A stretch of DNA of 64,000 bases, from positions 6,835 through 70,834 of the forward strand of contig JAEOTQ010000168.1 in NCBI GenBank assembly GCA_016839785.1, written 5' to 3'. Origin of the DNA: Candidatus Hodarchaeota archaeon. Lineage in GTDB: Archaea > Asgardarchaeota > Heimdallarchaeia > Hodarchaeales > Hodarchaeaceae. Both the position numbers and the translations under genes were made by a program. The notes below the pieces were generated by a model, which had not been told where the DNA came from, did not search any database, and saw nothing but the letters and a program-made list of their open reading frames with translations. Below are positions 1 through 64,000 of this stretch, piece by piece (the stretch's first letter is position 1; the number at the start of each line of letters is the position of its first letter).

Positions 1-510
1 GATGTCCATAAAACTGATGATCGTATACGTACAGCCGCAAAATTCCTTGCACGTCAAGATACGTCCCGAGTAGCTGCATGTAGTGTAAGAGCCTATGGAG
101 TATATCCAGTAGAAATGTTCTGCAAAGTGACAGGAGCAGTTCCAATTACTGGAAGATTTATTCCTGGAATTTTTACGAATCCAAATATTAAGGGACGATA
201 CAATTATATTGAACCGACCAGTATATTAATTACCGATCCCCACTTTGATCATCAGGCTCTAAAAGAAGCCTATCGGGTGGGAATCCCTGTTATATCTCTA
301 GTTGATACAGATAATACTATAAAGAATATTGATCTAGCAATTCCATGTAACAATAAAGGACGGAATTCTTTAGCTATGATATTTTGGTTGCTAACCAAAG
401 AAATTCTTCGTGAACGTGGTGAACTAACACCAGAAAAAGATGCTCAGTTACGAGTAGAATTATTTAGAGCCCCACGTGGCCGACGTCCCATGAGCGACGA
501 TGGATTCTAA
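1..510 (+). CDS. rps2: 30S ribosomal protein uS2 (S2/SA), 5' end cut by window edge
   Basis: The reading frame is open from base 1. Motifs GRFIPGIFTNP, VGIPVISLVDTDN and NNKGRNSLAMIFWLL are typical of archaeal/eukaryotic uS2. TAA stop. Confidence 0.9.
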   Translation, partial: DVHKTDDRIRTAAKFLARQDTSRVAACSVRAYGVYPVEMFCKVTGAVPITGRFIPGIFTNPNIKGRYNYIEPTSILITDPHFDHQALKEAYRVGIPVISLVDTDNTIKNIDLAIPCNNKGRNSLAMIFWLLTKEILRERGELTPEKDAQLRVELFRAPRGRRPMSDDGF

Positions 511-526
511 CAGGTGAACCAATACT

Positions 527-730
527 ATGATGATTCCAATTCGATGTTATACCTGCGGTAAAGTTATTGCTCATCATTATGAGGAATTTTTAGATGGCCT
601 AAAGGCTGGTAAGGAAGCATCAGAGTTACTAGATTCATTCGAATTGAAACGATACTGCTGTAGAAGAATGTTAATAACACATGTCGAGCTCATTGATGAT
701 ATTCTTACTTTTTCAAGCCCAATTCGTTAA
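527..730 (+). CDS. rpoN: DNA-directed RNA polymerase subunit N (Rpo10)
   Basis: 67 aa. MMIPIRCYTCGK...RYCCRRML is the Rpo10/RpoN zinc-binding signature. It sits beside a ribosomal protein gene. Confidence 0.9.
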   Translation: MMIPIRCYTCGKVIAHHYEEFLDGLKAGKEASELLDSFELKRYCCRRMLITHVELIDDILTFSSPIR

Positions 731-734
731 TTTC

Positions 735-843
735 AGCCCCGTAGTGTAGTGGCCCATCATAGAGAGTTCTATATTACGAGTTAGCTTGTTGTAGAACCGT
801 GAAGAAAGTCTCTCTGACCTCAGTTCGAATCTGAGCGGGGCTA
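735..843 (+). tRNA. Intron-containing tRNA with a tRNA-Gln-like body; predicted intron 773..808; predicted mature anticodon CUA
   Basis: Acceptor AGCCCCG/CGGGGCT with discriminator A. D arm GTGTAGTGGCCCATCAT. Anticodon stem GAGAG/CTCTC. Variable loop TGAC. T arm CTCAG-TTCGAAT-CTGAG. A BHB motif is present (central helix TTCT/AGAA, bulges ATA and AGT, inner helix TTACG/CGTGA). The tRNA call is firm; the anticodon identity is less certain. Confidence 0.8.
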
Positions 844-861
844 TCTCAGAAGGAATTCCTC

Positions 862-1773
862 ATGGTACGACAAATCGGTGTTCTAAGCCGAAGTAAAGAC
901 TATTTTCCGACAACCAAACTGCTTGAGGACATTAATCAAAGATATACAGTTTCTGGTGTTTTCTTATCGACACAATATGTTTTTCCATTGGTCAGTTCTT
1001 CAGGAGTTGATGCTCGGTTTGCGAACCAATCATTACTTCCTCTATTGGGAGTTGTTCCACGTATTGGCAGATCTCAGACAAATCTCGGTTTAATATGTTT
1101 GAATCATTTTCAATTAATGGGCATTCCAAGTACTCTTTCAGCAGAAGCGCTGTTTCTTTCAAGGGATAAATTTCGTTGTTATCAAACATTATCAAAAATA
1201 AAAGGAATTCAATTGCCCAGAACGATCCTAATAAACAACTCATTTCAAGTGGATCAATTGTTAAACGCCTTTAAATTTCCAGTTGTATTGAAATTGCTTG
1301 ATGCAACACGAGGGAGCGGAACTATGTTGGCTCCTAATCCAAAAACCGCAGAAGAGATCGTCGAATCATTATTTATGCGATCTTCAGAACCAATTATGAT
1401 CCAAGAATATTTGCAGCCCAGTTCACAATATAATGCATCGCCCTCTGCTGATATACGAGTAATTTACATAGGAAATGAGATAATCGGAAGCATGAAACGA
1501 GTTGCTCCAAAGGGAGAGTGGAGGACAAATTTTGCCCTCGGAGCACAATGTGAAACATATCAATTATCATCTGAAGATGAGGAGCTCATACATCAAATTG
1601 CAGAGAGAATTGGCATTGAAGTAGCTGGAATTGACTTATTTCCAACTCAAAATGGCTCCTATGTCCTTGAAGTTAATGCCTGCCCTGGATGGAAAGCATT
1701 TGAAATGGCTAATCCCGAGATAAATGTGGCTAAAAAAATAATCGATTATTTATTGACCAAAATACGTCGGTAG
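862..1773 (+). CDS. ATP-grasp ligase, RimK/LysX family
   Basis: 303 aa. ATP-grasp motifs PVVLKLLDATRGSGTML, IMIQEYL, ADIRVIYIG and YVLEVNACPGW. TAG stop. Confidence 0.8.
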   Translation: MVRQIGVLSRSKDYFPTTKLLEDINQRYTVSGVFLSTQYVFPLVSSSGVDARFANQSLLPLLGVVPRIGRSQTNLGLICLNHFQLMGIPSTLSAEALFLSRDKFRCYQTLSKIKGIQLPRTILINNSFQVDQLLNAFKFPVVLKLLDATRGSGTMLAPNPKTAEEIVESLFMRSSEPIMIQEYLQPSSQYNASPSADIRVIYIGNEIIGSMKRVAPKGEWRTNFALGAQCETYQLSSEDEELIHQIAERIGIEVAGIDLFPTQNGSYVLEVNACPGWKAFEMANPEINVAKKIIDYLLTKIRR

Positions 1774-1871
1774 AGAGAAAACCTAATATATCCCTTGAAG
1801 AAATTTCCTCAACCTCTGGAGTTTTCACTATCAAATTTTGGTTATAATAACTAATTCCACTGATAGGATTT

Positions 1872-2837
1872 ATGATGAATAGAACAAACGATTTCACTCA
1901 GCTAAATGTAGCAAAAGAGCTACGAGCTCGACTTCAAGAGGAGTTTCCTAGCATGATGGCACTAGCTGCGACATCTCCTGCGGAAATTATGAAGCGATGT
2001 GAAGTTAGCAAGTCTTCAGCGGAACGAGCAGTCAATCAGGCAAGAAAAATCATTGGAATGAACCAACCGACAACAGCTGCATCATTATTGAAAAAAGAAT
2101 TAGACAAACCAAGAATTACGACCTCTTCACAGTCATTAGATGATATATTAGGAGGAGGAATATCGGTTGGATCTATAACGGAGTTTAGTGGAGCCTTCGC
2201 AACAGGAAAAACTCAAATATCTTTTCAATTATGTTTAAATGTTCAACTTTCAATAGAAGAAGGCGGATTAGAAGGGAAAGCATTATTTCTTGATACAGAG
2301 AATACTTTCGCACCTGCTCGTGTAGCAGAAATGGCCTATTCCTATACAGATGATCCAAGGAAGTATTTACAGAATATATATGTAAGTCGAGCCTACAATT
2401 CAGATCATCAGATACAGCTCATAGATAAGGCGGACAATATAATTGAGCAAAATAATATACGTTTAATTATTATAGATTCCATGGCCTCACATTTTCGTGC
2501 TGAATTTCCTGGCAAGGAAAATCTTCCACGACGTCAACAAACATTAATGGCTCACGCAGAAGCTCTCCAGCGCTTAGCGGAATCGTACAAATTAGCGGTA
2601 ATAACTACTAATCAAATTCTTAGTAATCCCGATAACCTGTTTTCAGGAGCGAATAATTTAGAACCCGCATTAGGTTTTGCATGGGGTCATAGGCCAACAC
2701 ATAGAATATTATTACGAAAGTCTAGAGGGACTGCACGTATCGCTCGTATATTTGACTCTCCTGAATTAGCAGAAAGAGAAGCAGTCTATCATATTACTCC
2801 TCAAGGCATCCGTGATGGTCCTCCACTTGATTATTAA
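1872..2837 (+). CDS. radA: RadA/Rad51-family recombinase
   Basis: 321 aa with an N-terminal HhH-like region. Walker A GAFATGKTQ (divergent from the usual GEFGSGKTQ). Also FLDTENTF, IIIDSMASHFRAEF and the RIARIFDSPELAEREAVYHIT tail, collinear with archaeal RadA. Confidence 0.85.
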   Translation: MMNRTNDFTQLNVAKELRARLQEEFPSMMALAATSPAEIMKRCEVSKSSAERAVNQARKIIGMNQPTTAASLLKKELDKPRITTSSQSLDDILGGGISVGSITEFSGAFATGKTQISFQLCLNVQLSIEEGGLEGKALFLDTENTFAPARVAEMAYSYTDDPRKYLQNIYVSRAYNSDHQIQLIDKADNIIEQNNIRLIIIDSMASHFRAEFPGKENLPRRQQTLMAHAEALQRLAESYKLAVITTNQILSNPDNLFSGANNLEPALGFAWGHRPTHRILLRKSRGTARIARIFDSPELAEREAVYHITPQGIRDGPPLDY

Positions 2838-2970
2838 TTAGATTGGAGTTATTTTGCTAATAAAAAGAACCATAATCCTTTCTCAAACCAATATTTGAGG
2901 GAGTAAAGATGGTTTTTCCACAACCTAGTCAATAAAATAAAGAAAACAATCAAATAACTGAGGAATCAGA

Positions 2971-3741
2971 TTGAGTCAATCAAATGGAAATTCTTTCAGC
3001 TACTTCCACAAGCTAGTAGACGTTAAATTAAAGTCCCCAACAGTTGTTATCCAAGGATTACCTGGTATGGGGCTCATTGGAAAGATCGCGGCTAATTTTT
3101 TAATCGATCAATATGATGGAATTGAAATAGCACGTGTTTATAGTTCATTTTTCCCTCCTGTTGTCCAAATTGACAACGAACAAGGAGTGGGTCAACTAGC
3201 CCGAATGGAAATTTATGCAATCACAAAAACCTCTCCAAACTTATTAATATTAACAGGAGATGCTCAACCCCACGATATTGGTATTATTCAAGTATTAAAC
3301 GAAGTACTGGATTTCGTAATAAATCTAAAAGCCGAGACGGTCGTGTGTTTAGGTGGATTGAGAGCATTGGAAGAAGGTCCAGAAGTGGCTGCATTCGGAT
3401 ACAACAAGGAAACTATGAAATGGTTAGAGGAGTATGACATCACTCCATTAAAAGGAGGAGAAATAACGGGAGCAGTTGGAGTTTTCTCCGCATTAGCCGC
3501 TGAAAAAGGTTTACGAAGTTTTGGTTTACTTGGAAAATTAACATTAGTTGGTACTGATCCATTAGCAAGTAAAAATCTCCTGAAACGATTAGCAAAACTC
3601 TTTTCTCTTGATTATAAGTATGATGATTTGGATGGTATCATCGAGGAAGCAGTCCAGAAAAATGACTTACTCCATCAAGCGGAAGAAGCAGAAAGCGGAT
3701 CAGATGATGACAGCTCTCGTGGACCCAGTTATTATATTTAA
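2971..3741 (+). CDS. PAC2 (DUF75) proteasome-assembly-chaperone family protein
   Basis: 256 aa with a TTG start. The N-terminal VVIQGLPGMGLIGKIAANFLID motif is typical of the PAC2 family. Acidic C-terminal tail. Confidence 0.6.
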   Translation: MSQSNGNSFSYFHKLVDVKLKSPTVVIQGLPGMGLIGKIAANFLIDQYDGIEIARVYSSFFPPVVQIDNEQGVGQLARMEIYAITKTSPNLLILTGDAQPHDIGIIQVLNEVLDFVINLKAETVVCLGGLRALEEGPEVAAFGYNKETMKWLEEYDITPLKGGEITGAVGVFSALAAEKGLRSFGLLGKLTLVGTDPLASKNLLKRLAKLFSLDYKYDDLDGIIEEAVQKNDLLHQAEEAESGSDDDSSRGPSYYI

Positions 3742-3742
3742 T

Positions 3743-5020
3743 TCAATGGGAAAATAGGTTATTCTCTTCAGCAAATTGAATTCTTCTTCGAAATAGCTCA
3801 GTGATGGCAAAGGATACTACAGTCAATGCTAGCATAAATAGTAATCCACCAACTGGCGATTGGAACGTATCTAAAAGTGCACCGAAGATCGTGGGGGAAA
3901 TAGAGCTAATAATAAGCCCTAGTGAAAAAACAAGTGAATAGAAAAAGGTTCTATCACCCGCGGGGACTAAATCAGCCTGTAATGCTTGTAATGTTCCTCC
4001 CGCTAGATAAAATCCAATAGCAAATAGAGAAAATCCGAGAATAATCACTAGAATTTCGGGAAAACCCAGAGTAATTACAATAAGCCCAGTAATTGCCAGA
4101 CTAGAAATGAGTGCCGAAATTAGTATTATTCTGATTCTCCCACGTGGACCCAAGCGATCAGAATTGATTGCTCCATAGATATCAGAAATAGATCCTAAAA
4201 GGAGAATAAAACTGGTTATAACTCCTGCATTGAAAGCTTCGACATGATAAAAATTCTTCAATAAAGTGGTCGTAAAATAGCTGATAGAGCGATAAACTCC
4301 ACCTCGTAATGCACTTATTAAAATAATTATAGCTAAACTCGTTATAATCCACTTTCGGTGGGGAGAGGAGCGAATGGAAGTACTGCTCTCCAACTCACTG
4401 ACAGTTTTTTCTTTTTCTCTTGATTTCAATAGGGATTCAAAGTTTCCAATCAAATTTTCAAGTAAAATCCAAGAAATGAGACTAAATACAAGAAGAATGC
4501 AAAACACACCAAGGAGGAAAAAGGTCGATCTCCAAGTGAAAAAAAAGATAGCTAAAGTTAAGGTGCTAATGGGACTAACAGCGGTTCCAATCACACCTGC
4601 TGCATGGTTGATAGCCATGGCTTTTCCCCGATTGCGATCTGAAAAAGAATTTGCGCAGACCCCTAATCCCACAGGATGATAAGTTGTACAGCCAAGACCA
4701 AGAATAATATTACCAAAAAACAATCCCAAGAAATCATTGGCCATCGAAATCCAAAAACTTGAGACAGCAAATAGAAAGATCCCCATAAGGACTATGAAAA
4801 ATCCTTTAGCAGCCTTTTTTCCTAAATATCCAATAAGTGGAGAGGTCAAAGCCATGATTAATGACGGAAGAGACCCTAATATTCCCATCTCAAGATAACT
4901 GAGAGGAATGTCCGTAATAATCAGAATGAGCAAAGCTGGAAAGGCATACAACAACACATGATGAATAAAGTGGGATATTGACATAAATCCGAGCAATTGG
5001 TGGCGAATATTCAATGACAA
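3743..5020 (-). CDS. MFS-type transporter
   Basis: 425 aa, strongly hydrophobic with about 12 predicted TM segments and a central hydrophilic loop. TGA stop. Confidence 0.7.
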   Translation of the reverse strand: MSLNIRHQLLGFMSISHFIHHVLLYAFPALLILIITDIPLSYLEMGILGSLPSLIMALTSPLIGYLGKKAAKGFFIVLMGIFLFAVSSFWISMANDFLGLFFGNIILGLGCTTYHPVGLGVCANSFSDRNRGKAMAINHAAGVIGTAVSPISTLTLAIFFFTWRSTFFLLGVFCILLVFSLISWILLENLIGNFESLLKSREKEKTVSELESSTSIRSSPHRKWIITSLAIIILISALRGGVYRSISYFTTTLLKNFYHVEAFNAGVITSFILLLGSISDIYGAINSDRLGPRGRIRIILISALISSLAITGLIVITLGFPEILVIILGFSLFAIGFYLAGGTLQALQADLVPAGDRTFFYSLVFSLGLIISSISPTIFGALLDTFQSPVGGLLFMLALTVVSFAITELFRRRIQFAEENNLFSH

Positions 5021-5191
5021 ATCAGGGACCTCTTGGATAAGAAGGAATAAAGGGATGTAGTGTAGGAGAAATTCAACCTCGTTTTCTGAATTTGACTAGT
5101 TTAATACCCATGCTCGGAAACGAAATTACGTCTCATAAGATGAGCGAATTTTTTAATTATTTGGGTATGTATCAGGAGAATTTCGGATGAA

Positions 5192-6511
5192 TTATCCTTC
5201 AGGAATAGGATTAATTGGCTTAAGAGGTTCATCCACAAAATAAAAAGCTAATCCTCCAAGTACTCGCAAAACCATCACTACTAAAACAAGAGAGTAGATA
5301 GTTGGCCACTTACCTAAAACTGGAATCAGTAGTTCTGTCACAACACCCATAGAAAAAGAACCCAGGAAAGTAACGATACCCATAATTAGCTGATAAGCTC
5401 CTACGTATCTGCCTTTAGATCCATCAGGAGCAGAATCAATGATATATGCTGTCGTGGTTACAAAATACAGTCCATACCCGATTCCACCAATAAAATTCCC
5501 AATAGCAAGTTCAACCCAATTTCTAGAAAAAAAGAGCACTAATGGTATCAGAAACATAATTCTACGGCCATTGAAACCAATCTTCTTACCGTATTTGTCA
5601 ATCAATTTGCCGCCAATTGATAGTGAAAAGATTTGACATGCCATATGGACAGCCCAGAGAAAACTATATTGACTGGGAGTAGTATAACGTTCACGAATAA
5701 ATCCGAAAATAGGCCATCCAGTTGACATGCTGAAGTCCATACAGGCACTAATTAGCACAAAACGAGTAAAAGTAGGATTCTCTCGAAAAGGAGCTAATAT
5801 GCTTCGAAAGGAAAATCTAGTATGCTTTTGTGTTGGCCTACCGTTAGATGGAGAGTGTGAATGTACCTCGAGATCAGAATTACCATTTGGATTGGTTTCT
5901 CGCAACCAGAACCAGGAAATAAAGCCGGCGAGAAGAAATCCTAAGGCACCAATACGATAAATCAGCATATACTGGGTCGTATAATCTGTGGAAAGGAATG
6001 GAATGATCCACCCCGAAATTAAAAAGACCACCATAGTGAAAATAACGGTTATAGTAGTAATACGACCAATGTAAGATCCTCTAGTACTTTCATGAGAAGT
6101 ATCACCTAAAAATGCTATCCAGGAAGGGGTAAAAATACTAAATGCTAAGGAATAAATGATCATGGCGACCAGTAAGATTAGAGGATCTGTGATCATAGGA
6201 AATAAAAAGCTCATAATGGCTGAAATAAAGAGCCCGATAACTAAAAATGGTTTTCTACCATATTTATCACTTAGTCGACCAAAGGGGAGTTGAACCGCTA
6301 ATTGAATAAGGTTTCTCATGCTAGTAATGATTGATAGAAGAATAGGAGAAGCACTAATAAATACGGCATAAATTTGGGAATAAGTGGCAACTATAAAATG
6401 ACCCGTGTCTTTTCCAATAGCTATCCCATATATGGTGCTTCCTTTGTTCTTAATACATGGTTCCTCCTGGGTTATAAGGTCTAAAGGAGGCTTAATGTCA
6501 GAATTAGTCAC
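5192..6511 (-). CDS. MFS-type transporter
   Basis: 439 aa. MFS motif-A-like FGRLSDKYGRKP and GGKLIDKYGKK in the two halves. Multi-TM profile. Confidence 0.75.
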   Translation of the reverse strand: MTNSDIKPPLDLITQEEPCIKNKGSTIYGIAIGKDTGHFIVATYSQIYAVFISASPILLSIITSMRNLIQLAVQLPFGRLSDKYGRKPFLVIGLFISAIMSFLFPMITDPLILLVAMIIYSLAFSIFTPSWIAFLGDTSHESTRGSYIGRITTITVIFTMVVFLISGWIIPFLSTDYTTQYMLIYRIGALGFLLAGFISWFWLRETNPNGNSDLEVHSHSPSNGRPTQKHTRFSFRSILAPFRENPTFTRFVLISACMDFSMSTGWPIFGFIRERYTTPSQYSFLWAVHMACQIFSLSIGGKLIDKYGKKIGFNGRRIMFLIPLVLFFSRNWVELAIGNFIGGIGYGLYFVTTTAYIIDSAPDGSKGRYVGAYQLIMGIVTFLGSFSMGVVTELLIPVLGKWPTIYSLVLVVMVLRVLGGLAFYFVDEPLKPINPIPEG

Positions 6512-6617
6512 GGTCTTCTCGAAGAAAGGGAAAAAGTGTGAAAGGAAATAGCTTCTTCCCTAAGGGTATTTTAAAAAAAAAGATGAGGGATGAAAAAATG
6601 ATTCATCCATAATTTTA

Positions 6618-8159
6618 CTAACTTTTCTTCTTTCGATGGAGTACCAGTAGTCCAAGGGTACATGAAATAATAAGAACCTGAAAACTTGGAGTAGAAGCTG
6701 TGGTAATGACAATATCAATTTCTCCAGAGAGTGGCCCTTCACCGATAGCGTTTTTTGCGCTAATAGCATAGAAAAATGAATTATCAGGAGTTGAAGGATC
6801 GGTATACTCTGAGACCACACCAAGAGTTGTGAGTAGACTCAAAGACCCTGATTCAGTCCCACGATAAATAAGATAATTAGTAATCGAAGAACCAGCATCA
6901 GTTGCAGGAGGAACCCACGTTAACTTGACTCCATTCGCCTCAAGGGAGATATTAATATTCAGTGGTGCACTTGGAGGATTTAGCTGGTAATGATAGGCCC
7001 AGGTCTCATTGAGATAGGTAGTAGGTGCACCCAGTATCCTTCCGCCGAAAAGAATCATTTTATCAGCAGAATAATCATACACCAGTGAGGAATGCGATGT
7101 GGCATGAGTTGGGGAATTCATATCGGTCCAGGTGAGAGTATTGTAATCAAAAGCCCAAGTATCAACATAGTCTGTTGGTTTTCCTCCAACAGCTTCTGTT
7201 CCACCAAATAAGATAATTCTATCAGATTCATTATCATAGTCCATTGCAGTCACCCAACGTGGGGTAGGTGCTTTAGTCGTAATGATTTGTGTCCAAGTAT
7301 CCGTATTGTAGTCATACGCCCATGTTTCATTCTTAAAGCGGTTAGCTAAAGGTTCAAAACCACCAGTCGAGCCACCAAAAAGAATTGATTTATCTGATTC
7401 AATATCATAACCAAATCCATTATCTGCCACCTTAGAAGGTTTAGTAACAGGATTCATTTGCTCCCAAGTATTTGTATTATAATCGTACGCCCATGTATCA
7501 TCAAAAAATGGTGCATTAGTAATGGAAAGATCCCGAGTATAACCTCCGTAAAGGATCACCCGATCAGATTCGGTATCATATACCATACTGCAAGCTAATC
7601 GAGGAGAAGGCGCAGTACTAGGTGACATATTTGTCCAGGTATTGGTATTCGTATCATATGCCCAGGTTTCAGGAGGGGCCTCTGTATATGTACCTCCACC
7701 GACTGCACTAACTGCTCCACCAAAGAGAATTATACGATCAGATTCAGCATCATATGCAAGACCAGGATTGGACCGACCTATAGGTGAAATGGCTGGAGTT
7801 ACATTTGTCCAGGATGCGGTCGTAAAATCAAAGGTCCAGGTATCAGTATAGTATACAAAATCTTCTCCAGAGATAATTTCTGGGAATCTTCCACTAAAAA
7901 GGATGGTTTTTGCAGACTCAATATCATAAGTCATCAGCTCATTACCTGTACGACTCCAAGGCGCACATGAAGGGTGTAATTGCACCCAATTCCCAATAGA
8001 TTCTTCAACCGTACTAGTTTCAAAAATAGTTTGGGTGATAACAACTTGTCCTTGAAAAGATGGAAAAAAAACAAGGAAAGAGATAACCAGTACACAAAAA
8101 ATATAATAGAATTGCAACTTCATTGGTTCTTTCGTATTAGAAAGAAAGGACATTAGCAT
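6618..8159 (-). CDS. Secreted Kelch-repeat protein with an FN3-like domain and a C-terminal TM anchor
   Basis: N-terminal signal/TM segment. About 6-7 repeats of the pattern ESDRIILFGG...TWAYDYNTNTW. An FN3-like segment (PSAPLNINISLEANGVKLTWVPP). C-terminal hydrophobic helix followed by HRKKKS. TAG stop. Confidence 0.75.
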   Translation of the reverse strand: MLMSFLSNTKEPMKLQFYYIFCVLVISFLVFFPSFQGQVVITQTIFETSTVEESIGNWVQLHPSCAPWSRTGNELMTYDIESAKTILFSGRFPEIISGEDFVYYTDTWTFDFTTASWTNVTPAISPIGRSNPGLAYDAESDRIILFGGAVSAVGGGTYTEAPPETWAYDTNTNTWTNMSPSTAPSPRLACSMVYDTESDRVILYGGYTRDLSITNAPFFDDTWAYDYNTNTWEQMNPVTKPSKVADNGFGYDIESDKSILFGGSTGGFEPLANRFKNETWAYDYNTDTWTQIITTKAPTPRWVTAMDYDNESDRIILFGGTEAVGGKPTDYVDTWAFDYNTLTWTDMNSPTHATSHSSLVYDYSADKMILFGGRILGAPTTYLNETWAYHYQLNPPSAPLNINISLEANGVKLTWVPPATDAGSSITNYLIYRGTESGSLSLLTTLGVVSEYTDPSTPDNSFFYAISAKNAIGEGPLSGEIDIVITTASTPSFQVLIISCTLGLLVLHRKKKS

Positions 8160-8390
8160 TCATCTCCCATACTCAAATTTCAAAATCTCGGAATTACATT
8201 CTAGTATGAAAAATAGGTATAAAAAGGATACTTTCTCTAGTAAAAAACGTAATAAATTACAAAAAGCACAAGAAAATACAGAGAAAAACAATTTCCTTAA
8301 TAAAGTCAAATGTAAAAGTACAAAAAAGGTGGGAAAGGGAAAATGGGGCACCCGGCGCAGCAGAAACAGTATATAAGTGTTGCGAAAAGG

Positions 8391-8398
8391 TTTATAAA
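8391..8398 (+). promoter_or_regulatory. TATA-like box (TTTATAAA) preceded by a purine-rich BRE-like CGAAAAGG
   Basis: Sequence GCGAAAAGGTTTATAAAGG lies about 220 nt upstream of the tfb ATG. It could drive a long leader or a separate small RNA. Confidence 0.3.
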
Positions 8399-8544
8399 GG
8401 AGGAAAAAGGCGTTGTAGTTAGTGGTGATTGAGGTCAGGCGCTCACCCTAGGTGGCAATTAATTTTCCCCGCGGTTTTAGCAAGAAAGAGAATTCTCTCG
8501 CAGTTAGTTCTCGCAGGAAAGTGAGAGAACAATATCGTAAAGAG

Positions 8545-8551
8545 TTTAAAA
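8545..8551 (+). promoter_or_regulatory. TATA-like box (TTTAAAA), candidate tfb promoter
   Basis: AAAGAGTTTAAAATCCC lies about 64 nt upstream of the tfb ATG. Confidence 0.35.
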
Positions 8552-8614
8552 TCCCAATACGGAAGGCTAACGCCCCGACCAGGCAATCACAAGTTTGAGA
8601 AGGAACGCTCAGGA

Positions 8615-9583
8615 ATGGCATCTATGAAAGAAGCAAAAGCAAAACCACAGAAAAAAGGCCAGGCAGAAGACGAGGAAGAAATCCTCGAATGTAAAAACTG
8701 TGGATCGACAGATATCGTAGCCGATGAAAATCGAGGCGAATTAATCTGTGAAAAATGTGGTTATGTGCTGGAAACACGACTGATAGACGAAGGCCCCGAA
8801 TGGCGAGCATTTAATAGTGAAGAACGCGATAAACGCAGTCGTGTCGGATCGCCAAGTACATTTTCAGTCCATGATAAGGGATTATCCACTATTATAGGAT
8901 ATGAAAACCGCGATACATTCGGTAATAAACTCACCGCCTCACGACGAGCACAAATCTACCGCTTACGGAAATGGCAGATACGAACCCGAGTGCATAGCTC
9001 GATGGATCGAAATCTAGCATTCGCCATGTCAGAAATGGATCGATTGGCCTCACAACTCGGAATACCACGAAATGTGAAAGAGACATCCGCAATTATATAT
9101 CGGAAAGCAATCGAAAAACGACTCGTTCGCGGACGCTCAATAGAAGCGATGGTCGCCGCAACAATCTACGCATCAGCACGCGTACGTCGAGTCCCACGAA
9201 CACTTGATGAAATCGCCAAAGAATCACGGATAACCAAAAAAGAACTTGGCCGGTGCTATCGACTCTTATTACGCGAACTATACCTAAATATCCCATTAGC
9301 GAGCCCAATCGATTATCTCGTCCGCTTTGGAACAGAACTAAGACTTTCTGGCGTATGTCAACGAAAAGCTGCCGAAATATTAAAACGCGCAAAAGCTGGC
9401 GGATTGACGGCAGGGAAAGACCCAACGGGCCTAGCGGCTGCAGCAATCTATATCAGCGGAATAATCAACGGGGAACGAAGGACACAACGGGAAATTTCAG
9501 AAGTGGCCCACGTTACCGAAGTTACTGTGCGAAATCGCTACAAAGAGCTTGTACGTAAGCTAAGTATCGAGATTACCGTTTAG
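8615..9583 (+). CDS. tfb: Transcription initiation factor TFB (TFIIB homolog)
   Basis: 322 aa. N-terminal zinc ribbon CKNCGS...CEKCG. B-reader/linker region and two cyclin-fold repeats (e.g. RGRSIEAMVAATIYASAR, GKDPTGLAAAAIYISG). TAG stop. Confidence 0.95.
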   Translation: MASMKEAKAKPQKKGQAEDEEEILECKNCGSTDIVADENRGELICEKCGYVLETRLIDEGPEWRAFNSEERDKRSRVGSPSTFSVHDKGLSTIIGYENRDTFGNKLTASRRAQIYRLRKWQIRTRVHSSMDRNLAFAMSEMDRLASQLGIPRNVKETSAIIYRKAIEKRLVRGRSIEAMVAATIYASARVRRVPRTLDEIAKESRITKKELGRCYRLLLRELYLNIPLASPIDYLVRFGTELRLSGVCQRKAAEILKRAKAGGLTAGKDPTGLAAAAIYISGIINGERRTQREISEVAHVTEVTVRNRYKELVRKLSIEITV

Positions 9584-9595
9584 AAGGTATCTCCT
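9531..9595 (+). repeat. Direct repeat copy A (65 bp): the functional 3' end of tfb (last 17 codons, stop, and 12 nt)
   Basis: GAAATCGCTACAAAGAGCTTGTACGTAAGCTAAGTATCGAGATTACCGTTTAGAAGGTATCTCCT recurs at 15511 and 16556 in the same orientation. Confidence 0.95.
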
Positions 9596-9599
9596 CCCC

Positions 9600-9634
9600 T
9601 TTTTCCTCCTTTCCTTTTTTTAACCCCTTTTTTT
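9600..9634 (+). terminator. T-tract terminator region downstream of tfb
   Basis: Three oligo-T runs (TTTTT, TTTTTTT, TTTTTTT) lie within 35 nt after the tfb stop. This is the archaeal intrinsic termination signal type. Confidence 0.4.
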
Positions 9635-9755
9635 GCATGAAGACGTTATTTCTGATTTGAAAACAGACTCTTTCTTCTAAATTGTTACTTTTGTCTGAAA
9701 TCTGGGTGTTTATAACTGCAATCTGTGTAAACTAGAAAATTGGGAAGTAAATGTA

Positions 9756-10286
9756 ATGCCAGATAATGGAATGCCCTCTAAAATTACTGAAAGTAGAGTA
9801 TCAGTAGATTTTGACGAGTTTACAGCTGAGGATCTGATATTTGATCCCCACCCCTCAATAGATGACCGATCCTTTGTTCAAGAGGTGATTGTTCAACATC
9901 AACAAAATGATGATGGAACTTTCTCTTGGATAACCCCTCTTCCAATTAATGATTCTAGACAAGTTAAATTCTTTTTGGATAAAATTTTAAGTCAGAAATC
10001 ACATCCTCGTTTATTTAGAGGAACAGTTGAGTTTTATATATTCTTTAAGTACGCTATTGATATTGATAAATCATTGGATGAGATTATCCTCAAACTTGAA
10101 GAGCTTACCAACTTGGTTCAGACTTTACAGGAATGGATTAGAAGTAAACAAGCTCAGCTTCTTTGTGATGATCATGGTTCCGGAATATTAAGTTTTTTGG
10201 TGACCAACGAAGTTTTTTCAGAAGCTTGCACCAAATTTTCTTGGACAATAAACGAAAATGAGGTAGTAGTTCTAGCTCAGAAATAA
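9756..10286 (+). CDS. Hypothetical acidic protein (E1 cargo)
   Basis: 176-aa ORF with a TATA-like GTTTATAA about 45 nt upstream. I recognise no motif. Confidence 0.5.
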   Translation: MPDNGMPSKITESRVSVDFDEFTAEDLIFDPHPSIDDRSFVQEVIVQHQQNDDGTFSWITPLPINDSRQVKFFLDKILSQKSHPRLFRGTVEFYIFFKYAIDIDKSLDEIILKLEELTNLVQTLQEWIRSKQAQLLCDDHGSGILSFLVTNEVFSEACTKFSWTINENEVVVLAQK

Positions 10287-10353
10287 GATCTAAATAATGC
10301 CTTTGTATTTAGGTTTTTATAAATAAAAAAAAAAGAGGGGAATGGGAATGACC

Positions 10354-12567
10354 TCACTTACCAATGAAGTACCCACGCAAATCCTGTCGCTTATAGAGCT
10401 GCTTTTTAGAGCATCCTATAACTCGGGAGACATTCAATGCACTTGGTTTGATCCCTTGTGCGTTGAGTTCCTCAATGGCTTCTTCAACCATTGAAGTAGT
10501 GATATTCCTCCGTTTGTAGGAGTGTGCGTGAGAACGATCATTATACTTCTCATTGAACACTTGAATCAAGTGCTCAGAAGTTGTACAATGAGGGACATAC
10601 CAGCGTTTAGGCCGGTAAGAGGTTCCATCGTCCTTGAGTTCCTCATGAATGAGGTTCATGGTACGATGGAGAGTTCCCAACCGTCTATTTAGGATATATG
10701 GTTGGATCCCTTCAAGATATGGTCGAAGAGCGGGATGAACGCGCAGCTCATCCGTAGAGTAGATATTACCATCCTCCAAGATCTGAAGGATAGTGGTGCA
10801 TACATGAACCGATAACTGTTGGTCTAATTTCCTCTCTGCTGAGAAGGAATTAGCAACAGCTAAGAGTTTAGAATGCTTATGCCAGAGACCCAATAGTGGA
10901 TCACGGACATAAAGAGGTGCTACATCATAAAGGAAGGCTTGTATACCCTCTTGACGTAACTGAAAACTATGGACCCCATCACGTTTACTTCGATACCAAT
11001 CGGAATGATCATATCCCAACTGATCGCATAAACGCATAATGAGGTGAAGGATTCCCAATTCTTTCTGTGTAATAGATATATCCGCACCAATACATCCATC
11101 ATCTACAATGAAAGCGGCGAGGAATTGTACTTTCCAATCTCGATAACGAGCTGGTAAATTGAGTACAAAGTGAAGAAAGGAAGGGGTCCGAAGGTCACGA
11201 AATGTGATCCCTCGAATAGTTCCCAGCATAGCATAAACTAATGCTTTGGGATATATCATCCTGTCATAATCTATAGTAGGATCACGACTCAGATGAGAGA
11301 GAAGAGTTCGCATGGGACCCTGATTTTCGGGGAGTTGAATCCACCGTAGATCAGGATTTTTGCGAAAATGGACATTGCCGTCACCGGCAATGTGAGAGAG
11401 TATTCGCCAGGCATAGATATCCATGACGAATGGGAATGTGAGGTACTCCAGGTCACCTCGTTTTGAAAATCGAACCGCTCGCGCGTTTCGCTCAACCTGG
11501 TTAAGGTCCATCTCTGCATACAGGCAGAGACGTTCGAGATTCGGTACCACGATCGATTGATCTGGGGAATCCCGGATATTGGATAAGATTGTCCTACTTA
11601 TCCCAATCTCTCGACTCAATGTCGACAGATTGATTCCTTTCAACATGGTTGAAAGGGTAATCCAATCCTTTTTGCCCAACAGGACATAGAGATTGGTAAA
11701 CTCCCAAAGAGACACCTCCTGGAAGGTGTACTCTTCAGGGACGACCGGCCATGTGGCCTCTGGGAGGCCTGTTATGACACGGTCAGGAAGTGGGGTCTTT
11801 GCCCCAGCTTTCCTAGAGGGAGGGGTGTGTTGTGACATCGTCATTTCACCACGTGTAGAGTGTCTACCTGCCTCTTCCATGTCACCATGGACGAGGACCA
11901 TGCCCGAGGGCTTCTCAGAAAAGACATGTCTTGCGACACCTCTTCTCTGAGGAGATACGACCTTGAAGGGGTCGTGTCCCTGTGGTAGTTGGGTATGGCT
12001 TTGAGTTAACACTCTTCTGGTGACTGACACACTCTCTCTGGCTAGTTCCTGACCATGTGTGTAAGTCGGATTTCTCTCTTTGTGATGTATACGCTGTTGT
12101 TGTGGATGTTGTTCTTCTTCCGTATTCCCTTCATTGGATGTTTTTGTTTCCCTACAAAAGAATTGCCTGTCTTGTGACCCGATCCAACTTGGAGAGTCGA
12201 CGAGGCCAGCATTTTGTTGATGGATAAGTTGTGCTGGTTGGTGTTGGACGTGATTTAGTGATTGCCTCTGCGATGTTCGCGGGCTTAGAGCACTAGGGTC
12301 CGTACCGTGAATCAGGGTTTTTTGACTTCGTCCTTGGGCTTTGTCCTCCTGATTCTGTTCGGGATACAGGGCTAGTTTCGTCACGGGCTGAGGTAGATGG
12401 GTGTCTCCAAGTATCGATGACCAAGAACCATTCCTCTTTTCGCCTCGTGTGTTTTTAGCCAACATCGGTTGTTCACCGTGTTTTTTTTTCCACATGCCTT
12501 TTTTGTGCAAGTGGTAGGCAAGTACTGGCTTCCAGCACTTTCTACATATGGTTGTGAATTTTAACAT
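10354..12567 (-). CDS. Large element protein: Cys/His-rich N-terminus, ~280-aa low-complexity region, HTH, double LAGLIDADG-like core, C-terminal HTH
   Basis: 737 aa. Q/H/S/T/R/P-rich segment at roughly residues 30-300. HTH-like LSTLSREIGISRTILSNIRD. LAGLIDADG-like motifs ILSHIAGDGNV and FLAAFIVDDGCIG about 95 aa apart. C-terminal HTH-like LNVSRVIGCSKKQLYKRQ. Confidence 0.6.
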   Translation of the reverse strand: MLKFTTICRKCWKPVLAYHLHKKGMWKKKHGEQPMLAKNTRGEKRNGSWSSILGDTHLPQPVTKLALYPEQNQEDKAQGRSQKTLIHGTDPSALSPRTSQRQSLNHVQHQPAQLIHQQNAGLVDSPSWIGSQDRQFFCRETKTSNEGNTEEEQHPQQQRIHHKERNPTYTHGQELARESVSVTRRVLTQSHTQLPQGHDPFKVVSPQRRGVARHVFSEKPSGMVLVHGDMEEAGRHSTRGEMTMSQHTPPSRKAGAKTPLPDRVITGLPEATWPVVPEEYTFQEVSLWEFTNLYVLLGKKDWITLSTMLKGINLSTLSREIGISRTILSNIRDSPDQSIVVPNLERLCLYAEMDLNQVERNARAVRFSKRGDLEYLTFPFVMDIYAWRILSHIAGDGNVHFRKNPDLRWIQLPENQGPMRTLLSHLSRDPTIDYDRMIYPKALVYAMLGTIRGITFRDLRTPSFLHFVLNLPARYRDWKVQFLAAFIVDDGCIGADISITQKELGILHLIMRLCDQLGYDHSDWYRSKRDGVHSFQLRQEGIQAFLYDVAPLYVRDPLLGLWHKHSKLLAVANSFSAERKLDQQLSVHVCTTILQILEDGNIYSTDELRVHPALRPYLEGIQPYILNRRLGTLHRTMNLIHEELKDDGTSYRPKRWYVPHCTTSEHLIQVFNEKYNDRSHAHSYKRRNITTSMVEEAIEELNAQGIKPSALNVSRVIGCSKKQLYKRQDLRGYFIGK

Positions 12568-12768
12568 GAATGGTCGTTCACAATTCCACTTTCCATATTG
12601 CCTGTTGGTACTAAATTAAGAACCATCTAGGATTGTTCCCACCCCTTTTATACTTGTAAAAATTGGTTGATATTCCATTTTGCTCCTCGAAATTTTATGG
12701 ACTCACGTACTTGGATTTTCGAATATAAATATCATCTACCCTTATACATTATTGATGAGTGAAAAGCA

Positions 12769-13581
12769 ATGAGTGTACACACCTCTTCGGTTTCTTCGAA
12801 TAAATCTCAATTCCCTTTGGATGACGCTTTTTCAGAATGTGCCAAGATTTCCATCCCCGGGGATTCCTCTTTTCCCGAACGTCGTCCAATTCCTACTTAT
12901 TTAAAGAGTTTAGATTATAAATGGAGAGGAGGATGGTTTTGGCAATGGCCAGTATTAATTGCTGGTCCAAAAGGGGCAGGAAAAAGCCTTTTTCTTGCAC
13001 AATTGATTGCCTCTACTCTCTTAAGCTGTCGAAAGCCTTGGCAGGTTCTCTATTACGACTTTAATCTAGATTATCAAGCCCAACGCATTCTACGAGTGTT
13101 AAAAATGCGCTCTCAAACCGCTACTCCTGCCTCGTATCTTAGTCGAATTGACAAACTCACACTCCCCTCTAAGATTTGGAATGATTATTTCTTTTATCCT
13201 ATAGTGAAGCATTCTATGCTTGCTACCTTAGTTCTTGATGGCTGGAATACTTTTTTCCCTTCTGTCGATGGATTGAGAGGTTTTGCAGAGATTGCTAGAA
13301 AAAAACAAATGGGCTTACTGGTGACTATGCGTGGTGATCTTGATGAGCTGCTTAAATCTACCCCCTGGACCTCCATTCCCTACTTCATGTATATCACCAA
13401 ACAGAAACATAAACAGCACAGGATTCGTCTGTGGCAAAATTCCCCTACTAGTCAGATCTATGATCGTGTAGTGGAATTTAAAGGGTATTTTATAGAATTT
13501 CGATCAAAAAAGAAAGAAAAACAAGCTTCGAAGCCCCGCTTACTTACAGTTTATGGTGCTTCCCCTTCCACGAGGGATTAA
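12769..13581 (+). CDS. RecA-superfamily (KaiC/RepA/DnaB-C-like) P-loop ATPase
   Basis: 270 aa. Walker A VLIAGPKGAGKSLF and Walker B-like ATLVLDGW. TATA-like ATATAAATA lies ~40 nt upstream. The 3' end contains an A_AAA_AAG heptamer. Confidence 0.65.
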   Translation: MSVHTSSVSSNKSQFPLDDAFSECAKISIPGDSSFPERRPIPTYLKSLDYKWRGGWFWQWPVLIAGPKGAGKSLFLAQLIASTLLSCRKPWQVLYYDFNLDYQAQRILRVLKMRSQTATPASYLSRIDKLTLPSKIWNDYFFYPIVKHSMLATLVLDGWNTFFPSVDGLRGFAEIARKKQMGLLVTMRGDLDELLKSTPWTSIPYFMYITKQKHKQHRIRLWQNSPTSQIYDRVVEFKGYFIEFRSKKKEKQASKPRLLTVYGASPSTRD

Positions 13582-13766
13582 CAATATATTCAGAAGCTTT
13601 TCGTCTTTCTGCAGCGAGTTCGTCATTTTCTGACCACGATTTACCCTCTGAAATTCGTGCTCACTTTCCGTTTCCCTCTTTTCGTCCTGGTCAGGCACAG
13701 GTCTTAGCTTTAATCGCTGCTAATCCACGGATAGCTATCAATGCGTATACAGGTTTTGGCAAATCG

Positions 13767-15416
13767 GTGATTGCTTTTGCTGCGCTTTGGGAGCAAATGA
13801 AAAGCGGTGATTATCAGTTATGGTGTTTTTCCAAGACCAAAGCACAGCTTCGTTCGGTTTTTCTCAAGACCCTGAAACAATTCTATAGTCATCCTCCCGC
13901 TGATCAACTTACTCTTCTTCCTCTGATCGCCAGTAAAGATCTTTGCCCTTTATCTCACGAGGCGGAATGTTTTCATTGTTCCCAGAAAAAACGAACTCGT
14001 TTTTCATCACTTAAGACTTTAAAGGAGGTTCTTCCCCATCTTACTCTTGCTCAATGCCCGAATACTTTTGATGGTTTTCGACAGCTTTTATCTCCTTATG
14101 GTTGTCCCGCCCAGGTTATTAGACGGTTGCTCCCCCAAATAAACATCATTTTATTACCTCAGGGATATCTCGAATCTCAGCAGTTACGCTTTTCATTAAC
14201 TAAGTTCTTTTGGAATGCTTATTATTTTGGGTTTCGTTGGAGTCACCGTTTCGCCATTATCGATGAAACACATAATTTCGGACCCACAATTGAAGCAGAG
14301 GTTAATAGGGATCATCTCGATCGTGTTCAATCCATAGGAGCCTTTCCCGTTGTGGAAACTCTGCAGAACTTGTGTCAAAAACGTTTAGGTAGAGTCACTC
14401 GGCCTCTTACCACGGATCGTACCCAGGCAGTCAAAATCGACTCTTTTCTTCAGCAAAAAGGTATTCGTCATTCTCTTTCACCTGAGGATCTTGCTGCTTT
14501 CCATGCCGTCCGAACCTTCCTTCTTCGTAAAGGTCAATATTGGGTTCATACTAAGGAGGGATTAGTCCAGTTCGATCCTTTTCCAAAGCAAATCTTTGAG
14601 TATGTCAATCGACACTTTTCCCGAACGATTCTATTTTCTGCTACTTTTCAGTATCTCAAATACTATTCCCATTATTATGGTCTGAAACAACCTTGGAATG
14701 TGTATCATTTACATAATGTAAAAACCCCTAAAGCTCGAATCCGTCAGTTGTTGATAACGGCTCTAATAAGTCCCCAGATTAGTAGTTCTCAGCGCAATCG
14801 GACATCAACTTTGCTTAAATGGTGCGCTCAAACCATTAAAGATATTGCTTTAGAAATTCCAGACCATACTTGGGTTTTTGTCCCCTCGTATGAATTCTTG
14901 GAGGAACTTTATCCGCTTGTTCAAGACCAATTGTCTGAGACCATGTCTCTTTTCCATGAACCCAGAAAAGGGCAGATTCCCTTCCTCTCTGAGTTAATCT
15001 CTGGTCCTCCGAGTGTGGTTATAGCGGTTTATGGGGGAAAATTCAGTGAGGGTGTGGAGGTTCGTCATCCCAAAACAGGTCGAAGTCGGGTACGGATGGT
15101 TATCTTAGTTGGATTACCCTTTCCAGCCCCAACACCTGAATATAGATTGCTATTTAATCTCTATCTTCGTTGCTATCGACATCTTCACTTTGTTAAGTGG
15201 ACGTTAATTGAACGTCATCTCTATACACAGGTTCGACAATGTCTTGGACGGGCCATTCGCTCTGAAGCTGATCAAGCCACAGGTCTGATTCTTGACTATC
15301 GAGCGTTTTATAATCGTCATCATCTCCCCAACTTGCGTATGTTTCGGTATTTTGATGATTTAAAATCATTTCTTCATCGTCGTTTTCGCCAATTGAAAGA
15401 ATATGACAATTTTTGA
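13767..15416 (+). CDS. XPD/Rad3/DinG-family Fe-S helicase. ORF-track start shown; homology continues upstream to at least ~13650.
   Basis: Cys cluster CPLSHEAECFHC...CPNTF...GCPAQ. DExH-like IIDETHNF. Motif VI QCLGRAIRSEADQATGLILD. The motif Q/I region FPFPSFRPGQ...AYTGFGKS lies in the same frame upstream of the GTG at 13767, with no ATG/GTG/TTG before it. Confidence 0.75.
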   Translation: MIAFAALWEQMKSGDYQLWCFSKTKAQLRSVFLKTLKQFYSHPPADQLTLLPLIASKDLCPLSHEAECFHCSQKKRTRFSSLKTLKEVLPHLTLAQCPNTFDGFRQLLSPYGCPAQVIRRLLPQINIILLPQGYLESQQLRFSLTKFFWNAYYFGFRWSHRFAIIDETHNFGPTIEAEVNRDHLDRVQSIGAFPVVETLQNLCQKRLGRVTRPLTTDRTQAVKIDSFLQQKGIRHSLSPEDLAAFHAVRTFLLRKGQYWVHTKEGLVQFDPFPKQIFEYVNRHFSRTILFSATFQYLKYYSHYYGLKQPWNVYHLHNVKTPKARIRQLLITALISPQISSSQRNRTSTLLKWCAQTIKDIALEIPDHTWVFVPSYEFLEELYPLVQDQLSETMSLFHEPRKGQIPFLSELISGPPSVVIAVYGGKFSEGVEVRHPKTGRSRVRMVILVGLPFPAPTPEYRLLFNLYLRCYRHLHFVKWTLIERHLYTQVRQCLGRAIRSEADQATGLILDYRAFYNRHHLPNLRMFRYFDDLKSFLHRRFRQLKEYDNF

Positions 15417-15510
15417 GATACTTTGGGGAGGGAGCTGTCAAAAATCTACTCGTCTATTGAAGTACAAAGTTTCAACTTTTAATTTCTTGGATTGTTTCGC
15501 AAAAATTTAC

Positions 15511-15575
15511 GAAATCGCTACAAAGAGCTTGTGCGCAAGCTGAGTATCGAGATTACCGTGTAGACGGTATCTCCT
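15511..15575 (+). repeat. Direct repeat copy B (65 bp, displaced tfb 3' end)
   Basis: 5 mismatches to copy A. The 4 inside the coding part are all third-position synonymous, so it still spells RNRYKELVRKLSIEITV*. Confidence 0.95.
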
Positions 15576-16461
15576 TTATTTTTTTCTTTTTTCGGCGAGT
15601 GGAGAGACTGTGTGTACAAATAATTAGTGCTATTGTGATTAATAAGTGATCTATAGAAGTAGTAAGATTTATTGAGGGAGTTTCTGTTGGTTTTTCTATT
15701 TTGATGTCCCAATGATAAATCATTCCATTCCCATTTAAGTCCAGAAAATGAGTAAATAGAGTATAACTACCATTAGGGTAATTTTGACTAGCTATGTGAA
15801 TTTCAAAAGTGTACGCAACTGTCTTAGGGCCTGTGTACTCTAAATTTGTTTTTAATTCTATATCAGATTCAAAAAAAGTTTCTGTAGATTGTTTTAAAGT
15901 CACGGAGGCTTCTTTAATGTCATTATTTGTCTCAACAGATCCATTAATTGTAATATTTCCCATCCAGATTTGATTATCTTTGATTCCACTAAATGTTGCT
16001 TCTGGATATTCTTCTAATGAGGCATCATAGACAATAGTTCTTAATTTTACATTACAATAGAGATCTCCGTCTCCATACGCATCTTCTGAAGCTATTGTGA
16101 AATCTTTTTCTTCTTCCACACTCATGCCCACAATTGCTTCTTTGAACTTGAGGAGATAACTTGCACTTGCATCTGGATACAATACGAGGATATTTCCAGG
16201 CACTATATCATTAGTAGCAAGGTATACATTGTTCAAAGAGTTAATGGTGTCTGAATGTACGGAATTTTCTTCTCTCGTAAAAGAAAAGTCTACATTCACT
16301 ATATCTCCCCAGTTTGCAGTTACTTCCATACCCCTAGCAGTATATCCAATCACCCAAATATTAAATAGAACGATAACAACTAAGATTATCTTCCTTGACT
16401 TCAAGTTGTTTCCCACCTTCATCACTATCTTATTTTTGTTAAACTGTTCTAATAAAACCAT
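15553..16461 (-). CDS. Membrane-anchored extracellular protein (E2 cargo)
   Basis: 302 aa with an N-terminal TM/signal segment (IILVVIVLFNIWVIGYTARG) and a C-terminal TM followed by RRKKKK. Its last codons and stop lie inside repeat copy B, on the opposite strand. Confidence 0.55.
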   Translation of the reverse strand: MVLLEQFNKNKIVMKVGNNLKSRKIILVVIVLFNIWVIGYTARGMEVTANWGDIVNVDFSFTREENSVHSDTINSLNNVYLATNDIVPGNILVLYPDASASYLLKFKEAIVGMSVEEEKDFTIASEDAYGDGDLYCNVKLRTIVYDASLEEYPEATFSGIKDNQIWMGNITINGSVETNNDIKEASVTLKQSTETFFESDIELKTNLEYTGPKTVAYTFEIHIASQNYPNGSYTLFTHFLDLNGNGMIYHWDIKIEKPTETPSINLTTSIDHLLITIALIICTHSLSTRRKKKKIKEIPSTR

Positions 16462-16555
16462 TCATCAATCATTCTACCTAGATTCAAATGCTATTTTCTG
16501 AATATTAGATATAAAGTGAAATATTAGATTATCAACATTACTAAGATAACCATGT

Positions 16556-16620
16556 GAAATCGCTACAAAGAGCTTGTACGCAAGCTTAGTACCGAGATCA
16601 CCGTATAGACGGGATCTCCT
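16556..16620 (+). repeat. Direct repeat copy C (65 bp, displaced tfb 3' end)
   Basis: 7 mismatches to copy A. In the coding part, 4 are synonymous and 1 is non-synonymous (Ile to Thr). It is preceded by TGA instead of CGA. Confidence 0.9.
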
Positions 16621-16917
16621 ATCTTTTTTCTTTTAATGTTTCACGAATTCGGGTACCAATAAATCTAATTTCATATTATTACATAGAGCGTTATCTGCTA
16701 TTTTTTTTGCGTATCCATGGAAATTAATGAGATTTATTTTAATCTTTATGGAGCTAGAATAAATTCTGAGGTTTTTAATCCCTCTAACTGTTCTAAAGGG
16801 AATGATCCCCTCCCCTTGCGTGATATCTGGTGCAGGTATCCTCTCTCTTATTAACTAATTAATTAGTATTTTTCCTATCTTTATGACTAAGCGAATATAA
16901 ACAAAATGTGATTTTAT

Positions 16918-17538
16918 ATGTTCATTTCAGAAATTTTTTCAAACCGAATTGGAAATCGGGAAGCCCTTGGATTTTTTCTTTTTATTGGGCCTCTCCAATT
17001 TATTCTAAGTGTGTTGATTGCCGAAGGAATGGCTGAATCGTATGATTCAGGTCTTCATTATGTCAGTTCCTTGGGCGTGGGAGCAACGGCCAATCTTTTC
17101 AACACTTCAGTCCTTATCCTCGGAATTTGTATTTTATTAGGAACATACTTTTTTCATCTAGAATATCCAGAACGAATACCTACAGTGTTTTTACTACTCA
17201 CTGCCCTTTCTGCCGTTGGTGTGGGGGTATTTCCTGAGGATGCTCCTCCCTTTCATGGCATTTTTACAGGATTTGTATTTTTGTTTGCAGCGATCTTTTT
17301 AATTTCAATTATCAAGGTAAACCGATCTTTACCTCTTATTTCTCTCTCTATATTGGGAGGTGTGATTCTAATTGCAAGTCTTCTCTTCCTTCCCTATCTC
17401 GGTTTGGATGTTGAAGATCCCACAAAATTCCTAGGTTTTATGAAAGGTACATTAGAACGATTCATTATATATCCCACCCTATCAGGATTTCTTATTCTCA
17501 GTGGCTATCTCAGTAGAAGCACAGACACGAAAGTTTAG
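16918..17538 (+). CDS. DUF998-like integral membrane protein
   Basis: 206 aa with about 6 TM segments. The N-terminal pattern GFFLFIGPLQFILSVLIAEG resembles DUF998. TAG stop. Confidence 0.5.
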   Translation: MFISEIFSNRIGNREALGFFLFIGPLQFILSVLIAEGMAESYDSGLHYVSSLGVGATANLFNTSVLILGICILLGTYFFHLEYPERIPTVFLLLTALSAVGVGVFPEDAPPFHGIFTGFVFLFAAIFLISIIKVNRSLPLISLSILGGVILIASLLFLPYLGLDVEDPTKFLGFMKGTLERFIIYPTLSGFLILSGYLSRSTDTKV

Positions 17539-17659
17539 ACGTCTGGTGGCTATTTTTCTTTTTTTTGTTACATCTCGTTCTGAGATTTTATTATAAATCT
17601 CAAGATCGAAAGGAATTTTGCGAATTTCTGACTAACTTAGCAAACGAGATGAATTTATC

Positions 17660-18130
17660 TTGGATATCCTCATACGAGAATTAACAAAAGAAGATTTTGA
17701 TGGGATAAAAAGAATTTTTGCTGAATCGTTTAAGTATCATGAACAAATTGATTCAATATTTGCCTCTAGTGAAGGTGCGGATCAAATCTGGATAGATTAT
17801 ATTGACACGATTTACCAACAAGATGACATCCAAGTTTATATTGCGATATTAGATGACGATATTGTTGGTTACTGCGTTGGTCAAATTCTTGATAAACCAC
17901 CAGTATTTAAAATGAGGAGAATTGGACAAATCAATAATATTGCAGTCAAAGAGGGCCATAAACAACATGGGGTTGGACAATTATTATTTGAGAAAATAAA
18001 AGGATGGTTTGACACCCAAAATGTATGTCATATTGAACTGTCGGCTGCAACAAATAATCCTCAATCTTTAGCGTTTTGGAGCAAAATGGGGGGGAGAGAA
18101 TTCATGAAAACGATGATTATTACGATTTGA
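17660..18130 (+). CDS. GNAT-family N-acetyltransferase
   Basis: 156 aa with a TTG start. Acetyl-CoA-binding motif A: INNIAVKEGHKQHGVGQLLFEKIKGW. Confidence 0.8.
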   Translation: MDILIRELTKEDFDGIKRIFAESFKYHEQIDSIFASSEGADQIWIDYIDTIYQQDDIQVYIAILDDDIVGYCVGQILDKPPVFKMRRIGQINNIAVKEGHKQHGVGQLLFEKIKGWFDTQNVCHIELSAATNNPQSLAFWSKMGGREFMKTMIITI

Positions 18131-18190
18131 ATTTTTACTTAAGAAAGTGGGTAAGAAAAATTTGTGAAAAGAAGAATCTCTCTTCACTAA

Positions 18191-18778
18191 TTAAGAAAGG
18201 ACTTGGTCAACCTCAGGACGAGTGAGGACATACAGACTAAAAATACCAAATATTGTTCCCATAGGCATAGCAAGTAGGCTAAGCGCGCTAATCAGGATTG
18301 ATCCAGAGTGGCCATTTTTCCGATAATTCATTAACCGACGGCCATTGACGATTGCTAGAATTCCGTAGATTAAGATAAATAGGGCTATAAACCCGAGAAC
18401 AAGCATGATGAACAGGAAAATTCCATAAGAGTTTTCGAGAGAGTCTGCGGGTACAGAAGACATTTCTCCAAATAGATCAGGCATGGAAACCATAGTATCT
18501 TCAGAGAAAAACGCTGGCATTAATACCGCAACCAGGACAAGTATACCAGAAATAAATAAAGCGAACACTCCGAAGATTGCTTCTACTATTCCAATCACTT
18601 GAATATATCCTCTGTATTCATTTACACGTGATTTTGGAGCATCGTAAGCCGAATACATTTGTGAGGAATACTTTGATCCACATTCTTGGCAAAAGAGATC
18701 CTCGTTGCCTCCAGTAGATCCACAATTAGGACAGATTTTTTTTGACATGATGAGATTCATCCTCCAATTATACTTCAA
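18191..18778 (-). CDS. Zinc-ribbon membrane protein
   Basis: N-terminal CPNCGS...CQECGS zinc ribbon followed by 4 hydrophobic helices. Confidence 0.6.
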   Translation of the reverse strand: MKYNWRMNLIMSKKICPNCGSTGGNEDLFCQECGSKYSSQMYSAYDAPKSRVNEYRGYIQVIGIVEAIFGVFALFISGILVLVAVLMPAFFSEDTMVSMPDLFGEMSSVPADSLENSYGIFLFIMLVLGFIALFILIYGILAIVNGRRLMNYRKNGHSGSILISALSLLAMPMGTIFGIFSLYVLTRPEVDQVLS

Positions 18779-18978
18779 TAAAGGACATTTGCAGGAAAAA
18801 CTATATCTGAGACTTATTTAAGAATTAAGAATGTGGCGAAATTGCTGATTCAGAGATTCCACAGGATCACCTAGTAAATTCACTTCCGATCCGATCATGA
18901 ATCTTAAATCAGTAACTGGTTTATTATAAGAAAGAATTCAAGATCTTTCTTCAATAATTTCCTTTCAACCAGAATATA

Positions 18979-20568
18979 CTATACTTCGATTTCTATATTT
19001 GGTTTCTTCTGTTGTTCCGTTTTAGATGCCAACCGTGCACGCGCCTGAGCCCAAGTACGTAATGCGGTAATATCTTCTTTCATTAATCGGGATAGAGGAA
19101 CCATATCTTCAAGAGCATTCATGATGTCCGTGGTTTCGACTTCACGATCATCAGAAAATGCATCAAACATAGCTGTGATGAGAGTTTGCTCGATTTCTGC
19201 TCCAGAGTAGCCTTTACTTAATCCAACTAGTGTTCTTATATCAAACTTCTCTATTTCACGCCCTCTTTTCTTGATATGAATAGAAAATATATCTTCACGT
19301 TCCTTCGGGGAAGGTAAGTCCAGAAAGAAGATTTCATCAAATCTACCTTTTCTCATGAGTTCAGGCGGTAATTGATTTACATTATTTGCCGTTGCAATAA
19401 CAAAAACAGGTTTTTTCTTCTCTTGTAACCATGTAATAAAAGTACCAAACACTCTGCTTGTGGTACCCGCATCGGTGAGATTACTGGATTGTACCCCTGC
19501 AAATCCCTTCTCTATCTCATCAATCCATAAAATAGAAGGAGAAACTGATTCAGCAGTTTTTATTGCCTGTCGAATATTCCGTTCACTCTCCCCAACAACT
19601 CCACCAAAAACTTTTCCGACGTCAAATCTTAACAAAGGCAATTTCCATAATGATGCCACCGCCTGGGCAGTAAGTGATTTTCCTGTTCCAGGGATTCCAA
19701 TTAACATCAGACCAGAGGGAAAAGGTAATCCATATTCTCTCGCTTTTTCAGTAAAACCTCGATTACGAATACTCAACCACTCTTTCAGATGTTCTAACCC
19801 TCCAATATTATCAAAATGTTCATTCGAGTGATAATACTCAAGTATTCCTGACTTTCGAATAATTTGTTCTTTTTCTTGAATTATAATTGCAGGATCAAAC
19901 CGTTTAACTTCAACAAGTGATTTTGCAAAGACATTTTCTGCTTCATCCACGGTGAGTCCGAGTGCAGATTTTAGAACAGCTTCTCTTTCTTCCTCCGTTA
20001 AACTGACATCGACTCGGGGATTCATTTTTAATGGTTCAATAATCCCCTCTAGCACCGTATCTAGTAATTCTAATGTTGGAAAATTAAAATCAACTACATT
20101 AATCATTTTTTCTAATTCAATTGGTACTTCTAAGACTGGAGAAACAAGAATACATGTTTTTTTCAAGTTACTCAAATGAATTTTTAGGTCACGAAGTTTT
20201 CGAATAACTACTGGATCTTTCATAAAAGGATGAAAGTCTTTTAACATGAAAATTGCTGGTCTCTGGTAATCAGTAATGTACGTTAACGCAGCAAAAGGAT
20301 CCACTGCTTCTCCATCAAGTTTTCTTCCAGAAAAGTCCGAAAACCCTTCAGTTGTACTCCAGATGATTAATTGCTTTTCTGCCCTCACAGCTAGTGCATT
20401 CAACATAACAGCCACCCTTTCTTCTTCCCAGGTGGTGATATAGATGAGAGGATACCGTGCGCGAATTAGAACATCTACTTTTTTCTGTTGGTCTTCACTT
20501 ACTTCTTTCATTGAGATCACCTGACCAAACATGAGGTTATCGTCGAGTTGTAATCCGAGTAGTGGCAT
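18979..20568 (-). CDS. AAA+ ATPase, Ycf46-like single-AAA-domain protein
   Basis: 529 aa. Walker [10 protein letters not shown], Walker [10 protein letters not shown], second region of homology [21 protein letters not shown]. An alternative start at MFGQ (20532) would remove the overlap with the upstream gene. Confidence 0.85.
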
Positions 20569-20755
20569 CTACGGGATGTTCATAGTAATCTCTTTTGAAA
20601 TCTCTCTTGGCAACCTCACCGAGCGCCTCGTCAAGGAATTTGGTTGTTTCTGTACAAGATTTTCCCTTTACTCCATTCACTGAGTAGGAAACGTTCCCTT
20701 TTTCATCAATAGTAATTTCTAATTCAATATTGTCAGTACTCATTGTCCTATCCAT
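20537..20755 (-). CDS. DUF2997-family small protein
   Basis: 72 aa. The pattern IELEITIDEKGNVSYSVNGVKGKSCTETTKFLDEALG matches my recollection of DUF2997. It overlaps both neighbours. Confidence 0.6.
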   Translation of the reverse strand: MDRTMSTDNIELEITIDEKGNVSYSVNGVKGKSCTETTKFLDEALGEVAKRDFKRDYYEHPVDATTRITTRR

Positions 20756-21159
20756 CCTCGTTTGACGACAAGTAATTTGATTTCTCCGACTTCGTTGATA
20801 TAGCGGGATCTAATACGATACCCTTTCTTTCTAAGCTCAGTTAACACTTTGGTAACAGCATATTCTTTCTGGATTTCATTTGCGAAAACTTGTCGATTCT
20901 TTCCAATAGCTGCTTCTGCGCCATACCAATCCGCTAGGATCTGATAAGAAGAATCTTTAGCTTTAATAAATCCTACATCAAATTCTCCTTTCGTCTTAAT
21001 AACAATGTCCCCTTTTCGGGTTCTTCGGTTATACCCTCGGATCGTTGAGTCCTCTTCTACTGTATATTGTAGATTTTCAAGGGTTTTCAATAGACAGTGT
21101 CTATCAGTGATTTTTGTTTTTAGTTTAGTGAAATGAGACATATTTTTCTTTCTCCTCAA
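20740..21159 (-). CDS. DUF1257 (Ycf35-like) protein
   Basis: MSHFTKLKTKITD...IRGY...DVGF...YQILADWYG matches the DUF1257 pattern. The likely true start is the second Met (21141). Confidence 0.7.
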   Translation of the reverse strand: MRRKKNMSHFTKLKTKITDRHCLLKTLENLQYTVEEDSTIRGYNRRTRKGDIVIKTKGEFDVGFIKAKDSSYQILADWYGAEAAIGKNRQVFANEIQKEYAVTKVLTELRKKGYRIRSRYINEVGEIKLLVVKRGWIGQ

Positions 21160-21563
21160 ATTGTTACAATCAATAGAAGTCTCATAGGGATTGATAAATT
21201 CAGAGAGGCACTGAGTTAGGTTGAAGATTATACTCTGTAAGAGAAGTTCTGCATTATTTCCCTGAAGCGTTCAAAGTACGAAAAATTGCTTCACGATAAA
21301 GAGATCCAACAATCAATCTCTATCTCTACCCATGTAACACGGGAAATAAATAGCAAAGAATGAAGAATTAATGGTTTTGGAAAAATCTGGTCATTTTCAC
21401 TGACCTCTCCTATTGATGGCGCACATGGGGCCACCATTCCCCCCCCACACCCACCCTCTTATCAAATATCTTGGAACTATTTAAATAAAATGAAAATAGA
21501 TTCTTTTGACGCTTCATTAGAAAAAAGACCCATGTAACGAGGAGTCGAAGGAGAAGATAAGGG

Positions 21564-21764
21564 ATGAGCACACAGAAACGTGATCAAAAAGGAAGGTTTA
21601 CTTCAGAAAATCCAAAGAAATTAATCATGAGAGTAACTATCGAAGAAAAACAGCTTATCGAAAAATTTCGTCAAATTCAGCCCTCGAAAAATTCTACAAG
21701 TAGTCAGTCCCTGAAGGAACTTCAAACACTGATTCGAAAACGAGTTAATAACCTTGAGTTATGA
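21564..21764 (+). CDS. Small basic protein, possible ribbon-helix-helix (MobC/CopG-like)
   Basis: 66 aa. KGRFTSENPKKLIMRVTIEEKQLIEKF resembles an RHH N-terminal strand plus helix. Weak call. Confidence 0.3.
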   Translation: MSTQKRDQKGRFTSENPKKLIMRVTIEEKQLIEKFRQIQPSKNSTSSQSLKELQTLIRKRVNNLEL

Positions 21765-22192
21765 GCTTTGAATGGATCATCTCACGAAGGTGTTGTACCT
21801 CACTGGGAATAGTGGATCAGTAGATATTCCCTCTCAACAATAAAGTTTACCTTTGGTTTGAGCAATTGAGAGCTCTTCCAGTTTAGAATGAATCCATGTG
21901 ATAATTATTATTTTGATAGAAGGGTCTTTTTATAGTACGTGAGGGCAGTTCCGAATTTGACAAGCTCATTTTCGGAATATCGCTATTTTTTCCGAAATCT
22001 CTCGTTGATTTTCGGGAGCTTATAAAGAAAGCCAACCGATAGAGAGTGAAAATGACAAGATACAATGAATTTCGATTTTCTGTTAACTAGGGAATTTTCA
22101 GGAAGAATAAGAAGTTTTACTAAGGGAAGACTACATTTCTTAAGTAATATGCAGTGATGAAAAATATAAGCTCATAGATAAATCTGTAATTT

Positions 22193-23284
22193 ATGGAACC
22201 CTTATTTATTCCTGGATTGAAATTAGGTCAATTTTTTTTTGAGGAAGCAATTAAACCAATCTTAGAAGAAAACTATCCCACACTGCGCTATGATGCAGCA
22301 TTAATAGGCCCTGGATCTGAGGTACTTGGATTTGATGATCAGATCTCATCCGACCATCATTGGGGTCCTCGTCTTCAGTTATTTTTATCAAAAAAAGATT
22401 ATTCACATCTTAAGGATGAGATAGATTCCTTTTTAAGAAAAAATTTGCCTTATAACATCAGGGGGTACTCAACTCATTGGAGTGAACCTGATCCAAATGA
22501 TTCTGGTAGTCAGTTCTTAGAACCAAAATCAACTGGATTGGTAAATCACCGTGTGGAAATTTATAGCATTAGTTCATACTTAAAGAAGGTTCTTAACATT
22601 GAAACCACCGCGTTAACAGGTATCGATTGGTTAGTTTTACCTGAGCAGCGGTTACTCGAGTTAACATCAGGGAGGGTGTATCACTCGACCCTTGGGGAGA
22701 TATTGAGGGTTAGAAAACACTTTGCTTACTATCCAGAGAATGTGTGGTACTACAAAATTGTGTCTGAATGGGATCATATTGCAGAAGAGATTGCCTTTGT
22801 TGGTCGATCCGCCCCTAGAGGAGATGATTTAGGATCTAGACTTGTTGCAGCTCGCCTTGTGAAGTATATCATTAGGTTAGCGTTTATTTTAAGTAGAACA
22901 TATGTACCTTATTCTAAATGGTTTGCCTATTCGTTTTCTTCTTTATCGATTGCTTCTAACCTTCAACCTGTTCTTCTAGAAATTCTAAATCAAAATAGTT
23001 GGCGGAAACGTGAGAAGTTACTAACCAAGGCTTATCTCATTCTTCTTGATTATCAAAATTCTCTTCACATAACACCTAAAATTGATCTTCAACCTACAAA
23101 GTACCATACACGTGACCAAATCGTCATTGATGTGCATAAAATAATCCTAGAGTTAAAAAAATTAATAAAATCTCCATTAGATGATATAAAATATCATCTA
23201 GGCTCTGTTGATCAATTCATTGTTGATACCCATATTCTCACGGATGCACAGTACGCAGAAAACGCGAGGAATTTCTACTACTAA
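22193..23284 (+). CDS. DUF4037-like protein
   Basis: 363 aa. The SSDHHWGPRLQLF motif is characteristic of DUF4037-type proteins, as far as I recall. Confidence 0.45.
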   Translation: MEPLFIPGLKLGQFFFEEAIKPILEENYPTLRYDAALIGPGSEVLGFDDQISSDHHWGPRLQLFLSKKDYSHLKDEIDSFLRKNLPYNIRGYSTHWSEPDPNDSGSQFLEPKSTGLVNHRVEIYSISSYLKKVLNIETTALTGIDWLVLPEQRLLELTSGRVYHSTLGEILRVRKHFAYYPENVWYYKIVSEWDHIAEEIAFVGRSAPRGDDLGSRLVAARLVKYIIRLAFILSRTYVPYSKWFAYSFSSLSIASNLQPVLLEILNQNSWRKREKLLTKAYLILLDYQNSLHITPKIDLQPTKYHTRDQIVIDVHKIILELKKLIKSPLDDIKYHLGSVDQFIVDTHILTDAQYAENARNFYY

Positions 23285-23330
23285 TTTCTTCCCTAAATGA
23301 TAATAAGTTCTGAATTTTCTTTGAATTTTT

Positions 23331-24305
23331 ATGCAAGATTTGAGTCCAAAAGTCGCTATTATTGGTGGAGGTAATGTTGGTATCCGCTATGCCTATGCAT
23401 TGATGATAAGAGGGCTTGCACGTCATATTGTTATTGTAGATATTGATATACATAAGGTTCAGGGAGAAATTATGGATTTATCGCATGGAATTCCCTATAC
23501 CTCACCTGTTAAACTGGAAGTAGGCGGTTATCAGGCAATAAAAGGGTCTGATCTTGTCGTAATTACTGCAGGTAAAAATCGTAAACCAGGAGAATCACGT
23601 TTAGATTTAACAAAAGCCAACGTTACTTTGTACAAGAAAATCATCCCTCAAATCATGGAATATGCTCCTTCAGCTCTTTTTCTTGTAGTCACGAATCCTG
23701 TAGATATCTTATCTTTTGTAGCATTTAAACTTTCAAATAAGCCTGAATCAGAAGTTATTGGTGCAGGGACTGTGTTGGATACTGCTCGCTTTCGAAATCT
23801 TATTGCCGCTCATTGTAAAGTCGACTCTCGGAATGTTCATGGGTATATCTTGGGTGAACATGGTGAAACAGAGTTTCCTGTCTGGAGTCGAGTATTAGTA
23901 GGAGGTAACTTGATTAAGGATTATTGTCCTATTTGTGAGAATTGCAATATCTGTAATCATGAAGAGGAACTTGAGAAAATCTTCGTCGAGGTTCGTGATT
24001 CAGGTGCTAAGATAATCAAGAGAAAAGGAGAGACTTCTTATGGCATCGGCTTGGCCCTTGTTAGGATAACAGCGGCAATTTTGAATGATGAAAACTCCAT
24101 TTTACCCGTTTCCTGCTTAGTAAAAGGTTATTCAGACATTCACGATGTGTATCTAAGTTTACCTGCCATAATAACTAAGAATGGAGTTAAGAAAGTTCTG
24201 GAAATCAAATTAAATAACCAAGAGCAAGATTTATTGAAGAAATCTGCGAGTAAAATAAAGCAAAATATTGATGAAATCCTCCCCTTGTTAGAAACACAAT
24301 ACTGA
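23331..24305 (+). CDS. L-lactate/malate dehydrogenase family (LDH-like MDH)
   Basis: Rossmann KVAIIGGGNVG. VITAGKNRKPGESRLDL has Arg at the substrate-discriminating position, suggesting MDH. Also VVTNPVD and GEHGETEFPVWS. Confidence 0.85.
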   Translation: MQDLSPKVAIIGGGNVGIRYAYALMIRGLARHIVIVDIDIHKVQGEIMDLSHGIPYTSPVKLEVGGYQAIKGSDLVVITAGKNRKPGESRLDLTKANVTLYKKIIPQIMEYAPSALFLVVTNPVDILSFVAFKLSNKPESEVIGAGTVLDTARFRNLIAAHCKVDSRNVHGYILGEHGETEFPVWSRVLVGGNLIKDYCPICENCNICNHEEELEKIFVEVRDSGAKIIKRKGETSYGIGLALVRITAAILNDENSILPVSCLVKGYSDIHDVYLSLPAIITKNGVKKVLEIKLNNQEQDLLKKSASKIKQNIDEILPLLETQY

Positions 24306-24392
24306 GGAATATTAAATCTGCCCCCTGTCTGTAAGTCTGTTACGATTAGATTTTTAAATCCTCTGACTTATTATTAGAAGAGTGATTGAATC

Positions 24393-25706
24393 ATGATTTC
24401 ACGGAAATATAACATATTTTTGTTTTTTTTAGGTTTACTTCTCATTTCATCTATTTTTTTGCCTGGAAAGGGAACAACTGAACATATTTCATCAACAGTC
24501 CCGATCCCATCTGTAGGATTAATAGGAACTTGGGTGAGTGATGCTGGGTACAACGAAACGGTCGAAATCGTCGATGAAAATACAACTCATTTTTTTATTG
24601 AGTTTTATCCAGATAGTCCAACACCTATGTCCTCTACTGTCAGTAAAGATGTATATATTGACCATTCCTATCTACAGGGGGATCTAGGAGGCTGGGGAGG
24701 ATGGATTAGTGTTGATGGATTAACCATAGGAGAAAATGTCACTTTAGGGACGATGGTTCTTGAAGTGGTTGGGATTGATAATCTCACTCTTCCATTAGGT
24801 ACATTTCCCGTTTATATAGCCAATACAACCGATGATCGATCCTATATGTACCACACAAGTTCTGGACTCTTGCTGGGATACCATAATTATGAAGCACCTG
24901 GTGGTGAATTCCACTATCTTCTTACAACGAATGGTGATTTGACTGCAGATTCTGACGATATCGACATTCCTTTTATCGGATTTAGAGCAGTTTATATTTA
25001 TGCAGACGATAATGGGACTATTCTTCTTAATGAAACTATCCTTATTACTGGTGAGAACTCCTCACATTACTTCGCAGATATGTTTACTGACGGAAGTCTC
25101 GTAGACAACTCATTTATTTCCAAGGCTATTTGGATGGATCGAGTGTATAAATGGACATTTGGCGGTGGAGATTTTGGTTGGCCTATCTGGATTAATGTAA
25201 CTAGCTTAACTCTTGGTGAGAATATTACTTTGGGTTGGGAGAGTTATGAGGTAGTTGATAAGGTTCATATTTCCGTACCTGTGGGTAATTTCGAAGTGTG
25301 GAATGTTTCAAGACCCCTCGATAACAGAACTTATTGGTATGAAGTTAACTTGGGTCTTCTAGTCGCATATGCCTCCAGTGATGAATATCACTATCTTGAT
25401 GACACAAATGCTTTCAATTGGAACGAAACAACAACAACCGTTATTACTACAACAGCTCCTGAAACCACTACACCTGGTACTGAGACTTCAACAACTGAGC
25501 CAGAAACTACAGATCCTATAGTGGAGAATACTACAACCACTTTTGCAGAAGGATCTACGAGTTCTGAACCAGATACAACTACCGAAGATGGTGATTCATC
25601 TACAACAGAAGATTCAACAAGTCCTTCGATTTCCCCTGGTTTTTCTCTTCCTATTGTACTAACAACGTTTGGGATCTTTTATTGGATCTTCTCTCGTCGA
25701 AAATAG
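24393..25706 (+). CDS. Secreted protein with two tandem homologous domains, a Thr-rich linker and a PGF-CTERM-like anchor
   Basis: Signal peptide. The internal duplication is visible in (LGGWGGWISVDGLTIGENVTLG / FGWPIWINVTSLTLGENITLG). T/E/P-rich stalk. C-terminal SPGFSLPIVLTTFGIFYWIFSRRK. Confidence 0.65.
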   Translation: MISRKYNIFLFFLGLLLISSIFLPGKGTTEHISSTVPIPSVGLIGTWVSDAGYNETVEIVDENTTHFFIEFYPDSPTPMSSTVSKDVYIDHSYLQGDLGGWGGWISVDGLTIGENVTLGTMVLEVVGIDNLTLPLGTFPVYIANTTDDRSYMYHTSSGLLLGYHNYEAPGGEFHYLLTTNGDLTADSDDIDIPFIGFRAVYIYADDNGTILLNETILITGENSSHYFADMFTDGSLVDNSFISKAIWMDRVYKWTFGGGDFGWPIWINVTSLTLGENITLGWESYEVVDKVHISVPVGNFEVWNVSRPLDNRTYWYEVNLGLLVAYASSDEYHYLDDTNAFNWNETTTTVITTTAPETTTPGTETSTTEPETTDPIVENTTTTFAEGSTSSEPDTTTEDGDSSTTEDSTSPSISPGFSLPIVLTTFGIFYWIFSRRK

Positions 25707-25724
25707 TGTACAGGTATTCCAAAA

Positions 25725-26318
25725 CTATTTTCCTTTTTTTTCGTTCGAACCGTGAGAATTGATGATATGAAATTGGATATCTATTTGCGAATTTAAAGTT
25801 GCAATCGTAAGGTGAGAATGCTCGTAGTCTTCTATAGACCAAACAGGAGATTGTGTTAACAAACTTCTCTCTAGAAGAGATTGATTCTTATTATTCATAT
25901 CGACTCCGATTTGTTCCACATTCGTTGACTCCAGGAAACCTTCCAATTTTCTGGACATTATATGGTTTAGGTGGAACCAACAAATTCTAGACGAGGACAA
26001 GTAACGTGCGAGAGTCTGTAATTTAGCGATCTTCACTTCTTTACATTCAATCCAGATATCGATTTCGGGATTCACTTCTTGGGGAATTTCGGGATTTTTA
26101 AAAGCCACTAAATCAGGTTTAAATCCCCGATATCGAAATTTTGGTTCTAAAATTAGCTGATGACTACTCTTATAGAAATAGAGCAATGCAAGGAGTTTAA
26201 GGATTATGTGTAACATGGTTTCAGATTTACTCTTTTCCACGATTACAGTTTGTTGATTATAATAACCATTATTAAGAGAAAATATAATCTTTAATTTGAT
26301 TTTTAAAGGAATTGGCAA
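25725..26318 (-). CDS. YaeQ-family (PD-(D/E)xK fold) protein
   Basis: 197 aa. The KSKSET...LLALLY...KPDLVAF...IDIWIECKEVKIAKL order resembles YaeQ (HPSET...PDLW...LWIELG). Confidence 0.5.
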   Translation of the reverse strand: MPIPLKIKLKIIFSLNNGYYNQQTVIVEKSKSETMLHIILKLLALLYFYKSSHQLILEPKFRYRGFKPDLVAFKNPEIPQEVNPEIDIWIECKEVKIAKLQTLARYLSSSRICWFHLNHIMSRKLEGFLESTNVEQIGVDMNNKNQSLLERSLLTQSPVWSIEDYEHSHLTIATLNSQIDIQFHIINSHGSNEKKGK

Positions 26319-26367
26319 TCATTTTCAACTTAATATTTCATTATTTTTGAATTGTCGTTTCAAACTT

Positions 26368-27237
26368 CTAAGGGATAATTCCAAACATCTCTTTGATGAT
26401 CTTGGCTGCAGCGAATCCAGTAATATTAGAAATATCTTTTGATGGGTTAATTTCGACTATATCAAAGAATTTAATTGGTAATCCTGATAGTTCGTGAATT
26501 AAATCTACAATATTAGACATTGACAAACCTGCTGGTTCGGGATTTCCTACACCCGGGGCATTAGCGGGATCTAGAACATCTAGATCTATTGAAATGTAGA
26601 TCTGCTCTAAATGGTTTAATTTTTCTTTGATTCTAGTTACAATCGTATCATAACCAAGGTATTGTACATCTTTTCGAGAAAAAACCAAAACTCCATTTTC
26701 TCTTGAAAAATCATTTTGCTCCTTCGTAGAAGCTCTAATTCCAATTTGAACTATATCTTGAGGATTAATTTGGGTATTATCTAATATTCTTCGTATAACA
26801 CACGCATGGGAGTATTTATCTCCTTCATATTCATTATAAAGATCTGGATGAGCATCAAAATATATTATACCAGTAGTAGAAGGATTTATGGCATGCATAC
26901 AAAGATATGTAACTAGATGGTCCCCCCCTAAGAATAGGATGGGTTCCTCTTTCCTATATTGATTTAAACGATACCTAATATTATCAATGATTTCGTCTAA
27001 GTCTTTAACTTCTGTATCAACGTTTCCGAGATCAATTATATTCCATCGTTGGTTTAAATCTGTTCCTGTTTCAGTAAAACTATTGTAAACTTTCGATGAT
27101 GTAGATTTTCTTATATAATCCGGACCTTGGACAGAACCAAATCTGTAAGAGGAGGACTTATCCCAGGGAATTCCAAGAACAAGAAGATTTCGGGCCTTTC
27201 TGTTAGGATTGTCAATCAAATTGAAAAAATCACTCAT
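26368..27237 (-). CDS. speB: Agmatinase / arginase-family ureohydrolase
   Basis: GGDHLVTY, FDAHPDLY and SIDLDVLDPANAPGVGNPEPAGLS are manganese-ligand motifs. Confidence 0.85.
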   Translation of the reverse strand: MSDFFNLIDNPNRKARNLLVLGIPWDKSSSYRFGSVQGPDYIRKSTSSKVYNSFTETGTDLNQRWNIIDLGNVDTEVKDLDEIIDNIRYRLNQYRKEEPILFLGGDHLVTYLCMHAINPSTTGIIYFDAHPDLYNEYEGDKYSHACVIRRILDNTQINPQDIVQIGIRASTKEQNDFSRENGVLVFSRKDVQYLGYDTIVTRIKEKLNHLEQIYISIDLDVLDPANAPGVGNPEPAGLSMSNIVDLIHELSGLPIKFFDIVEINPSKDISNITGFAAAKIIKEMFGIIP

Positions 27238-27430
27238 TAGCTAACCGACTCGTGTTAAGACAATTTCTGAATTCATTATAGATGTCATTAAGTATAATCT
27301 TTAGTTTCTTTTTATTCATCTCTAAGTCGCAATCACGAAGTTCTTTTATGCTTTGACTAGGAAAAATAGTAGAAGATAGAGTGTGATAGTTATATATTAT
27401 TGAGAAAGAAATCTTATACAGATTTGGTGC

Positions 27431-36653: not shown

Positions 36654-37376
36654 ATGTCAAGCGAGAAAGAAAAATCATTTCTAAAGTACGAAGTGACTGG
36701 TGCTCCTGCATTCGCAGTGGTACGCATCACATTAGATAATCCAGGCCAAAAGGTTCGTGCGGAAGGCGGAGCAATGGTATACATGGATGGGCATATTAAC
36801 ATGGAAACCAAGTCAGCTGGTGGTGTCATGCGTGGTTTAAAGAGAAAATTCTCTGGTGAATCAATGTTTCAAAACTTTTTTTCGATTTCTGACGGTTCTC
36901 CTCCTGGAATGGTAGCTTTTGCGCATGGAGCTCCTGGAGATATTGTTCATCTTCATTTAGCACAAGGTGAGGAATGGGTCCTTAGTCGTGATGCATATAT
37001 TTGTGGAACCACTAGCATTGCTGTAACTTCAAAATTTGGAGGATTCAAGGGAGTATTAGGTGGTGAAGGTTTGATGTTGACCAAAATCATGGCGGAAGCT
37101 GATGGAGATGTATGGATAGGAGGGTATGGATATGTTGAACGGCATGAATTAGAACCAGGTCAAGAATTTGTCGTGGATAACGGTGTTATGATGGCATATC
37201 AAGCTGGTATCCAACATAAAGTTTCAAAAGTAGGTGGACGTAAGAGTTTCATGCTCGGTGGAGAAGGTGTTGTGATTCGATATACTGGTCCTGGAGTAGT
37301 GTACACACAGAATCGTGAAATTGGTTTATTAGCCTCTTTACTTCTCCCACATCTTCCAGTGACTCGTAGTAGCTAA
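36654..37376 (+). CDS. AIM24 / TIGR00266-family protein
   Basis: 240 aa. VTGAPAFAVVRITLDNPGQKVRAEGGAMVYMDG and GEGLMLTKI are typical of the DUF124/AIM24 family. Confidence 0.7.
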   Translation: MSSEKEKSFLKYEVTGAPAFAVVRITLDNPGQKVRAEGGAMVYMDGHINMETKSAGGVMRGLKRKFSGESMFQNFFSISDGSPPGMVAFAHGAPGDIVHLHLAQGEEWVLSRDAYICGTTSIAVTSKFGGFKGVLGGEGLMLTKIMAEADGDVWIGGYGYVERHELEPGQEFVVDNGVMMAYQAGIQHKVSKVGGRKSFMLGGEGVVIRYTGPGVVYTQNREIGLLASLLLPHLPVTRSS

Positions 37377-37452
37377 TTAGTCCATTTTTTTACCCCACTC
37401 CCCCTTTTTAATTTCTCTAAAAGAAATAAATTCTCTTTTTCCACCTTTGTAG

Positions 37453-38715
37453 ATGGTGTCCTTAATGCCATCGAAAGTTTTAGAACGATTTTTGAGATAC
37501 GTTACAATCCATACGACTAGTAAGGAAGATGAAGAATCCATTCCTAGCACTAAACGACAATTTGATCTTGCAAAAATACTTGTTGAAGAACTTAAAGATC
37601 TAGGAGTAGCAGAAGTCACTTTGACTGATAAGTGCTATGTTATTGCTAGAATACCTTCCAACTTATCCCCCGAGACTTCGAAGAAAGTACCTGTGATTTG
37701 TTTTTTGGCACATATGGATACAAGTCCTGAGGAGTCTGGTGAAAACGTTAAGCCCCAGATTGTAAAGAATTACCAAGGGGGTGACATAAAACTTTCTGGA
37801 AATCCAAATCTAATAATATCACCTCAAGAAACACCCTCCCTACTGAAATTTATAGGTAGTGACATAGTAACCTCTGATGGTACAACTCTATTAGGAGGAG
37901 ATAATAAAGCTGGAGTGGCGGCGATAATGACTGCTTTAGCTAGAATGAAGGCTGACCCAAGTTTAAAGCATGGAACCATTAAGGTTGTATTTACTCCAGA
38001 TGAAGAGGTAGGTCATGGAATTGATGGACTTGATGTTGATTCACTAAAAGCGGATTTTGGCTATACGATTGATGGGGATGAAATGGGAGTGCTAGAATCT
38101 GAGACTTTTAATGCCGCAGGAGGGGAGATACAAATTGCGGGATTTAATTGTCATCCAGGCTATGCTAAAGACAAGATGATTAACGCTATAAGAATTCTTG
38201 CCGATATTATTCAAAACTTCCCTATTAACGAATCTCCTGAAACAACAGAGAATAGAGAAGGCTATTATCATCCGTATGAAAGCTCTGCATCCGTTAATAA
38301 AGCTAAGTTAAAGTTTATATTGCGTGATTTTGATTATGATAAACTCAAGATAAAGATCAACAAGGTAGAAGAGTTCACAAATGATATTCAGCAAAAATAC
38401 AAGCACTCAACAATAGAATTATCTCTCAAGGAATCGTACAAAAACATGAGATATAAGATTGATGAAGTTCCAAATGTTATGTTGTATGCAGAGGAAGCAA
38501 TCCAACGAACAGGTATTCCTGTTATTAAGAAAGCTATACGTGGAGGAACTGATGGTGCCCGTTTAAGTTATCGTGGTCTCCCCACTCCTAATATTTTCTG
38601 TGGAGCAATGAATTTTCATAGTAAGAAGGAATATGTTCCTGTTCTCGCCATGGAAAAGTCTGTTGAGACAATAATTAATCTAGTCCAAATCTATGTTGAA
38701 AAAAATCTTGAATGA
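37453..38715 (+). CDS. pepT: Peptidase T (M20B tripeptide aminopeptidase)
   Basis: LERFLRYVTIHTTS, FLAHMDTSPE, LLGGDNKAGVAAIM, FTPDEEVG, IRGGTDGARLS. Confidence 0.9.
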   Translation: MVSLMPSKVLERFLRYVTIHTTSKEDEESIPSTKRQFDLAKILVEELKDLGVAEVTLTDKCYVIARIPSNLSPETSKKVPVICFLAHMDTSPEESGENVKPQIVKNYQGGDIKLSGNPNLIISPQETPSLLKFIGSDIVTSDGTTLLGGDNKAGVAAIMTALARMKADPSLKHGTIKVVFTPDEEVGHGIDGLDVDSLKADFGYTIDGDEMGVLESETFNAAGGEIQIAGFNCHPGYAKDKMINAIRILADIIQNFPINESPETTENREGYYHPYESSASVNKAKLKFILRDFDYDKLKIKINKVEEFTNDIQQKYKHSTIELSLKESYKNMRYKIDEVPNVMLYAEEAIQRTGIPVIKKAIRGGTDGARLSYRGLPTPNIFCGAMNFHSKKEYVPVLAMEKSVETIINLVQIYVEKNLE

Positions 38716-39044
38716 AAGATTTGTCAAGGAAATTAAACTGTAAGTATAATTCTGAGGAGCTCTTTCTCTTTCAGGGAAGACGTTTAGACACTATGAGTTA
38801 TACCCTTTCTCTCCCGATCAATACACTCCGTAAAAACGAACCACTTAAGAATTATGGGACAAACTTGGATTATTTCGATGAGATCTTTATAGTAAAGGAA
38901 GATTTTTAGTGTTTTATCTGTTCAGTCTGTTTTAACACTCACTTGTCTGAAAACAAACCTATACATATTATTGCCTTGTTTACAATTAGAAAATCTTTTA
39001 GAAGACACAATATATCATTTATTTCATAGGATGAACGATAAATT

Positions 39045-42000
39045 ATGGCAACCCGAAACGAAAAATTGGTTCGGTTAGAGCTTCCCTCTACTTCTGGGGT
39101 CGAAGTTGAGATCAGAGAAAGTAACGATCGGTATATATTGAATTTTTTCCAAAATGATAGGCAGATAAATTCCTCTTCTATCTCCTCACCCAAACTTGAT
39201 CAGGATAGAGTGGTGGATCTCTTGAGCGAGGCTGGAATTGAGTTTTTTAGTTTTTCTGCGATCTTTGACATCGCTGATCTGCTAGTAAACACCATTAAAG
39301 ATGAATTTCAAGCTTTTTCGATAGACGAAGAGGCGGATTCAACTCCTGTCACTCAAGACACTGATAATGTTACTGAGAGGTTTGGGATAATTACTGAGGA
39401 TATACCAGAAAGGAAAGATGCAATTGCTGAAGATATAGTGTCAATTAAATCTAGCAAGATTCTAACAATTCCACCTGGTGATAAGGAACTAAAAAGAATC
39501 AAGATGCTACATTCGAAATCAGGTTTTGCAACGATTTATTATACCCCTAAAGGAAAATTCGCTGTTGTCTTGTCTCGTGATGAGGAACTTCTCCAAAGAA
39601 AAGTCTATTCAAAAGACAACGTAAATCAAGATAAGATTGTAGAATTAATTAGTGAATCAGGTATTGATTTTCTATCATTTTCTGCAATATATGATTCAGC
39701 TGAACAAATTGAATCACTTATATTAAAGCCTGAAACTCTCGAATCAGAAGATACTGTTTCAATCCCTCAAATGGACAAAATAGTTGATGTAGATGATCCC
39801 ACCGCCCTTTCGCAAAAGACTCCTTCACAAGAGCAAGATGAAGTGACACTGGTTGATTTATCTGAATTTGATATGTCCAAGTTTAGCAAGGCTGAAGATT
39901 TTGATAAATTTATTACCAAGGTAAAGGAAGTTGTTGAAGTCGGACAACCTCTACCTGTAAAAGAATTGGAAATTGCACATTCAGGGGGAGTGGATTGCAT
40001 AATACTTAGAAAATTCGATTCGTGGTTTTTGCGTTTTCGTAATTCTGATGGTTCAATCTCTGCCCCTACAGAAATAGCAATAGATCAGGACGAAATAGCT
40101 CGAGTCATTAACCAAGAAATTCCGAAAATTTCTTTTAGTTATTTGTATGATGCTTCAGAGTTGATTTATATTACTATTCAAGATTTAGCAACAAAACCAA
40201 TGGATCAAATCATTATTAATGTCGCTGTGGGTCATTTCTTACAAATTATTGAACAGAATGAAGCAGAGGGGAATCTTAAAGCGGCATCGAAAATTACAGA
40301 AGTATTACTTAGACGCTTTCGCAAAGAGAATAATTCCAAGGGAATCCTACGATTTGGGAGGAAACTTGTAAAGTTTCTAGTTGATCAGGGCAAAGATTCC
40401 AAGGTTGTGAAGACTCAATCTGATTTAATATCAGATTTATTGAAAATTGATGTTGATACTTCGATTGAATTTGTGTTTGAATCTATAGAAATGCTCGCTG
40501 ATCAAAATAAACATCTGAATGCAGCTAATCTTTGTGATTTAGTTTTAGATCACTATCTCTCTGAAAAAATTATCCCTGATTCGCTTTCAACGATTTTACT
40601 TCTTGCGAAGAAACAAGCCGAATTTTACAAACATGCACGGTTACCCGTTGTAATGTGGGAAAATGCTCTTCGTTATGCCCACTTTGCTTTAAAAGAAATT
40701 GGAGAGAGTGGAGATACACTTTCGAATGAACAGAAAGGGGGACATATAGACGATATTGTCTTCTTAGTTGACTCTGCATTGGGAGTACAAGAAGAGCGGA
40801 AAGCTAATTTTGAAATACTTAGTACTCTTGAAGAAACATCACGATTATTAAAAGAAATAAATGAGAAAACCCACTATCAAAGATACATTAATCGCTTAAT
40901 TCTTACCTTGGAAACTCAGGGTAAAAAAGAAAAAGCTTTAGAAATAACATTGGAAGCTGCAAAGGCATTAATGGGTTCAGATACATATGTAAAATCTTGT
41001 GAACTTAGTAATCAAGCAATCAAACTATATTATGAATTGAATAAGGTAGAAGAAGCTGTTGATTTTAGTCTTGGAGTTGTAAGGGGCCTAACGGAGTTAA
41101 ATGAGAGCGAGGCTGCGAAAAATTATCTACAATTTGTTGAAGATTTAATTGGGAAAGCCTATAAAGATGATGATTCACGTCGAATAGAAAAACAACTTGC
41201 AATGGGTGATTTACTAGGGAAGCTAGGGATGAAAGATCGCTCTAAATCCTTTATACAAACTGCTCTTCAAACAATTGATGATCCCAAGAAAAGAGAAAAA
41301 ATTGTTCTAAAATATGTCGATGAAATGCTTGTGAGTCATGCTGTACTGACTGCTCAAGAGATGATAAACCTAGAATTATCACGTTTATTGGAAACAAAGA
41401 AGATTAAAGATGTAATAAAGTTTTGTTGCCAATTTATTGACAAACTAAGAGAATCCAATCATAGAGATATGATTTTTGAATATATGCGATACATAGCAAG
41501 TTTAATGCTGCAATCAGATCATATTGATTACGATTTACTCCAGCAATTCATAAAAGACTTACTAAGTGAGGCTGAGATTGATAGAGCTGCTTTAATTTTG
41601 GATCAACTCATTATCCTCCAAGGTAAACAGAACGATTTTACGAGAGCTATTGATTCAATAAGTCGTTTTGTCGATCATCTCTTGCAAAACACTCAAAGGG
41701 TTGACCTCGTCCAGAAATACATTTTCGAAACTGCAGAAGCGTATCGACGAATGGGAGATGAGCAAGGAGCGCTTGAGGTTCTAGTGAAATACCAAGAAGA
41801 GGTTCTTGATTATTCTGTTGAGTTATCACAAAAAATTACCGATATTATTCTCAAAGAATACGAGGAGAAAGAAGAGTATAAGAAATGTATCACAATTGTC
41901 ACAAATATCATAGATAGACAACTAGAGCAGGGTATGTTTCAAGATGCATATATTTTCAGTGTGCAAAATGCCCGTTATATCGAAAGCTCTGGTAACATTT

Positions 42001-44636
42001 CTGATGTCATCAAATATCTTGGAAAAATGAGAAATAGATTTTTAGAATTTGATCAGTTTGAAGACGCTTCTAAAATGACCGATTTAATATTTAGATTCGG
42101 TAAAACCCATCAACAATATAAAATTGCAATCCAATCGATCAAAGAATACGCAAAAATTACTTTAGACAATAACGACTTTATTTCTTCAATAAAATTGGCT
42201 CTTGATGTTGCTGCTCTCTTCAAGGAAGATGACAAACCAGATAAAGCACTCGAATTTCTTCATATGATATTCAACGTGACATTTCAACATGTAAAAGAGC
42301 CCTCTCTTCAGATTTTCCGCAAGATTGTAGAAATTCACGCAGAAAAGGACGACTTCAAAAAAATCACGAAGAAAGTCGTTGATCCTTTATTGTTGAAATA
42401 TCCTGATGTTTCCCTTCTTGCAGTCGTGAATGAAGTTCTTTCCCCACCTCTCGATGAATACATCAAATATTCTGAAAGATTCTATGATCAGTTAATTGAA
42501 TCATCTTCATTAACCTTTGACTCGGCGGAAGGTATAATCTCATTGGTTAATCTCGTTTATGGAAGTGCTTTGGTCGATCCTGGAGATAAATTAATCTTTA
42601 AATACGCCGATAAATTGGCAGAATTCGGTTTTGCCGATGAAGCAATGAAATTAATGTCTATATTGTCCGAAAAGTCGAATTTACCTTTCACGGAACTTAA
42701 TAATCGATCTCTTGAATTTGTTCAAAGTTTAATAAGGAAATCACATATTGAAAAAGCAAGAGAGTTTACAGACAATTTGATTCAGCATATTTCAACGAAT
42801 CCTGAACTATCTGCAGACAAGAATCATTTAGGTGCCAAAGTCTGCCAGAAATTTGCCCATATGGTAGCTCATGACAATCCAGATCTTGCCTCTGAATATG
42901 CCTATCTTGCTGCAGATTATCTACGAGGAGCAAATGACTTTGATGGGGTAGTTAATATCTATAATACTCTTGCAACTCAATACTCCTCCTCAAAAAGAGC
43001 GATTCGTATATTCGAAAGAGGAATTTACATTTGTAGTAAATTTAAAGCAAAAAAACACGAAGCCCAGCTACTGGTTTTACTAACGAAATACTTATGTTCT
43101 ATTTCAAACGACTCAGTACTAGCAGCTTTTCAACAAACTATAGAAAAACTAGAAGAATTAGAGGATCTAGACGAGCTCTTTAGAAATTGTAGTGAAATAC
43201 TCAATGTAGCAATTTCAACTGATAATTTAGACCTTGTATATAAATATCTGGAATATACGAGTAAATTAGCCAATATGATTAACCGATCTGAAGAAATGGG
43301 TGGATCGCTTGTTTTTATGTTAAATCATGTTTCTGATCTAAAGGAAGTTGAAAAATCAAATAAAATTAGGGAATATATTGATGAGCTTGGTATCCAACCC
43401 AAGAAATTTAAAAAGGAATTTAAACGGTTATCGGACGAGCGTAACAACTTTTTAAAGTCGAAACCACTGATTGATCAACCACTAATTGAAGAAGATGGAA
43501 TTGCTGTACCTACATTAGTTGATGCAACTGATCTAATTACGCCTGTAGAACAACCTCGCTTAGATGAAGGTATCGCTCCTGAAATTGTCGAAGAAGAGAT
43601 TATAGATGTTATCAAAGGTATCAAGGCGGAATCACCACTACCAGAACATGTGGAAACTCCCGAAGTAGTCCAACAGCCACAACCTCAGTTTTCTCCGAAA
43701 TTGGAAGACAAGGCTACTTTAATGGCAGAACCCCAGATAAGTGGTGAGGTTTTGGAAATCCCCCTGAAAAAGGAGGGATTGGATATGTCGGCTACCCTCA
43801 GTGATGATGAACTCTCGAGCTTATTTACGCCTGCCCCCTCCTCTGAAGAGGTTTCGCAAGTACCTCCCTCAGTAGATGATGATATATTATCAGATATTAG
43901 TCAACCTGTCAAAGAGGGCGTCACTCTTTCCGATGATGAAGTAACGACATTATTTAGCGCACGAAAAGACTCAAAAATCAGGGGAGCTGATGTTTTACGA
44001 TCATTATCGGCACAAGAATCCTCAGTCAGCGAGGAAGAGTGGGAAGTTGATGCTTTTGGTCGTTTGTTAAAGAAAGGAGATACCACTCCGTCACCAGATA
44101 AAATTAGTAAGCCTAGACCTACAGAATCACCTAGTATAATTGAAGATACAGCGGGAACTCCAGATTTAAGTGCTCTAGAGTCAACATTCGAGCCCAAGAA
44201 GGAAGATGTAGTTAAACCTACTCAATTAAAATCACTTCAACTAGAACCTGATTTGGAGAGTCAAAAAAAGAAACAGTTACAAAGTTTACCTGACCTAGAA
44301 GATCTAGAAATGGCTCTAGTTGATACAGAAAGTATTATTCCTCCGAAACAAGAAATAAAAGCGTTCGAAGAACCTAAAAGTCTTTTCGATAAAGGCCCCA
44401 CGAGTTCATTTGACTCTGTTGTAGATGCACTTGCTGAAGATGAATCTAGTGACACCAATGAAATTTTTGGAATTCCAGAAGTGTCCTATGAGGAAATATC
44501 TGAACCTCAAACTTCAAAAGCCGCTGAAGTGAAGCCTCCTGATTTAATAGATTTGTTTTCAGATGCTTTATCTGAATTAGGATCGATTACTGGGGAATCT
44601 GGAAAGAAAAGCAAGGATAAAAAGAAAAAGAAATAA
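39045..44636 (+). CDS. Giant (1863 aa) hypothetical protein: 3 N-terminal repeat modules, long helical-repeat core, acidic disordered tail
   Basis: Uninterrupted ORF. Repeat modules end in GIEFFSFSAIFDIADLL / GIDFLSFSAIYDSAEQI / KISFSYLYDASELI. About 1100 aa of TPR-like helical sequence. The E/D/S/P-rich C-terminus carries a twice-repeated LSDDE(L/V)(S/T)(S/T)LF. Confidence 0.7.
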   Translation: MATRNEKLVRLELPSTSGVEVEIRESNDRYILNFFQNDRQINSSSISSPKLDQDRVVDLLSEAGIEFFSFSAIFDIADLLVNTIKDEFQAFSIDEEADSTPVTQDTDNVTERFGIITEDIPERKDAIAEDIVSIKSSKILTIPPGDKELKRIKMLHSKSGFATIYYTPKGKFAVVLSRDEELLQRKVYSKDNVNQDKIVELISESGIDFLSFSAIYDSAEQIESLILKPETLESEDTVSIPQMDKIVDVDDPTALSQKTPSQEQDEVTLVDLSEFDMSKFSKAEDFDKFITKVKEVVEVGQPLPVKELEIAHSGGVDCIILRKFDSWFLRFRNSDGSISAPTEIAIDQDEIARVINQEIPKISFSYLYDASELIYITIQDLATKPMDQIIINVAVGHFLQIIEQNEAEGNLKAASKITEVLLRRFRKENNSKGILRFGRKLVKFLVDQGKDSKVVKTQSDLISDLLKIDVDTSIEFVFESIEMLADQNKHLNAANLCDLVLDHYLSEKIIPDSLSTILLLAKKQAEFYKHARLPVVMWENALRYAHFALKEIGESGDTLSNEQKGGHIDDIVFLVDSALGVQEERKANFEILSTLEETSRLLKEINEKTHYQRYINRLILTLETQGKKEKALEITLEAAKALMGSDTYVKSCELSNQAIKLYYELNKVEEAVDFSLGVVRGLTELNESEAAKNYLQFVEDLIGKAYKDDDSRRIEKQLAMGDLLGKLGMKDRSKSFIQTALQTIDDPKKREKIVLKYVDEMLVSHAVLTAQEMINLELSRLLETKKIKDVIKFCCQFIDKLRESNHRDMIFEYMRYIASLMLQSDHIDYDLLQQFIKDLLSEAEIDRAALILDQLIILQGKQNDFTRAIDSISRFVDHLLQNTQRVDLVQKYIFETAEAYRRMGDEQGALEVLVKYQEEVLDYSVELSQKITDIILKEYEEKEEYKKCITIVTNIIDRQLEQGMFQDAYIFSVQNARYIESSGNISDVIKYLGKMRNRFLEFDQFEDASKMTDLIFRFGKTHQQYKIAIQSIKEYAKITLDNNDFISSIKLALDVAALFKEDDKPDKALEFLHMIFNVTFQHVKEPSLQIFRKIVEIHAEKDDFKKITKKVVDPLLLKYPDVSLLAVVNEVLSPPLDEYIKYSERFYDQLIESSSLTFDSAEGIISLVNLVYGSALVDPGDKLIFKYADKLAEFGFADEAMKLMSILSEKSNLPFTELNNRSLEFVQSLIRKSHIEKAREFTDNLIQHISTNPELSADKNHLGAKVCQKFAHMVAHDNPDLASEYAYLAADYLRGANDFDGVVNIYNTLATQYSSSKRAIRIFERGIYICSKFKAKKHEAQLLVLLTKYLCSISNDSVLAAFQQTIEKLEELEDLDELFRNCSEILNVAISTDNLDLVYKYLEYTSKLANMINRSEEMGGSLVFMLNHVSDLKEVEKSNKIREYIDELGIQPKKFKKEFKRLSDERNNFLKSKPLIDQPLIEEDGIAVPTLVDATDLITPVEQPRLDEGIAPEIVEEEIIDVIKGIKAESPLPEHVETPEVVQQPQPQFSPKLEDKATLMAEPQISGEVLEIPLKKEGLDMSATLSDDELSSLFTPAPSSEEVSQVPPSVDDDILSDISQPVKEGVTLSDDEVTTLFSARKDSKIRGADVLRSLSAQESSVSEEEWEVDAFGRLLKKGDTTPSPDKISKPRPTESPSIIEDTAGTPDLSALESTFEPKKEDVVKPTQLKSLQLEPDLESQKKKQLQSLPDLEDLEMALVDTESIIPPKQEIKAFEEPKSLFDKGPTSSFDSVVDALAEDESSDTNEIFGIPEVSYEEISEPQTSKAAEVKPPDLIDLFSDALSELGSITGESGKKSKDKKKKK

Positions 44637-44639
44637 CTC

Positions 44640-45788
44640 TCAATCTTTCCTTGATTTTCCATACTTAGTAGAATCATAGAGAGGATATTTCTTTATCTGT
44701 CCCTCATGTAGTTTATTTCTAACTTGAAATTGAACCACTCTATTCTCTGTACTAAATTCTGGCAAAATATAACCCATTCCGATTCCAGTGTTTAGAAGGG
44801 GAGAGAAGCCACCAGAGGTTATGATTCCGATTTCTTTTTCACCCTCAAAGATTTTCATTCCCGAACGAGGACTAGGTCCCTTTCTCATTGATATTAAACC
44901 CACTCGAATTTTCTGAAGAGGTAAATCTTTCATTTTTTCGAGTTGAGGTTTTCCTATGAAGGAGGGTTTATTTATATGAATAAATGGGGGAAAATTCAGG
45001 TCAGCTTCAAGTGGGTTAATACTTTCTGATATATCATTCCCATAAAGATGATAACCTGCTTCCAATCTTAACGAATCGCGTGCTCCCAATCCACAAGGTT
45101 TAATGTCAAATTCTTTTCCTTCTTGGAGTAATTTTGTCCAGATTTTAACCGCATTTGTATTATTCTCCAAAGTGGTATCCATAACAATAATTTCATATCC
45201 CGTCTCTCCAGTGTATCCTGTACCAGATACTATAATTTCGCAATCATCAATAGTTGTATGCAAAATATTCCAAGAGGACGGAGGACTTGTAGTTTTTGGC
45301 AAAATACGTTTTAGGACTGTTTCTGCTTTGGGACCTTGTAAAGCAAACATAGCTGTTGAGCGTGATATATTTTCTATCTCAAGTTCCAATTTGTAAAAAT
45401 TCTCTATTAATTCTGATAGCGATTGAATCCAGTAAAGAATTTTTTCATAATTTCCTGCATTCCACACGAGTAGCCACTTGTTATCTTCAAGACGTTCAAA
45501 AACAAGATCATCTCGAAAGCCTCCTCTTTCATTGAGCATGAATGTATAAGATGCTCTTCCTACATCTGTTTTCGAAAGATCTCGTGGTACAAGAACATTG
45601 AGAAAGGCCTCAGAATCCTTACCCTGTATCCACATTCGTCCCATATGAGAAACATCAAACAAACCAACTGTATTTCGTACCGCTAAATGTTCCTCAATTA
45701 TAGATGTGTACATTACAGGCATTTGAAAGCCTGCAAAATCAACAACGTCACCATTTTTCGCATGCCAATCATATAATTGTGTTTGCAT
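44640..45788 (-). CDS. gcvT: Glycine cleavage system T protein (aminomethyltransferase)
   Basis: TQLYDWH...FAGFQMPVMYTSIIEEHLAVRNTVGLFDVSHMGR is a canonical GcvT N-terminus. 382 aa. Confidence 0.9.
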   Translation of the reverse strand: MQTQLYDWHAKNGDVVDFAGFQMPVMYTSIIEEHLAVRNTVGLFDVSHMGRMWIQGKDSEAFLNVLVPRDLSKTDVGRASYTFMLNERGGFRDDLVFERLEDNKWLLVWNAGNYEKILYWIQSLSELIENFYKLELEIENISRSTAMFALQGPKAETVLKRILPKTTSPPSSWNILHTTIDDCEIIVSGTGYTGETGYEIIVMDTTLENNTNAVKIWTKLLQEGKEFDIKPCGLGARDSLRLEAGYHLYGNDISESINPLEADLNFPPFIHINKPSFIGKPQLEKMKDLPLQKIRVGLISMRKGPSPRSGMKIFEGEKEIGIITSGGFSPLLNTGIGMGYILPEFSTENRVVQFQVRNKLHEGQIKKYPLYDSTKYGKSRKD

Positions 45789-45968
45789 CGATTTTCACAA
45801 CGTTTGAATGAATTTTTTGATGTTTTAAGCATTTTATTCCCAGTAACTGGGATTTAACTGACTAAGAACAAGCTAAATTCTATGAATTAATGGACTTTGG
45901 ATTGGGAGAAAAACTAGTGAGAAATTTATATTAAAATTAATACTAATTACTCTTACAAACAGTAGAAT

Positions 45969-47315
45969 ATGTGTGGTATAAAGTTGACTAATGATCCAAC
46001 ATTTAGAAAAATTCGGAGTATTCTTGAATCCCATCATGAATATTGGAATAATGCTATCCCTTTAATTGCTTCAGAAAACCTTACAAGCCCCGCTGTAAGA
46101 GAAGTAGCTATTTCAGATTTAGCTCATAGGTATGCAGAAGGATGGATAGGAGAGCGAGTCTATCCTGGAAACGAATATTTCGACGATATTGAAGAACTCA
46201 CTTTAAAACTCTTGAAACAGCTTTATAAAGCCCCTTTTATAGATGCTCGTCCTATTTCAGGAGTTGTTGCAAATTTAACCGTCTATACTGCCTTCACAAA
46301 AGCTCACGATAAGATGATGGCGATATCAATTCCTGTAGGTGGACATATAAGCTCTGGACCTCTTTCTGCAAAATCAGGATCTTTCATCGGAGGGACAGCA
46401 GGGGCTGTTTCCAGGTTAAATGTGGATTACATTCCTTTTGATCGTTATGGATTAAATATTGATATAGATGCAGCAATAAAGGCATTTCGTGAAAAAGAAC
46501 CAAGGCTTGTGCAATTTGGTGCAAGTGTTTTTCTATTTCCACACCCCCTCAAGGAGCTGATACCCGTAGCTCACGAGGTAGGAGCGCATGTGAATTATGA
46601 TGCAGCTCATGTCGCAGGATTAATAGCAGGAAAACAATTTCAAGACCCTCTTAAGGAAGGAACGGATACTATGACTATGTCAACACACAAAACGTTCCCA
46701 GGCCCTCAAAAAGGAATTGTAATAGCATCCCAAGATGAACTTGCAGAAAAGATCAAAGCGGCTGCATTTCCAGGAATGACATCAAATCACCATTTAATGC
46801 ATGTAGCTGGTCTTGCGGTAGCGGCTGCAGAATTTCTACAATTTGGAGAAGCGTATTCAAAACAAATAATTCTTAACGCGAAAGCTTTAGGGCAAGCATT
46901 GTATGAGCGTGGTTTTAAAGTAGTTTGTCCTGATAAAGGGTTCACAGAATCACACACATTACTAGTTGATATCACAAATTTCCAAGATTCAATTGGTTTA
47001 GGAGCAGATGTTGAACAAAGACTCGAAAAGGCTCATATTGTTGCAAACAGAAATTTATTACCATGGGACATTTTAGAAAAGCGTAATTATTTGAATCCGG
47101 GAGGAATTCGTATTGGAACCCAGGAAATCACTAGATTAGGAATGAAAGAATCAGATATGATCACAATCGCAGAATTCTTTAAATCTGTAGTTTTAGATAA
47201 AAAAGATCCACAAACTGTTGCTCAGGAAGTATCAGAGTTCCGAAAAGAATTCCAAAAAATCCATTACGGATTTGAAACATCGATTAAAGCGTATGAATAT
47301 ATTAAAATAGTCTAG
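45969..47315 (+). CDS. glyA: Serine hydroxymethyltransferase
   Basis: LIASENLTSPAVRE, HRYAEG, and TMSTHKTFPGPQKG (PLP lysine). Confidence 0.9.
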   Translation: MCGIKLTNDPTFRKIRSILESHHEYWNNAIPLIASENLTSPAVREVAISDLAHRYAEGWIGERVYPGNEYFDDIEELTLKLLKQLYKAPFIDARPISGVVANLTVYTAFTKAHDKMMAISIPVGGHISSGPLSAKSGSFIGGTAGAVSRLNVDYIPFDRYGLNIDIDAAIKAFREKEPRLVQFGASVFLFPHPLKELIPVAHEVGAHVNYDAAHVAGLIAGKQFQDPLKEGTDTMTMSTHKTFPGPQKGIVIASQDELAEKIKAAAFPGMTSNHHLMHVAGLAVAAAEFLQFGEAYSKQIILNAKALGQALYERGFKVVCPDKGFTESHTLLVDITNFQDSIGLGADVEQRLEKAHIVANRNLLPWDILEKRNYLNPGGIRIGTQEITRLGMKESDMITIAEFFKSVVLDKKDPQTVAQEVSEFRKEFQKIHYGFETSIKAYEYIKIV

Positions 47316-47347
47316 ATTGGTAAAAATTGGTTTTTTGCCTCTCTTTC

Positions 47348-47725
47348 TTATTTCCAATCATTCGTTGCCAACCATCCATCTACTGTCTCCCTTAAAACCT
47401 CCCATGGTTTGACTGAATTGAGATTAAACGATTTTGCCTGAGCCCAATAACTACTCATTTTTCCTTCTGCATCAGGATCTGCTTTATTTCTCTTTTGCCA
47501 TCTTTGAATTACAACGATTTGTTTATCAGCGTCATCAACAGATTGGACTAATAATACCGCTGTCCACCAGCGTCCCCGTCGTGAGATTGTTTTACCTTTA
47601 AGTAAATGATAGTAATCTGAATGATAAGGAAATTTTTCTTTTGTTTTTTCATTTGCCATTGGTATGCTTCCTATTTTGTCTATTTTGGGCACAATCCAAA
47701 CCAAATTAAAAAATTGGCTAATCAC
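47348..47725 (-). CDS. Hypothetical protein
   Basis: ORF of 125 aa. The more likely start is MANEKTKEKF at 47659. No motif recognised. Confidence 0.4.
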   Translation of the reverse strand: MISQFFNLVWIVPKIDKIGSIPMANEKTKEKFPYHSDYYHLLKGKTISRRGRWWTAVLLVQSVDDADKQIVVIQRWQKRNKADPDAEGKMSSYWAQAKSFNLNSVKPWEVLRETVDGWLATNDWK

Positions 47726-47817
47726 ATATATTTCTGAGTAGCTCTTAAGATAAATTTTTAAGAGGTGTCATTCATTTATTCTAGCAAGAGTGACTGCAAG
47801 TTAGAGTTGGTGTTTTT

Positions 47818-48840
47818 TTGAGCGAGTACGAAAGCTATATTCATTACGGACGATTGGTGGTCCTTTTACAGTTTATTTTAATTCCTACTTACTTCTATTT
47901 GTTATCTTTCATTTTTGTAGGAGGTGTAATCTGGTTTTTAAATACCCCAGAACTGATATTTCTTTCTGATTTTATTGTGTACGGAATCGGACCTCTTATA
48001 ATGGCTGTTCCTTTCTTTTTTTGGACATACGGGAAGAGATTCCAAATTGGAGACGCATATGAAACATTTGGACGTGAAGTATGGCGTTTACCAACAACAA
48101 TTAAAGCTTTTTATGGATTTAATTTCCTTTTAGGTATTTTTTTCTTATTTCCATTGTTGGTACCGGTTGTATCCCTATTTGGTGGGTATTTCATTGCCGT
48201 CTACCTCTTTGGATGGCGAGAGGAAGGGAAATCGATATCGAGTCATAGGAGGACCAAAATTCTAACTTTGGTCTATCTTCCATTACCTCTACTGGTTATA
48301 ATCGGATTCTATTTTGGTTATGATTTCTTAGGTACGCAAAAAGGAATTTTTGCTTTCTTTATACAACTCATTGAATACTGGACATCACAAATTGACACTT
48401 TATACACCTCTGCGCTAATTATAGCAGATTCAGCAACAATTGGGGGGGCTATTTATTTAGTATATGAAGGTGCACGGCAGGTCGATCGTGATGTAAAGGT
48501 ACCGGAATTTTTGATAACTCTAATTTCCTTAGTTTTTTTTATCAGCCTAGAAGTACTGTATTTATTCTTCACTGAAAGTTTTGAAGGATTCTTGGGATGG
48601 ATTCACCTTGTAGTTGTAATTCTTGGAGTTTTACTCCTCATAATTAGGTACTGGAAAGGATTATTGACAAGTCGAGATACGAGCATAATAGGTTGGTTGA
48701 CTTTGCTACTCTTTCAACTTGTTAACTTTGCTTCTGGTGCTTTAGAAACCATTAGCCGATCTAGTGCCATTTTCATTGCATTTGCAATCTTTTTGTTCCT
48801 TTTCTGGGTGGCATATCAACGTGCAGGTCAACGTTACTGA
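47818..48840 (+). CDS. Polytopic membrane protein, unknown function
   Basis: 340 aa with a TTG start and about 9 hydrophobic helices. Confidence 0.55.
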   Translation: MSEYESYIHYGRLVVLLQFILIPTYFYLLSFIFVGGVIWFLNTPELIFLSDFIVYGIGPLIMAVPFFFWTYGKRFQIGDAYETFGREVWRLPTTIKAFYGFNFLLGIFFLFPLLVPVVSLFGGYFIAVYLFGWREEGKSISSHRRTKILTLVYLPLPLLVIIGFYFGYDFLGTQKGIFAFFIQLIEYWTSQIDTLYTSALIIADSATIGGAIYLVYEGARQVDRDVKVPEFLITLISLVFFISLEVLYLFFTESFEGFLGWIHLVVVILGVLLLIIRYWKGLLTSRDTSIIGWLTLLLFQLVNFASGALETISRSSAIFIAFAIFLFLFWVAYQRAGQRY

Positions 48841-48886
48841 TGGGGGGTAATTGTTTTATTAGCTCCTCAACCTCTTCGCTAGTAGA

Positions 48887-49918
48887 ATGAGCGCACAACA
48901 GAAGATCCCTCCTACCCAACAATTCCAATTTCGTTTAACTATTGAAGAATGGATGGCAATCGAATTTGAACGAGTTACTTTACAGTATTCTACTTTATTA
49001 GATGTCATCGAACAAGTGAAATTTTATGGGATTAATGGATTGATTCAACTAGAGAATCAGAAAATTAGCCCCTTTTATTTTCACCTGATTGAAGGTGATG
49101 AAGAAAAATTTTTAATAATTATTTTCTCTATTCCTGTATTTCAGTCATTAGATTCGAATGCCTTGTCAACAGGAATGGAGTATTTCTCTGCAATTTTAAA
49201 GAACATCTTCTGCGAGAATAAGTCAGTTTCAGAATCTGAAATTTTGGCGTTTAGTGATATAAAAAATCTTCCCCTCTTTCGATCACAGGGTCATGATATA
49301 ATACCCTATGAGGACTACACAGAGAAGATTGAACTTCAATTGCGAATGAAAGTACGTACAGGAATCCAAATCTTCCCTGTAACGAAAATTATTGAAGATA
49401 TTTCCACTGAATCTATGCAACACTTGAAAGAACTAAGAAAAGCTAAGGCAGCTCTAGTTACAATACAATCAAATCTTCGAGAGTACTCTGCACGGATTTC
49501 CAACAGATATCGTATCACTGTTAAACCTTATTTGTTTAGAACTGCATTAGAAAACCGATTTGAACCTTCTTTTATTTCTGTGTTCTCTTTAGACGCCACT
49601 AGTCAGGTAAAAGATGATTTTTCTGTTTTAGTATTTTCTTGTGAAGTAATTAATAGAATTAAACAAGATGAACTGAAAATTCTGATTGCTCATGAAATAA
49701 TCTTTGATTTGTTAAAAGATAAGTTCTCAAGAGGTATAGTTGAAAGAGAAATTTACCAAATACTATCAAATGGGAACAAAGACGATCCAAATTTCTTCAT
49801 TATAAAAGAACTGAATAAATTTTTTACAGAGGAAGAAATTTCAAAGGCTCAAAATGCAATTAAACAGACAATAGAGGACCTTTTAGAAGAAAATTATCCA
49901 ATAATGAGACTTGATTGA
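48887..49918 (+). CDS. Hypothetical protein
   Basis: 343-aa ORF with no recognised motif. Confidence 0.5.
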   Translation: MSAQQKIPPTQQFQFRLTIEEWMAIEFERVTLQYSTLLDVIEQVKFYGINGLIQLENQKISPFYFHLIEGDEEKFLIIIFSIPVFQSLDSNALSTGMEYFSAILKNIFCENKSVSESEILAFSDIKNLPLFRSQGHDIIPYEDYTEKIELQLRMKVRTGIQIFPVTKIIEDISTESMQHLKELRKAKAALVTIQSNLREYSARISNRYRITVKPYLFRTALENRFEPSFISVFSLDATSQVKDDFSVLVFSCEVINRIKQDELKILIAHEIIFDLLKDKFSRGIVEREIYQILSNGNKDDPNFFIIKELNKFFTEEEISKAQNAIKQTIEDLLEENYPIMRLD

Positions 49919-49955
49919 TAAAATGGTTATGTGGATACTTAAAGGATAGAGTGAA

Positions 49956-50579
49956 ATGTCAGATATTCAACAATTAGAACAAGAGATCCTTCAGGATGCC
50001 CAAAACAAAGCGGAAAACATTCTTAAAGAGGCGAAAAAAGAAGCAGATGAAATGTTGAGCCAAGCGAGAAGCAAGAATAAGGAACTCATGCAAAAAGTCG
50101 AAAAGGAAAAACTCGAAAGTCAAGAGATTGAAGTCCAGAGAGAGCTCTCCCGAATCAGGATAAAGAGCAAAATTGAACTAGAAAATCTCAAAGAATCCTT
50201 GGTTCAAGAAATTTTTGATGATAGCATAGCAAAAATCCGACAGATGCGCAAACAAAAGGACAAAAGATATCTAAAGGCTCTTTCTGAGCTTGTAATTTTG
50301 AGTGGAACCATTTTAGAAGGTGGAGAAATGAATGTCACTCTACACCCTGGTGATGCAGAAACCATCGATAGAAACTCCTTGGAAGCTGAAGTTGCAAAGA
50401 AAACTGGAACCAGCACTAAACTTAATATATCCTCTTCAGAACAAGATTTTATAAATGGTGGTGTTATTTCTAAAAAAGGCTCTTTAACTGTAAATAACAC
50501 TTTTAATGCAATTTTTGATCGAAGAAAAGAGGCTATACGAAATAAACTGAATTCTGTCATTTTCAAAGATGAGAGCTAA
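49956..50579 (+). CDS. A/V-type ATPase subunit E-like protein (solitary)
   Basis: 207 aa. The N-terminal coiled coil IQQLEQEILQDAQNKAENILKEAKKEADEML plus a globular C-terminal domain is typical of AtpE. No other atp genes are in the window. Confidence 0.55.
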   Translation: MSDIQQLEQEILQDAQNKAENILKEAKKEADEMLSQARSKNKELMQKVEKEKLESQEIEVQRELSRIRIKSKIELENLKESLVQEIFDDSIAKIRQMRKQKDKRYLKALSELVILSGTILEGGEMNVTLHPGDAETIDRNSLEAEVAKKTGTSTKLNISSSEQDFINGGVISKKGSLTVNNTFNAIFDRRKEAIRNKLNSVIFKDES

Positions 50580-50590
50580 GGAATAAAAAA

Positions 50591-51397
50591 GTGCATAAAA
50601 GATATAGACGGAATCAAAAAAAGAAATTTTCAGTCTTAACGACAAAAAACAATTCTCTTCAGAGAGTATATGGATTGGTACGCCCTATGATACGTAAAAT
50701 CATTCGACCAAGCATCATCGTGTTTGTGATAATGCTTTCTTTAGGATTTTTGCCTTCTACCCAGCCCGAGATGATTCAAGTCAATGCTGTAAAAGCACAG
50801 TCCGAATCTCCATTGATTGAAATACAAGAAGTGAATCTTGAAGTTGAGAAGGACGGAAAATTTGTCGAACTTGAAGAACTGACTCTGGACGAACCAACGA
50901 CAGGTCAAACAACATTGACACCCCAAGTAGTCAATAACTCAAAGCTGCGAGTGAATGTGTCTTATTCCACAATTATCGGGAATGAAGAATCAATTGTAAT
51001 TCATAGCTTTGCTGTAGAAGTATACGAATTTCGAACTGGTGAACCTGACAATTTTACAAAAAATGCAGGAATATCTGAATACGAAAAAAGTAATCCTGAA
51101 GAACTAGTATTACCTCCAAATTCTTCGAAATCAGAAGTATTACAGATTTCTTCCCTTGCATTACCGACATATGGTAATTATAAATTTGCGTTTAAAGTCG
51201 AATATCATGTTTACGGTGGAGATAGTTTAGCCTCAAACGTATATTTTGCTAAAAATATGTCTTTCGAGTTTGTTGAGAGTTTGCCCGAGTCTCCATATGT
51301 TTTATACTTCCTCTTTTACACTATTTCCATTGTCTTTATTGCCTTTGTTGCTTTAGGCGTTTATGGAGATCGTAGATATAAAAACTTAGAGATTTGA
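50591..51397 (+). CDS. Membrane-anchored extracellular protein
   Basis: 268 aa with a GTG start, a basic N-terminus followed by a TM segment, and a C-terminal TM. Confidence 0.5.
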   Translation: MHKRYRRNQKKKFSVLTTKNNSLQRVYGLVRPMIRKIIRPSIIVFVIMLSLGFLPSTQPEMIQVNAVKAQSESPLIEIQEVNLEVEKDGKFVELEELTLDEPTTGQTTLTPQVVNNSKLRVNVSYSTIIGNEESIVIHSFAVEVYEFRTGEPDNFTKNAGISEYEKSNPEELVLPPNSSKSEVLQISSLALPTYGNYKFAFKVEYHVYGGDSLASNVYFAKNMSFEFVESLPESPYVLYFLFYTISIVFIAFVALGVYGDRRYKNLEI

Positions 51398-52309
51398 CAT
51401 TTCAGATCGGGGTTGTGATTCAAATCCCAGAGCTGGAGAATCTAAATATCTTTGATTATAATCGGTAACTTTCAAATCAATTAGCTGCAGGAATATGCGA
51501 TTTGTATTGCTTGCTATTAGTGAAAAGACTGCAAGCGTCCCAGGATCAAATGATTCATGAAAATACTCTTGGTTATTTGTGAACTCTTCCATATAGTCCA
51601 ATGTTGCATTATAAATCTTAACTTTGTAAGTAACTCTAAAGAATTGAGGGTGAGGTGTTTTTAAAAGAAGTTTTATATAGAAACGCTCATTCAGAGGAAC
51701 CTCCGCTGGACCCTCTAATGACAATGTTATATTTTTCCATACTAACGTGTTCTTAGCGGTTAACTCCGGTATCATTTCAGGTATCGGGACCTCTAAGTCG
51801 AATAATTCTTTTGTGAGTTGATTATAAACGGAAAAGAAATTAAATTTTTCAGTAAATAGAAAATCAACAGTATAAGGCCGAGAAGTGGAGGAATCAACTC
51901 TGTAGATATTAAATCCCGGTGATTGAGAGTCAATTTTTGTAGGATCGAGTACCAACCCGAAGGAAAGAGAATGCATGCTCTGGTAAGTTAGTTGTGTTTG
52001 AATGTCCGTACCTGAAAAAAACAGTCCTAAACCAGGATGAGTATGAGCCCAACCAACTATCACCTCTCCTTGGTCAATTCGATCAAAAGATATTAGAGAA
52101 AAAACTTTTTCATAATCACTGATATCTACAAATACAGAGGAACCAGAACCAATGGGAACAATATCAGTCACATTTACAGATTCTCCATTAATACGACCAA
52201 GGATTAATCCAATACATTCTCTCCACTTCCTTGACTTTTCTAGAGGATTAGCATTCTCGAGCGCAAACCTTAGAAAATTTCTATAAACTTCCTTTGGAAT
52301 TTGGATCAT
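51386..52309 (-). CDS. JAB1/MPN/Mov34 (JAMM) metalloprotease with a C-terminal extension
   Basis: Upstream Glu (RECIGLILG) and GWAHTHPGLGLFFSGTD, which is the complete HxHx7Sx2D JAMM motif. 307 aa. Confidence 0.8.
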   Translation of the reverse strand: MIQIPKEVYRNFLRFALENANPLEKSRKWRECIGLILGRINGESVNVTDIVPIGSGSSVFVDISDYEKVFSLISFDRIDQGEVIVGWAHTHPGLGLFFSGTDIQTQLTYQSMHSLSFGLVLDPTKIDSQSPGFNIYRVDSSTSRPYTVDFLFTEKFNFFSVYNQLTKELFDLEVPIPEMIPELTAKNTLVWKNITLSLEGPAEVPLNERFYIKLLLKTPHPQFFRVTYKVKIYNATLDYMEEFTNNQEYFHESFDPGTLAVFSLIASNTNRIFLQLIDLKVTDYNQRYLDSPALGFESQPRSEMSNL

Positions 52310-52324
52310 GAAGGCATCTCAATG

Positions 52325-53104
52325 CTAGAAAAGGATTTTGATTGTGTGAATAAGAATTCCCGAGTAAACAATTGACCTGAATTTAGGTCGCATTATATGT
52401 TTTTTTGGGTTTATTGCGAAGTCTCGTCTATTGACTTCGAATACTTGCTGCAATTCTAATGCCTCATTTTCGTTGATTTTTTCAACTGTTTGTTCTACTT
52501 GTCCCCAATTTGGAACAAAGCAGATTAAATGGCCACCACCAATTAAAGAAGGAGTAATTGAATCAATTGCTTCAAAGGGGGTTGAAAAATCTAAAAAAAA
52601 TGCATCGAGGGCTGGAACCTGAATACTTTCACGAATATCATGAATCTGAAAAGTAATAATATTTTGCAACCCAGTCATTTGAATATTTTGTTCTGCGTTC
52701 CGTAAATGTTTCTCATTAATATCGAACGAATATACATGTCCATCAGGAGCTACATTCCATGCAAGAAATGAAGTTAGGGCTCCAGATCCAGTCCCCGCCT
52801 CTCCCACTTTCATACCATTACCTATACCCGCCACGCTACAAGCTAAAGCGCAATCATCCTCGTACATGATTTGAGTTTTTAATCTAAATGATCGAAGAAA
52901 ATCTCTGGGAGAGGGTTTCAAGAGTAAAACGTGTCCCTTTATTAAAGAGACTACATTGCCATATTTTTTTCCAATTATCTTATCATGATCTATTCTACCG
53001 AGATGAGTCGATTTTTCTCCCTCTCTTTCAAGCTGGAAAATCCAAGATTTAGGATTTTTCTGTGTGATCTCAACCGCTCTAACAATACTCCCTTCTTTGA
53101 GCAT
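52325..53104 (-). CDS. trmI: tRNA (adenine-N1)-methyltransferase TrmI/Gcd14
   Basis: N-terminal beta domain followed by VGEAGTGSGALTSFLAWNVAPDGHVYSFDINEKHL. Confidence 0.8.
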   Translation of the reverse strand: MLKEGSIVRAVEITQKNPKSWIFQLEREGEKSTHLGRIDHDKIIGKKYGNVVSLIKGHVLLLKPSPRDFLRSFRLKTQIMYEDDCALACSVAGIGNGMKVGEAGTGSGALTSFLAWNVAPDGHVYSFDINEKHLRNAEQNIQMTGLQNIITFQIHDIRESIQVPALDAFFLDFSTPFEAIDSITPSLIGGGHLICFVPNWGQVEQTVEKINENEALELQQVFEVNRRDFAINPKKHIMRPKFRSIVYSGILIHTIKILF

Positions 53105-53114
53105 TTTATCCTCT

Positions 53115-53501
53115 TCATGCTAAATTAGTAAATATAGTGGGTGCTGATTTAAGGTTGATGATCGGAATAAACCGTATTAAACCTGTATGGGCATTCTCCA
53201 AATCTTGTTCCTGAAGAAATTTGAGAAACTTAATTTGATTATCAGACTTCTGTAAATCGTATCTCACTAAAGCCTGTCCTTCTTCTTCTAGTTCAGACTC
53301 TGTTGTCATATAAAAGAGTACAGGCAATGCTCGGTAGTCGAAATATCCAGGAAAAATGGCAAAAGAGCCATAATAGTAAGTTCCTTCCTTTATCTTCCAT
53401 TTAAAGATGGTAGATGGTCTATCGGGGCTGGAACTAGATATTAGACGTACAAGATCCACAAAACTTGATAATTCGATACCATAAGCGCTAGGTAATTCCA
53501 T
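53115..53501 (-). CDS. Hypothetical protein
   Basis: 128-aa ORF tightly spaced between trmI and the 243-aa ORF. Confidence 0.45.
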   Translation of the reverse strand: MELPSAYGIELSSFVDLVRLISSSSPDRPSTIFKWKIKEGTYYYGSFAIFPGYFDYRALPVLFYMTTESELEEEGQALVRYDLQKSDNQIKFLKFLQEQDLENAHTGLIRFIPIINLKSAPTIFTNLA

Positions 53502-53514
53502 AATCGTTCCCTTT

Positions 53515-54246
53515 CTAAATATTTTTCTTTAAACCGAAGAAGTTGAATAATTGTTCTTTCTCTTCTTCAGAATCAACTATCCGTTTGCTAAATCCACGCC
53601 TGTATTCTTTCTCGTTTAATGAATCTATCATTATACTAACATTTCTTTTTCGAACAGGAGATAAATGTTGGTCGTATAAGACGAAAAGTGTTTTTTTCTC
53701 TAGGTCAGCAACAACGTAGGCATCTGATGGGATCATAACTGGATCTATATGTTCAATTAGTTGGTTTTTCGATACACGATATATTCTGATAGGATTTGTA
53801 CTAATTAATGCAGTCAAGCGTGAGTCAATTTCTTTCATTTTTTCCTTTTCAAAGTCATCTTCTGTTATGAATATGTCTGGAGTAACGTTTGATAAGTAAG
53901 AAAGAATAAGGCCATGTGCATGTGACATAATACGTTTGAGTTGTCTTTTAAAAATTATACAGATAACTGAGGGTCTCTTATTCAAGCGAGGATCAGTTGT
54001 GAAAGTTGACTTAACGAAGAAAGCGTAAGCTAAACATAAATAATCTTCATTTGAAGGAATCGGTAATGGACCAAAGATATCCTCACTAATCTCTTCCCCG
54101 ATCAGTGTCATAATGCGGATTGATAGATTAAAACCTTGATCTTCCGGTACATGATTTTCGGCTGAGTTAAAGATTACCTGAGGTCCAGCATCAGTGAATA
54201 TACTAATTATTATTCCGATTACTGGACTCTCTGTTTTTACGGTCAT
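53515..54246 (-). CDS. Hypothetical protein, possible longin/uDENN-like N-terminal domain
   Basis: 243 aa. VIGIIISIFTDAGPQVIFNS...FGPLPIPSNEDYLCLAYAFF is reminiscent of longin/uDENN modules. Judged by eye only. Confidence 0.4.
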   Translation of the reverse strand: MTVKTESPVIGIIISIFTDAGPQVIFNSAENHVPEDQGFNLSIRIMTLIGEEISEDIFGPLPIPSNEDYLCLAYAFFVKSTFTTDPRLNKRPSVICIIFKRQLKRIMSHAHGLILSYLSNVTPDIFITEDDFEKEKMKEIDSRLTALISTNPIRIYRVSKNQLIEHIDPVMIPSDAYVVADLEKKTLFVLYDQHLSPVRKRNVSIMIDSLNEKEYRRGFSKRIVDSEEEKEQLFNFFGLKKNI

Positions 54247-54334
54247 CTTGAATCGCCGTTGATTGAATATTAAGGTTCTTGCTTAAAAATTCAGCTAGAC
54301 AATGTCCTCAATCGTAAGATTTTGTTTCGTCTAA

Positions 54335-55414
54335 TTAGGAGATTACATTTGTTTGGATTGCTAGCGTTTTAGCTGCTTTCTGTGATAGTCCTGTTTCACC
54401 TAGGATAGTATAAATTGAATCCATTTTGTGTGCTCTTTGCAATGCGTTTATGATCGCTTCGGGATCTATTTCGTCTTCTAATTCATCAAGACAAGTGGGA
54501 CAACCTGCGGTTTCCAATATTTTAATAATTTGTTCATAATCTTGACCTTGTAATTTTGCCATGAGAATTGTGCCAAGCGCAACACGTTCTCCATGAAGAA
54601 TATCAATCCCAGGTGTCTCGGAGTGTAAAGCTTGAGAAAATAAATGCTCTGATCCATAACCAACTCTAATATCATTAGAAGTCCCCATAAGAACTCCTGC
54701 GATGAGTAAGGCCTTTAATACTACTTTTACCGCCTTCTCTTGATCTACTAATGCTTCTGAAACTTGATTTTGAAACAAAGAATCAGCACTTTGTAATACT
54801 CCACCAACAAACCGTGAAAATTTAACTGATTTTATCCGATGAGCATATCTCCAGTCCCAAATCGCAGTCATTTTTCCGACAGTATCACCTACACCTGCAG
54901 CTAAATATCGGGGAAGGTCGGGATGCTGGACAATTTTGTCAATATCTGCAATGATAGCAACCGGAGGTCGACTTTCTCCTATATATTTTTCCGTCGGATC
55001 GTTTAAAAAGATAAAAGGGGAAGCTATTCCGTCATGAGAAGTTGTGGTTGGTACAGAAATTAATTCTGTTTTATGGTTTGCTTTAAACGAACAATATTTT
55101 CCAATATCAATTACTTTTCCTCCTCCCGCACAAATCATAATGTTAGAACCAGTATTCTTTACTCTATCTTGATATGTAATGGCTGCTTCAAGGGAAGCCT
55201 CCTCGACGATCAAGGTGTCAAAGGGAATACCATTCTGTTCTAAAATAGAATAGACTTCCTCCCCTACAATATGACGCGTTTTAGTTCCTGAAAGTACCAT
55301 CACTTTAGGCTTGAATCTCAAAGACTCAATTATTTGCGGGATTTTATCGAGAATTGAATTTCCAATGATGATTGATCTGGGTACGATCGATTCTAGAATC
55401 TCTGATCCCGGCAT
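54335..55414 (-). CDS. egsA: sn-Glycerol-1-phosphate dehydrogenase
   Basis: 359 aa from the Fe-ADH superfamily. Motifs CAGGGKVIDIGKY, PTTTSHDGIASPF, GVGDTVGKMTAIWDW and HGERVALGT. Confidence 0.85.
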   Translation of the reverse strand: MPGSEILESIVPRSIIIGNSILDKIPQIIESLRFKPKVMVLSGTKTRHIVGEEVYSILEQNGIPFDTLIVEEASLEAAITYQDRVKNTGSNIMICAGGGKVIDIGKYCSFKANHKTELISVPTTTSHDGIASPFIFLNDPTEKYIGESRPPVAIIADIDKIVQHPDLPRYLAAGVGDTVGKMTAIWDWRYAHRIKSVKFSRFVGGVLQSADSLFQNQVSEALVDQEKAVKVVLKALLIAGVLMGTSNDIRVGYGSEHLFSQALHSETPGIDILHGERVALGTILMAKLQGQDYEQIIKILETAGCPTCLDELEDEIDPEAIINALQRAHKMDSIYTILGETGLSQKAAKTLAIQTNVIS

Positions 55415-55933
55415 TGTGAATCTATCCCTTAATCTCGCCTTTATAAGATTAATGACGCAATCCTTAAAAACTCCTGTGTGCGGGGGAGAGAACAGAGGAA
55501 TTTAAAGCGTAGAATCAAATTTCTCTTCGGGGAATTATGCTAAATCTTGTAATGGTTTCTTGTATCCAATCTAATATCTCCTAGATTTGTATCTTTCTTA
55601 TAAGGTATAATATCAATACTAGATTGGATTCTACTCTTCAATTATAATATTGAGTAAAAAAAGAACGTAAATAATTCCCTTATTCATTATTATATTAGGA
55701 TTCTCCCAATCATTCAGAATATTATCCGAAGTTATGATGATAGGTCTAATTTAGCTCTCTCAGGTTTAGAAATTTAATTTCATGATTCATAATCAAACTT
55801 GAAAATGAAATTGAATTACTTGAAAGAGGTGGAATACTAATTCAAGAAAGGATAATAAGACAATTCTTTACAGCATTGGGCAAATCCAAAGTATAACACA
55901 TATAAAAAGAGAATCTAAAGGATAGAAACTTGA

Positions 55934-57862
55934 ATGGCCAATAAACATTCCAAATATAGTCGTGAATCAGCAATCGATCACCTAAAAGCTGACTTAATTA
56001 ATGCCCTCCCCCCAAATGCACAGATTTCTAATGTCGAGTTCGAAGGACCATTTGTTGTACTCTATTCTTTAAATCCAACAGTACTTATGGAAAATGGAGA
56101 TGTTGTAAAAAGCTTAGCGAAGACCCTTCGTAAACGCATTGTTATACGATCTGATGTATCTGTAAGAAGAGAAAAAGAAGAGGCAAAAGCAAGAGTACGT
56201 GAAATTGTACCAGAGAATGCAGAAATAACCAATATAATTTTTGATGATGAATTGGGGGAAGTAATCATCGAAGCTAAAAAACCAGGAGCGGTAATAGGAA
56301 GAAGTGGGACAACTCTTCGCGAAATTGCAAGAGAAATTTCTTGGAGACCTAAGGTTGTCAGATCTCCTCCGATTCAATCACAACTTATTAATACCATCCG
56401 GTACACACTCACCAAGGAATCAGATAAGCGTAAAAACGCTTTACTTAATATTGGTAAAAGAATACACAGACCTAGAGTAATTGAGGATGATTTTATCCGC
56501 TTAACAGGATTAGGAGGATTTTCGGAAGTAGGGCGATCGTGCATGCTCTTGGAAACCGCCGAAACAAAAATTTTAATTGATACTGGTCTAAATGTTGGTA
56601 CTCGGGAACCTGGAGAGATGTTTCCTTATTTTAGTGCCCCTGAATTTGACATAGCTCAGCTAGATGCAGTCCTAATTACTCATGCTCATCTCGATCATAG
56701 TGGATTGGTACCGTACCTCTATAAATGGGGGTATCGTGGACCAGTTTATGTGAATGATGCGACCCTTTCATTAATGACACTCTTACAAAAAGATTACATC
56801 GAAGTAGCTGAAAGAGAGAATAAACTTGTACCATTTAGTCAAAAGAATATTAGAGATATGATTCTACACACAATAACAAGGAGATATGGAGAGGTAACAG
56901 ATCTTAGTGATGATGTACGGTTAACCATGACTCCTGCAGGACATATATTGGGTTCTTCAATTTTACATCTTCATATTGGGGATGGGAAGTACAATCTTGC
57001 GGTTGCCAATGATTTCAAAGGAAGGCGCTCCCGATTGTTAGACCGTGCAAATACTCGATTTCCACGATTAGAGACAATAATTATGGAATCAACCTATGGA
57101 GGTCCCCGTGATGTTATGCCTCGAAGAGAAGATGCTGAAATACAACTCGTAAAAATTATAAATCAAACAGTAAAACGTGGTGGAAAGGTTCTTATCCCAA
57201 CTTTAGCGGTAGGAAGAGCACAAGAGCTCATGATTGTATTAGCTCATTATTATAAACGGAGACAGTTAGTAAAGGTACCAATTTATTTGGATGGTCTCAT
57301 CGCAGAAGCAGCAGCAATTCATTCATGTCATCCTGAATATTTATCTTCATATTTACAGGACCAGATATTTAACGAAGGTCAAAACCCCTTCCTTGCAGAG
57401 ATTTTCCATCAAGTAAACCAAAACGAAAGGACGGGTCTCTTACGAGGTGAACCTGCAGTCATTTTAGCTACATCTGGAATGCTTACTGGAGGCAATTCAG
57501 TGGATTATTTCAAAAAAATGGCTGAAGATGCTCGAAATTCCATTGTTTTTGTTAGCTATCAAGCAGAAGGAACTTTGGGCCGACGAATTGCCACAGGGGT
57601 GAAAGAAATTCGTAGTATTGAAGATGGCAGGATGAAAATGATGAGAGTGAATATGGACATCCATCAGATAGATGGCTTCAGTGGCCATTCAGATAGAGGA
57701 GAAATTATGAATTTCTTCCGAGAATTGAGTCCAAAACCTGAACAAGTCATTTTAATGCATGGTCTAAGAAACAAATCTCAATCATTGGCCCAATCTCTAT
57801 CAAAAAGGTATCATGTCAAGGTAAAAGTACCTTATAATCTTGAAACCTTACGGTTCAAATAG
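55934..57862 (+). CDS. aCPSF1: KH-domain beta-CASP metallo-beta-lactamase ribonuclease
   Basis: 642 aa. Two N-terminal KH-like domains (GAVIGRSGTTLREI), ITHAHLDHSG, and beta-CASP motifs. Confidence 0.9.
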   Translation: MANKHSKYSRESAIDHLKADLINALPPNAQISNVEFEGPFVVLYSLNPTVLMENGDVVKSLAKTLRKRIVIRSDVSVRREKEEAKARVREIVPENAEITNIIFDDELGEVIIEAKKPGAVIGRSGTTLREIAREISWRPKVVRSPPIQSQLINTIRYTLTKESDKRKNALLNIGKRIHRPRVIEDDFIRLTGLGGFSEVGRSCMLLETAETKILIDTGLNVGTREPGEMFPYFSAPEFDIAQLDAVLITHAHLDHSGLVPYLYKWGYRGPVYVNDATLSLMTLLQKDYIEVAERENKLVPFSQKNIRDMILHTITRRYGEVTDLSDDVRLTMTPAGHILGSSILHLHIGDGKYNLAVANDFKGRRSRLLDRANTRFPRLETIIMESTYGGPRDVMPRREDAEIQLVKIINQTVKRGGKVLIPTLAVGRAQELMIVLAHYYKRRQLVKVPIYLDGLIAEAAAIHSCHPEYLSSYLQDQIFNEGQNPFLAEIFHQVNQNERTGLLRGEPAVILATSGMLTGGNSVDYFKKMAEDARNSIVFVSYQAEGTLGRRIATGVKEIRSIEDGRMKMMRVNMDIHQIDGFSGHSDRGEIMNFFRELSPKPEQVILMHGLRNKSQSLAQSLSKRYHVKVKVPYNLETLRFK

Positions 57863-57884
57863 TTTGAAACATTAGAGAGTAAAA

Positions 57885-58367
57885 ATGTCGTTTAGAAAAG
57901 AAATGAGTTCGAAACAAAGGAAAAACATAATTTCTGCAATTTTAGCCCCTGGAATCTCTTCAAGGAAACTGGAAAATTATGTTCAGTTTGTTCTACAAGA
58001 CGAAAAGAAGAATGTAAGTTATTTATTAGATAAAGAACAGCACATCACTTTCTTTTCTTATGAAAAAATGTATCTTCCCACATTGAAATTCATTCGTAAA
58101 CATACAGAACTCGAATTCCCGTCTGTTCAAGTCGACGAGGGCGCTGTTAAATTTGTGATAAATGGCGCGGATATATTTTCACAAGGAATTGTCAATTATA
58201 ACAGAGAATTTTCTGAGAACACCATCGTTACAATCATGAATCCTCAAGATTCTGTATTAAGTATCGGAAAATGTCTATTTTCTTCTAGACATCTTTTGAA
58301 GGCAAAAGGGAAGAGTATTATCAACCTCCATTATCTAGGAGATAAAATTTGGGAAGAAAGTGTGTGA
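57885..58367 (+). CDS. PUA-domain RNA-binding protein (Tma20/MCT-1-like)
   Basis: 160 aa. The C-terminal VDEGAVKFVINGADIFSQGI is a PUA signature. Confidence 0.65.
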   Translation: MSFRKEMSSKQRKNIISAILAPGISSRKLENYVQFVLQDEKKNVSYLLDKEQHITFFSYEKMYLPTLKFIRKHTELEFPSVQVDEGAVKFVINGADIFSQGIVNYNREFSENTIVTIMNPQDSVLSIGKCLFSSRHLLKAKGKSIINLHYLGDKIWEESV

Positions 58368-58485
58368 GAAGGATTGTTGGACAACGAAAAAGCAGTTACT
58401 ATTTTCTAATAACAGATATATAATCTGAATATTTCTCTGGATGCAGACTAATATCTCAATGAATTGACATAAAGGACGTCTTGAA

Positions 58486-58875
58486 ATGTCTTATAAGGTT
58501 TTACCAGAGTTAAAATATTTACCAGAACATGATTGGGCGAAACGTGACGGAGAATACGTATTGGTAGGAGTAACAGATTTTGCTCAAAAAACACTAAAGG
58601 ATGTAGTCTACATTGAACTCCCTGAAGTGGGAGAAACATTTAACTTCAAAGCTGTAATTGGGTCGATTGAAAGTGTAAAGGCAGTGGCCGAATTAGTCAG
58701 TCCAATTAGTGGTGAAGTCATTGAAGTCAATGAAGAAGCCGTAGATGCTCCTGAAAAGGTTAACCAAGCACCTTATGAAACATGGCTTGTTAAAATAAAA
58801 CCATCGGATTTGGAAACTGATTGGAATAAACTAATGACACCCGAAGAGTACACGATTCATTGTGCCGAAGATTAA
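58486..58875 (+). CDS. gcvH: Glycine cleavage system H protein
   Basis: VGVTDFAQ...IESVKAVAELVSPISGEV includes the lipoyl-lysine motif ESVKA. Confidence 0.9.
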   Translation: MSYKVLPELKYLPEHDWAKRDGEYVLVGVTDFAQKTLKDVVYIELPEVGETFNFKAVIGSIESVKAVAELVSPISGEVIEVNEEAVDAPEKVNQAPYETWLVKIKPSDLETDWNKLMTPEEYTIHCAED

Positions 58876-58916
58876 TACCAATCACTATCAACTAGTGTAT
58901 TTTTAGATGAATTCTC

Positions 58917-59717
58917 TTGGCAGCTTCCAGAACAAGAATTTATTTCGTTGGAATGGGACTTACTGGGTTTAATAACCTCTCATTAAAAGCTCTAGAAATC
59001 CTAAGACTTGTAGAAATTATCTTTGTAGAAAAATATACGAATTTCATTTCACAGGATACACCTGAGTTCTGGGATGAAATAAACCAGAAATTAAAACCGA
59101 TATCAAGAAAAGATTTAGAGGAAGACGACCAATTATTCCTAGAAAAGATTGAAGGTAAAACGATTGCGTTTCTCATACCTGGAGATCCATTCATTGCGAC
59201 CACTCACAATTCTTTCCGAGTTGCCGCAACGAAAAAAGGCTATGAATGCAGATTAATACATAATTCCTCAATAGTCTCAGCTGCAATCTCGATTTCTGGA
59301 TTATCCTCATATAGTTTTGGCCGAACAGTTACCTGTCCCTTTCGTAGCAATAAAAGTGAATTTCCATACAGAATAATACAGCAAAATAAATCTATTAACG
59401 CTCACACACTAGTTCTTCTTGATATTAATTTAGTAGATAACAGGTTTTTATCCGTAAATGAAGCTATTTCGATATTATTTGATCTAGAAAAAGAGCTTAA
59501 AGAGAATGTCTTAAGTGATGAGAGTATAGTAATTGGATTAGCAAAAATTGGGTATAGCGAGGAAATTATTTGTGCTGGTTCGATGGATAAAGTATCAAAA
59601 TCTTTTAACTGGAACGAAATTGGACCTCCTCAAGCTTTAATTATATGTGCTAATACTTTTCATTTTGCTGAAAAAGAGGCACTTTCAGCATTGTGGGGAA
59701 CAGATCCCGATCAGTAA
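58917..59717 (+). CDS. dphB: Diphthine synthase
   Basis: TTG start. IYFVGMGL...LEIL, PGDPFIATTH, and overall tetrapyrrole-methylase-family architecture. 266 aa. Confidence 0.85.
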   Translation: MAASRTRIYFVGMGLTGFNNLSLKALEILRLVEIIFVEKYTNFISQDTPEFWDEINQKLKPISRKDLEEDDQLFLEKIEGKTIAFLIPGDPFIATTHNSFRVAATKKGYECRLIHNSSIVSAAISISGLSSYSFGRTVTCPFRSNKSEFPYRIIQQNKSINAHTLVLLDINLVDNRFLSVNEAISILFDLEKELKENVLSDESIVIGLAKIGYSEEIICAGSMDKVSKSFNWNEIGPPQALIICANTFHFAEKEALSALWGTDPDQ

Positions 59718-59796
59718 ATAAACCAAGATCACAAATTAATATTTTGTGAGAATATATTAGGTAATCAGGAAAATTAATTATGCGGGTGCCAATATA

Positions 59797-60468
59797 ATGA
59801 GTAACGAAACCAAGGAAGGAAGATTATTCCAGTCCTTATTAAAAGAGTTTTTGAAAGTAGCTTATTTATTAACTGTTGAAAAAGATTCGTTTACTGTGGA
59901 AGATTTTTCTACCAAACTTGATCGGACTGTAGAAGAGGGAAAAGCGTTACTTTCTGTATTGACAAGCATGAATCTAACTAAAAGATTAACAAAACCTTTA
60001 CACCATTTTATGATTACTCAAGGTGGCAAAAATAACCTGAGAATTATTTTAACAGGAGGGGTTTTCGATATAATTCATCTAGGTCATGTTAAAACATTGA
60101 AAGCCGCAAAAGAGGGAGGAGACATCCTTATAGTAGTTGTTGCCTCAGATAAAATGGTCGAATCGACCAAAGGAAGACCACCATTAAATTCTCAAATGAA
60201 TCGGATGAAACTCCTTGAAGAGCTAACCGTTGTAGATATCACGGCGAAAGGAAATCCAGATCCATCGAAATTTTTGGAAACTGTCGTCGAATATGAACCC
60301 AATGTGATAGCTTTGGGTTATGATCAATCTTCAACTGAAACTATGCTTGCCGATCAATTAGAAAAATCTGATATTAAGAATATCGTGATCAAGAAGTTAA
60401 ATGTTCAGGTTCCAAATGAAAAATCCTCTCTAAAATTTAAAAATCTAGATCAACACTCATTTGAGTAA
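59797..60468 (+). CDS. ribL: FAD synthetase RibL-type nucleotidyltransferase with an extra N-terminal wHTH-like domain
   Basis: The C-terminal ~145 aa reads ILTGGVFDIIHLGHVKTLKAAKEGGDILIVVVASD (HxGH cytidylyltransferase fold). About 75 extra N-terminal residues look like a winged helix. Confidence 0.65.
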   Translation: MSNETKEGRLFQSLLKEFLKVAYLLTVEKDSFTVEDFSTKLDRTVEEGKALLSVLTSMNLTKRLTKPLHHFMITQGGKNNLRIILTGGVFDIIHLGHVKTLKAAKEGGDILIVVVASDKMVESTKGRPPLNSQMNRMKLLEELTVVDITAKGNPDPSKFLETVVEYEPNVIALGYDQSSTETMLADQLEKSDIKNIVIKKLNVQVPNEKSSLKFKNLDQHSFE

Positions 60469-60495
60469 TAAATAGATCTATTTTATGGAAATACT

Positions 60496-61209
60496 CTACT
60501 CAAGAACTATCTGGAGTTCATCTCCATCCTTTACACCATATTTTTTCTTAATGTATTCAGGGGAAATTAATTCAATTTGATTTGAATGATGTGTACGTTC
60601 TGGACGCACTATTGCTGCCGGAATTTTGTCGTCATTCACCAAGATAAATGTTGGCCATATGAATACTTTCCCAAAAACTCGATCTCCATCCCTGAAACCA
60701 GAAATAAATTTACCTGGTAATCGTAATAAACGTTCAAAATTGCGTATCGTTACATCATCCAGAATTTGCAAATTCAATGTTCCTGGATACGGAGTAAAAT
60801 CTAGTATCATTGAGAATTGATCTCGATATGCCTTTTGTCCCATATAATATGCTCCTTCACCCATCCCTGTAATCACTTTTCCTCGTAGGACAATTTTTTC
60901 AGTAATTTCTCGCCTACTGGCCGTAAGAATCATCCATAAATCCGTAAACACCTGTTCCAAGTTGGCAATTCCTTCAGGTGTAATTTTAATTGAATTTCCT
61001 CTCTGAGAATAATTTCTAACAATCAGGTTTCTGTTTTCCATTTCTACAAGTTTTCTCGATGTTGATTGCTGAGATATTCCAATAGACTCACCTAATTCTG
61101 ATGTTGTACATGTAACAAGTCGTCTGCCTCCACCCATTTTTCCTAATGTAATAAGTATGTCTAAGTAACTAAATAGACTACTTTTCGTTTGTTTTGGGGT
61201 AGAATTCAT
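60496..61209 (-). CDS. ribK: CTP-dependent riboflavin kinase fused to an N-terminal HTH (RbkR-type)
   Basis: N-terminal wHTH (ELGESIGISQQSTSRKLVEM). C-terminal GKVITGMGEGAYYM...YPGTLNL archaeal RibK motifs. Confidence 0.8.
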   Translation of the reverse strand: MNSTPKQTKSSLFSYLDILITLGKMGGGRRLVTCTTSELGESIGISQQSTSRKLVEMENRNLIVRNYSQRGNSIKITPEGIANLEQVFTDLWMILTASRREITEKIVLRGKVITGMGEGAYYMGQKAYRDQFSMILDFTPYPGTLNLQILDDVTIRNFERLLRLPGKFISGFRDGDRVFGKVFIWPTFILVNDDKIPAAIVRPERTHHSNQIELISPEYIKKKYGVKDGDELQIVLE

Positions 61210-61411
61210 TGCCGATAAGCTCCAATGGATAAGAACAACTCGCTACAAAATATTTAATATAATTACTTGATTCTGGGTAGATGGATTTCTGAGGCAAGTT
61301 ACTCCATAAACGAACACTAGACGGCTTATTCCATGATGAGAATAGATATTTTTCTTGAATATACCTAGAATTTTTATAATTACTATTAAAATGAATAATA
61401 CGTGATTAAAA

Positions 61412-61545
61412 GGGCGCATAGCTCAGCAAGGTAGAGCGGTGGGCTCTTAGAAAAGGATTTAATAAATATATTTCTTCTGATAGAAGTATTCATGAATTCT
61501 TTTAGAGAGACCCATTGGTCGGGGGTTCAAGTCCCTCTGCGCCCG
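61412..61545 (+). tRNA. tRNA-Lys (anticodon CUU) with a 60-nt canonical-position intron (61450..61509)
   Basis: Acceptor GGGCGCA/TGCGCCC. D arm GCTCAGCAAGGTAGAGC. Anticodon stem GTGGG/CCCAT. BHB motif: CTCT/AGAG central helix, bulges TAG and AGA, inner helix AAAAG/CTTTT. The mature loop is CUCUUAA. T arm GGGGG-TTCAAGT-CCCTC. Confidence 0.9.
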
Positions 61546-61656
61546 TCGAACAAAATCTATACACAGATTTCTCCCTTAATTTCGATTAATGTACATGAAA
61601 TTCTCTCTGTATAGACAGATAATTTTATTCTGGGCAAAAATCTATAGAAACCGGAG

Positions 61657-62724
61657 ATGAAGCTCATTCAAAAAAGTGGCTCTTTTAATGGAGTTAAACT
61701 TCCCCTTATTCAAGCAGAAGAAGCTCGTCTTCGATTAATAAAGGCAGGAATTCTATTAAAGTCAAAGAAGATATTCAACAATCACGAATTTGTTTTTTTT
61801 CCAATTTCAGATTCAGTGAGCGCTTCTGACGTTCTCGGGGGTCTTGAATATCAATTAGTCTATCATATTTTTCCTGAAGAGTTTTTAAAACCTTCGGTTT
61901 TAGATTTACTAAAAAAAGAATTTCCTAATGAGCCATGGGACAATATTTCGATAAAATTTGATCAGATTGGAGAAATTGGGCTTTTACGATTAGATGACGA
62001 GATAACCTCGAGAGAGTTTCGCACCAGTGCAGGGAGTGCGATAATAAACGCATATCCGAAGATTACCACCGTAATGAATAAATTAGATGTTACTGAAGGA
62101 ATAGAGAGAATTTTTCCCATAGAACTTCTAGCTGGAGAAGAAAAATATGAGAGTTGGCATAAAGAATATGGAGTCTTGATAAAAGTTGACTTAAGGAGAG
62201 CATATTTTAATCCTCGACTTGCCGAGGAACACAGACGTCTTGCGTTGGAAATTTCTCGTGGAAACCGAATTCTGGATTTATTTACTGGAGTAGGTCCCTT
62301 CGCTCTCCATTGTGCGAAGGCACAAAATTGTGAAGTAATTGCAGTGGACATTAATCCCTACGCAATAAAGAGTTTAAAAGCCAGCATTAAGCGAAATAAG
62401 CTTAAAGGATCAATAATCCCTCTCGTTGGGGATGCTGGAGAAATTTTTAGAACTAAAAGGCACTTTGACAGAATAATAATCAATTTACCTAATCTTTCTA
62501 TTAATTACCTAGAATACACATCTAAACTGATAAAGGATGGGGGAATCATTACATTTTACCAATTTATGGAGAAAATTGAACAACCTGAACAATTCCTAAG
62601 TACAATAATTTCGAAAAAGCTTATGAATGTCTGTAATCATGAAATTCTAAATATTCGTGTTGGCCGCGAGGTCTCTCCCTCTAAAATTCAGCTAAATGTA
62701 GACCTAAGAATATCTAGTGTATAG
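61657..62724 (+). CDS. trm5: tRNA (guanine37-N1)-methyltransferase Trm5/Taw22 family
   Basis: FDQIGEIGLLRL, RILDLFTGVGPFALHCA, VIAVDINPYA, and NLP at the catalytic loop. Confidence 0.8.
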   Translation: MKLIQKSGSFNGVKLPLIQAEEARLRLIKAGILLKSKKIFNNHEFVFFPISDSVSASDVLGGLEYQLVYHIFPEEFLKPSVLDLLKKEFPNEPWDNISIKFDQIGEIGLLRLDDEITSREFRTSAGSAIINAYPKITTVMNKLDVTEGIERIFPIELLAGEEKYESWHKEYGVLIKVDLRRAYFNPRLAEEHRRLALEISRGNRILDLFTGVGPFALHCAKAQNCEVIAVDINPYAIKSLKASIKRNKLKGSIIPLVGDAGEIFRTKRHFDRIIINLPNLSINYLEYTSKLIKDGGIITFYQFMEKIEQPEQFLSTIISKKLMNVCNHEILNIRVGREVSPSKIQLNVDLRISSV

Positions 62725-62759
62725 TATATCACAGAAGAAGAAAAGGAGTATTTAATCAC

Positions 62760-63428
62760 GTGTCATCTCTTCAGCAGGATAAAGATCTATTGATACAGAA
62801 CTACCGAGTAAGAGGACTAATAAAAGACGAAATAGCATTCAAGGCTTTTAAAGAAGTACCAAGAGAAAAGTTTCTTCCAAAAAATTTTCAATCCTCAGCA
62901 TACTCCGATCACCCATTACCATTAATGAATACAGGACAAACAATTTCGGCTCCGCATATGACAATAATGATTTTGGAATATCTAGAGCTTTCTCCAGGAC
63001 TGAAAGTATTAGAAGTGGGTGCTGGATCAGGGTATCAAGCAGCTTTGATGGCTGCAGCAATTACTTCAGACAAGAAGACGGGTCATGTCTATTCCCTAGA
63101 AATTGTGCCAGAACTTGTTGGATTTGCTCAAAAAAATGTGGAAGAAACAGGATATGACGATCGTGTAACGATAATTTCTGGAGATGGCACACTAGGGTAT
63201 GAGGCAGCTTCCCCTTATGATCGAATAATTCTCACTGCTGCTGGCCCAGAATTACCCCCTCCATTATTCAAGCAGCTTGAAATAGGAGGAATATTAGTCA
63301 TGCCTGTTGGAACCCCAAGGATGTGGCAAGTAATGACCAGATTTAGAAAGAATTCGAAAACAGAATTCTCCAAGGAAGTTTTATCTTCAGTTGCCTTTGT
63401 ACCACTTAGAGGCCAATATGGTATCTAA
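62760..63428 (+). CDS. pcm: Protein-L-isoaspartate O-methyltransferase
   Basis: GTG start. GQTISAPHMTIMILEYL, VLEVGAGSGYQAALMA, YDRIILTAAGPELP. Confidence 0.9.
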   Translation: MSSLQQDKDLLIQNYRVRGLIKDEIAFKAFKEVPREKFLPKNFQSSAYSDHPLPLMNTGQTISAPHMTIMILEYLELSPGLKVLEVGAGSGYQAALMAAAITSDKKTGHVYSLEIVPELVGFAQKNVEETGYDDRVTIISGDGTLGYEAASPYDRIILTAAGPELPPPLFKQLEIGGILVMPVGTPRMWQVMTRFRKNSKTEFSKEVLSSVAFVPLRGQYGI

Positions 63429-64000
63429 CTTTCAAAAAACGTATCAAGAGTGCTTTGACTTGTAATTCGTTGAAGGGCCTTTATCTGTCTTTGAATACGC
63501 TCTGGTGTAAATCCCCGCTCCTCAACTAAGAACTTTTGTACTTTCTTTGGTTTTGGATCAGAATAAGAAATTTTAACATTCTCATCAACCTCTGGGGATA
63601 GGAAATACTTGAGAAGTACATCAGGCGGATAAGGAAAAATTTCTTCCAAATCATAAGTGGCATCGAGATGGGTTACTAATGAATCGAAATTTGGATATTT
63701 TTGCACGAGTTTTAGTGCTGTTTTAGGTCCAATCCCCTTTATCCCTTTTGGATTATAATCTGTGCCTATCAATAATCCAACCAAAATCAATTGTTCTCTG
63801 TCTTTAAGCTTTAATTCATTAAGTAACTGATTTAATTGAATTCTTTCAGTCTCCACCTCAATAAAACGTTGTTGGTTTGGAAGTTTTCGTCTTTGTGACA
63901 CCCCAAGGTTACGTATGACCGTTGAACATCCAAATAGAAAAGAATCATAGTCTTGAGATGCCATTGCATTAATAATACCTTGATTCGTCAATATGGCTCC
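63425..64000 (-). CDS. fen: Flap endonuclease FEN1, C-terminal part (N-terminus lies beyond the window end)
   Basis: H3TH motif LLIGTDYNPKGIKGIGPKTALKLV and a C-terminal PIP-like QSTLDTFF. The frame stays open to base 64000. Confidence 0.85.
   Translation of the reverse strand, partial: GAILTNQGIINAMASQDYDSFLFGCSTVIRNLGVSQRRKLPNQQRFIEVETERIQLNQLLNELKLKDREQLILVGLLIGTDYNPKGIKGIGPKTALKLVQKYPNFDSLVTHLDATYDLEEIFPYPPDVLLKYFLSPEVDENVKISYSDPKPKKVQKFLVEERGFTPERIQRQIKALQRITSQSTLDTFFES

Follow-up and report, generated by a model that had tools for sequence, protein, structure and literature searches.

Amber suppressors of the supE type (E. coli glnV44 and yeast SUP70-type alleles) arise when tRNA-Gln(CUG) is turned into tRNA-Gln(CUA) by the substitution G36A. 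The tRNA described here, encoded in a 64-kb stretch of a Hodarchaeales genome (Asgard archaea) that is hereafter called the window, resembles these suppressors in its parent isoacceptor, in the change from CUG to CUA at position 36, in the otherwise unchanged tRNA-Gln body and in a host that still uses TAG as a stop. It differs in that supE-type suppressors are mutant alleles of laboratory or sporadic origin whose tRNAs are charged by GlnRS and carry a purine at position 37, whereas the Hodarchaeales gene is wild-type and fixed across an archaeal subclade, its product has U37, it contains a BHB intron and its domain makes Gln-tRNA via GluRS and GatDE. UAR is read as Gln in the nuclear codes of ciliates, some green algae and diplomonads by tRNA-Gln(CUA/UUA) derived from normal tRNA-Gln genes, and reassignment of UAG to Gln has recurred in eukaryotic nuclear codes. 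The Hodarchaeales gene is likewise a natural, conserved CUA derivative of a normal tRNA-Gln gene, with reading of UAG only predicted; in those eukaryotes, however, TAG is a sense codon genome-wide and not a stop, whereas here about 27-29% of genes stop at TAG and the codon was not found in frame. Stop-codon reassignment is thought to start with a mutant tRNA set against the release factor, and natural, long-lived examples of this first stage are scarce. Some context for the UAR=Gln codes is given in PMC5304391 and PMC11687900.

UAG with a dual meaning has been described in archaea (PMC12626013), and class B tRNAPyl is a natural CUA tRNA with C37 and weaker suppression, which is raised when C37 is changed to A (PMC9499178). 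The Pyl archaea (PMC12626013; PMC9499178; bioRxiv 10.1101/2024.09.30.615893) share with the present lineage an archaeal CUA tRNA beside UAG as a stop and, in class B, a pyrimidine next to CUA; they differ in having the tRNAPyl architecture, PylRS and Pyl rather than a tRNA-Gln body, and in genomes with identifiable in-frame TAG genes. Orphan 'tRNAPyl' genes without pyl genes were reported by Sun et al. 2021 (PMC9723677) in Loki- and Thorarchaeia as Prokka calls that were not characterised; Pyl-type tRNAs occurred only in these two groups, and loss of Pyl was inferred on the branch to Heimdallarchaeia. The present gene similarly encodes a CUA tRNA without Pyl machinery among the ORFs of the window, but its tRNA is shown to be of the Gln type and descended from a CUG gene. 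Hodarchaeales is the archaeal order reported closest to eukaryotes (10.1101/2024.07.04.601786). No earlier report of such a tRNA was found in the literature.

Structure and splicing of the tRNA gene

The gene is located at 735-843 on the + strand of the window, between rpoN and a gene of the RimK family, with the following features:

527..730 (+): rpoN (RNA polymerase subunit N), ending 4 nt before the tRNA
735..772 (+): 5' exon with the 5' strands of the acceptor and anticodon stems, the D arm and positions 32-37 of the loop (UUCUAU), the loop being invariant in 6 of 6 distinct CUA orthologues
767..770 (+): central BHB helix, 5' strand TTCT, partner AGAA at 803-806; 96.9% of cells paired
769..771 (+): anticodon CTA (C34 U35 A36), followed by the unusual U37 (T772); CUG orthologues have CTG and then G37 in the same columns
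771..773 (+): 5' bulge ATA, predicted cut between the second and third nucleotides; the two exon bases are invariant, the third (intron) is A, T or G
773..808 (+): BHB intron of 36 nt at the canonical 37/38 site, from the BHB scan; intron columns variable
774..778 (+): inner helix h', 5' strand TTACG, partner CGTGA at 798-802; in 5 of 5 pairs both partners change among orthologues
803..806 (+): central BHB helix, 3' strand AGAA, from the BHB scan and covariation
807..809 (+): 3' bulge AGT, predicted cut after the second nucleotide, T809 becoming position 38; from the BHB scan and the orthologue alignment
809..843 (+): 3' exon with position 38, the 3' strands of the anticodon and acceptor stems, the variable loop, the T arm and discriminator A
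862..1773 (+): RimK-family ATP-grasp ligase gene, starting 18 nt after the tRNA

The acceptor stem is formed by AGCCCCG (735-741) and CGGGGCT (836-842), the D arm is GTGTAGTGGCCCATCAT, the variable loop has 4 nt (TGAC) and the T arm reads CTCAG-TTCGAAT-CTGAG; CCA is not encoded. The first pair A1-U72 (A735/T842) and the discriminator A843 are those of archaeal tRNA-Gln and were conserved in 7 of 8 orthologues, the exception being L132 with C72. The anticodon stem GAGAG (762-766)/CTCTC (810-814) leads into an hBHBh' motif at 37/38, with h of at least 5 bp, H of 4 bp, h' of 5 bp and bulges of 3 nt each. When the pre-tRNA was scanned exhaustively for BHB geometry, this motif was by far the best, with 16 pairs, while the runner-up had 10 pairs and was incompatible with a tRNA. 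Removal of 773-808 leaves a tRNA of 73 nt that folds into a cloverleaf, the predicted splice junction reading GAGAGUUCUAU joined to UCUCUC. Its loop is UUCUAUU, in which C769, U770 and A771 form the anticodon CUA and U772 occupies position 37; CUA is thus held in a 7-nt loop with U33, as in an amber suppressor, and the YUG and G37 of archaeal tRNA-Gln are replaced by A36 and U37. As a control, the scan and the cut rule also yielded the CUCUUAA loop of the tRNA-Lys at 61412-61545. The initial annotation had described a tRNA-Gln cloverleaf with A1-U72 and discriminator A, this hBHBh' motif, and a cut rule giving both UUCUAUU and the tRNA-Lys loop, and all of its sequence statements checked out.

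These results confirmed that 735-843 is a genuine tRNA gene with a 36-nt intron in a canonical BHB. The predicted cleavage and ligation are supported indirectly by the orthologues, in which the exon bulge bases were invariant and the intron bulge bases varied. The BHB was relaxed in L123, where h' is weak, and in L132, where H has one mismatch, which should be tolerable because Asgard archaea possess an (alpha-beta)2 splicing endonuclease of broad specificity (PMC5829648). Other structural readings were rejected: no other motif was found in the scan for alternative BHB registers, the TTG within the intron, which a second intron might have brought in, was not conserved, and the 7-bp helix GUUCUAU/GUAGAAC of the minimum-energy fold was not conserved in L128 or L129.

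ARAGORN, which had been suggested as a check, when run with introns found a tRNA spanning exactly 735-843 and an intron of 36 nt, but called the tRNA Phe(AAA), because the intron was placed without regard to the BHB; in five orthologues it called CUA under the label 'tRNA-Pyl(cta)'. By default, with introns invisible to it, the program missed the gene. The Rfam tRNA model gave no match at 735-843, either at the gathering threshold or at E up to 10, which is uninformative because it also misses ordinary tRNA-Gln(CUG) orthologues. All 'Stop(UUA)' and 'Pyl(CUA)' calls made by ARAGORN on Gln-like tRNAs of other archaea turned out to be ordinary UUG or CUG after BHB splicing. With labels that are wrong (Phe(AAA) or 'Pyl') and with the Rfam misses, such genes are likely to be missing from Asgard annotations or misannotated there.

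The architecture of a tRNAPyl is compact: its D loop is small and lacks G18G19, the T-psi-C consensus is absent, a single base separates the acceptor stem from the D stem, and the variable loop has 3 nt. The tRNA at 735-843 is built differently, with G18G19, a TTCGAAT T loop, two bases (T8 A9) separating the acceptor stem from the D stem and a variable loop of 4 nt. Moreover, the gene is orthologous to tRNA-Gln(CUG), and pylS, pylBCD and other pyl genes were absent among the ORFs of the window. Despite the ARAGORN label in five orthologues and the orphan calls in Loki- and Thorarchaeia (PMC9723677), its identity as a tRNAPyl, whether a remnant or an active part of a pyrrolysine system, was refuted on structure and orthology, and we give it virtually no chance.

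Descent from tRNA-Gln(CUG), conservation and loss

The 18-mer AGCCCCGTAGTGTAGTGG at the 5' end was searched for in a genome collection, and among the 120 fetched matches listed, which came almost only from non-Asgard tRNA-Gln genes, the 83 intronless ARAGORN-called tRNAs were all tRNA-Gln(CUG/UUG). The acceptor and D-arm signature AGCCCCGUAGUGUAGUGG..AUCAU of archaeal tRNA-Gln was present, and, among positions with at least 95% conservation in a consensus of 65 archaeal tRNA-Gln sequences, the spliced tRNA departed from the consensus in two features only, G36 and one compensated stem pair. Three more distant relatives (L027, L133 and L138) carried an intron-containing tRNA-Gln(CUG) with the same intron site and at the same position between rpoN and RimK, in the gene order S2-rpoN-tRNA-Gln(CUG)-RimK-RadA; therefore, the CUA gene is this gene with G36A and G37U. 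As read from the aligned genes, it is shown that in the ancestor of one subclade these two substitutions turned the predicted spliced loop UUCUGGN (CUG) into UUCUAUN (CUA). The initial annotation had pointed to G36A with an atypical U37; G36A was upheld, but G36A alone was not, since comparison with the CUG orthologues shows G37U as a second change in the anticodon loop. All CUA tRNAs also had U50-A64, where the CUG type had C50-G64 or U50.G64. In a neighbour-joining tree of four proteins (851 columns), CUA-bearing and tRNA-less lineages formed one group with 94.5% bootstrap support, apart from all CUG lineages. This tree places the apparent switch from CUG to CUA on a single branch, with two lineages losing the gene later.

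At least seven independent assemblies had the same gene between rpoN and the RimK-family gene, in six distinct sequences, which refutes a sequence error, one of three options offered at the outset. All six sequences downstream of rpoN carried CUA, and L027, L133 and L138 carried CUG. Among the MAGs of CUA lineages are GCA_003144275.1, GCA_016840035.1, GCA_016839815.1 and GCA_019057635.1, and CP070760.1 belongs to a CUG relative. Among the CUA orthologues, 8 of 73 exon columns were variable as against 28 of 38 intron columns, and exons were 94-99% identical between lineages whose introns were only about 42-72% identical. Between the window and L132, for example, 69/73 exon and 15/36 intron positions were identical, while the exons of the bona fide CUG pair L133/L138 agreed at 64/73. 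Of the cells belonging to cloverleaf and BHB pairs, 96.6% were paired in eight orthologues, compared with 36-54% when the partners were slid, and ten pairs changed on both sides, such as A27-U43 in L129 and the ACAT/ATGT inner helix in L128; the observed values were reached by none of 500 shuffles. The invariance of the six loop bases is not significant alone, as about 0.7 variable sites would be expected at this divergence. The CUA state extended across lineages that share only about 67% identity in their RimK and RadA proteins.

In L001 and L002, both nested in the CUA subclade, the tRNA gene was lost, and a remnant sought in their spacers gave alignment scores within the shuffle range. The gene is thus dispensable at least in these two lineages, and the locus, which had been described as core, is core only within a subclade. 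A metagenome scan, from which absence means little because it did not return the JGI samples that contain L124-L127, yielded one real additional orthologue (L132) and one chance match (L131). A viral origin was rejected, since a pattern scan of viral contigs revealed no such tRNA and the gene is syntenic. Comparison of the orthologues shows that purifying selection has maintained the CUA gene in several deep lineages, while two have lost it.

The second option raised at the outset, a recently mutated or decaying tRNA-Gln(CUG), held for the descent but for neither recency nor decay. A redundant copy inactivated in its anticodon and slowly decaying would account for two adjacent substitutions in the functional core (G36A and G37U), for the outright loss in L001 and L002 and for the A1.C72 mismatch of L132. 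The exons, however, were conserved at least as well as those of functional CUG orthologues while the introns had largely diverged, paired changes had kept the anticodon stem and the BHB helices, and CUA had persisted across the lineages separated at RimK and RadA, all of which make a pseudogene very unlikely. The third option, a resident tRNA with an amber anticodon, fits best and would make the gene a candidate for a UAG decoder. We are highly confident that the gene encodes a genuine and conserved CUA tRNA descended from tRNA-Gln(CUG) and consider it probable, with slightly less assurance, that a functional, spliced RNA is under selection.

UAG in coding sequences

TAG terminated 16 of the 55 ORFs of at least 100 aa in the window and 27% of the ORFs across the loci of CUA lineages. 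The genes ending in TAG included those for TFB, aCPSF1, FEN1, SHMT, Trm5b and agmatinase, and for several TAG-ended ORFs the profile alignments reached the end of the profile. No in-frame TAG was found in the 64 kb or in related loci, no ORFs in the 64 kb merged credibly across a TAG, and in-frame backup stops after TAG were not enriched. With TAG used as a stop and no ORFs merging across it, the signs of a TAG reassigned to Gln are missing, and the earlier statement that the organism is not globally recoded was supported. Having neither in-frame TAG nor a depletion of TAG nor a backup-stop or conserved-extension footprint, the coding sequences show no sign of UAG being read.

This pattern would also be expected if the anticodon were corrected post-transcriptionally, for example by conversion of A36 to inosine, so that the tRNA would read CAG as an ordinary tRNA-Gln. 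Such editing would explain why coding sequences show no suppressor effect, and it fits the normal use of CAG, which made up 30% of Gln codons, a share matched by GAG and AAG. We know of no enzyme that edits position 36, though, and the accompanying G37U would be left unexplained; furthermore, L001 and L002 live without the gene, so that CAG must be read by other tRNAs in the subclade anyway. We therefore rate editing as marginally less likely even than a pseudogene.

Alternatively, the tRNA might be a dedicated decoder for a few genes with in-frame TAG at Gln positions that are located elsewhere in the genome, on a mobile element or in a virus, resembling Pyl in that few genes use it and TAG is a stop elsewhere. 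The long-term conservation of the CUA tRNA and the archaeal precedent of a dual-meaning UAG (PMC12626013) would agree with this, and a class of at most 1% of genes would have escaped the sample of 55 genes. On the other hand, in-frame TAG was missing from the 64 kb and the related loci, the viral contigs gave no such tRNA, and the gene, an orthologue of a housekeeping tRNA, lies on the chromosome rather than on a mobile element. A dedicated decoder is accordingly considered quite unlikely, but less so than editing or decay.

Genomic context and proposed function

The tRNA is probably co-transcribed with rpoN, as suggested by the 4-nt gap and by the lack of a visible separate promoter-like box between the two genes. 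The CUG orthologues had an identical context, with the tRNA 4 nt past the rpoN stop codon. No genes for partners (aaRS, amidotransferase, release factor or pyl genes), and hence neither GluRS nor GatDE, were found within the window.

The function we propose, at roughly even chances, is that of a weak amber decoder charged via the Gln pathway, with UAG mostly a stop and occasionally Gln. The tRNA(CUA) would be transcribed together with S2-rpoN, as the CUG orthologues appear to be, and freed from the transcript by RNase P and RNase Z; the Asgard (alpha-beta)2 endonuclease would then cut the conserved BHB, the halves would be ligated and CCA would be added to the spliced tRNA. Because the whole tRNA-Gln body including A1-U72 is retained, a non-discriminating GluRS is proposed to charge it with Glu, which GatDE would turn into Gln. 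On the ribosome it would pair with UAG and insert Gln in competition with aRF1. UAG would remain mainly a stop, since pyrimidine 37 should weaken decoding, and readthrough would be low-level or gene-specific. To our knowledge, U37 is nearly without example in elongator tRNAs, and it may abolish decoding. For the narrower claim that tRNA(CUA) decodes UAG in vivo, we put the chance at even at best. We regard as unlikely, though worth stating, that a Hodarchaeales subclade has by conversion of its resident tRNA-Gln(CUG) acquired a stable dual-meaning UAG, mostly stop and sometimes Gln. If so, the subclade would offer a natural, long-lived 'ambiguous intermediate' of UAG-to-Gln reassignment and the first decoding of a stop as a standard amino acid in Archaea.

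The main competitor of a weak decoder is a tRNA-shaped functional RNA kept for a non-decoding role, for example as a Glu/Gln-tRNA donor for a tRNA-dependent enzyme, as RNase P/Z 'punctuation' parting the rpoN and RimK messages or as a source of regulatory tRNA fragments, with CUA and U37 simply keeping the tRNA off sense codons. It would be in line with coding sequences free of a UAG-reading footprint, with a U37 poor for decoding and with loss in two lineages without visible consequence, as well as with clade A, in which 4 nt separate the end of rpoN from the tRNA and 18 nt the tRNA from the start of RimK, neither gap containing a terminator or a promoter. A pure processing signal, however, would need the acceptor and T arms only, whereas the anticodon stem and BHB were also kept by paired changes, indicating that a correctly spliced anticodon arm matters. 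The spacers of about 135-145 nt before RimK in L132 and in the orthologues L133 and L138 indicate that tight punctuation is not ancestral, and for a donor role no partner enzyme is encoded nearby. We consider a non-decoding role rather improbable, somewhat more so than a stable dual-meaning UAG.

Whichever reading applies, a housekeeping tRNA-Gln(CUG) became a CUA tRNA that has long been kept in genomes still using TAG as a stop. An active tRNA would provide the first archaeal UAG read as a standard amino acid, a natural system for cellular tolerance of an ambiguous stop codon and a test of whether pyrimidine 37 evolved to attenuate suppression; a tRNA that does not decode would be a conserved one with a new job.

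The RimK-family gene ended in TAG in every CUA lineage. Functional readthrough of this TAG was rejected, as the conserved stretch 3' of it resembles the radA promoter and the in-frame extension lacks conservation. The hypothetical product of Gln readthrough would carry the extension ...KIRRQRENLIYPLKK (...KIRR-Q-RENLIYPLKK).

Structure and identity of the tRNA gene

To locate the splice site, all arrangements of the pre-tRNA were scanned in which a 4-bp helix separates two 3-nt bulges, one on each strand, and further helices flank them. The sole good bulge-helix-bulge (BHB) motif was the one proposed in the initial annotation.

Features of the tRNA gene (helices and bulges from the BHB scan)
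735-843, + strand: tRNA gene, AGCCCCG-TA-GTGTAGTGGCCCATCAT-A-GAGAG-TTCTAT/ATTACG...GAAGAAAG/T-CTCTC-TGAC-CTCAG-TTCGAAT-CTGAG-CGGGGCT-A
+ strand: anticodon stem, GAGAG/CTCTC
767-770 and 803-806, + strand: central BHB helix, TTCT/AGAA
771-773 and 807-809, + strand: BHB bulges, ATA and AGT
+ strand: inner BHB helix, TTACG/CGTGA

Excision of nucleotides 773-808 yielded a 73-nt tRNA that folds into a cloverleaf and has the loop UUCUAUU, i.e. anticodon CUA followed by U37. The identical scan and cut rule gave the loop CUCUUAA for the tRNA-Lys, and the hBHBh' motif with its amber anticodon was thus confirmed. Intron nucleotides GUAGAAC (791-797) are also complementary to the anticodon-loop stretch GUUCUAU (766-772), and the resulting 7-bp helix, which competes with the BHB, forms part of the minimum-energy fold of the pre-tRNA. 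Among the comparison regions of related assemblies (L-numbers), this helix is kept in L123 and L130, as in the window, and is not kept in L128 or L129.

Standard tRNA finders handled the locus poorly. ARAGORN found no tRNA here without its intron option; with introns, it placed a tRNA containing a 36-nt intron at precisely 735-843. The program places the intron regardless of the splicing motif, and the anticodon was called as Phe(AAA). It likewise misplaces the intron in normal Gln tRNAs of other archaea and labels them 'Stop' or 'Pyl'. The Rfam tRNA model matched only the tRNA-Lys at 61412-61545 in the window and missed 735-843 even at E values up to 10; it missed all three intron-containing tRNA-Gln genes (window 735-843, L133 2745-2854 and L138 2738-2845), including the ordinary CUG ones. 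Asgard annotations probably lack or mislabel intron-containing tRNA-Gln genes of this kind.

The 5' 18-mer of the tRNA, AGCCCCGTAGTGTAGTGG, was searched for in a collection with a single genome for each prokaryotic species; it had at least 120 matches there, of which 120 were fetched. All 83 intronless tRNAs called by ARAGORN among the fetched matches were tRNA-Gln(CUG) or tRNA-Gln(UUG), and intron-containing matches labelled 'Stop' or 'Pyl' read UUG or CUG after splicing at their own BHB. The spliced window tRNA agreed with a 65-sequence tRNA-Gln consensus at all positions conserved at 95% or more with two exceptions, G36 (A in the window) and one stem pair changed on both sides. Both comparisons upheld the claimed tRNA-Gln body. 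Identity as tRNAPyl was ruled out by the D-loop GG, the TTCGAAT T loop, the two bases between acceptor and D stems and the 4-nt variable loop.

Orthologous loci and origin of the CUA anticodon

The genes flanking the tRNA in the window encode ribosomal protein S2 (partial), RpoN, a RimK-family ATP-grasp ligase, RadA and a PAC2 protein. Close relatives of this RadA are annotated as Candidatus Hodarchaeales or Heimdallarchaeota, B3_Heim among them, and orthologous regions were fetched from other assemblies via these relatives. The gene order (ESCRT genes)-S2-rpoN-[spacer]-RimK-RadA-PAC2 was conserved across them.

Orthologous tRNA loci by spliced anticodon
CUA, L124-L127: from four JGI samples, with the same tRNA sequence as the window
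CUA, L123: B3_Heim, GCA_003144275.1
CUA, L130: GCA_019057635.1
CUA, L129: GCA_016839815.1
CUA, L128: GCA_016840035.1
CUA, L132: much more distant than the other CUA lineages
CUG, L133, L138 (complete genome CP070760.1) and L027: intron-containing tRNA-Gln(CUG) 4 nt past rpoN

The tRNA downstream of rpoN thus had CUA or CUG in these relatives; the rpoN-RimK spacer of L001 and L002 contained no tRNA and no detectable remnant. Loop positions 32-37 read UUCUAU in all CUA-type orthologues found. The most distant of them (L132 2606-2712) has C72 and hence an A1.C72 mismatch as its first acceptor-stem pair; one pair of its central BHB helix is also mismatched. The CUG-type genes carry their intron at the same site, with loops UUCUGG/U (L133) and CUCUGG/A (L138 and L027; slash, intron site). 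The window gene is therefore the orthologue of a normal tRNA-Gln(CUG), altered at two adjacent positions, G36A and G37U. Descent from tRNA-Gln(CUG), one of the options raised initially, was borne out; the proposed G36A is present, but is accompanied by G37U.

A neighbour-joining tree was computed from S2, RpoN, RimK and RadA (851 ungapped columns, 200 bootstraps). One branch (94.5% bootstrap) separated the CUA-bearing and both tRNA-less lineages from the three CUG lineages. All CUA tRNAs have the T-stem pair U50-A64 in common; it is C50-G64 in L133 and L138 and the intermediate U50.G64 in the CUG-type tRNA of L027 (953-1060). This T-stem change may bear on elongation-factor binding. The simplest history would be a single CUG-to-CUA conversion, after which the L001 and L002 lineages lost the gene while L132 and clade A, the CUA-bearing group that includes the window, kept it. 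The origin of the gene is settled by these data. As L001 and L002 live without a tRNA at this site, CAG decoding in the subclade must rely on another locus, suggesting that the gene was redundant when its anticodon changed.

Selection on the spliced tRNA

In the six distinct CUA sequences, variation touched 8 of 73 columns in the exons versus 28 of 38 in the intron. The window and L132 were identical at 69/73 exon and 15/36 intron positions, while the undoubtedly functional CUG pair L133 and L138 shared 64/73 exon positions. In an eight-sequence alignment, 96.6% of cells in the cloverleaf and BHB helices were paired, as against 36-54% with partners slid, and 10 pairs had changed on both sides; none of 500 shuffles reached the observed values. 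L129 shows a compensatory change in the anticodon stem (G27-C43 to A27-U43), and the inner BHB helix differed by lineage (TTACG/CGTGA, GCACG/CGTGG, ACAT/ATGT, AGACGG/CCGTTT). Bulge exon bases A36 and U37 were invariant while neighbouring intron bases varied, consistent with the predicted cut sites; the invariance of the six loop bases was by itself not statistically significant at this divergence. Judged from these alignments, the correctly spliced anticodon arm is under purifying selection, beyond the acceptor and T arms. Two options of the initial annotation could be set against this conservation and these paired changes: a sequencing error is excluded, and a decaying pseudogene is very unlikely.

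Meaning of UAG and possible function

TAG terminated 16 of 55 window ORFs of at least 100 aa, and profile or orthologue alignments ran to their full end at the TAG for TFB, agmatinase, aCPSF1, SHMT, riboflavin kinase, Trm5b, FEN1 and RimK. No substantial ORF pairs in the window merged when TAG was read as sense, and the next in-line TAA or TGA lay no closer after TAG than after other stops. In the CUA-lineage loci TAG made up 27% of stops and was not depleted, the comparison sets being small. CAG made up 30% of Gln codons, and GAG and AAG had the same share among their own codons. Nothing in these coding sequences points to UAG being read, in agreement with the earlier claim that the organism is not recoded; UAG decoding, if any, would be weak or confined to sites beyond the DNA examined here. 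The RimK stop is TAG in every CUA lineage. Directly 3' of it, AGAGAGAAAACCTAATATA (1774-1795), conserved in L001, L002 and L123-L130, probably serves as radA's BRE/TATA promoter and does not look like a coding extension of RimK past TAG.

Weak amber decoding is the leading hypothesis for function, at an even chance or slightly less; a non-decoding role of the conserved CUA tRNA ranks next and is rather unlikely. For a weak amber decoder, the tRNA would be co-transcribed with rpoN, since no promoter-like box of its own was seen, unlike for tRNA-Lys, and the arrangement is that of the CUG orthologues. Charging would proceed by a non-discriminating GluRS and amidation by GatDE; the GatDE complex of M. 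thermautotrophicus reads A1-U72 and the D loop, not the anticodon. Splicing would be carried out by the Asgard (alpha-beta)2 endonuclease, whose broad specificity (PMC5829648) would tolerate the relaxed BHB motifs of L123 and L132. Pairing with UAG would be weak, as a pyrimidine at 37 offers poor stacking beside the A36-U pair. Class B tRNAPyl resembles the window tRNA in its pyrimidine at this position, naturally C37, and C37A increases suppression (PMC9499178). Dual-meaning UAG is documented in Methanosarcina for Pyl (PMC12626013).

Full-text literature searches turned up neither a published Gln-type CUA tRNA from Heimdallarchaeia or Hodarchaeales nor a description of stop-to-Gln decoding in any archaeon. 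Sun et al. 2021 (PMC9723677) left orphan 'tRNAPyl' Prokka calls in Loki- and Thorarchaeia without assigned roles and inferred loss of Pyl on the branch to Heimdallarchaeia; according to a 2024 preprint, Archaea had no established alternative genetic code until the all-TAG-as-Pyl code that it proposes. The closest analogues are supE-type suppressors, in which CUG has likewise become CUA, and the tRNA-Gln(CUA) found in eukaryotes whose codes read UAR as Gln. The Hodarchaeales case differs in that the tRNA is a wild-type archaeal gene, fixed and conserved, has U37 and an intron, and coexists with heavy use of TAG as stop. A conserved tRNA-Gln-derived CUA tRNA is a real and unusual feature of a Hodarchaeales subclade.

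Further observations concerned other genes. RimK is frameshifted into two ORFs in L125 (2992-3902), one of the JGI assemblies, by assembly error or as a pseudogene; L125 is otherwise closely like L124, sharing its RadA protein and showing no difference across the aligned tRNA region. Another Hodarchaeales lineage has an inserted TnpB/OrfB_IS605 gene that separates RimK from RadA (L136 2635-3843, L137 779-1987). An ESCRT cluster (UQ_con ubiquitin-conjugating enzyme, Vps28, EAP30, two Snf7, Vps4 and ESCRT-II) immediately precedes S2-rpoN in L128 (590-7878) and other relatives; the window begins within S2, just past the place of this cluster. The tRNA-Lys(CUU) gene (61412-61545, + strand) has a 60-nt canonical BHB intron and its own TATA-like box upstream, and adjoins the gene of the tRNA m1G37 methyltransferase Trm5b (61657-62724). 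A 554-aa protein encoded at 28130-29794 (+ strand) combines a SAM-dependent methyltransferase domain with a CdhD-like (CO dehydrogenase/acetyl-CoA synthase delta) domain.

Follow-up and report, generated by a model that had tools for sequence, protein, structure and literature searches.

The window analysed is a stretch of 64,000 nucleotides from a Hodarchaeales (Asgard) genome. The target gene, tfb, encodes transcription initiation factor B (TFB; 322 aa) and lies at 8615-9583 on the forward strand (Pfam TFIIB, 4.1e-43; Zn_Ribbon_TF, 7e-20). Its 3' tail occurs in three same-strand copies beginning at 9531, 15511 and 16556, with spacings of 5,980 and 1,045 bp, as a first-pass annotation of this DNA had reported. 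A degenerate 64-mer of the tail gave exactly three matches in the 64-kb window and none in 100 shuffles. The repeat had been described as 65 bp; the repeat itself was recovered, but its length was revised to ~75-85 bp, since the unit also takes in a short hairpin (ACCGTnTAGACGGT) and the T-run after it. Copy 1 (9531-9605, forward strand) is the functional in-gene copy and consists of 17 codons, the stop codon, a hairpin-like stretch and a T-rich run. Copy 2 (15511-15585, forward strand) is non-genic, forms the distal end of the segment termed E1 (~9606-15510) and is followed by a G-rich box. Copy 3 (16556-16630, forward strand) is the most distal and closes a second segment, E2 (15586-16555).

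Pairwise identity between the tail copies was 89-92%, with 5-7 differing positions per copy. Nearly all differences fell at synonymous third-codon positions, the exception being one Ile-to-Thr change in copy 3. Copies 1 and 2 were 92% identical; their first 23 nt were the same, and all differences within the former reading frame were synonymous. Copy 1 had one mismatch in 83 nt to the in-gene tail of strain L001, copy 3 was closest to the in-gene tail of strain L002 (94.9% identity over 78 nt) and copy 2 was similar to the in-gene tail beside a related element in L003. By marker pattern the copies are mosaics, as judged from few informative sites. The distal copies begin fairly sharply at GAAATCGCTA, which is the best-conserved block, and a degenerate trace of ~12 nt is also present upstream of them. 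The last 24 amino acids of TFB were identical in all 12 loci compared, although the nucleotides had diverged by ~20%. Very conserved coding sequence in an essential gene is a typical homing endonuclease target, and the tfb tail fits this description. A structured-RNA or tRNA target was rejected: Rfam gave no match in 8000-18000 (E<=1), and the window holds no tRNA gene.

The hallmark gene of E1 lies at 10354-12567 on the reverse strand and encodes a predicted free-standing double-LAGLIDADG endonuclease of 737 aa with N- and C-terminal helix-turn-helix (HTH) domains. Positions 10354-11844 encode the conserved core and 11845-12567 a GC-rich, poorly conserved N-terminal extension. The protein has a Cro/C1-like HTH at the N-terminus and winged-helix and HTH modules at the C-terminus; a 200-aa low-complexity extension is often present in the family. 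Both motifs, HIAGDGNV and FLAAFIVDDG, were found, and their aspartates (G-D-G and D-D-G) were invariant across 19 homologues, 7 of which were matched by Pfam LAGLIDADG_3. Searches with the 737-aa protein or its family profile gave no sequence match in the PDB, and matches came from the fold search alone. The AlphaFold (AF2) model (pLDDT 80.9) gave PI-PkoII (2cw7, E 1e-6) and I-DmoI as top Foldseek matches with a probability of 1.00, the latter at a target-normalised TM of ~0.6; WhiA was a weak structural match. Model and fold matches predict an alpha-beta-beta-alpha-beta-beta-alpha double domain. The first-pass annotation had overlooked the double LAGLIDADG motif in this open reading frame and had suggested integration machinery of an undescribed type for E1. 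The invariant aspartates and the PI-PkoII/I-DmoI fold make that suggestion less likely; the machinery is probably a known enzyme class, a homing endonuclease, in an unusual setting. The locally elevated GC content noted earlier was seen again (0.44-0.49 over ~10.5-12.5 kb, against ~0.36-0.39 around it) and coincides with the N-terminal half of the 737-aa frame.

All source-named members among the 19 homologues, and the genome records fetched for them, were labelled Hodarchaeales/Hodarchaeota or Heimdallarchaeota, and the close family was seen only in Hodarchaeales-type contigs. The endonuclease gene adjoins the tfb 3' end in convergent orientation in 12 of 13 loci with readable flanks, where its end lies 170-1,550 bp from the tfb stop codon. 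A full-length member in L004 does not have tfb as its neighbour. Truncated or fragmentary members (P0018, P0019 and L006) fit the expected cycle of endonuclease gain and decay. Distant relatives on two other archaeal contigs lie upstream of an aminoacyl-tRNA synthetase gene in apparently conserved synteny and keep the acidic motifs as GDG and DEG, so that the motif by itself is no proof of mobility.

Three further genes were assigned to E1, all on the forward strand. The first, orf176 (9756-10286), is an accessory gene that often accompanies the endonuclease gene; jackhmmer placed its homologues in eight element loci, where they lie just upstream of the LAGLIDADG gene or in the interval that separates this gene from tfb. 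It had no family match in Pfam, PHROGs, NCBIfam or PADLOC, and the eight aligned sequences shared six invariant residues, all hydrophobic (V, F, L). A hidden recombinase was rejected for orf176: besides the missing family match, a large protein search returned only a self-match, and no invariant residue is of catalytic type. The second gene (12769-13581) encodes a P-loop ATPase of the KaiC/RecA superfamily (270 aa; Pfam KaiC-type ATPase, 6.8e-6, below the curated cut-off) with weak KaiC matches in the PDB. The third (13767-15416) encodes an XPD/Rad3/DinG-family helicase of 549 aa (Pfam Helicase_C_2, 1e-23; PADLOC type IV DinG, 1.9e-33), whose best PDB matches were archaeal XPD proteins (1e-15). 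Homologues of the helicase were found in the L003, L007 and L009 elements, adjoined by homologues of the ATPase in L003 and L009; L019 has a 256-aa open reading frame and a 566-aa Helicase_C_2 protein at the respective positions. The ATPase may be either cargo or a recombination helper, and the same choice applies to the helicase, which as cargo would possibly serve defence. E1 had been credited with replication and recombination-type proteins; the proteins so described are the ATPase and the helicase, which are missing from several family members and may be cargo. Cargo elsewhere includes pAgo in L007, an ABC transporter in L017 and RmuC and RNase III genes in L003. The shortest arrangement was seen in L016, where a tail copy lies ~950 bp past the start of the endonuclease gene with only an orf176 homologue between, which suggests that endonuclease plus orf176 is the minimal unit.

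E2 is a single-gene cassette without a mobility gene. Its gene (15553-16461, reverse strand) reaches into tail copy 2, which holds the stop codon and the codons for a Lys-rich C-terminus; the product is a predicted membrane-anchored protein of 302 aa with only a weak FKBP_C match in Pfam. It is unrelated to the single genes of the equivalent cassettes in L001 (218 aa) and L003 (354 aa), and a conserved host gene was rejected as the content of such cassettes, the three examples being unrelated proteins. The first gene to the right of the array shared with strain L001 encodes a DUF998 protein (16918-17538, forward strand; Pfam DUF998, 5e-16) with 85% identity to its L001 counterpart. DNA to the right of the array, including the DUF998 gene and a GNAT gene, was 12-24% divergent from L001, against ~2% upstream of tfb.

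The open reading frames of E1 and E2 were searched with Pfam, PHROGs, NCBIfam and PADLOC, and no tyrosine or serine recombinase, Cas1 or DDE transposase was detected, which bears out the earlier statement for E1 in four libraries. Precomputed Pfam annotation of eight related element loci likewise contained no recombinase, transposase or Cas1. The attL/attR architecture proposed earlier was thus retained in part: direct target repeats flank the inserts and the gene end is restored, but an integrase-family gene was found neither in E1 and E2 nor in the related loci. A transposon was rejected, as terminal inverted repeats are absent at the insert ends. E1 had no Cas1 or PolB match, and with no terminal inverted repeats it differs from a casposon; there is no IntI-type recombinase, and the repeat is a coding tail and not attC, so it differs from an integron as well. 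No relatives of the element were found in phage records, plasmid records or IMG/VR, nor was the tail pattern found in IMG/VR, and these collections gave no support to a virus or plasmid origin.

Comparison with related loci indicated that the segments between tail copies are insertions and not conserved synteny, as the first-pass annotation had held. The near-identical strain L001 lacks the 5.98-kb E1, with upstream DNA 98% identical; its TFB protein, like that of L002, is 100% identical. The endonuclease gene is variably present. One more distant Hodarchaeales tfb gene has a single tail copy and no repeats, and cargo differs between genomes. Arrays of 2-4 tail copies were present behind tfb in four other independent assemblies from different samples (L001, L003, L017 and L019). 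In L017 and L019 the in-gene tail is altered at many synonymous sites and followed by new sequence, the foreign variants starting just to the right of the GAAATCGCTA block; the distal copies share a common tail-plus-downstream sequence, which we take to be ancestral. When three near-identical strains are compared, the synonymous mismatches of tfb become more frequent toward the 3' end; between L001 and L002 the counts per 120 nt along the gene were 0, 0, 0, 1, 1, 0, 0, 0, 2, 3, 1, 3, 8, 10 and 12. In these three strains, the gradient is the pattern expected of conversion tracts starting at the tail.

The reading that we prefer, with moderate confidence, is that E1 is a free-standing homing endonuclease cassette whose enzyme cleaves unoccupied tfb tails and which is copied into them as the break is repaired; we infer cleavage, target site and mobility alike. 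E1 would belong to a family of integrase-less mobile cassettes at the chromosomal tfb 3' end, seen here only in Hodarchaeales-type genomes, with the tfb-proximal and convergent gene for a monomeric double-LAGLIDADG protein with extra HTH domains as its hallmark and probable mobility gene. On a chromosome copy without the element, the endonuclease would introduce a double-strand break within the tfb tail or close beside it, and homologous recombination would repair the break with the occupied chromosome as template. The left broken end would pair within the tfb body and tail copy 1, synthesis would proceed across the cassette, and the right end would pair with the tail copy beyond it. The duplicated tail may thus do two jobs. 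As a portable right-hand homology arm it would work whatever sequence follows downstream, and it would let the essential TFB keep its final 17 codons. Occupied alleles may be poor substrates through the synonymous changes and altered flanks of their tail copies; such immunity cannot reside in the left part of the tail, where the first 23 nt do not differ between copies 1 and 2. Every new invasion would shift older tails and cassettes downstream and so build an array. E2, lacking an endonuclease, may be what remains of an older element or may have come along as a passenger when a break was repaired from an inner tail copy, and the ATPase and XPD/DinG pair would be cargo or accessory, not core. 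Several points tell against this reading: a LAGLIDADG scaffold can bind DNA without being catalytic, WhiA being an example; the L004 member lies away from tfb; distant relatives sit in apparent synteny; and divergence from L001 is far greater on the right flank of the array than on the left, so that plain homologous replacement of a variable region could partly explain the pattern with no nuclease.

Classical site-specific integration, in which E1 is or was a circle whose attP mimics the tfb tail, was judged unlikely. The recombinase would be encoded elsewhere, be too divergent to recognise (orf176, for example) or have been lost, and the LAGLIDADG protein would be only a DNA-binding or targeting factor or a regulator. 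Direct repeats that bracket the inserts and re-supply the gene end are the standard attL/attR picture, and the distal copies start quite sharply at the GAAATCGCTA block, which lies just left of the foreign variants in L017 and L019 and could be a crossover core. This explanation is opposed by the library searches of E1 and the Pfam annotation of the eight related loci, by the wholly hydrophobic set of invariant orf176 residues and by the lack of a free, viral or plasmid form in the IMG/VR, phage and plasmid collections. The conserved acidic residues argue for a catalytic LAGLIDADG domain, and polymorphism is not confined to the repeat but continues upstream within tfb, an effect that a conservative recombinase would not have. 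A circular episome with one tail might instead have entered by nuclease-stimulated, Campbell-type integration, the chromosomal tail being cut and crossover repair inserting the circle between two tails. The end product would be the same, with direct repeats and variably partitioned markers; the resemblance of copy 2 to the in-gene tail beside the L003 element agrees with it, and an episomal phase could make use of the ATPase and helicase. We regard this route as improbable: genes for a replication initiator, a primase or a polymerase were not detected, the short L016 contig shows no candidate replication gene in its apparent minimal element (endonuclease and orf176) and no circular or free contigs were found in the same three collections.

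It is also conceivable, though quite improbable, that a variable island behind tfb is reshuffled by ordinary homologous recombination, with the tails as relics of old duplications and the LAGLIDADG-HTH protein as a domesticated WhiA-like regulator. The 12-24% divergence to the right of the tail (DUF998, GNAT) between strains 98% identical on the left agrees with a hotspot of this kind, as do the WhiA-type structures among the fold matches and the distant relatives in apparent synteny beside an aminoacyl-tRNA synthetase gene. Against this, the position and orientation of the endonuclease gene beside the tail are fixed in 12 of 13 loci while all else varies, the catalytic-type acidic residues are invariant, and the tail has been re-supplied repeatedly and independently, with different sets of synonymous variants, which speaks for directed insertion at a single site. 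It is very unlikely that the repeats stem from a contig that was collapsed or chimeric: the sequence is from a metagenome-assembled genome and related contigs (L009, L012 and L020) break near tfb, but each copy has 5-7 differing positions, a similar layout recurs in four other independent assemblies from different samples, and reading frames are intact across the junctions.

Genomic islands are usually explained by integrases or transposases. The homing reading suggests an endonuclease in place of an integrase, with cut-and-copy spread of a kind for which we found no described precedent among archaeal genomic islands. Neither tfb-targeting elements nor this LAGLIDADG family were described in the literature searched, the coverage of which was incomplete, and an earlier description is possible. 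We tentatively propose that Hodarchaeales carry a previously undescribed, integrase-free class of island, in which a LAGLIDADG enzyme would cut the 3' end of the TFIIB homologue and host recombination would copy in the endonuclease with its cargo (pAgo, DinG/XPD-type helicase modules, transporters). Duplicated tails would serve as portable arms, and an integron-like array would arise by gene conversion and not by site-specific recombination; the wider family beside aminoacyl-tRNA synthetase genes of other archaea may mark additional sites of homing within conserved informational genes. Should the nuclease be what drives insertion, homing would be able to carry kilobases of cargo, defence genes included, into the chromosome of a cellular organism at an essential gene, an integron-like cassette array would be explained without a recombinase, and a new, very specific LAGLIDADG enzyme/target pair would become available for study. 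The tfb-tail repeats would be a concrete marker of variable regions and gene flow in Asgard genomes.

Among known systems, integrase-mediated islands and proviruses occupy the 3' ends of tRNA or protein genes, and archaeal casposons the 3' end of aEF-2 or tRNA genes. The tfb elements share with these the insertion at a conserved gene 3' end, the re-supplied gene end, direct repeats and tandem arrays from repeated hits, but have no tyrosine or serine integrase or Cas1 in the elements examined and no terminal inverted repeats. As in integron arrays, some units are single-gene, each is bounded by the same short repeat and all are stacked at one fixed site, with the newest unit probably closest to it; in contrast to integrons, an IntI recombinase and attC-like folded sites are absent, the repeat derives from host coding sequence and joining is likely by homologous recombination. 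Free-standing homing endonuclease genes that spread by 'intronless homing' are known from phage T4 (the seg and mob genes; cf. PMC2790892, PMC10055350). The likeness lies in an endonuclease gene outside any intron or intein, beside its presumed target in a conserved essential gene. Such a gene would spread through repair of the break, flanking DNA and passenger genes being co-converted with it, and sequence differences would protect occupied alleles. The tfb system differs from T4 in its LAGLIDADG type with added HTH domains, its archaeal chromosome, its 3-11 kb of cargo, its duplicate of the target gene 3' end and the array of tail-delimited cassettes left by successive events; the papers found report none of these features for the phage cases. 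With I-DmoI (from an rRNA intron) and PI-PkoII (an intein) the protein shares a predicted double-motif monomer fold and an acidic residue ending each motif, but its gene stands outside any intron or intein, it has extra HTH and winged-helix modules and there is no detectable sequence similarity to PDB chains. The bacterial transcription factor WhiA also fuses a LAGLIDADG scaffold to HTH DNA-binding domains. WhiA has lost the catalytic acidic residues and is a conserved housekeeping gene, whereas the tfb-linked family keeps these residues invariant and the E1 endonuclease gene is present or absent between close strains.

A repeat search of the window returned a single repeat family with three in-register copies, starting at 9510, 15490 and 16535 (spacings of 5,980 and 1,045 bp). 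A degenerate 64-mer spanning the three same-strand tfb tails reported by the first-pass annotation (9531, 15511 and 16556; tail copies 1, 2 and 3) had precisely three matches in the window, against none in 100 shuffles, and the three direct copies and both spacings were thereby confirmed. Pairwise identity among the copies is 89–92%. Read in the tfb frame, the differences are nearly all synonymous third-position changes; a single Ile-to-Thr change is present, in copy 3. The 65-bp length originally given did not hold, since the true unit is longer (about 75–85 bp in total) and extends via a small hairpin, ACCGTnTAGACGGT, which includes the stop codon, into a T-run. Several distal copies, those lying farther from the gene, in the window and in other genomes show traces, degenerate in sequence, of the 12 nt (GAAGTTACTGTG) that precede the unit. 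Most of the tails inspected, whether in-gene or distal, have a G-rich box of consensus GGGGnnGGAG beside T-runs, 25–60 nt past the stop codon. It lies at 15586–15600 in the window and downstream of tails in L001, L002, L003, L005, L010, L012 and L015–L019 (L numbers denote loci from other assemblies), and is absent after window copies 1 and 3. The box might act as a terminator or belong to a recognition site.

The tfb gene (8615–9583) was assigned from Pfam TFIIB and TFIIB zinc ribbon matches, and its protein is 100% identical on two other contigs. Comparison of tfb loci, which had been proposed as a way to find sites without the insert, yielded such sites. L001 (GCA_054389205.1) is 98% identical to the window over 4.2 kb upstream and encodes the same TFB protein. 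E1, the insert between copies 1 and 2 (about 9606–15510), is missing from it altogether; behind tfb there is a single insert of approximately 830 bp, which holds an unrelated gene for a 218-aa protein, and next come a second tail copy, which is decaying, and DUF998. A more distant Hodarchaeales tfb (L021 and L022; protein 79% identical) has just one tail copy, and repeats are absent within 10 kb. The tail array is therefore not conserved synteny. Further arrays behind tfb were located in other assemblies with an nhmmer profile of the tail: four copies in L003 (one degenerate), three in L017, three in L019 (one degenerate) and two in L001. Independent assemblies show comparable architecture and the tail copies differ from one another, which makes an assembly artefact highly improbable as the source of the repeats.

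The L020 locus, on a 102-kb contig, has a tfb with a 28-nt internal tandem duplication (10640–10730; CTGAATATCCCCCTCGCATCACCCATAG) and a called protein shortened to 233 aa, and the contig stops about 85 nt past the tail; a fault of assembly at a variable locus is the probable cause. Upstream of tfb, 4178–8036 of the window (about 3.9 kb, within 3743–8159) is missing from L001. The missing stretch spans three minus-strand genes in tandem, for proteins of 425, 439 and 513 aa, the last of them a Kelch-repeat protein. A 136-aa ORF occupies the point in L001 (8952–9496) where the two homology blocks meet, so that L001 probably carries a deletion between tandem genes.

E1 contains four ORFs: orf176 (9756–10286, plus strand), which has no family match; a 737-aa ORF with a double-LAGLIDADG core (10354–12567, minus strand); a 270-aa P-loop ATPase, weakly KaiC-like (12769–13581, plus strand); and a 549-aa XPD/Rad3/DinG-family helicase (13767–15416, plus strand; Helicase_C_2, 1e-23; PADLOC type IV DinG, 2e-33), for which the best PDB sequences are archaeal XPD. 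No tyrosine or serine recombinase, Cas1 or DDE transposase was found in E1 using Pfam, PHROGs, NCBIfam and PADLOC, in agreement with the first-pass annotation, and a repeat search of E1 found no terminal inverted repeats. The raised GC content noted for this larger insert is real, but confined to about 10.5–12.5 kb (0.44–0.49 versus about 0.37). The minus-strand genes of the small cassettes (302 aa in the window; 218 aa in L001) stop inside the preceding tail unit, the complement of the tail T-run being translated as a Lys-rich C-terminus. Cassette gene and tail unit thus physically overlap (window 15553–15600; L001 10982–11004).

HIAGDGNV and FLAAFIVDDG both lie in the conserved core of the 737-aa ORF (about 496 aa; 10354–11844, minus strand). 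When 19 homologues, 7 of them matched by Pfam LAGLIDADG_3, were aligned, the G-D-G and D-D residues proved invariant; the invariant motif aspartates are core residues D155 and D249. An AlphaFold model generated from this alignment (mean pLDDT 80.9) gave its best PDB matches to the archaeal intein endonuclease PI-PkoII (2cw7, E 1e-6) and to many I-DmoI entries (probability 1.00, target-normalised TM about 0.6), WhiA being matched more weakly. Sequence searches of the PDB with the 737-aa protein and its family profile found no match, and the protein is therefore placed in a divergent branch of the LAGLIDADG fold. On the testable features, the protein classes as a LAGLIDADG endonuclease. It also carries a Cro/C1-like HTH at its N terminus and helical, DNA-binding-like modules at its C terminus. 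Many members, that of the window included, carry a low-complexity, poorly conserved N-terminal extension of about 240 aa, which is missing from several homologues and in which close relatives keep the frame open. The window's extension (11845–12567, minus strand) is the GC-rich stretch noted above (about 48% GC in the extension) and is rich in Q, H, R, P, S and T. It may be a disordered stretch or a mis-called start.

All source-named homologues and genome records fetched with the 737-aa protein were from Hodarchaeales, Hodarchaeota or Heimdallarchaeota MAGs (Asgard). A HMMER scan of 1.8 billion representative proteins produced 26 matches below 1e-30, all of the endonuclease family, and about 60 more distant proteins of roughly 370–490 aa with the same HTH-plus-LAGLIDADG layout. 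At thirteen distinct loci the DNA past the endonuclease gene's 3' end was available, and in 12 of these tfb is the next conserved gene, in convergent orientation. The gap between the two genes is about 175–185 bp with nothing between in L007, L010, L012 and L018; 650–1,020 bp, holding an orf176 homologue, in the window, L003, L005, L014, L017 and L019; and 1.07–1.55 kb in L013 and L015. L004 departs from this pattern: tfb is absent there, and the endonuclease gene abuts methionine-synthase-like and SAM-synthetase genes; the G-rich box (about 1940–1975, minus strand, beside the endonuclease gene) and T-run that end other elements are retained. Eight loci have orf176 homologues, to one side or the other of the endonuclease gene, and the family alignment has no invariant polar residue. 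In L016 no more than about 950 bp separates the endonuclease gene start from a distal tail copy beyond it, and an orf176 homologue is all that lies between, so that the minimal unit appears to be endonuclease plus orf176. Cargo otherwise comprises ATPase and XPD (window, L003, L009, L019), RmuC, an RNase III-like protein and a rhomboid (L003), an ABC transporter (L017), or pAgo with neighbours (L007; PADLOC pAgo, 5e-67). At L007 1082–7151, the 478-aa pAgo (Piwi) is flanked by unknown proteins of 244 and 429 aa and a 455-aa XPD-like helicase, and this cassette may carry an Argonaute defence module.

The last 24 TFB residues are identical in 12 of 12 loci, though the gene DNA differs by up to about 20%. 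Three near-identical strains agree fully over the 5' 180 nt of tfb, and their synonymous mismatches become more frequent toward the 3' end; between L001 and L002 the counts per 120 nt are 0, 0, 0, 1, 1, 0, 0, 0, 2, 3, 1, 3, 8, 10 and 12. Across tfb, each 100 nt of the window has 0–4 mismatches to L001, apart from 9300–9400, where there are 10; the two cannot be aligned past about 9600. To the right of the array, the DUF998 and GNAT genes common to both are 12–24% divergent, compared with about 2% left of tfb. The variable region therefore reaches right beyond the last recognisable tail copy, and the tail is taken to mark an edge of genetic exchange, conversion having extended back into tfb. 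Over window 16700–17730 and L001 12216–13231, DUF998 and the start of GNAT have only 76–88% DNA identity, as against 98% upstream of tfb.

Against the L001 in-gene tail, copy 1 has 1 mismatch in 83; copy 2 is similar to the in-gene tail adjoining the related element in L003, and copy 3 to that of strain L002. The tail copies of the window lineage are mosaics, and this variable partitioning of markers is more in keeping with homologous exchange than with a fixed crossover point, though informative sites are few. In L017 and L019, numerous synonymous differences separate the in-gene copy beside the element from the distal copies, and the sequence directly after the stop codon is different as well. 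The distal copies have in common the tail and about 50 nt downstream (T-run, G-rich box, second T-run), which we read as the ancestral form. Such a pattern would be expected if a gene end arrived with the incoming DNA and took the place of the resident version.

DNA has thus been inserted behind tfb with repeated tails, a conserved double-LAGLIDADG protein next to tfb and variable cargo, and arrays occur in several genomes. As to its origin, we lean toward a homing-endonuclease cassette. The 737-aa protein, predicted to be active, would cut naive tfb tails (those without an element), and break repair with the occupied chromosome as template would copy the cassette in. Tail copies on both sides would supply homology, the in-gene copy would keep TFB intact, and successive events would stack cassettes; those without an endonuclease, among them E2 (15586–16555, between copies 2 and 3), would be relics or passengers. 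The exchange boundary at the tail supports a recombination-based process, and it also means that part of the pattern comes from ordinary homologous replacement. Weighing against homing, copies 1 and 2 have their first 23 nt in common, so that no target site can be named, and distant relatives with the GDG and DEG motifs (L023 8001–9215, 404 aa; L024 8001–9476, 491 aa), are found on two different, unrelated archaeal contigs, in each case directly upstream of a class I aminoacyl-tRNA synthetase gene that has the same orientation, with eRF1 next. They may point to a further homing site in a conserved gene, or to a housekeeping function.

An integrase of the classical kind, either unrecognised or working in trans, is an unlikely source of the array. 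Campbell integration of an episome, stimulated by the nuclease, is more doubtful; relatives of the element were absent from phage, plasmid and IMG/VR collections. We give slightly less credence still to a passive recombination hotspot beside a domesticated LAGLIDADG-HTH regulator.

No description of tfb-targeting elements or of this endonuclease family in Asgard archaea was found in the literature searched. By their defining features, the window element does not class as an integrase element, casposon, integron or WhiA. What it produces resembles an integrase-type island at a gene 3' end, or an integron array. It would work most like the free-standing homing endonuclease genes of phage T4 (seg/mob), by intronless homing that carries neighbours, and what we rate as new here is the proposed use of such mobility in building a chromosomal cassette array at an essential gene.

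Follow-up and report, generated by a model that had tools for sequence, protein, structure and literature searches.

The stretch of DNA analysed (64,000 nt of a Candidatus Hodarchaeota archaeon contig; hereafter the window) carries a gene for a TFIIB-type transcription factor, tfb, followed by two cassettes of genes that are bounded by copies of the tfb 3′ end. Convergent with tfb, and within the first cassette, lies the gene of a protein with LAGLIDADG and helix-turn-helix (HTH) features. The features of this region are as follows.

8615–9583, plus strand: tfb, gene of a TFIIB-type transcription factor B paralogue, transcribed towards the nuclease gene (TFIIB and Zn_Ribbon_TF matches)
9531–9594, plus strand: tfb-end copy 1, the copy in use (last 17 codons and 11 nt)
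9756–10286, plus strand: companion ORF, 176 aa
10354–12567, minus strand: LAGLIDADG-HTH protein, full ORF, 737 aa from the first ATG
10366–10497, minus strand: C-terminal helix-turn-helix, about residues 691–734 (AF2 helices 442–482 of the core model), including ALNVSRVIGCSKKQLYKR at residues 710–727
10591–10884, minus strand: helical linker and putative winged-helix-like region, about residues 562–659 (AF2 secondary structure, core positions 313–410)
10903–11478, minus strand: monomeric double-LAGLIDADG core, about residues 364–555 (AF2, Foldseek, invariant GDG and DDG)
11086–11124, minus strand: LAGLIDADG motif 2, FLAAFIVDDGCIG, residues 482–494, with D490
11371–11403, minus strand: LAGLIDADG motif 1, ILSHIAGDGNV, residues 389–399, with D396
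11488–11673, minus strand: XRE/Cro-type helix-turn-helix, about residues 299–360 (HTH_26, HTH_19 and HTH_3 family matches; AF2 helices 50–111 of the core model)
11569–11628, minus strand: LSTLSREIGISRTILSNIRD, residues 314–333, in the XRE/Cro-type helix-turn-helix
11797–12465, minus strand: N-terminal tail, residues 35–257, translated, poor in hydrophobic residues, near-neutral rate
12124–12195, minus strand: conserved short motif SPxRIGxxxEQxxxREVKTxEGE within the tail (alignment)
12496–12546, minus strand: Cys/His-containing segment CRKCWKPVLAYHLHKKG, residues 8–24, not conserved in the alignment
12769–15416, plus strand: first-cassette cargo (KaiC/RecA-like P-loop ATPase, 12769–13581; XPD/DinG-like helicase, 13767–15416)
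15511–15600, plus strand: tfb-end copy 2, displaced; distal boundary of the nuclease-bearing cassette
16553–16634, plus strand: tfb-end copy 3, displaced; distal limit of the second cassette, which is roughly 1 kb long

The reading frame at 10354–12567 was uninterrupted over 737 codons, as the first-pass annotation had stated; its location on the minus strand is an added detail. The segments quoted there (CRKCWKPVLAYHLHKKG, LSTLSREIGISRTILSNIRD, ILSHIAGDGNV and FLAAFIVDDGCIG) were all located, and the C-terminal HTH-like segment, ALNVSRVIGCSKKQLYKR, was found as well. Shorter products of 713 aa (start at M25, chosen by the gene caller) and about 703 aa (start at M35) can be read from the same frame. 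In the alignment the closest homologues begin at the M35-equivalent position, and upstream of it the open frame of the homologue at locus L001 cannot be extended. With these starts, the Cys/His-rich N-terminal part described earlier is not a conserved module; judged from the alignment, the segment probably lies upstream of the true start. A reading of it as a zinc module was rejected because it is not conserved among the homologues. The gene is free-standing, outside any intron or intein: Rfam returned zero matches over 8000–18000, and Hint or intein Pfam domains were absent from the window protein and its homologue family.

The N-terminal region had been described as about 280 aa of low-complexity sequence encoded by the most GC-rich DNA of the window. 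The compositional part of this description was borne out, with the peak G+C content of the window located inside the nuclease gene (0.51 over 600 nt at 11401–12300, compared with 0.37 for the whole window); the length had to be revised to about 220–255 residues, and the stretch is missing from many homologues in the alignment. Substitutions in the tail were distributed as 61/64/73 over the three codon positions, and this lack of codon-position bias fits a disordered tail. The corresponding figures for the core, 62/33/143, indicate purifying selection. Two other explanations of the G+C-rich region were rejected: a structured RNA, given the empty Rfam result, and a mis-called ORF, given zero stops in the coding frame and 6–17 in each of the other five frames across eight homologues.

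The conserved core (residues ∼258–737) was modelled by using AF2 (pLDDT 88.8) and the model was searched with Foldseek. It contains two alpha-beta-beta-alpha-beta-beta-alpha units. In one, helix 135–145 is followed by a pair of strands, another helix, further strands and a final helix, and the pattern repeats from helix 224–241. I-DmoI was matched in the PDB with a TM score of about 0.6 over about 186 residues (probability 1.00), as were PI-PkoII (E value 2.9e-6), PI-PfuI and Tli VMA (probability 1.00 each); I-SceI was also matched. Sequence identity between these structures and the core was only 12–19 %. Inteins and phage LAGLIDADG endonucleases were returned from a viral structure library. 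The acidic residues D396 (GDG) and D490 (DDG) lie 94 residues apart, at the C-terminal ends of the motif helices; they were invariant in 29 homologues of 39–83 % identity and were also kept in a more distant short subfamily. The two-motif monomeric LAGLIDADG architecture with a spacing of about 95 residues, proposed from the letters of the sequence, was thus confirmed by the model and the structure search, and no different fold emerged.

Profile searches agreed at the level of the family. LAGLIDADG_3 matched 13 of the 29 members (best E value 5.9e-6), HTH_26 seven and HTH_19 five; for the window protein alone, Pfam gave just a weak HTH_26 match and no LAGLIDADG profile match. Searches of the window protein against NCBIfam, PADLOC, PHROGs and PDB sequences, including a PDB profile search to an E value of 10, returned no match. 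The internal and C-terminal HTH-like segments noted earlier are supported by the HTH_26 and HTH_19 family matches and by the AF2 helices. The region of residues ∼562–659 is predicted to be winged-helix-like; the equivalent region of distant relatives gave weak wHTH Pfam matches. Judged from these models, the protein is most likely a LAGLIDADG homing endonuclease with three accessory DNA-binding modules and a disordered tail, for which cleavage activity is predicted.

The three tfb-end copies in the window all code for RNRYKELVRKLSIEITV, apart from a single replacement in copy 3, and they share the first 22 nt of the repeat without a difference. They were compared with the single tfb end of a related genome (G049, locus L023), which has a clean empty site with flanks as in the window. 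Identity to this site was 92, 92 and 88 % in the coding part of copies 1, 2 and 3, respectively, and 68, 84 and 74 % in the downstream part. The downstream part alone marks copy 1 as foreign; the proximal/distal comparison does not cleanly show the distal copy to be native. Pfam gave no integrase or recombinase match for any of the first insert's four large ORFs, in agreement with the first-pass description of an element that lacks an integrase. The 176-aa companion ORF has homologues in four cassettes; a PDB fold search with its AF2 model (pLDDT 71) gave no significant match. The second cassette carries no nuclease gene.

The nuclease family is small: a search found it in eight of the 22 genomes from a single genus, and the 61 other genomes of the class yielded no member. 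At all ten close loci with readable flanks (the window, L001, L002, L004, L007, L017, L018, L019, L020 and L021) the nuclease gene and tfb are convergent and meet at the tfb 3′ end, and the partner is in each case the same highly conserved tfb paralogue. Cassettes delimited by two to four tfb-end copies are present in the window and at L001, L007, L018, L020, L022 and L025. The copies are 73–94 % identical over about 65–95 nt, their left and right limits vary between elements, and they differ mostly synonymously, which fits with each copy having served as a real tfb end; the displaced copies in L007 and L020 encode 19–23 identical residues. Arrays reach up to three cassettes, the intact nuclease gene always being in the tfb-proximal one. 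Among the cargo across loci are an Argonaute/Piwi gene, a DinG-like helicase accompanied by an ATPase, toxin–antitoxin pairs, transporters and surface proteins. Among the genes of roughly ten cassettes, including those of L001, L002 and L017–L021, no recombinase or integrase Pfam family was detected, and the LAGLIDADG gene was the only gene common to all of them.

Decayed copies were found beside the same paralogue. What remains in the stubs is the C-terminal HTH (L022, L024 and L025; stubs in genomes G054, G065 and G061). In L025, three successive tfb-end copies are each followed within about 60–100 nt by a different C-terminal stub. In G054 (L022), a nuclease stub and vapBC lie between two tfb-end copies, both of which resemble the single empty-site copy over about 95 nt. 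Of seven reference genomes with the tfb paralogue, three have an intact nuclease gene, three have a stub and one lacks the gene. The earlier question of whether homologues always adjoin repeat-flanked inserts can be answered in part: the ten close loci adjoin tfb, in repeat-flanked cassettes, but one homologue of 48 % identity and the short subfamily do not adjoin tfb. The short subfamily occupies a conserved context away from tfb. A gene-end duplication was sought beside a distant Nanoarchaeia relative and was not found.

Since the nuclease gene lies behind tfb and heads cassettes with replacement ends, their insertion is probably driven by the LAGLIDADG-HTH protein. From the gene arrangement, the structural model and the analogy with fungal mitochondrial mobile ORFs (mORFs), we consider it likely that the protein is a free-standing homing endonuclease which moves cargo together with a replacement tfb end, as mORFs do. 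In genomes that lack the element, the enzyme would recognise an extended site in or close to the 3′ end of the conserved tfb paralogue and cut the tfb end there, and an allele that carries the element would serve as the template for repair of the break. The unit copied would comprise, outward from tfb, a replacement end (the last roughly 17–23 codons and the terminator region), the oppositely oriented nuclease gene and the cargo genes. The former tfb end would be displaced distally and persist as a silent repeat. By repeated invasion, cassettes would stack, the newest, with its intact nuclease gene, closest to tfb, and older ones would lose the nuclease gene, down to a C-terminal stub. Cleavage, target position and repair route are inferred steps. 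Several observations count against this homing scheme. Direct repeats of 65–95 nt are equally expected from site-specific or Campbell-type integration, and the distal cassettes of the window and L001 carry no nuclease remnant. The identity of the first 22 nt in copies 1–3 makes it hard to explain by homing how occupied alleles escape cleavage or how they were later re-invaded.

The imperfection of the repeats, whose limits differ between elements, would also be accounted for by break-stimulated Campbell-type integration, in which the nuclease cuts the tfb end and a circle or other incoming DNA with a tfb-end-like segment enters by a single crossover, leaving the homologous segment as a direct repeat on either side. 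The similarity of both G054 copies to the empty-site copy and the presence of a helicase and a RecA/KaiC-like ATPase in the first cassette speak for such a route. We nevertheless regard it as unlikely: neither a replication initiator nor a circular junction is known for the cassettes, those of about 1 kb are too small for autonomy, and the mostly synonymous differences fit ends that were each once used as the real tfb end. Somewhat less probable still is site-specific integration by an unrecognised recombinase, be it the product of a novel cassette gene or encoded elsewhere, with the LAGLIDADG-HTH protein as a regulator or accessory DNA-binding factor. The direct repeats resemble att sites and extend over the 3′ terminus of a conserved gene, as is usual for integrative elements, and several cassette genes, including the companion ORF, are without annotation; yet the roughly ten cassettes searched contain no match to a recombinase family and share only the LAGLIDADG gene, each older L025 cassette has its own nuclease stub beside a tfb-end copy, and the repeats have no sharp identical core common to all elements.

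A further explanation is that of a domesticated, non-mobile WhiA/HO-like protein kept beside tfb for a host function such as tfb regulation or defence, with cassettes accumulating there unrelatedly. At five loci, nuclease identity drops in step with host-protein identity, so much of the inheritance of the nuclease may have been vertical, a point that also counts against the homing scheme. This rough parallel, the purifying selection on the core, the conserved context of the short subfamily and a layout of LAGLIDADG core and HTH that resembles WhiA would all suit domestication. Against it, the nuclease tree is at odds with that of the adjacent tfb gene (calculated with the last 72 nt of tfb removed): for clades that were chosen after the trees had been seen, the p values of AU tests were about 1e-102 one way (lnL difference 92) and 0.015 and 0.024 the other way. 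The conflict speaks for horizontal movement of the nuclease gene. Moreover, the gene lies inside the repeat-bounded cassette and not outside it, its intact, stub and absent states vary among the seven reference genomes, and the catalytic aspartates are both invariant. Domestication is accordingly judged the least probable of the explanations considered, and very improbable. Repeat-bounded cassettes, an empty site, decayed copies and tree discordance do not describe a family confined to non-mobile contexts; by sequence comparison, the tfb linkage, the cassette position, the empty and decayed sites and the tree conflict support the tfb-targeted insertion that had been put forward in the first-pass annotation.

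The closest precedent is that of the fungal mitochondrial mORFs, in which an inserted C-terminal part and a LAGLIDADG ORF precede the displaced native C-terminal part, and the two ends differ synonymously (PMC3630166). Examples are Allomyces macrogynus atp6 and Glomus atp6, atp9, cox2 and nad3, most Glomus cases being of the LAGLIDADG type (PMC3630166). The tfb-linked elements share with them a free-standing endonuclease ORF at the 3′ end of a conserved gene, a probable replacement end with displacement of the presumed native one, mainly synonymous differences between the duplicated ends, and presence or absence that varies among close relatives. They differ in that they reside in an archaeal cellular chromosome and not in an organelle; in that the nuclease gene runs in the opposite orientation and has a promoter region to itself, whereas mORFs are in phase with the host gene; in the XRE-type HTH, winged-helix-like region, C-terminal HTH and disordered tail of the enzyme; and in that the units carry several kilobases of cargo and stack up to three cassettes.

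I-DmoI, PI-PkoII and PI-PfuI, the best structural matches in the PDB, likewise have two alpha-beta-beta-alpha-beta-beta-alpha units per chain; the acidic motif residues of I-DmoI, D21 and E117, are 96 residues apart, compared with 94 in the tfb-linked protein. Unlike I-DmoI and the archaeal intein endonucleases, the tfb-linked gene is associated with neither intron nor intein, and its product has extra DNA-binding domains and the low sequence identity given above. A monomeric LAGLIDADG scaffold with an extra DNA-binding module is also found in WhiA, where the module is a C-terminal HTH, and in HO, where it is a zinc finger. The catalytic acidic residues are gone from WhiA, whereas the tfb-linked protein keeps D396 and D490, and in contrast to both, its gene is patchy, decaying and located inside repeat-bounded inserts. 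The free-standing seg and mob enzymes of phage T4 are GIY-YIG or HNH nucleases. With these and the Haloferax genes the tfb-linked gene shares a location outside any splicing element and a proposed role in moving neighbouring DNA by break repair. In Haloferax, a free-standing LAGLIDADG_2 gene occurs in glycosylation islands and transfer of the islands by such an enzyme has been raised; that description includes no defined target gene, no replacement of a gene end and no array of cassettes (PMC5867893). Integrative elements with tyrosine recombinases and integrons resemble the tfb loci in their direct repeats at the 3′ end of a conserved gene and in tandem cassettes beside one anchor gene, but no recombinase was detected in the roughly ten tfb cassettes searched, and each repeat there is an imperfect duplicate of a coding end in which the protein sequence is kept. 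Among the papers searched, none described the nuclease family or insertion at tfb in Asgard archaea.

Homing endonucleases are usually passengers of introns or inteins, or small free-standing genes in phages and organelles. As a tentative extension, at somewhat less than even probability, we propose that Hodarchaeales possess a cassette-stacking system in which a LAGLIDADG enzyme, contacting DNA through a long composite surface, repeatedly installs multi-gene cargo and a fresh gene end behind a conserved TFB paralogue, that is, a recombinase-free, integron-like accretion site. If true, no system of this kind would have been described before from a cellular chromosome, and it would belong to the archaeal lineage closest to eukaryotes. 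Kilobases of cargo apparently carried by a homing endonuclease, in arrays without a recombinase, would amount to a different route to genomic islands. The enzyme may also be a new meganuclease scaffold, with recognition extended by three helix-turn-helix-type modules. The target TFB paralogue is very conserved and present in only part of the genus, which raises the question of its role. The host belongs to an Asgard order placed nearest to eukaryotes, for which hardly any routes of gene exchange have been described.

The nuclease gene adjoining tfb, which encodes a TFIIB-type transcription factor B paralogue, was confirmed as a real open reading frame on the minus strand (10354–12567); its product, counted from the first ATG, has 737 aa. 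All peptide segments quoted in the first-pass annotation were located in it (residues 8–24, 314–333, 389–399, 482–494 and 710–734), and the G+C maximum of the window lies inside the gene, as had been claimed (0.51 over 600 nt at 11401–12300; window mean 0.37). The gene is borne by neither an intron nor an intein. Searches with the window protein alone gave a sole sub-threshold match in Pfam (HTH_26) and no matches in NCBIfam or among PDB sequences, and the protein is unrecognisable from a sequence search against solved structures.

The nuclease core was modelled with AlphaFold2 on a 29-sequence alignment (pLDDT 88.8). The model begins with a five-helix XRE-like HTH; two alpha-beta-beta-alpha-beta-beta-alpha units come next, then a helical linker plus winged-helix-like unit, and a three-helix C-terminal HTH closes it. 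The top Foldseek matches in the PDB were LAGLIDADG enzymes only: PI-PkoII (E 2.9e-6), dozens of I-DmoI chains (TM ~0.6 across ~186 residues) and, further, PI-PfuI, the Tli VMA intein, PI-SceI, I-SceI and I-AniI; a viral structure library returned inteins and phage LAGLIDADG endonucleases. Across the 29 family members, Pfam detected LAGLIDADG_3 in 13, HTH_26 in seven and HTH_19 in five. Model, Foldseek and family-level Pfam thus bear out the double-LAGLIDADG and HTH architecture that had been read from the sequence. The acidic residues ending the two motif helices, D396 (GDG) and D490 (DDG), are invariant in the family alignment, as are several residues on predicted beta-strands (W409, Q411, P440, Y445 and Q501), a pattern consistent with an enzyme that is active and whose target is conserved. 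By its predicted fold and conserved residues, the protein would belong with the monomeric LAGLIDADG endonucleases.

Residues 290–737, searched against 5.8 billion proteins, gave 29 relatives (39–83 % identity); all come from assemblies of Hodarchaeales or Heimdall-type Asgard archaea, without a functional name among them. When 1.84 billion cluster representatives were searched exhaustively with a profile, only 28 were found at E <1e-30, besides a looser halo of ~380-aa archaeal proteins that have an HTH or winged-helix plus a LAGLIDADG part in common. The family is present in 8 of the 22 genomes of one genus and was found in none of the 61 other genomes of the class.

The conserved core extends in the alignment from LPPLPxRAI (residue ~258) through to the C-terminus, and the N-terminal extension varies among homologues from 0 to about 270 codons. 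Between the window protein and an 82 %-identical relative, substitutions by codon position were 61/64/73 in residues 45–257 (close to neutral; 48 % amino-acid identity) and 62/33/143 in the core. The extension of eight homologues is free of in-frame stops, compared with 6–17 in each of the five other frames, and has a hydrophobic content of 0.21–0.29, compared with ~0.35 in the core. Because of the stop-free frame, the substitution pattern and the low hydrophobicity, the extension is interpreted as a translated, disordered-type tail, in which one short motif is conserved (SPxRIGxxxEQxxxREVKTxEGE). The closest homologues lack the Cys/His segment singled out earlier, and their frames cannot reach so far; the segment was given no weight. 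Small ORFs (126–174 aa; L007 9115–9495 and L017 8732–9256) carry the tail motif (SPRIG..EQVVPR) and a WEF-like stretch of the nuclease N-terminus, followed by a different conserved C-terminal part; at both loci they adjoin an NYN (Zc3h12a-like) RNase gene and lie shortly upstream of the nuclease gene, which is intact.

Copies of the tfb 3′ end in the window mark the bounds of two cassettes:

8615–9583, tfb
15511–15600, displaced tfb-end copy (last 17 tfb codons plus terminator region)
16553–16634, displaced tfb-end copy (last 17 tfb codons plus terminator region)
First cassette, 176-aa ORF, nuclease gene, KaiC/RecA-like ATPase and XPD/DinG-like helicase
Second cassette, a single membrane protein

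Differences among these copies are almost all synonymous, the repeat opens with 22 nt that every copy shares unchanged, and the distal copy does not stand out clearly as the most native. Convergence of the nuclease gene with the tfb 3′ end is seen at every homologue locus above ~43 % identity for which flanks were available (L001, L002/L003, L004, L007, L017, in which the contig end falls inside the tfb end, L018, L019, L020 and L021). Extra displaced tfb ends bound cassettes at L001, L007, L018, L020, L022 and L025. The cargo varies by locus (Piwi/Argonaute with helicase, vapBC, NYN RNase, ABC transporter, P-type ATPase, surface proteins); no recombinase domain was matched among the cassette genes examined, and the nuclease gene is the only one common to all these cassettes.

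Within the window cargo at 12769–15416, the ATPase weakly matches PADLOC mad8 and the helicase best matches a type IV CRISPR-associated DinG model (1.9e-33); this pair, which is also conserved at L001 and L017, may form a defence module. At L002, from another Hodarchaeales assembly, a Piwi-domain (prokaryotic Argonaute) gene (3700–5136) lies in the cargo behind the nuclease gene, and an 88-nt direct repeat (6052–6139 and 7270–7357; 80 % identity) with a TATAAAAG-like box flanks an ORF of 327 aa that is homologous to the 176-aa companion ORF and lies upstream of the nuclease gene. The window's own assembly holds a second nuclease copy (contig C49, L007, 10388–12214 and 12355–12630; 53 % identity), adjoining a 97.8 %-identical tfb fragment at the contig end and accompanied by two further displaced tfb ends (5037–5105 and 719–784); it probably represents the same locus, with a different cassette set, in a co-binned related strain or species. 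No tfb was found within 10 kb of a 493-aa homologue (L012 455–1936; 48 % identity) that adjoins MetE-like and SAM-synthetase genes, so the nuclease–tfb linkage is not absolute. A short subfamily (~410–430 aa, 38–41 % identity; L014, L015 9980–11209 and L016 9950–11230) is without the C-terminal HTH and keeps GDG and DDG; its context is conserved in three genomes, upstream of an LPG_synthase_TM gene and not adjoining tfb; possible readings are a domesticated paralogue and an enzyme with a second target. In a Nanoarchaeia assembly, the gene for a distant relative of 383 aa (L026 6001–7152) directly meets an HhH-GPD glycosylase gene, convergently, at the latter's 3′ end, and a search there for a duplicated gene end found none.

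Nuclease and tfb trees were compared, the latter built with the last 72 nt removed. Locus L020 groups with the window and L001 in the nuclease-core tree (support 98/95), and with L021 at 100/100; in the tfb nucleotide tree it groups with L018, L002 and L019 (98/99). In AU tests on the eight loci having both genes, the nuclease data rejected the tfb clade (lnL difference 92, p ~1e-102) and the tfb data rejected the nuclease clades (p = 0.015 and 0.024). As these clades were chosen with the trees already in view, the latter two values call for caution; the former is firm. Such discordant histories of adjacent genes imply, on phylogenetic grounds, recombination between them, as predicted by insertion at the tfb end. 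Nuclease identity declines together with host-protein identity (five loci), so much of the nuclease history may be vertical.

The closest described arrangement is that of the fungal mitochondrial mORFs, in which a LAGLIDADG (or GIY-YIG) ORF is accompanied by a replacement C-terminal of atp6, atp9, cox2 or nad3; insertion pushes the native C-terminal away, the two ends differ synonymously, and endonuclease activity was demonstrated biochemically for the Allomyces mORF (PMC3630166). The tfb element shows four of the six mORF characteristics listed. For archaea, a Haloferax study has put forward that free-standing LAGLIDADG genes may move whole islands by gene conversion (PMC5867893). Homing with replacement of the gene end is therefore considered the probable mechanism. 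The repeat limits vary from element to element, which would also agree with a single crossover, stimulated by a break, between the chromosome and a circular element.

Compared with all described cases, the tfb element differs in its location on an archaeal cellular chromosome, a nuclease gene oriented opposite to the host gene, three predicted accessory DNA-binding modules and a disordered tail in the nuclease, multi-gene cargo and stacked cassettes. No description of it was found in the literature searched.

The tfb adjoining the nuclease gene has 95–99 % protein identity between species whose RadB and PAC2 are 61–93 % identical. It is an extra paralogue missing from many genomes of the genus, which have only 39–49 %-identical TFBs. 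Among the reference genomes that carry this tfb, G049 (L023) has a clean empty site (tfb–MBL–DUF998) whose downstream flank is the one also present in the window. In G054 (L022) tfb is followed by a 26-residue C-terminal nuclease stub, vapBC, a second tfb end and then MBL–DUF998. The metallo-beta-lactamase-fold gene between the tfb site and DUF998 (L023 5813–6697; L022 2067–3035) is absent from the corresponding stretch of the window (16635–16917). A nuclease stub is also present in G065 (L024), and in G061 (L025) the tfb end is present four times, each of the first three being followed within ~60–100 nt by a distinct opposite-strand C-terminal stub. Each cassette thus seems to have come in with a nuclease gene of its own, beside its own tfb end; an intact nuclease gene, wherever one exists, is in the cassette nearest tfb. 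The pattern agrees with the cycle of invasion, decay, loss and re-invasion described for homing endonuclease genes.

Follow-up and report, generated by a model that had tools for sequence, protein, structure and literature searches.

The systems closest to the locus described here are the mORFs of fungal mitochondria, in which a LAGLIDADG or GIY-YIG gene lies at the 3' end of atp6, atp9, cox2 or nad3, as in atp6 of Allomyces macrogynus and atp6, atp9, cox2 and nad3 of Glomus (PMC3630166). The mORFs bring a foreign in-frame C-terminus, and the native terminus persists downstream as a second copy; the DNA of the two copies has diverged while their protein is ~100% identical, with the native copy being the one closest to the termini of relatives (PMC3630166).

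Among Asgard archaea, the portions considered here of the report on HeimM2, an element of ~8 kb from Ca. Heimdallarchaeum, describe a homing-endonuclease homologue beside a highly conserved gene, and its authors suggested that the nuclease had been co-opted for site-specific insertion (Wu et al. 2022; PMC8813620). As described in those portions, HeimM2 resembles the present locus in being a Heimdall-group Asgard element with a homing-endonuclease-type gene that adjoins a conserved gene, but its target is the junction of 16S rRNA and tRNA-Arg rather than a protein gene, and the same portions make no mention of a duplicated gene terminus or an array, unlike the islands reported here.

The prophages e14 and phage 21 supply the essential icd gene of E. 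coli with an alternative 3' end, most of whose differences from the displaced native end are synonymous, and they integrate by means of a tyrosine integrase at a defined att core. The islands described below likewise supply an alternative gene end but, unlike e14 and phage 21, no integrase was found in those searched.

The locus lies in a 64,000-nt stretch of DNA from a Candidatus Hodarchaeota archaeon (hereafter the window), at the 3' end of tfb, which encodes the archaeal transcription factor B (TFB). It resembles the mORFs in having an endonuclease gene at the 3' end of a conserved gene, with an in-frame terminus joined to the gene and a displaced duplicate beyond the island (tfb-A/island/B); in having copies that are divergent in DNA and encode the same protein; and in that a displaced copy (C) matches the live terminus of a relative, the history of the tfb terminus being unlike that of the gene core. 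It differs from the mORFs in being located on an archaeal chromosome with tfb as target, in having an unfused endonuclease gene that is read from the other strand and separated from the tfb stop by ~770 nt, including a 176-aa ORF, and in encoding a protein of ~700 aa with extra domains on either side of the nuclease core. The tfb unit also differs in having several kilobases of cargo, up to 4-5 stacked termini and a duplicated terminator hairpin. A search of the literature found no description of tfb-targeted endonuclease islands.

Three copies of the tfb terminus in the window

The window holds three direct copies of a unit of ~65-100 nt, the live end of tfb (copy A) and two displaced copies (B and C; Table 1). 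The copies had been recognised correctly in an initial annotation of this DNA, which placed the start of copy B one base late, at 15511; in codon register the copies start at 9530 (A), 15510 (B) and 16555 (C).

Table 1. Features at the tfb locus of the window
Feature	Coordinates	Strand	Observations
tfb, archaeal transcription factor B, 322 aa (target gene)	8615..9583	+	Pfam TFIIB 4.1e-43; Zn_Ribbon_TF 7e-20
Copy A, live tfb terminus (54 nt incl. stop; 9530-9583) and element-linked post-stop flank	9530..9623	+	
Hairpin of copy A	9569..9593		
Island 1 (~5.9 kb, between copies A and B)	9624..15509	.	
176-aa ORF, adjoins endonuclease gene	9756..10286	+	Conserved: 45% identity in L001, 27% in L002
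737-aa LAGLIDADG homing-endonuclease-like protein (modelled)	10354..12567	-	
270-aa KaiC/RecA-like P-loop ATPase, cargo	12769..13581	+	Pfam KaiC 6.8e-06 (just below cut-off); PHROG DnaB-like 6.6e-05
549-aa DinG/XPD-like helicase, cargo	13767..15416	+	Pfam Helicase_C_2 1e-23; PADLOC typeIV_DinG 1.9e-33
Copy B, displaced tfb terminus (15510-15563)	15510..15600	+	Peptide intact; then T-run and native-type flank TTTTTCGGCGAGT
Hairpin of copy B	15549..15573		
302-aa ORF, sole gene of cassette 2 (~1 kb, B to C)	15553..16461	-	Weak FKBP_C match
Copy C, older displaced terminus (repeat 16555-16608)	16535..16634	+	TGA at 16555; Ile to Thr
Hairpin of copy C	16594..16618		
DUF998 gene, first conserved host gene right of array	16918..17538	+	Pfam DUF998 5.2e-16

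Copies A and B share an identical block of 23 nt at the start of the repeat, and over the 54 nt including the stop they differ at four positions (GTA/GTG, CGT/CGC, CTA/CTG and GTT/GTG), all of which are synonymous third-position changes, with a fifth difference 2 nt past the stop (AAG/ACG). Alignment in this way confirmed the differences first reported between the two copies, and copy B still encodes RNRYKELVRKLSIEITV followed by a stop. The sequence of copy B and its flank has 88.9% identity over 90 nt with the tfb end and flank of L006, a related contig that is free of the element (comparison contigs are designated L). The last 104 nt of the tfb coding sequence (CDS) in another relative, L095, are identical to those of the window, and the similarity extends through the flank to 9623.

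Copy C differs from copy A by four synonymous third-position changes, by ATC to ACC (Ile to Thr) and by CGA to TGA in the first repeat codon. The synonymous changes and the Ile-to-Thr change had been described correctly, but the TGA, attributed to the codon upstream, is the first codon of the repeat itself. Upstream of copy C, ~20 nt of degraded and weaker tfb-like sequence can be recognised (ITKITM-stop vs VTEVTVR).

A TGA in place of the live AGA or CGA recurs at the start of older displaced copies in four genomes (window 16555, L001r 20196, L002r 17378 and L047 13882), and copy 4 of L047 has TAG at the same start codon position. This recurrence could reflect either shared ancestry of the right-end structure or a junction effect.

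With 24% of random single-base changes in the terminus stretch expected to be synonymous, the probability that all four of the differences between A and B would be so is 0.0034, and that of at least 7 of the 9 changes inferred among the three window copies is 0.0011. The live tfb end of L096, from another strain, and its flank match copy C (16553-16633) with 93.8% identity over 81 nt, the differences numbering 3 of 54 coding and 1 of 14 flank positions, as against 6-8 of 54 coding positions for other live ends. Copy B is equidistant from all live tfb termini compared. The match of copy C to a live end agrees with the initial proposal that every copy serves, or once served, as a functional end of tfb under purifying selection in a different lineage.

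Arrays of tfb ends across Hodarchaeales

Homologues of tfb and its neighbour genes were drawn from MAGs of Hodarchaeales and other Heimdall-group Asgard archaea. In 11 independent contigs (the window, L001, L002, L003, L009, L086 and L088-L092), a homologue of the endonuclease gene faces the 3' end of tfb in convergent orientation, and fragments of the gene are present at tfb-end loci in four more, as C-terminal stumps that adjoin tfb itself in three (L005, L008 and L016) and an internal copy of its end in the fourth (L010). The L010 fragment lies just past the internal copy, indicating that newer cassettes entered between tfb and an older element. Repeats and endonuclease gene are both missing from L006, a contig syntenic with the window to either side, and from ~18 more distant Heimdall loci. 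L095, the closest relative, has no endonuclease gene although its A-type terminus is the same as that of the window.

Arrays of 2-5 tfb-end copies are found in the window, L001, L002, L005, L010, L016, L047, L092 and L095, with the tfb-A/endonuclease island/B layout of the window being repeated in L001, L002 and L092. In seven of them (the window, L001, L002, L047, L010, L016 and L095), comparison of each of the 14 non-live copies with its own live end gave 89 synonymous, 27 non-synonymous and 12 stop-related differences. The first displaced copies include copy B of the window (4 synonymous, 0 non-synonymous), copy 2 of L002 (12 and 0) and copy 2 of L047 (3 and 0). The synonymous bias survives the inclusion of more homologues, arrays in six other Hodarchaeales contigs repeating the pattern. 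Most arrays combine an intact first displaced copy with non-synonymous or stop changes in the copies farther out, which lends further support to the reading of the copies as former live termini. L001 is an exception in that its middle copy is more degraded than its distal copy, so that array order is not a strict clock. The edges of the repeat also vary among genomes, from about -20 to +27 relative to the Arg codon on the left and from about +22 to +75 after the stop on the right.

Among eight species-level Hodarchaeales genomes, TFB protein identity is 95-99% and tfb DNA identity is 77-88%. In the clade of the window, 113-134 nucleotide differences per 969 nt of tfb correspond to 2-3 amino-acid differences. 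Synonymous divergence across the gene as a whole is 12-22% between the genomes compared. The tfb ends of different lineages thus differ almost only synonymously because the whole of tfb does, and very strong purifying selection on TFB, together with the constraint of the hairpin described below, accounts for synonymous-only divergence without deliberate recoding being required. The description of the element-borne copy as a recoded mimic of the host gene end was, in this light, overstated.

A hairpin at the end of tfb

Each copy in the window includes a hairpin spanning the final five sense codons, the stop codon and the 10 nt beyond it; in the clade of the window this hairpin reads GAGAU(U)ACCGU-NUAG-ACGGUAUCUC and is followed by a U-run. 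In 16 copies, 91.9% of hairpin cells are paired, compared with 36-50% when the partner columns are slid, and four pairs have changes on both sides. Some of the synonymous changes covary with post-stop bases, ATT to ATC, for example, being accompanied by GGT to GGG in both copy C and L096, and a terminator-like match is present in copy B at 15554-15569. The hairpin and T-run, which every copy in this clade has kept, are probably the tfb terminator, and the hairpin is a second constraint on the synonymous sites of the terminus. Scans of the tfb-terminus region for tRNA genes and Rfam families gave no match, indicating that this is not a tRNA-type att site.

The 737-aa LAGLIDADG-like protein

The 737-aa protein is composed of a low-complexity N-terminal region, a helix-turn-helix (identified by eye), a two-motif nuclease core and C-terminal helical domains. 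It has no sequence match in Pfam, PHROGs, NCBIfam, PADLOC or PDB sequences, so its fold was recognised from a structure model only, while two of its homologues (P0007 and P0047) have precomputed PF14528 matches. The AF2 model of aa 285-737 has a pLDDT of 89.9, and I-DmoI accounts for all of its top 30 Foldseek matches (probability 1.0, TM-score ~0.6 on target), followed by PI-PfuI, PI-SceI and I-OnuI (probability 1.0). Both motifs of a two-motif LAGLIDADG protein, HI(A)GDGN and QFLAAFI(V)D(D/E)G, each with an acidic residue, are present in an alignment of 23 homologues, in which G111-D112-G113 and D205 are invariant and D206 is near-invariant (E in some), such that both catalytic acidic residues are kept down to 23% identity. 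The pseudo-symmetric alpha-beta-beta-alpha-beta-beta-alpha double-domain fold is seen in the AF2 model and its Foldseek matches, and the 737-aa protein models as a two-motif, I-DmoI-like homing-endonuclease-like protein.

I-DmoI, an archaeal, intron-encoded, monomeric LAGLIDADG protein that also has two motifs with an acidic residue each, is the best structural match to the core, but sequence identity to it is only 17-19%, and it is a protein of ~190 aa inside an rRNA intron, whereas the 737-aa protein is free-standing and has large extra domains. The involvement of an element-encoded nuclease, offered in the initial annotation as the alternative reading, appears right in kind, the predicted protein being LAGLIDADG-like and the anatomy of the locus being that of endonuclease-driven terminus replacement.

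The N-terminal ~280 aa of the protein (window 11716-12567) are low-complexity, rich in Gln, His, Pro and Ser and weakly conserved, and are encoded in the most GC-rich kilobase of the window (48% vs ~37%). Overall length varies among homologues.

Distant relatives of ~390-490 aa are encoded immediately upstream of a class I aminoacyl-tRNA synthetase gene in L087 (10001-11215), L097 (723-1895), L098 (6001-7476) and L099 (2024-3499), with the called genes overlapping the synthetase gene in L097 and L098. There is no duplicate of the synthetase 5' end at these loci, and the catalytic acids are kept in P0047, the one synthetase-linked relative that was aligned. These relatives may be domesticated, or may be homing genes with another target. 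A truncated homologue of 374 aa in L084 (10001-11125), which belongs to the same assembly as L008, is located away from tfb and adjoins a membrane-protein gene, and could be a relic or could indicate a second target. No homologue of the 737-aa protein was found in IMG/VR viral contigs, giving no sign of the island being a virus.

Island cargo and flanking genes

Island 1 is missing in L006 and L095, relatives that are syntenic with the window around tfb, and is homologous to the L007 island at 70-78% nucleotide identity. The 176-aa ORF beside the endonuclease gene has no match in the family libraries searched, a homologue search returned only the window's own protein, and its single-sequence AF2 model was unusable (pLDDT 41.9). 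The 549-aa helicase also matches NCBIfam rad3 (4.4e-23, below the NCBIfam cut-off).

A pair comprising a KaiC/RecA-like ATPase of ~268 aa and a DinG/XPD-like helicase recurs in three islands (window 12769-15416, L001 7081-9712 and L085 5224-7829), the best PADLOC match of the helicase being the type IV CRISPR-associated DinG. This pair could be a defence module or an aid to recombination. Cargo differs between islands, including helicase and ATPase genes, a Piwi-domain (Argonaute-like) gene, ABC transporter genes, and RNase and ERCC4-type nuclease genes; the Piwi-domain gene is found inside the tfb-linked island of L003 (3700-5136). Cassettes located between tfb-end copies in L010 (10969-20657) and L047 (10969-15415) encode a heavy-metal P-type ATPase, an AhpC-like protein and a solute-binding protein, and have the overall look of an integron-like array. 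A true integron-like cassette array was rejected, as there is no IntI-like gene, and the hairpin in the transcribed gene end, with its T-run, reads as a terminator.

The 302-aa ORF of cassette 2 has a lysine-rich C-terminus encoded opposite the hairpin and T-run of copy B. Lysine-rich tails opposite the T-run of an adjacent tfb-end copy are present both in this ORF (window 15553-15600) and in a 218-aa ORF of the small cassette in L095 (10982-11000), and the true stops of these minus-strand ORFs may be farther in. The two ORFs were also considered as possible homologues, which they are not.

To the right of the array, the region of the DUF998 gene is syntenic with L005, L006 and L095 at 74-78% nucleotide identity. 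To the left of tfb, ~3.9 kb (window 4179-8035) are missing in L095, the flank of which is 98% identical, indicating that the region upstream of tfb is variable too. This stretch includes two MFS transporter genes, the first (3743-5020) with its start only and the second (5192-6511) complete, and a gene for a 513-aa Kelch-repeat protein (6618-8159) with internal repeats of ~171 nt.

Mosaic tfb genes

The tfb genes of the window and L096 differ at 18 of 800 positions in CDS 1-800 and at 13 of 169 in CDS 801-969 (P = 0.001), with 7 of the 13 3' differences located upstream of the repeat, which begins at CDS position 916. A similar comparison between L005, which carries an endonuclease-gene stump, and its close relative L006, which has neither repeats nor the gene, gave 17 of 800 and 14 of 169 differences (P = 0.0002), 8 of the latter being within CDS 885-912. 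Between L095 and the window, identity along the flanks of tfb declines from 98% on the left to 85% and then to 78% on the right. With the caveat that every sequence compared comes from a metagenome assembly, in which a conserved gene may be a chimera, these alignments indicate that the final ~170 nt of tfb have a history different from that of the rest of the gene and have been exchanged between lineages. Exchanged tracts that reach past the repeat fit co-conversion during break repair better than the crossover of a fixed recombinase.

Proposed terminus replacement and alternative explanations

The island sits between two copies of the tfb terminus, with copy A, joined to the gene, keeping tfb intact. 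Copies B and then C persist downstream as untranslated fossils that still show the synonymous 'dialect' of the lineage that once used them as live gene ends, and such fossil termini slowly gain non-synonymous and stop changes. These features are probably explained by an island of the homing type that replaces the terminus of tfb and leaves the old termini behind as fossils, in the manner of the fungal mitochondrial mORFs. The tfb 3' end is best read as the landing site of a family of mobile islands in which the constant gene is that of the large LAGLIDADG-like protein, and the locus as an Asgard occurrence of an arrangement of successive displaced gene ends so far described in fungal mitochondria.

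Under the mechanism proposed, the nuclease would cut island-free tfb alleles in or near the conserved ...VTVRNRYKEL... coding stretch, and the break would be repaired from an island-bearing donor, homology being provided on the left by tfb itself and on the right by the tfb-end copy downstream in the donor, which would be a portable arm. The island would be copied in together with the donor terminus, the terminator hairpin and some upstream tfb by co-conversion. Repeated invasions would stack cassettes, the newest beside tfb, and nuclease genes would later decay while the cassettes stay.

Cassettes and arrays without an endonuclease gene (L047, L095 and B-C in the window) count against homing, and would have to have moved in trans or by plain recombination, or be relics. 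So does the finding in L095 of the window's A-type terminus with no endonuclease gene. The islands of the window and L007 are about as diverged as their hosts, suggesting that much of the inheritance may be vertical, and the synthetase-linked relatives, stable and without duplication, suggest that the family may include domesticated DNA-binding proteins.

A more far-reaching and more tentative possibility is that these loci represent an undescribed class of archaeal island, in which a free-standing multi-domain LAGLIDADG nuclease homes into the tfb 3' end and brings a replacement terminus and terminator such that the gene is never broken. The displaced terminus would act as the portable right arm, cassettes would stack in an integron-like manner, and accessory and defence-type genes (Piwi-domain Argonaute-like, DinG-like helicase, transporters) would be moved between Hodarchaeales lineages, with the incoming synonymous differences blocking re-cutting.

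Within the homing explanation, it has been suggested that the island-linked synonymous differences were selected for resistance to the island's own nuclease. Such differences are dense at the left boundary of the repeat, with five between the window and L096 at CDS 891-916 and eight between L005 and L006 at CDS 885-912, and the modelled nuclease fold appears real. This form of immunity is nevertheless unlikely, as CDS 917-941 (25 nt from the second base of the repeat) are identical in copy A and the live terminus of L096, no substitution in a by-eye alignment splits gene-bearing (window, L007, L002, L003 and L009) from gene-free (L006 and L096) alleles, and the synonymous divergence found throughout tfb already predicts this many differences.

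Mobilisation by an integrase, with the tfb 3'-end copy as attP, the recombinase supplied in trans or lost, and tandem accretion at the att site, has little probability. Direct repeats do bracket the island, those of A and B starting with an identical block, and tandem arrays and cassettes without a mobility gene are typical of att-site accretion. The attP role assigned to the repeat in the initial annotation is nevertheless not borne out, as searches of the window island (Pfam) and of four other full islands (L001, L002, L003 and L085; precomputed Pfam lists) gave no domain of a tyrosine or serine recombinase or of a transposase, and the boundaries of the repeat vary between genomes. A fixed crossover would also not place foreign sequence ~90 nt into tfb upstream of the repeat, and the constant gene encodes a nuclease-fold protein rather than a recombinase.

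An equally improbable explanation is a recombination hotspot without a selfish nuclease, at which tfb and its duplicated ends are homology anchors that shuffle accessory cassettes between strains, leaving the LAGLIDADG-like protein as either a DNA-binding factor that had been domesticated or a further item of cargo. The nuclease-free arrays of L047 and L095, the mosaic tfb flanks on both sides in the comparison of the window with L095, and the conserved place of distant family members, without repeats, beside an aminoacyl-tRNA synthetase gene agree with this theory. Against it, both catalytic acids are kept in the 23 homologues, and the gene is tied to one exact position in 11 contigs with otherwise differing cargo. 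Its patchy presence in close relatives, often as a C-terminal stump by tfb, fits instead the cycle of gain, decay and loss of a homing gene.

The possibility that the tfb end was duplicated locally and recently and then mutated at random, raised initially as the competing outcome and in keeping with copies that are short and close together, is extremely unlikely given a synonymous bias that is significant in the window and repeated in six other contigs, the better match of copy C to the live terminus of another strain than to copy A, and intervening DNA that is foreign and missing in syntenic relatives.

Implications for Hodarchaeales

The tfb 3' ends of these genomes are mosaic and unsuitable for naive use in phylogeny, while the stacked fossil termini record one invasion after another in a form that can be dated. 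As a candidate for a new meganuclease scaffold, the 737-aa protein would have its target in a universally conserved archaeal gene. Most Asgard mobile elements described so far depend on integrases or transposases or are viruses. An active nuclease would make the tfb islands a route for horizontal gene transfer by homing in Hodarchaeales chromosomes, and would mean that the terminus-swapping strategy of mitochondrial endonuclease ORFs works in archaea too, with kilobases of cargo.
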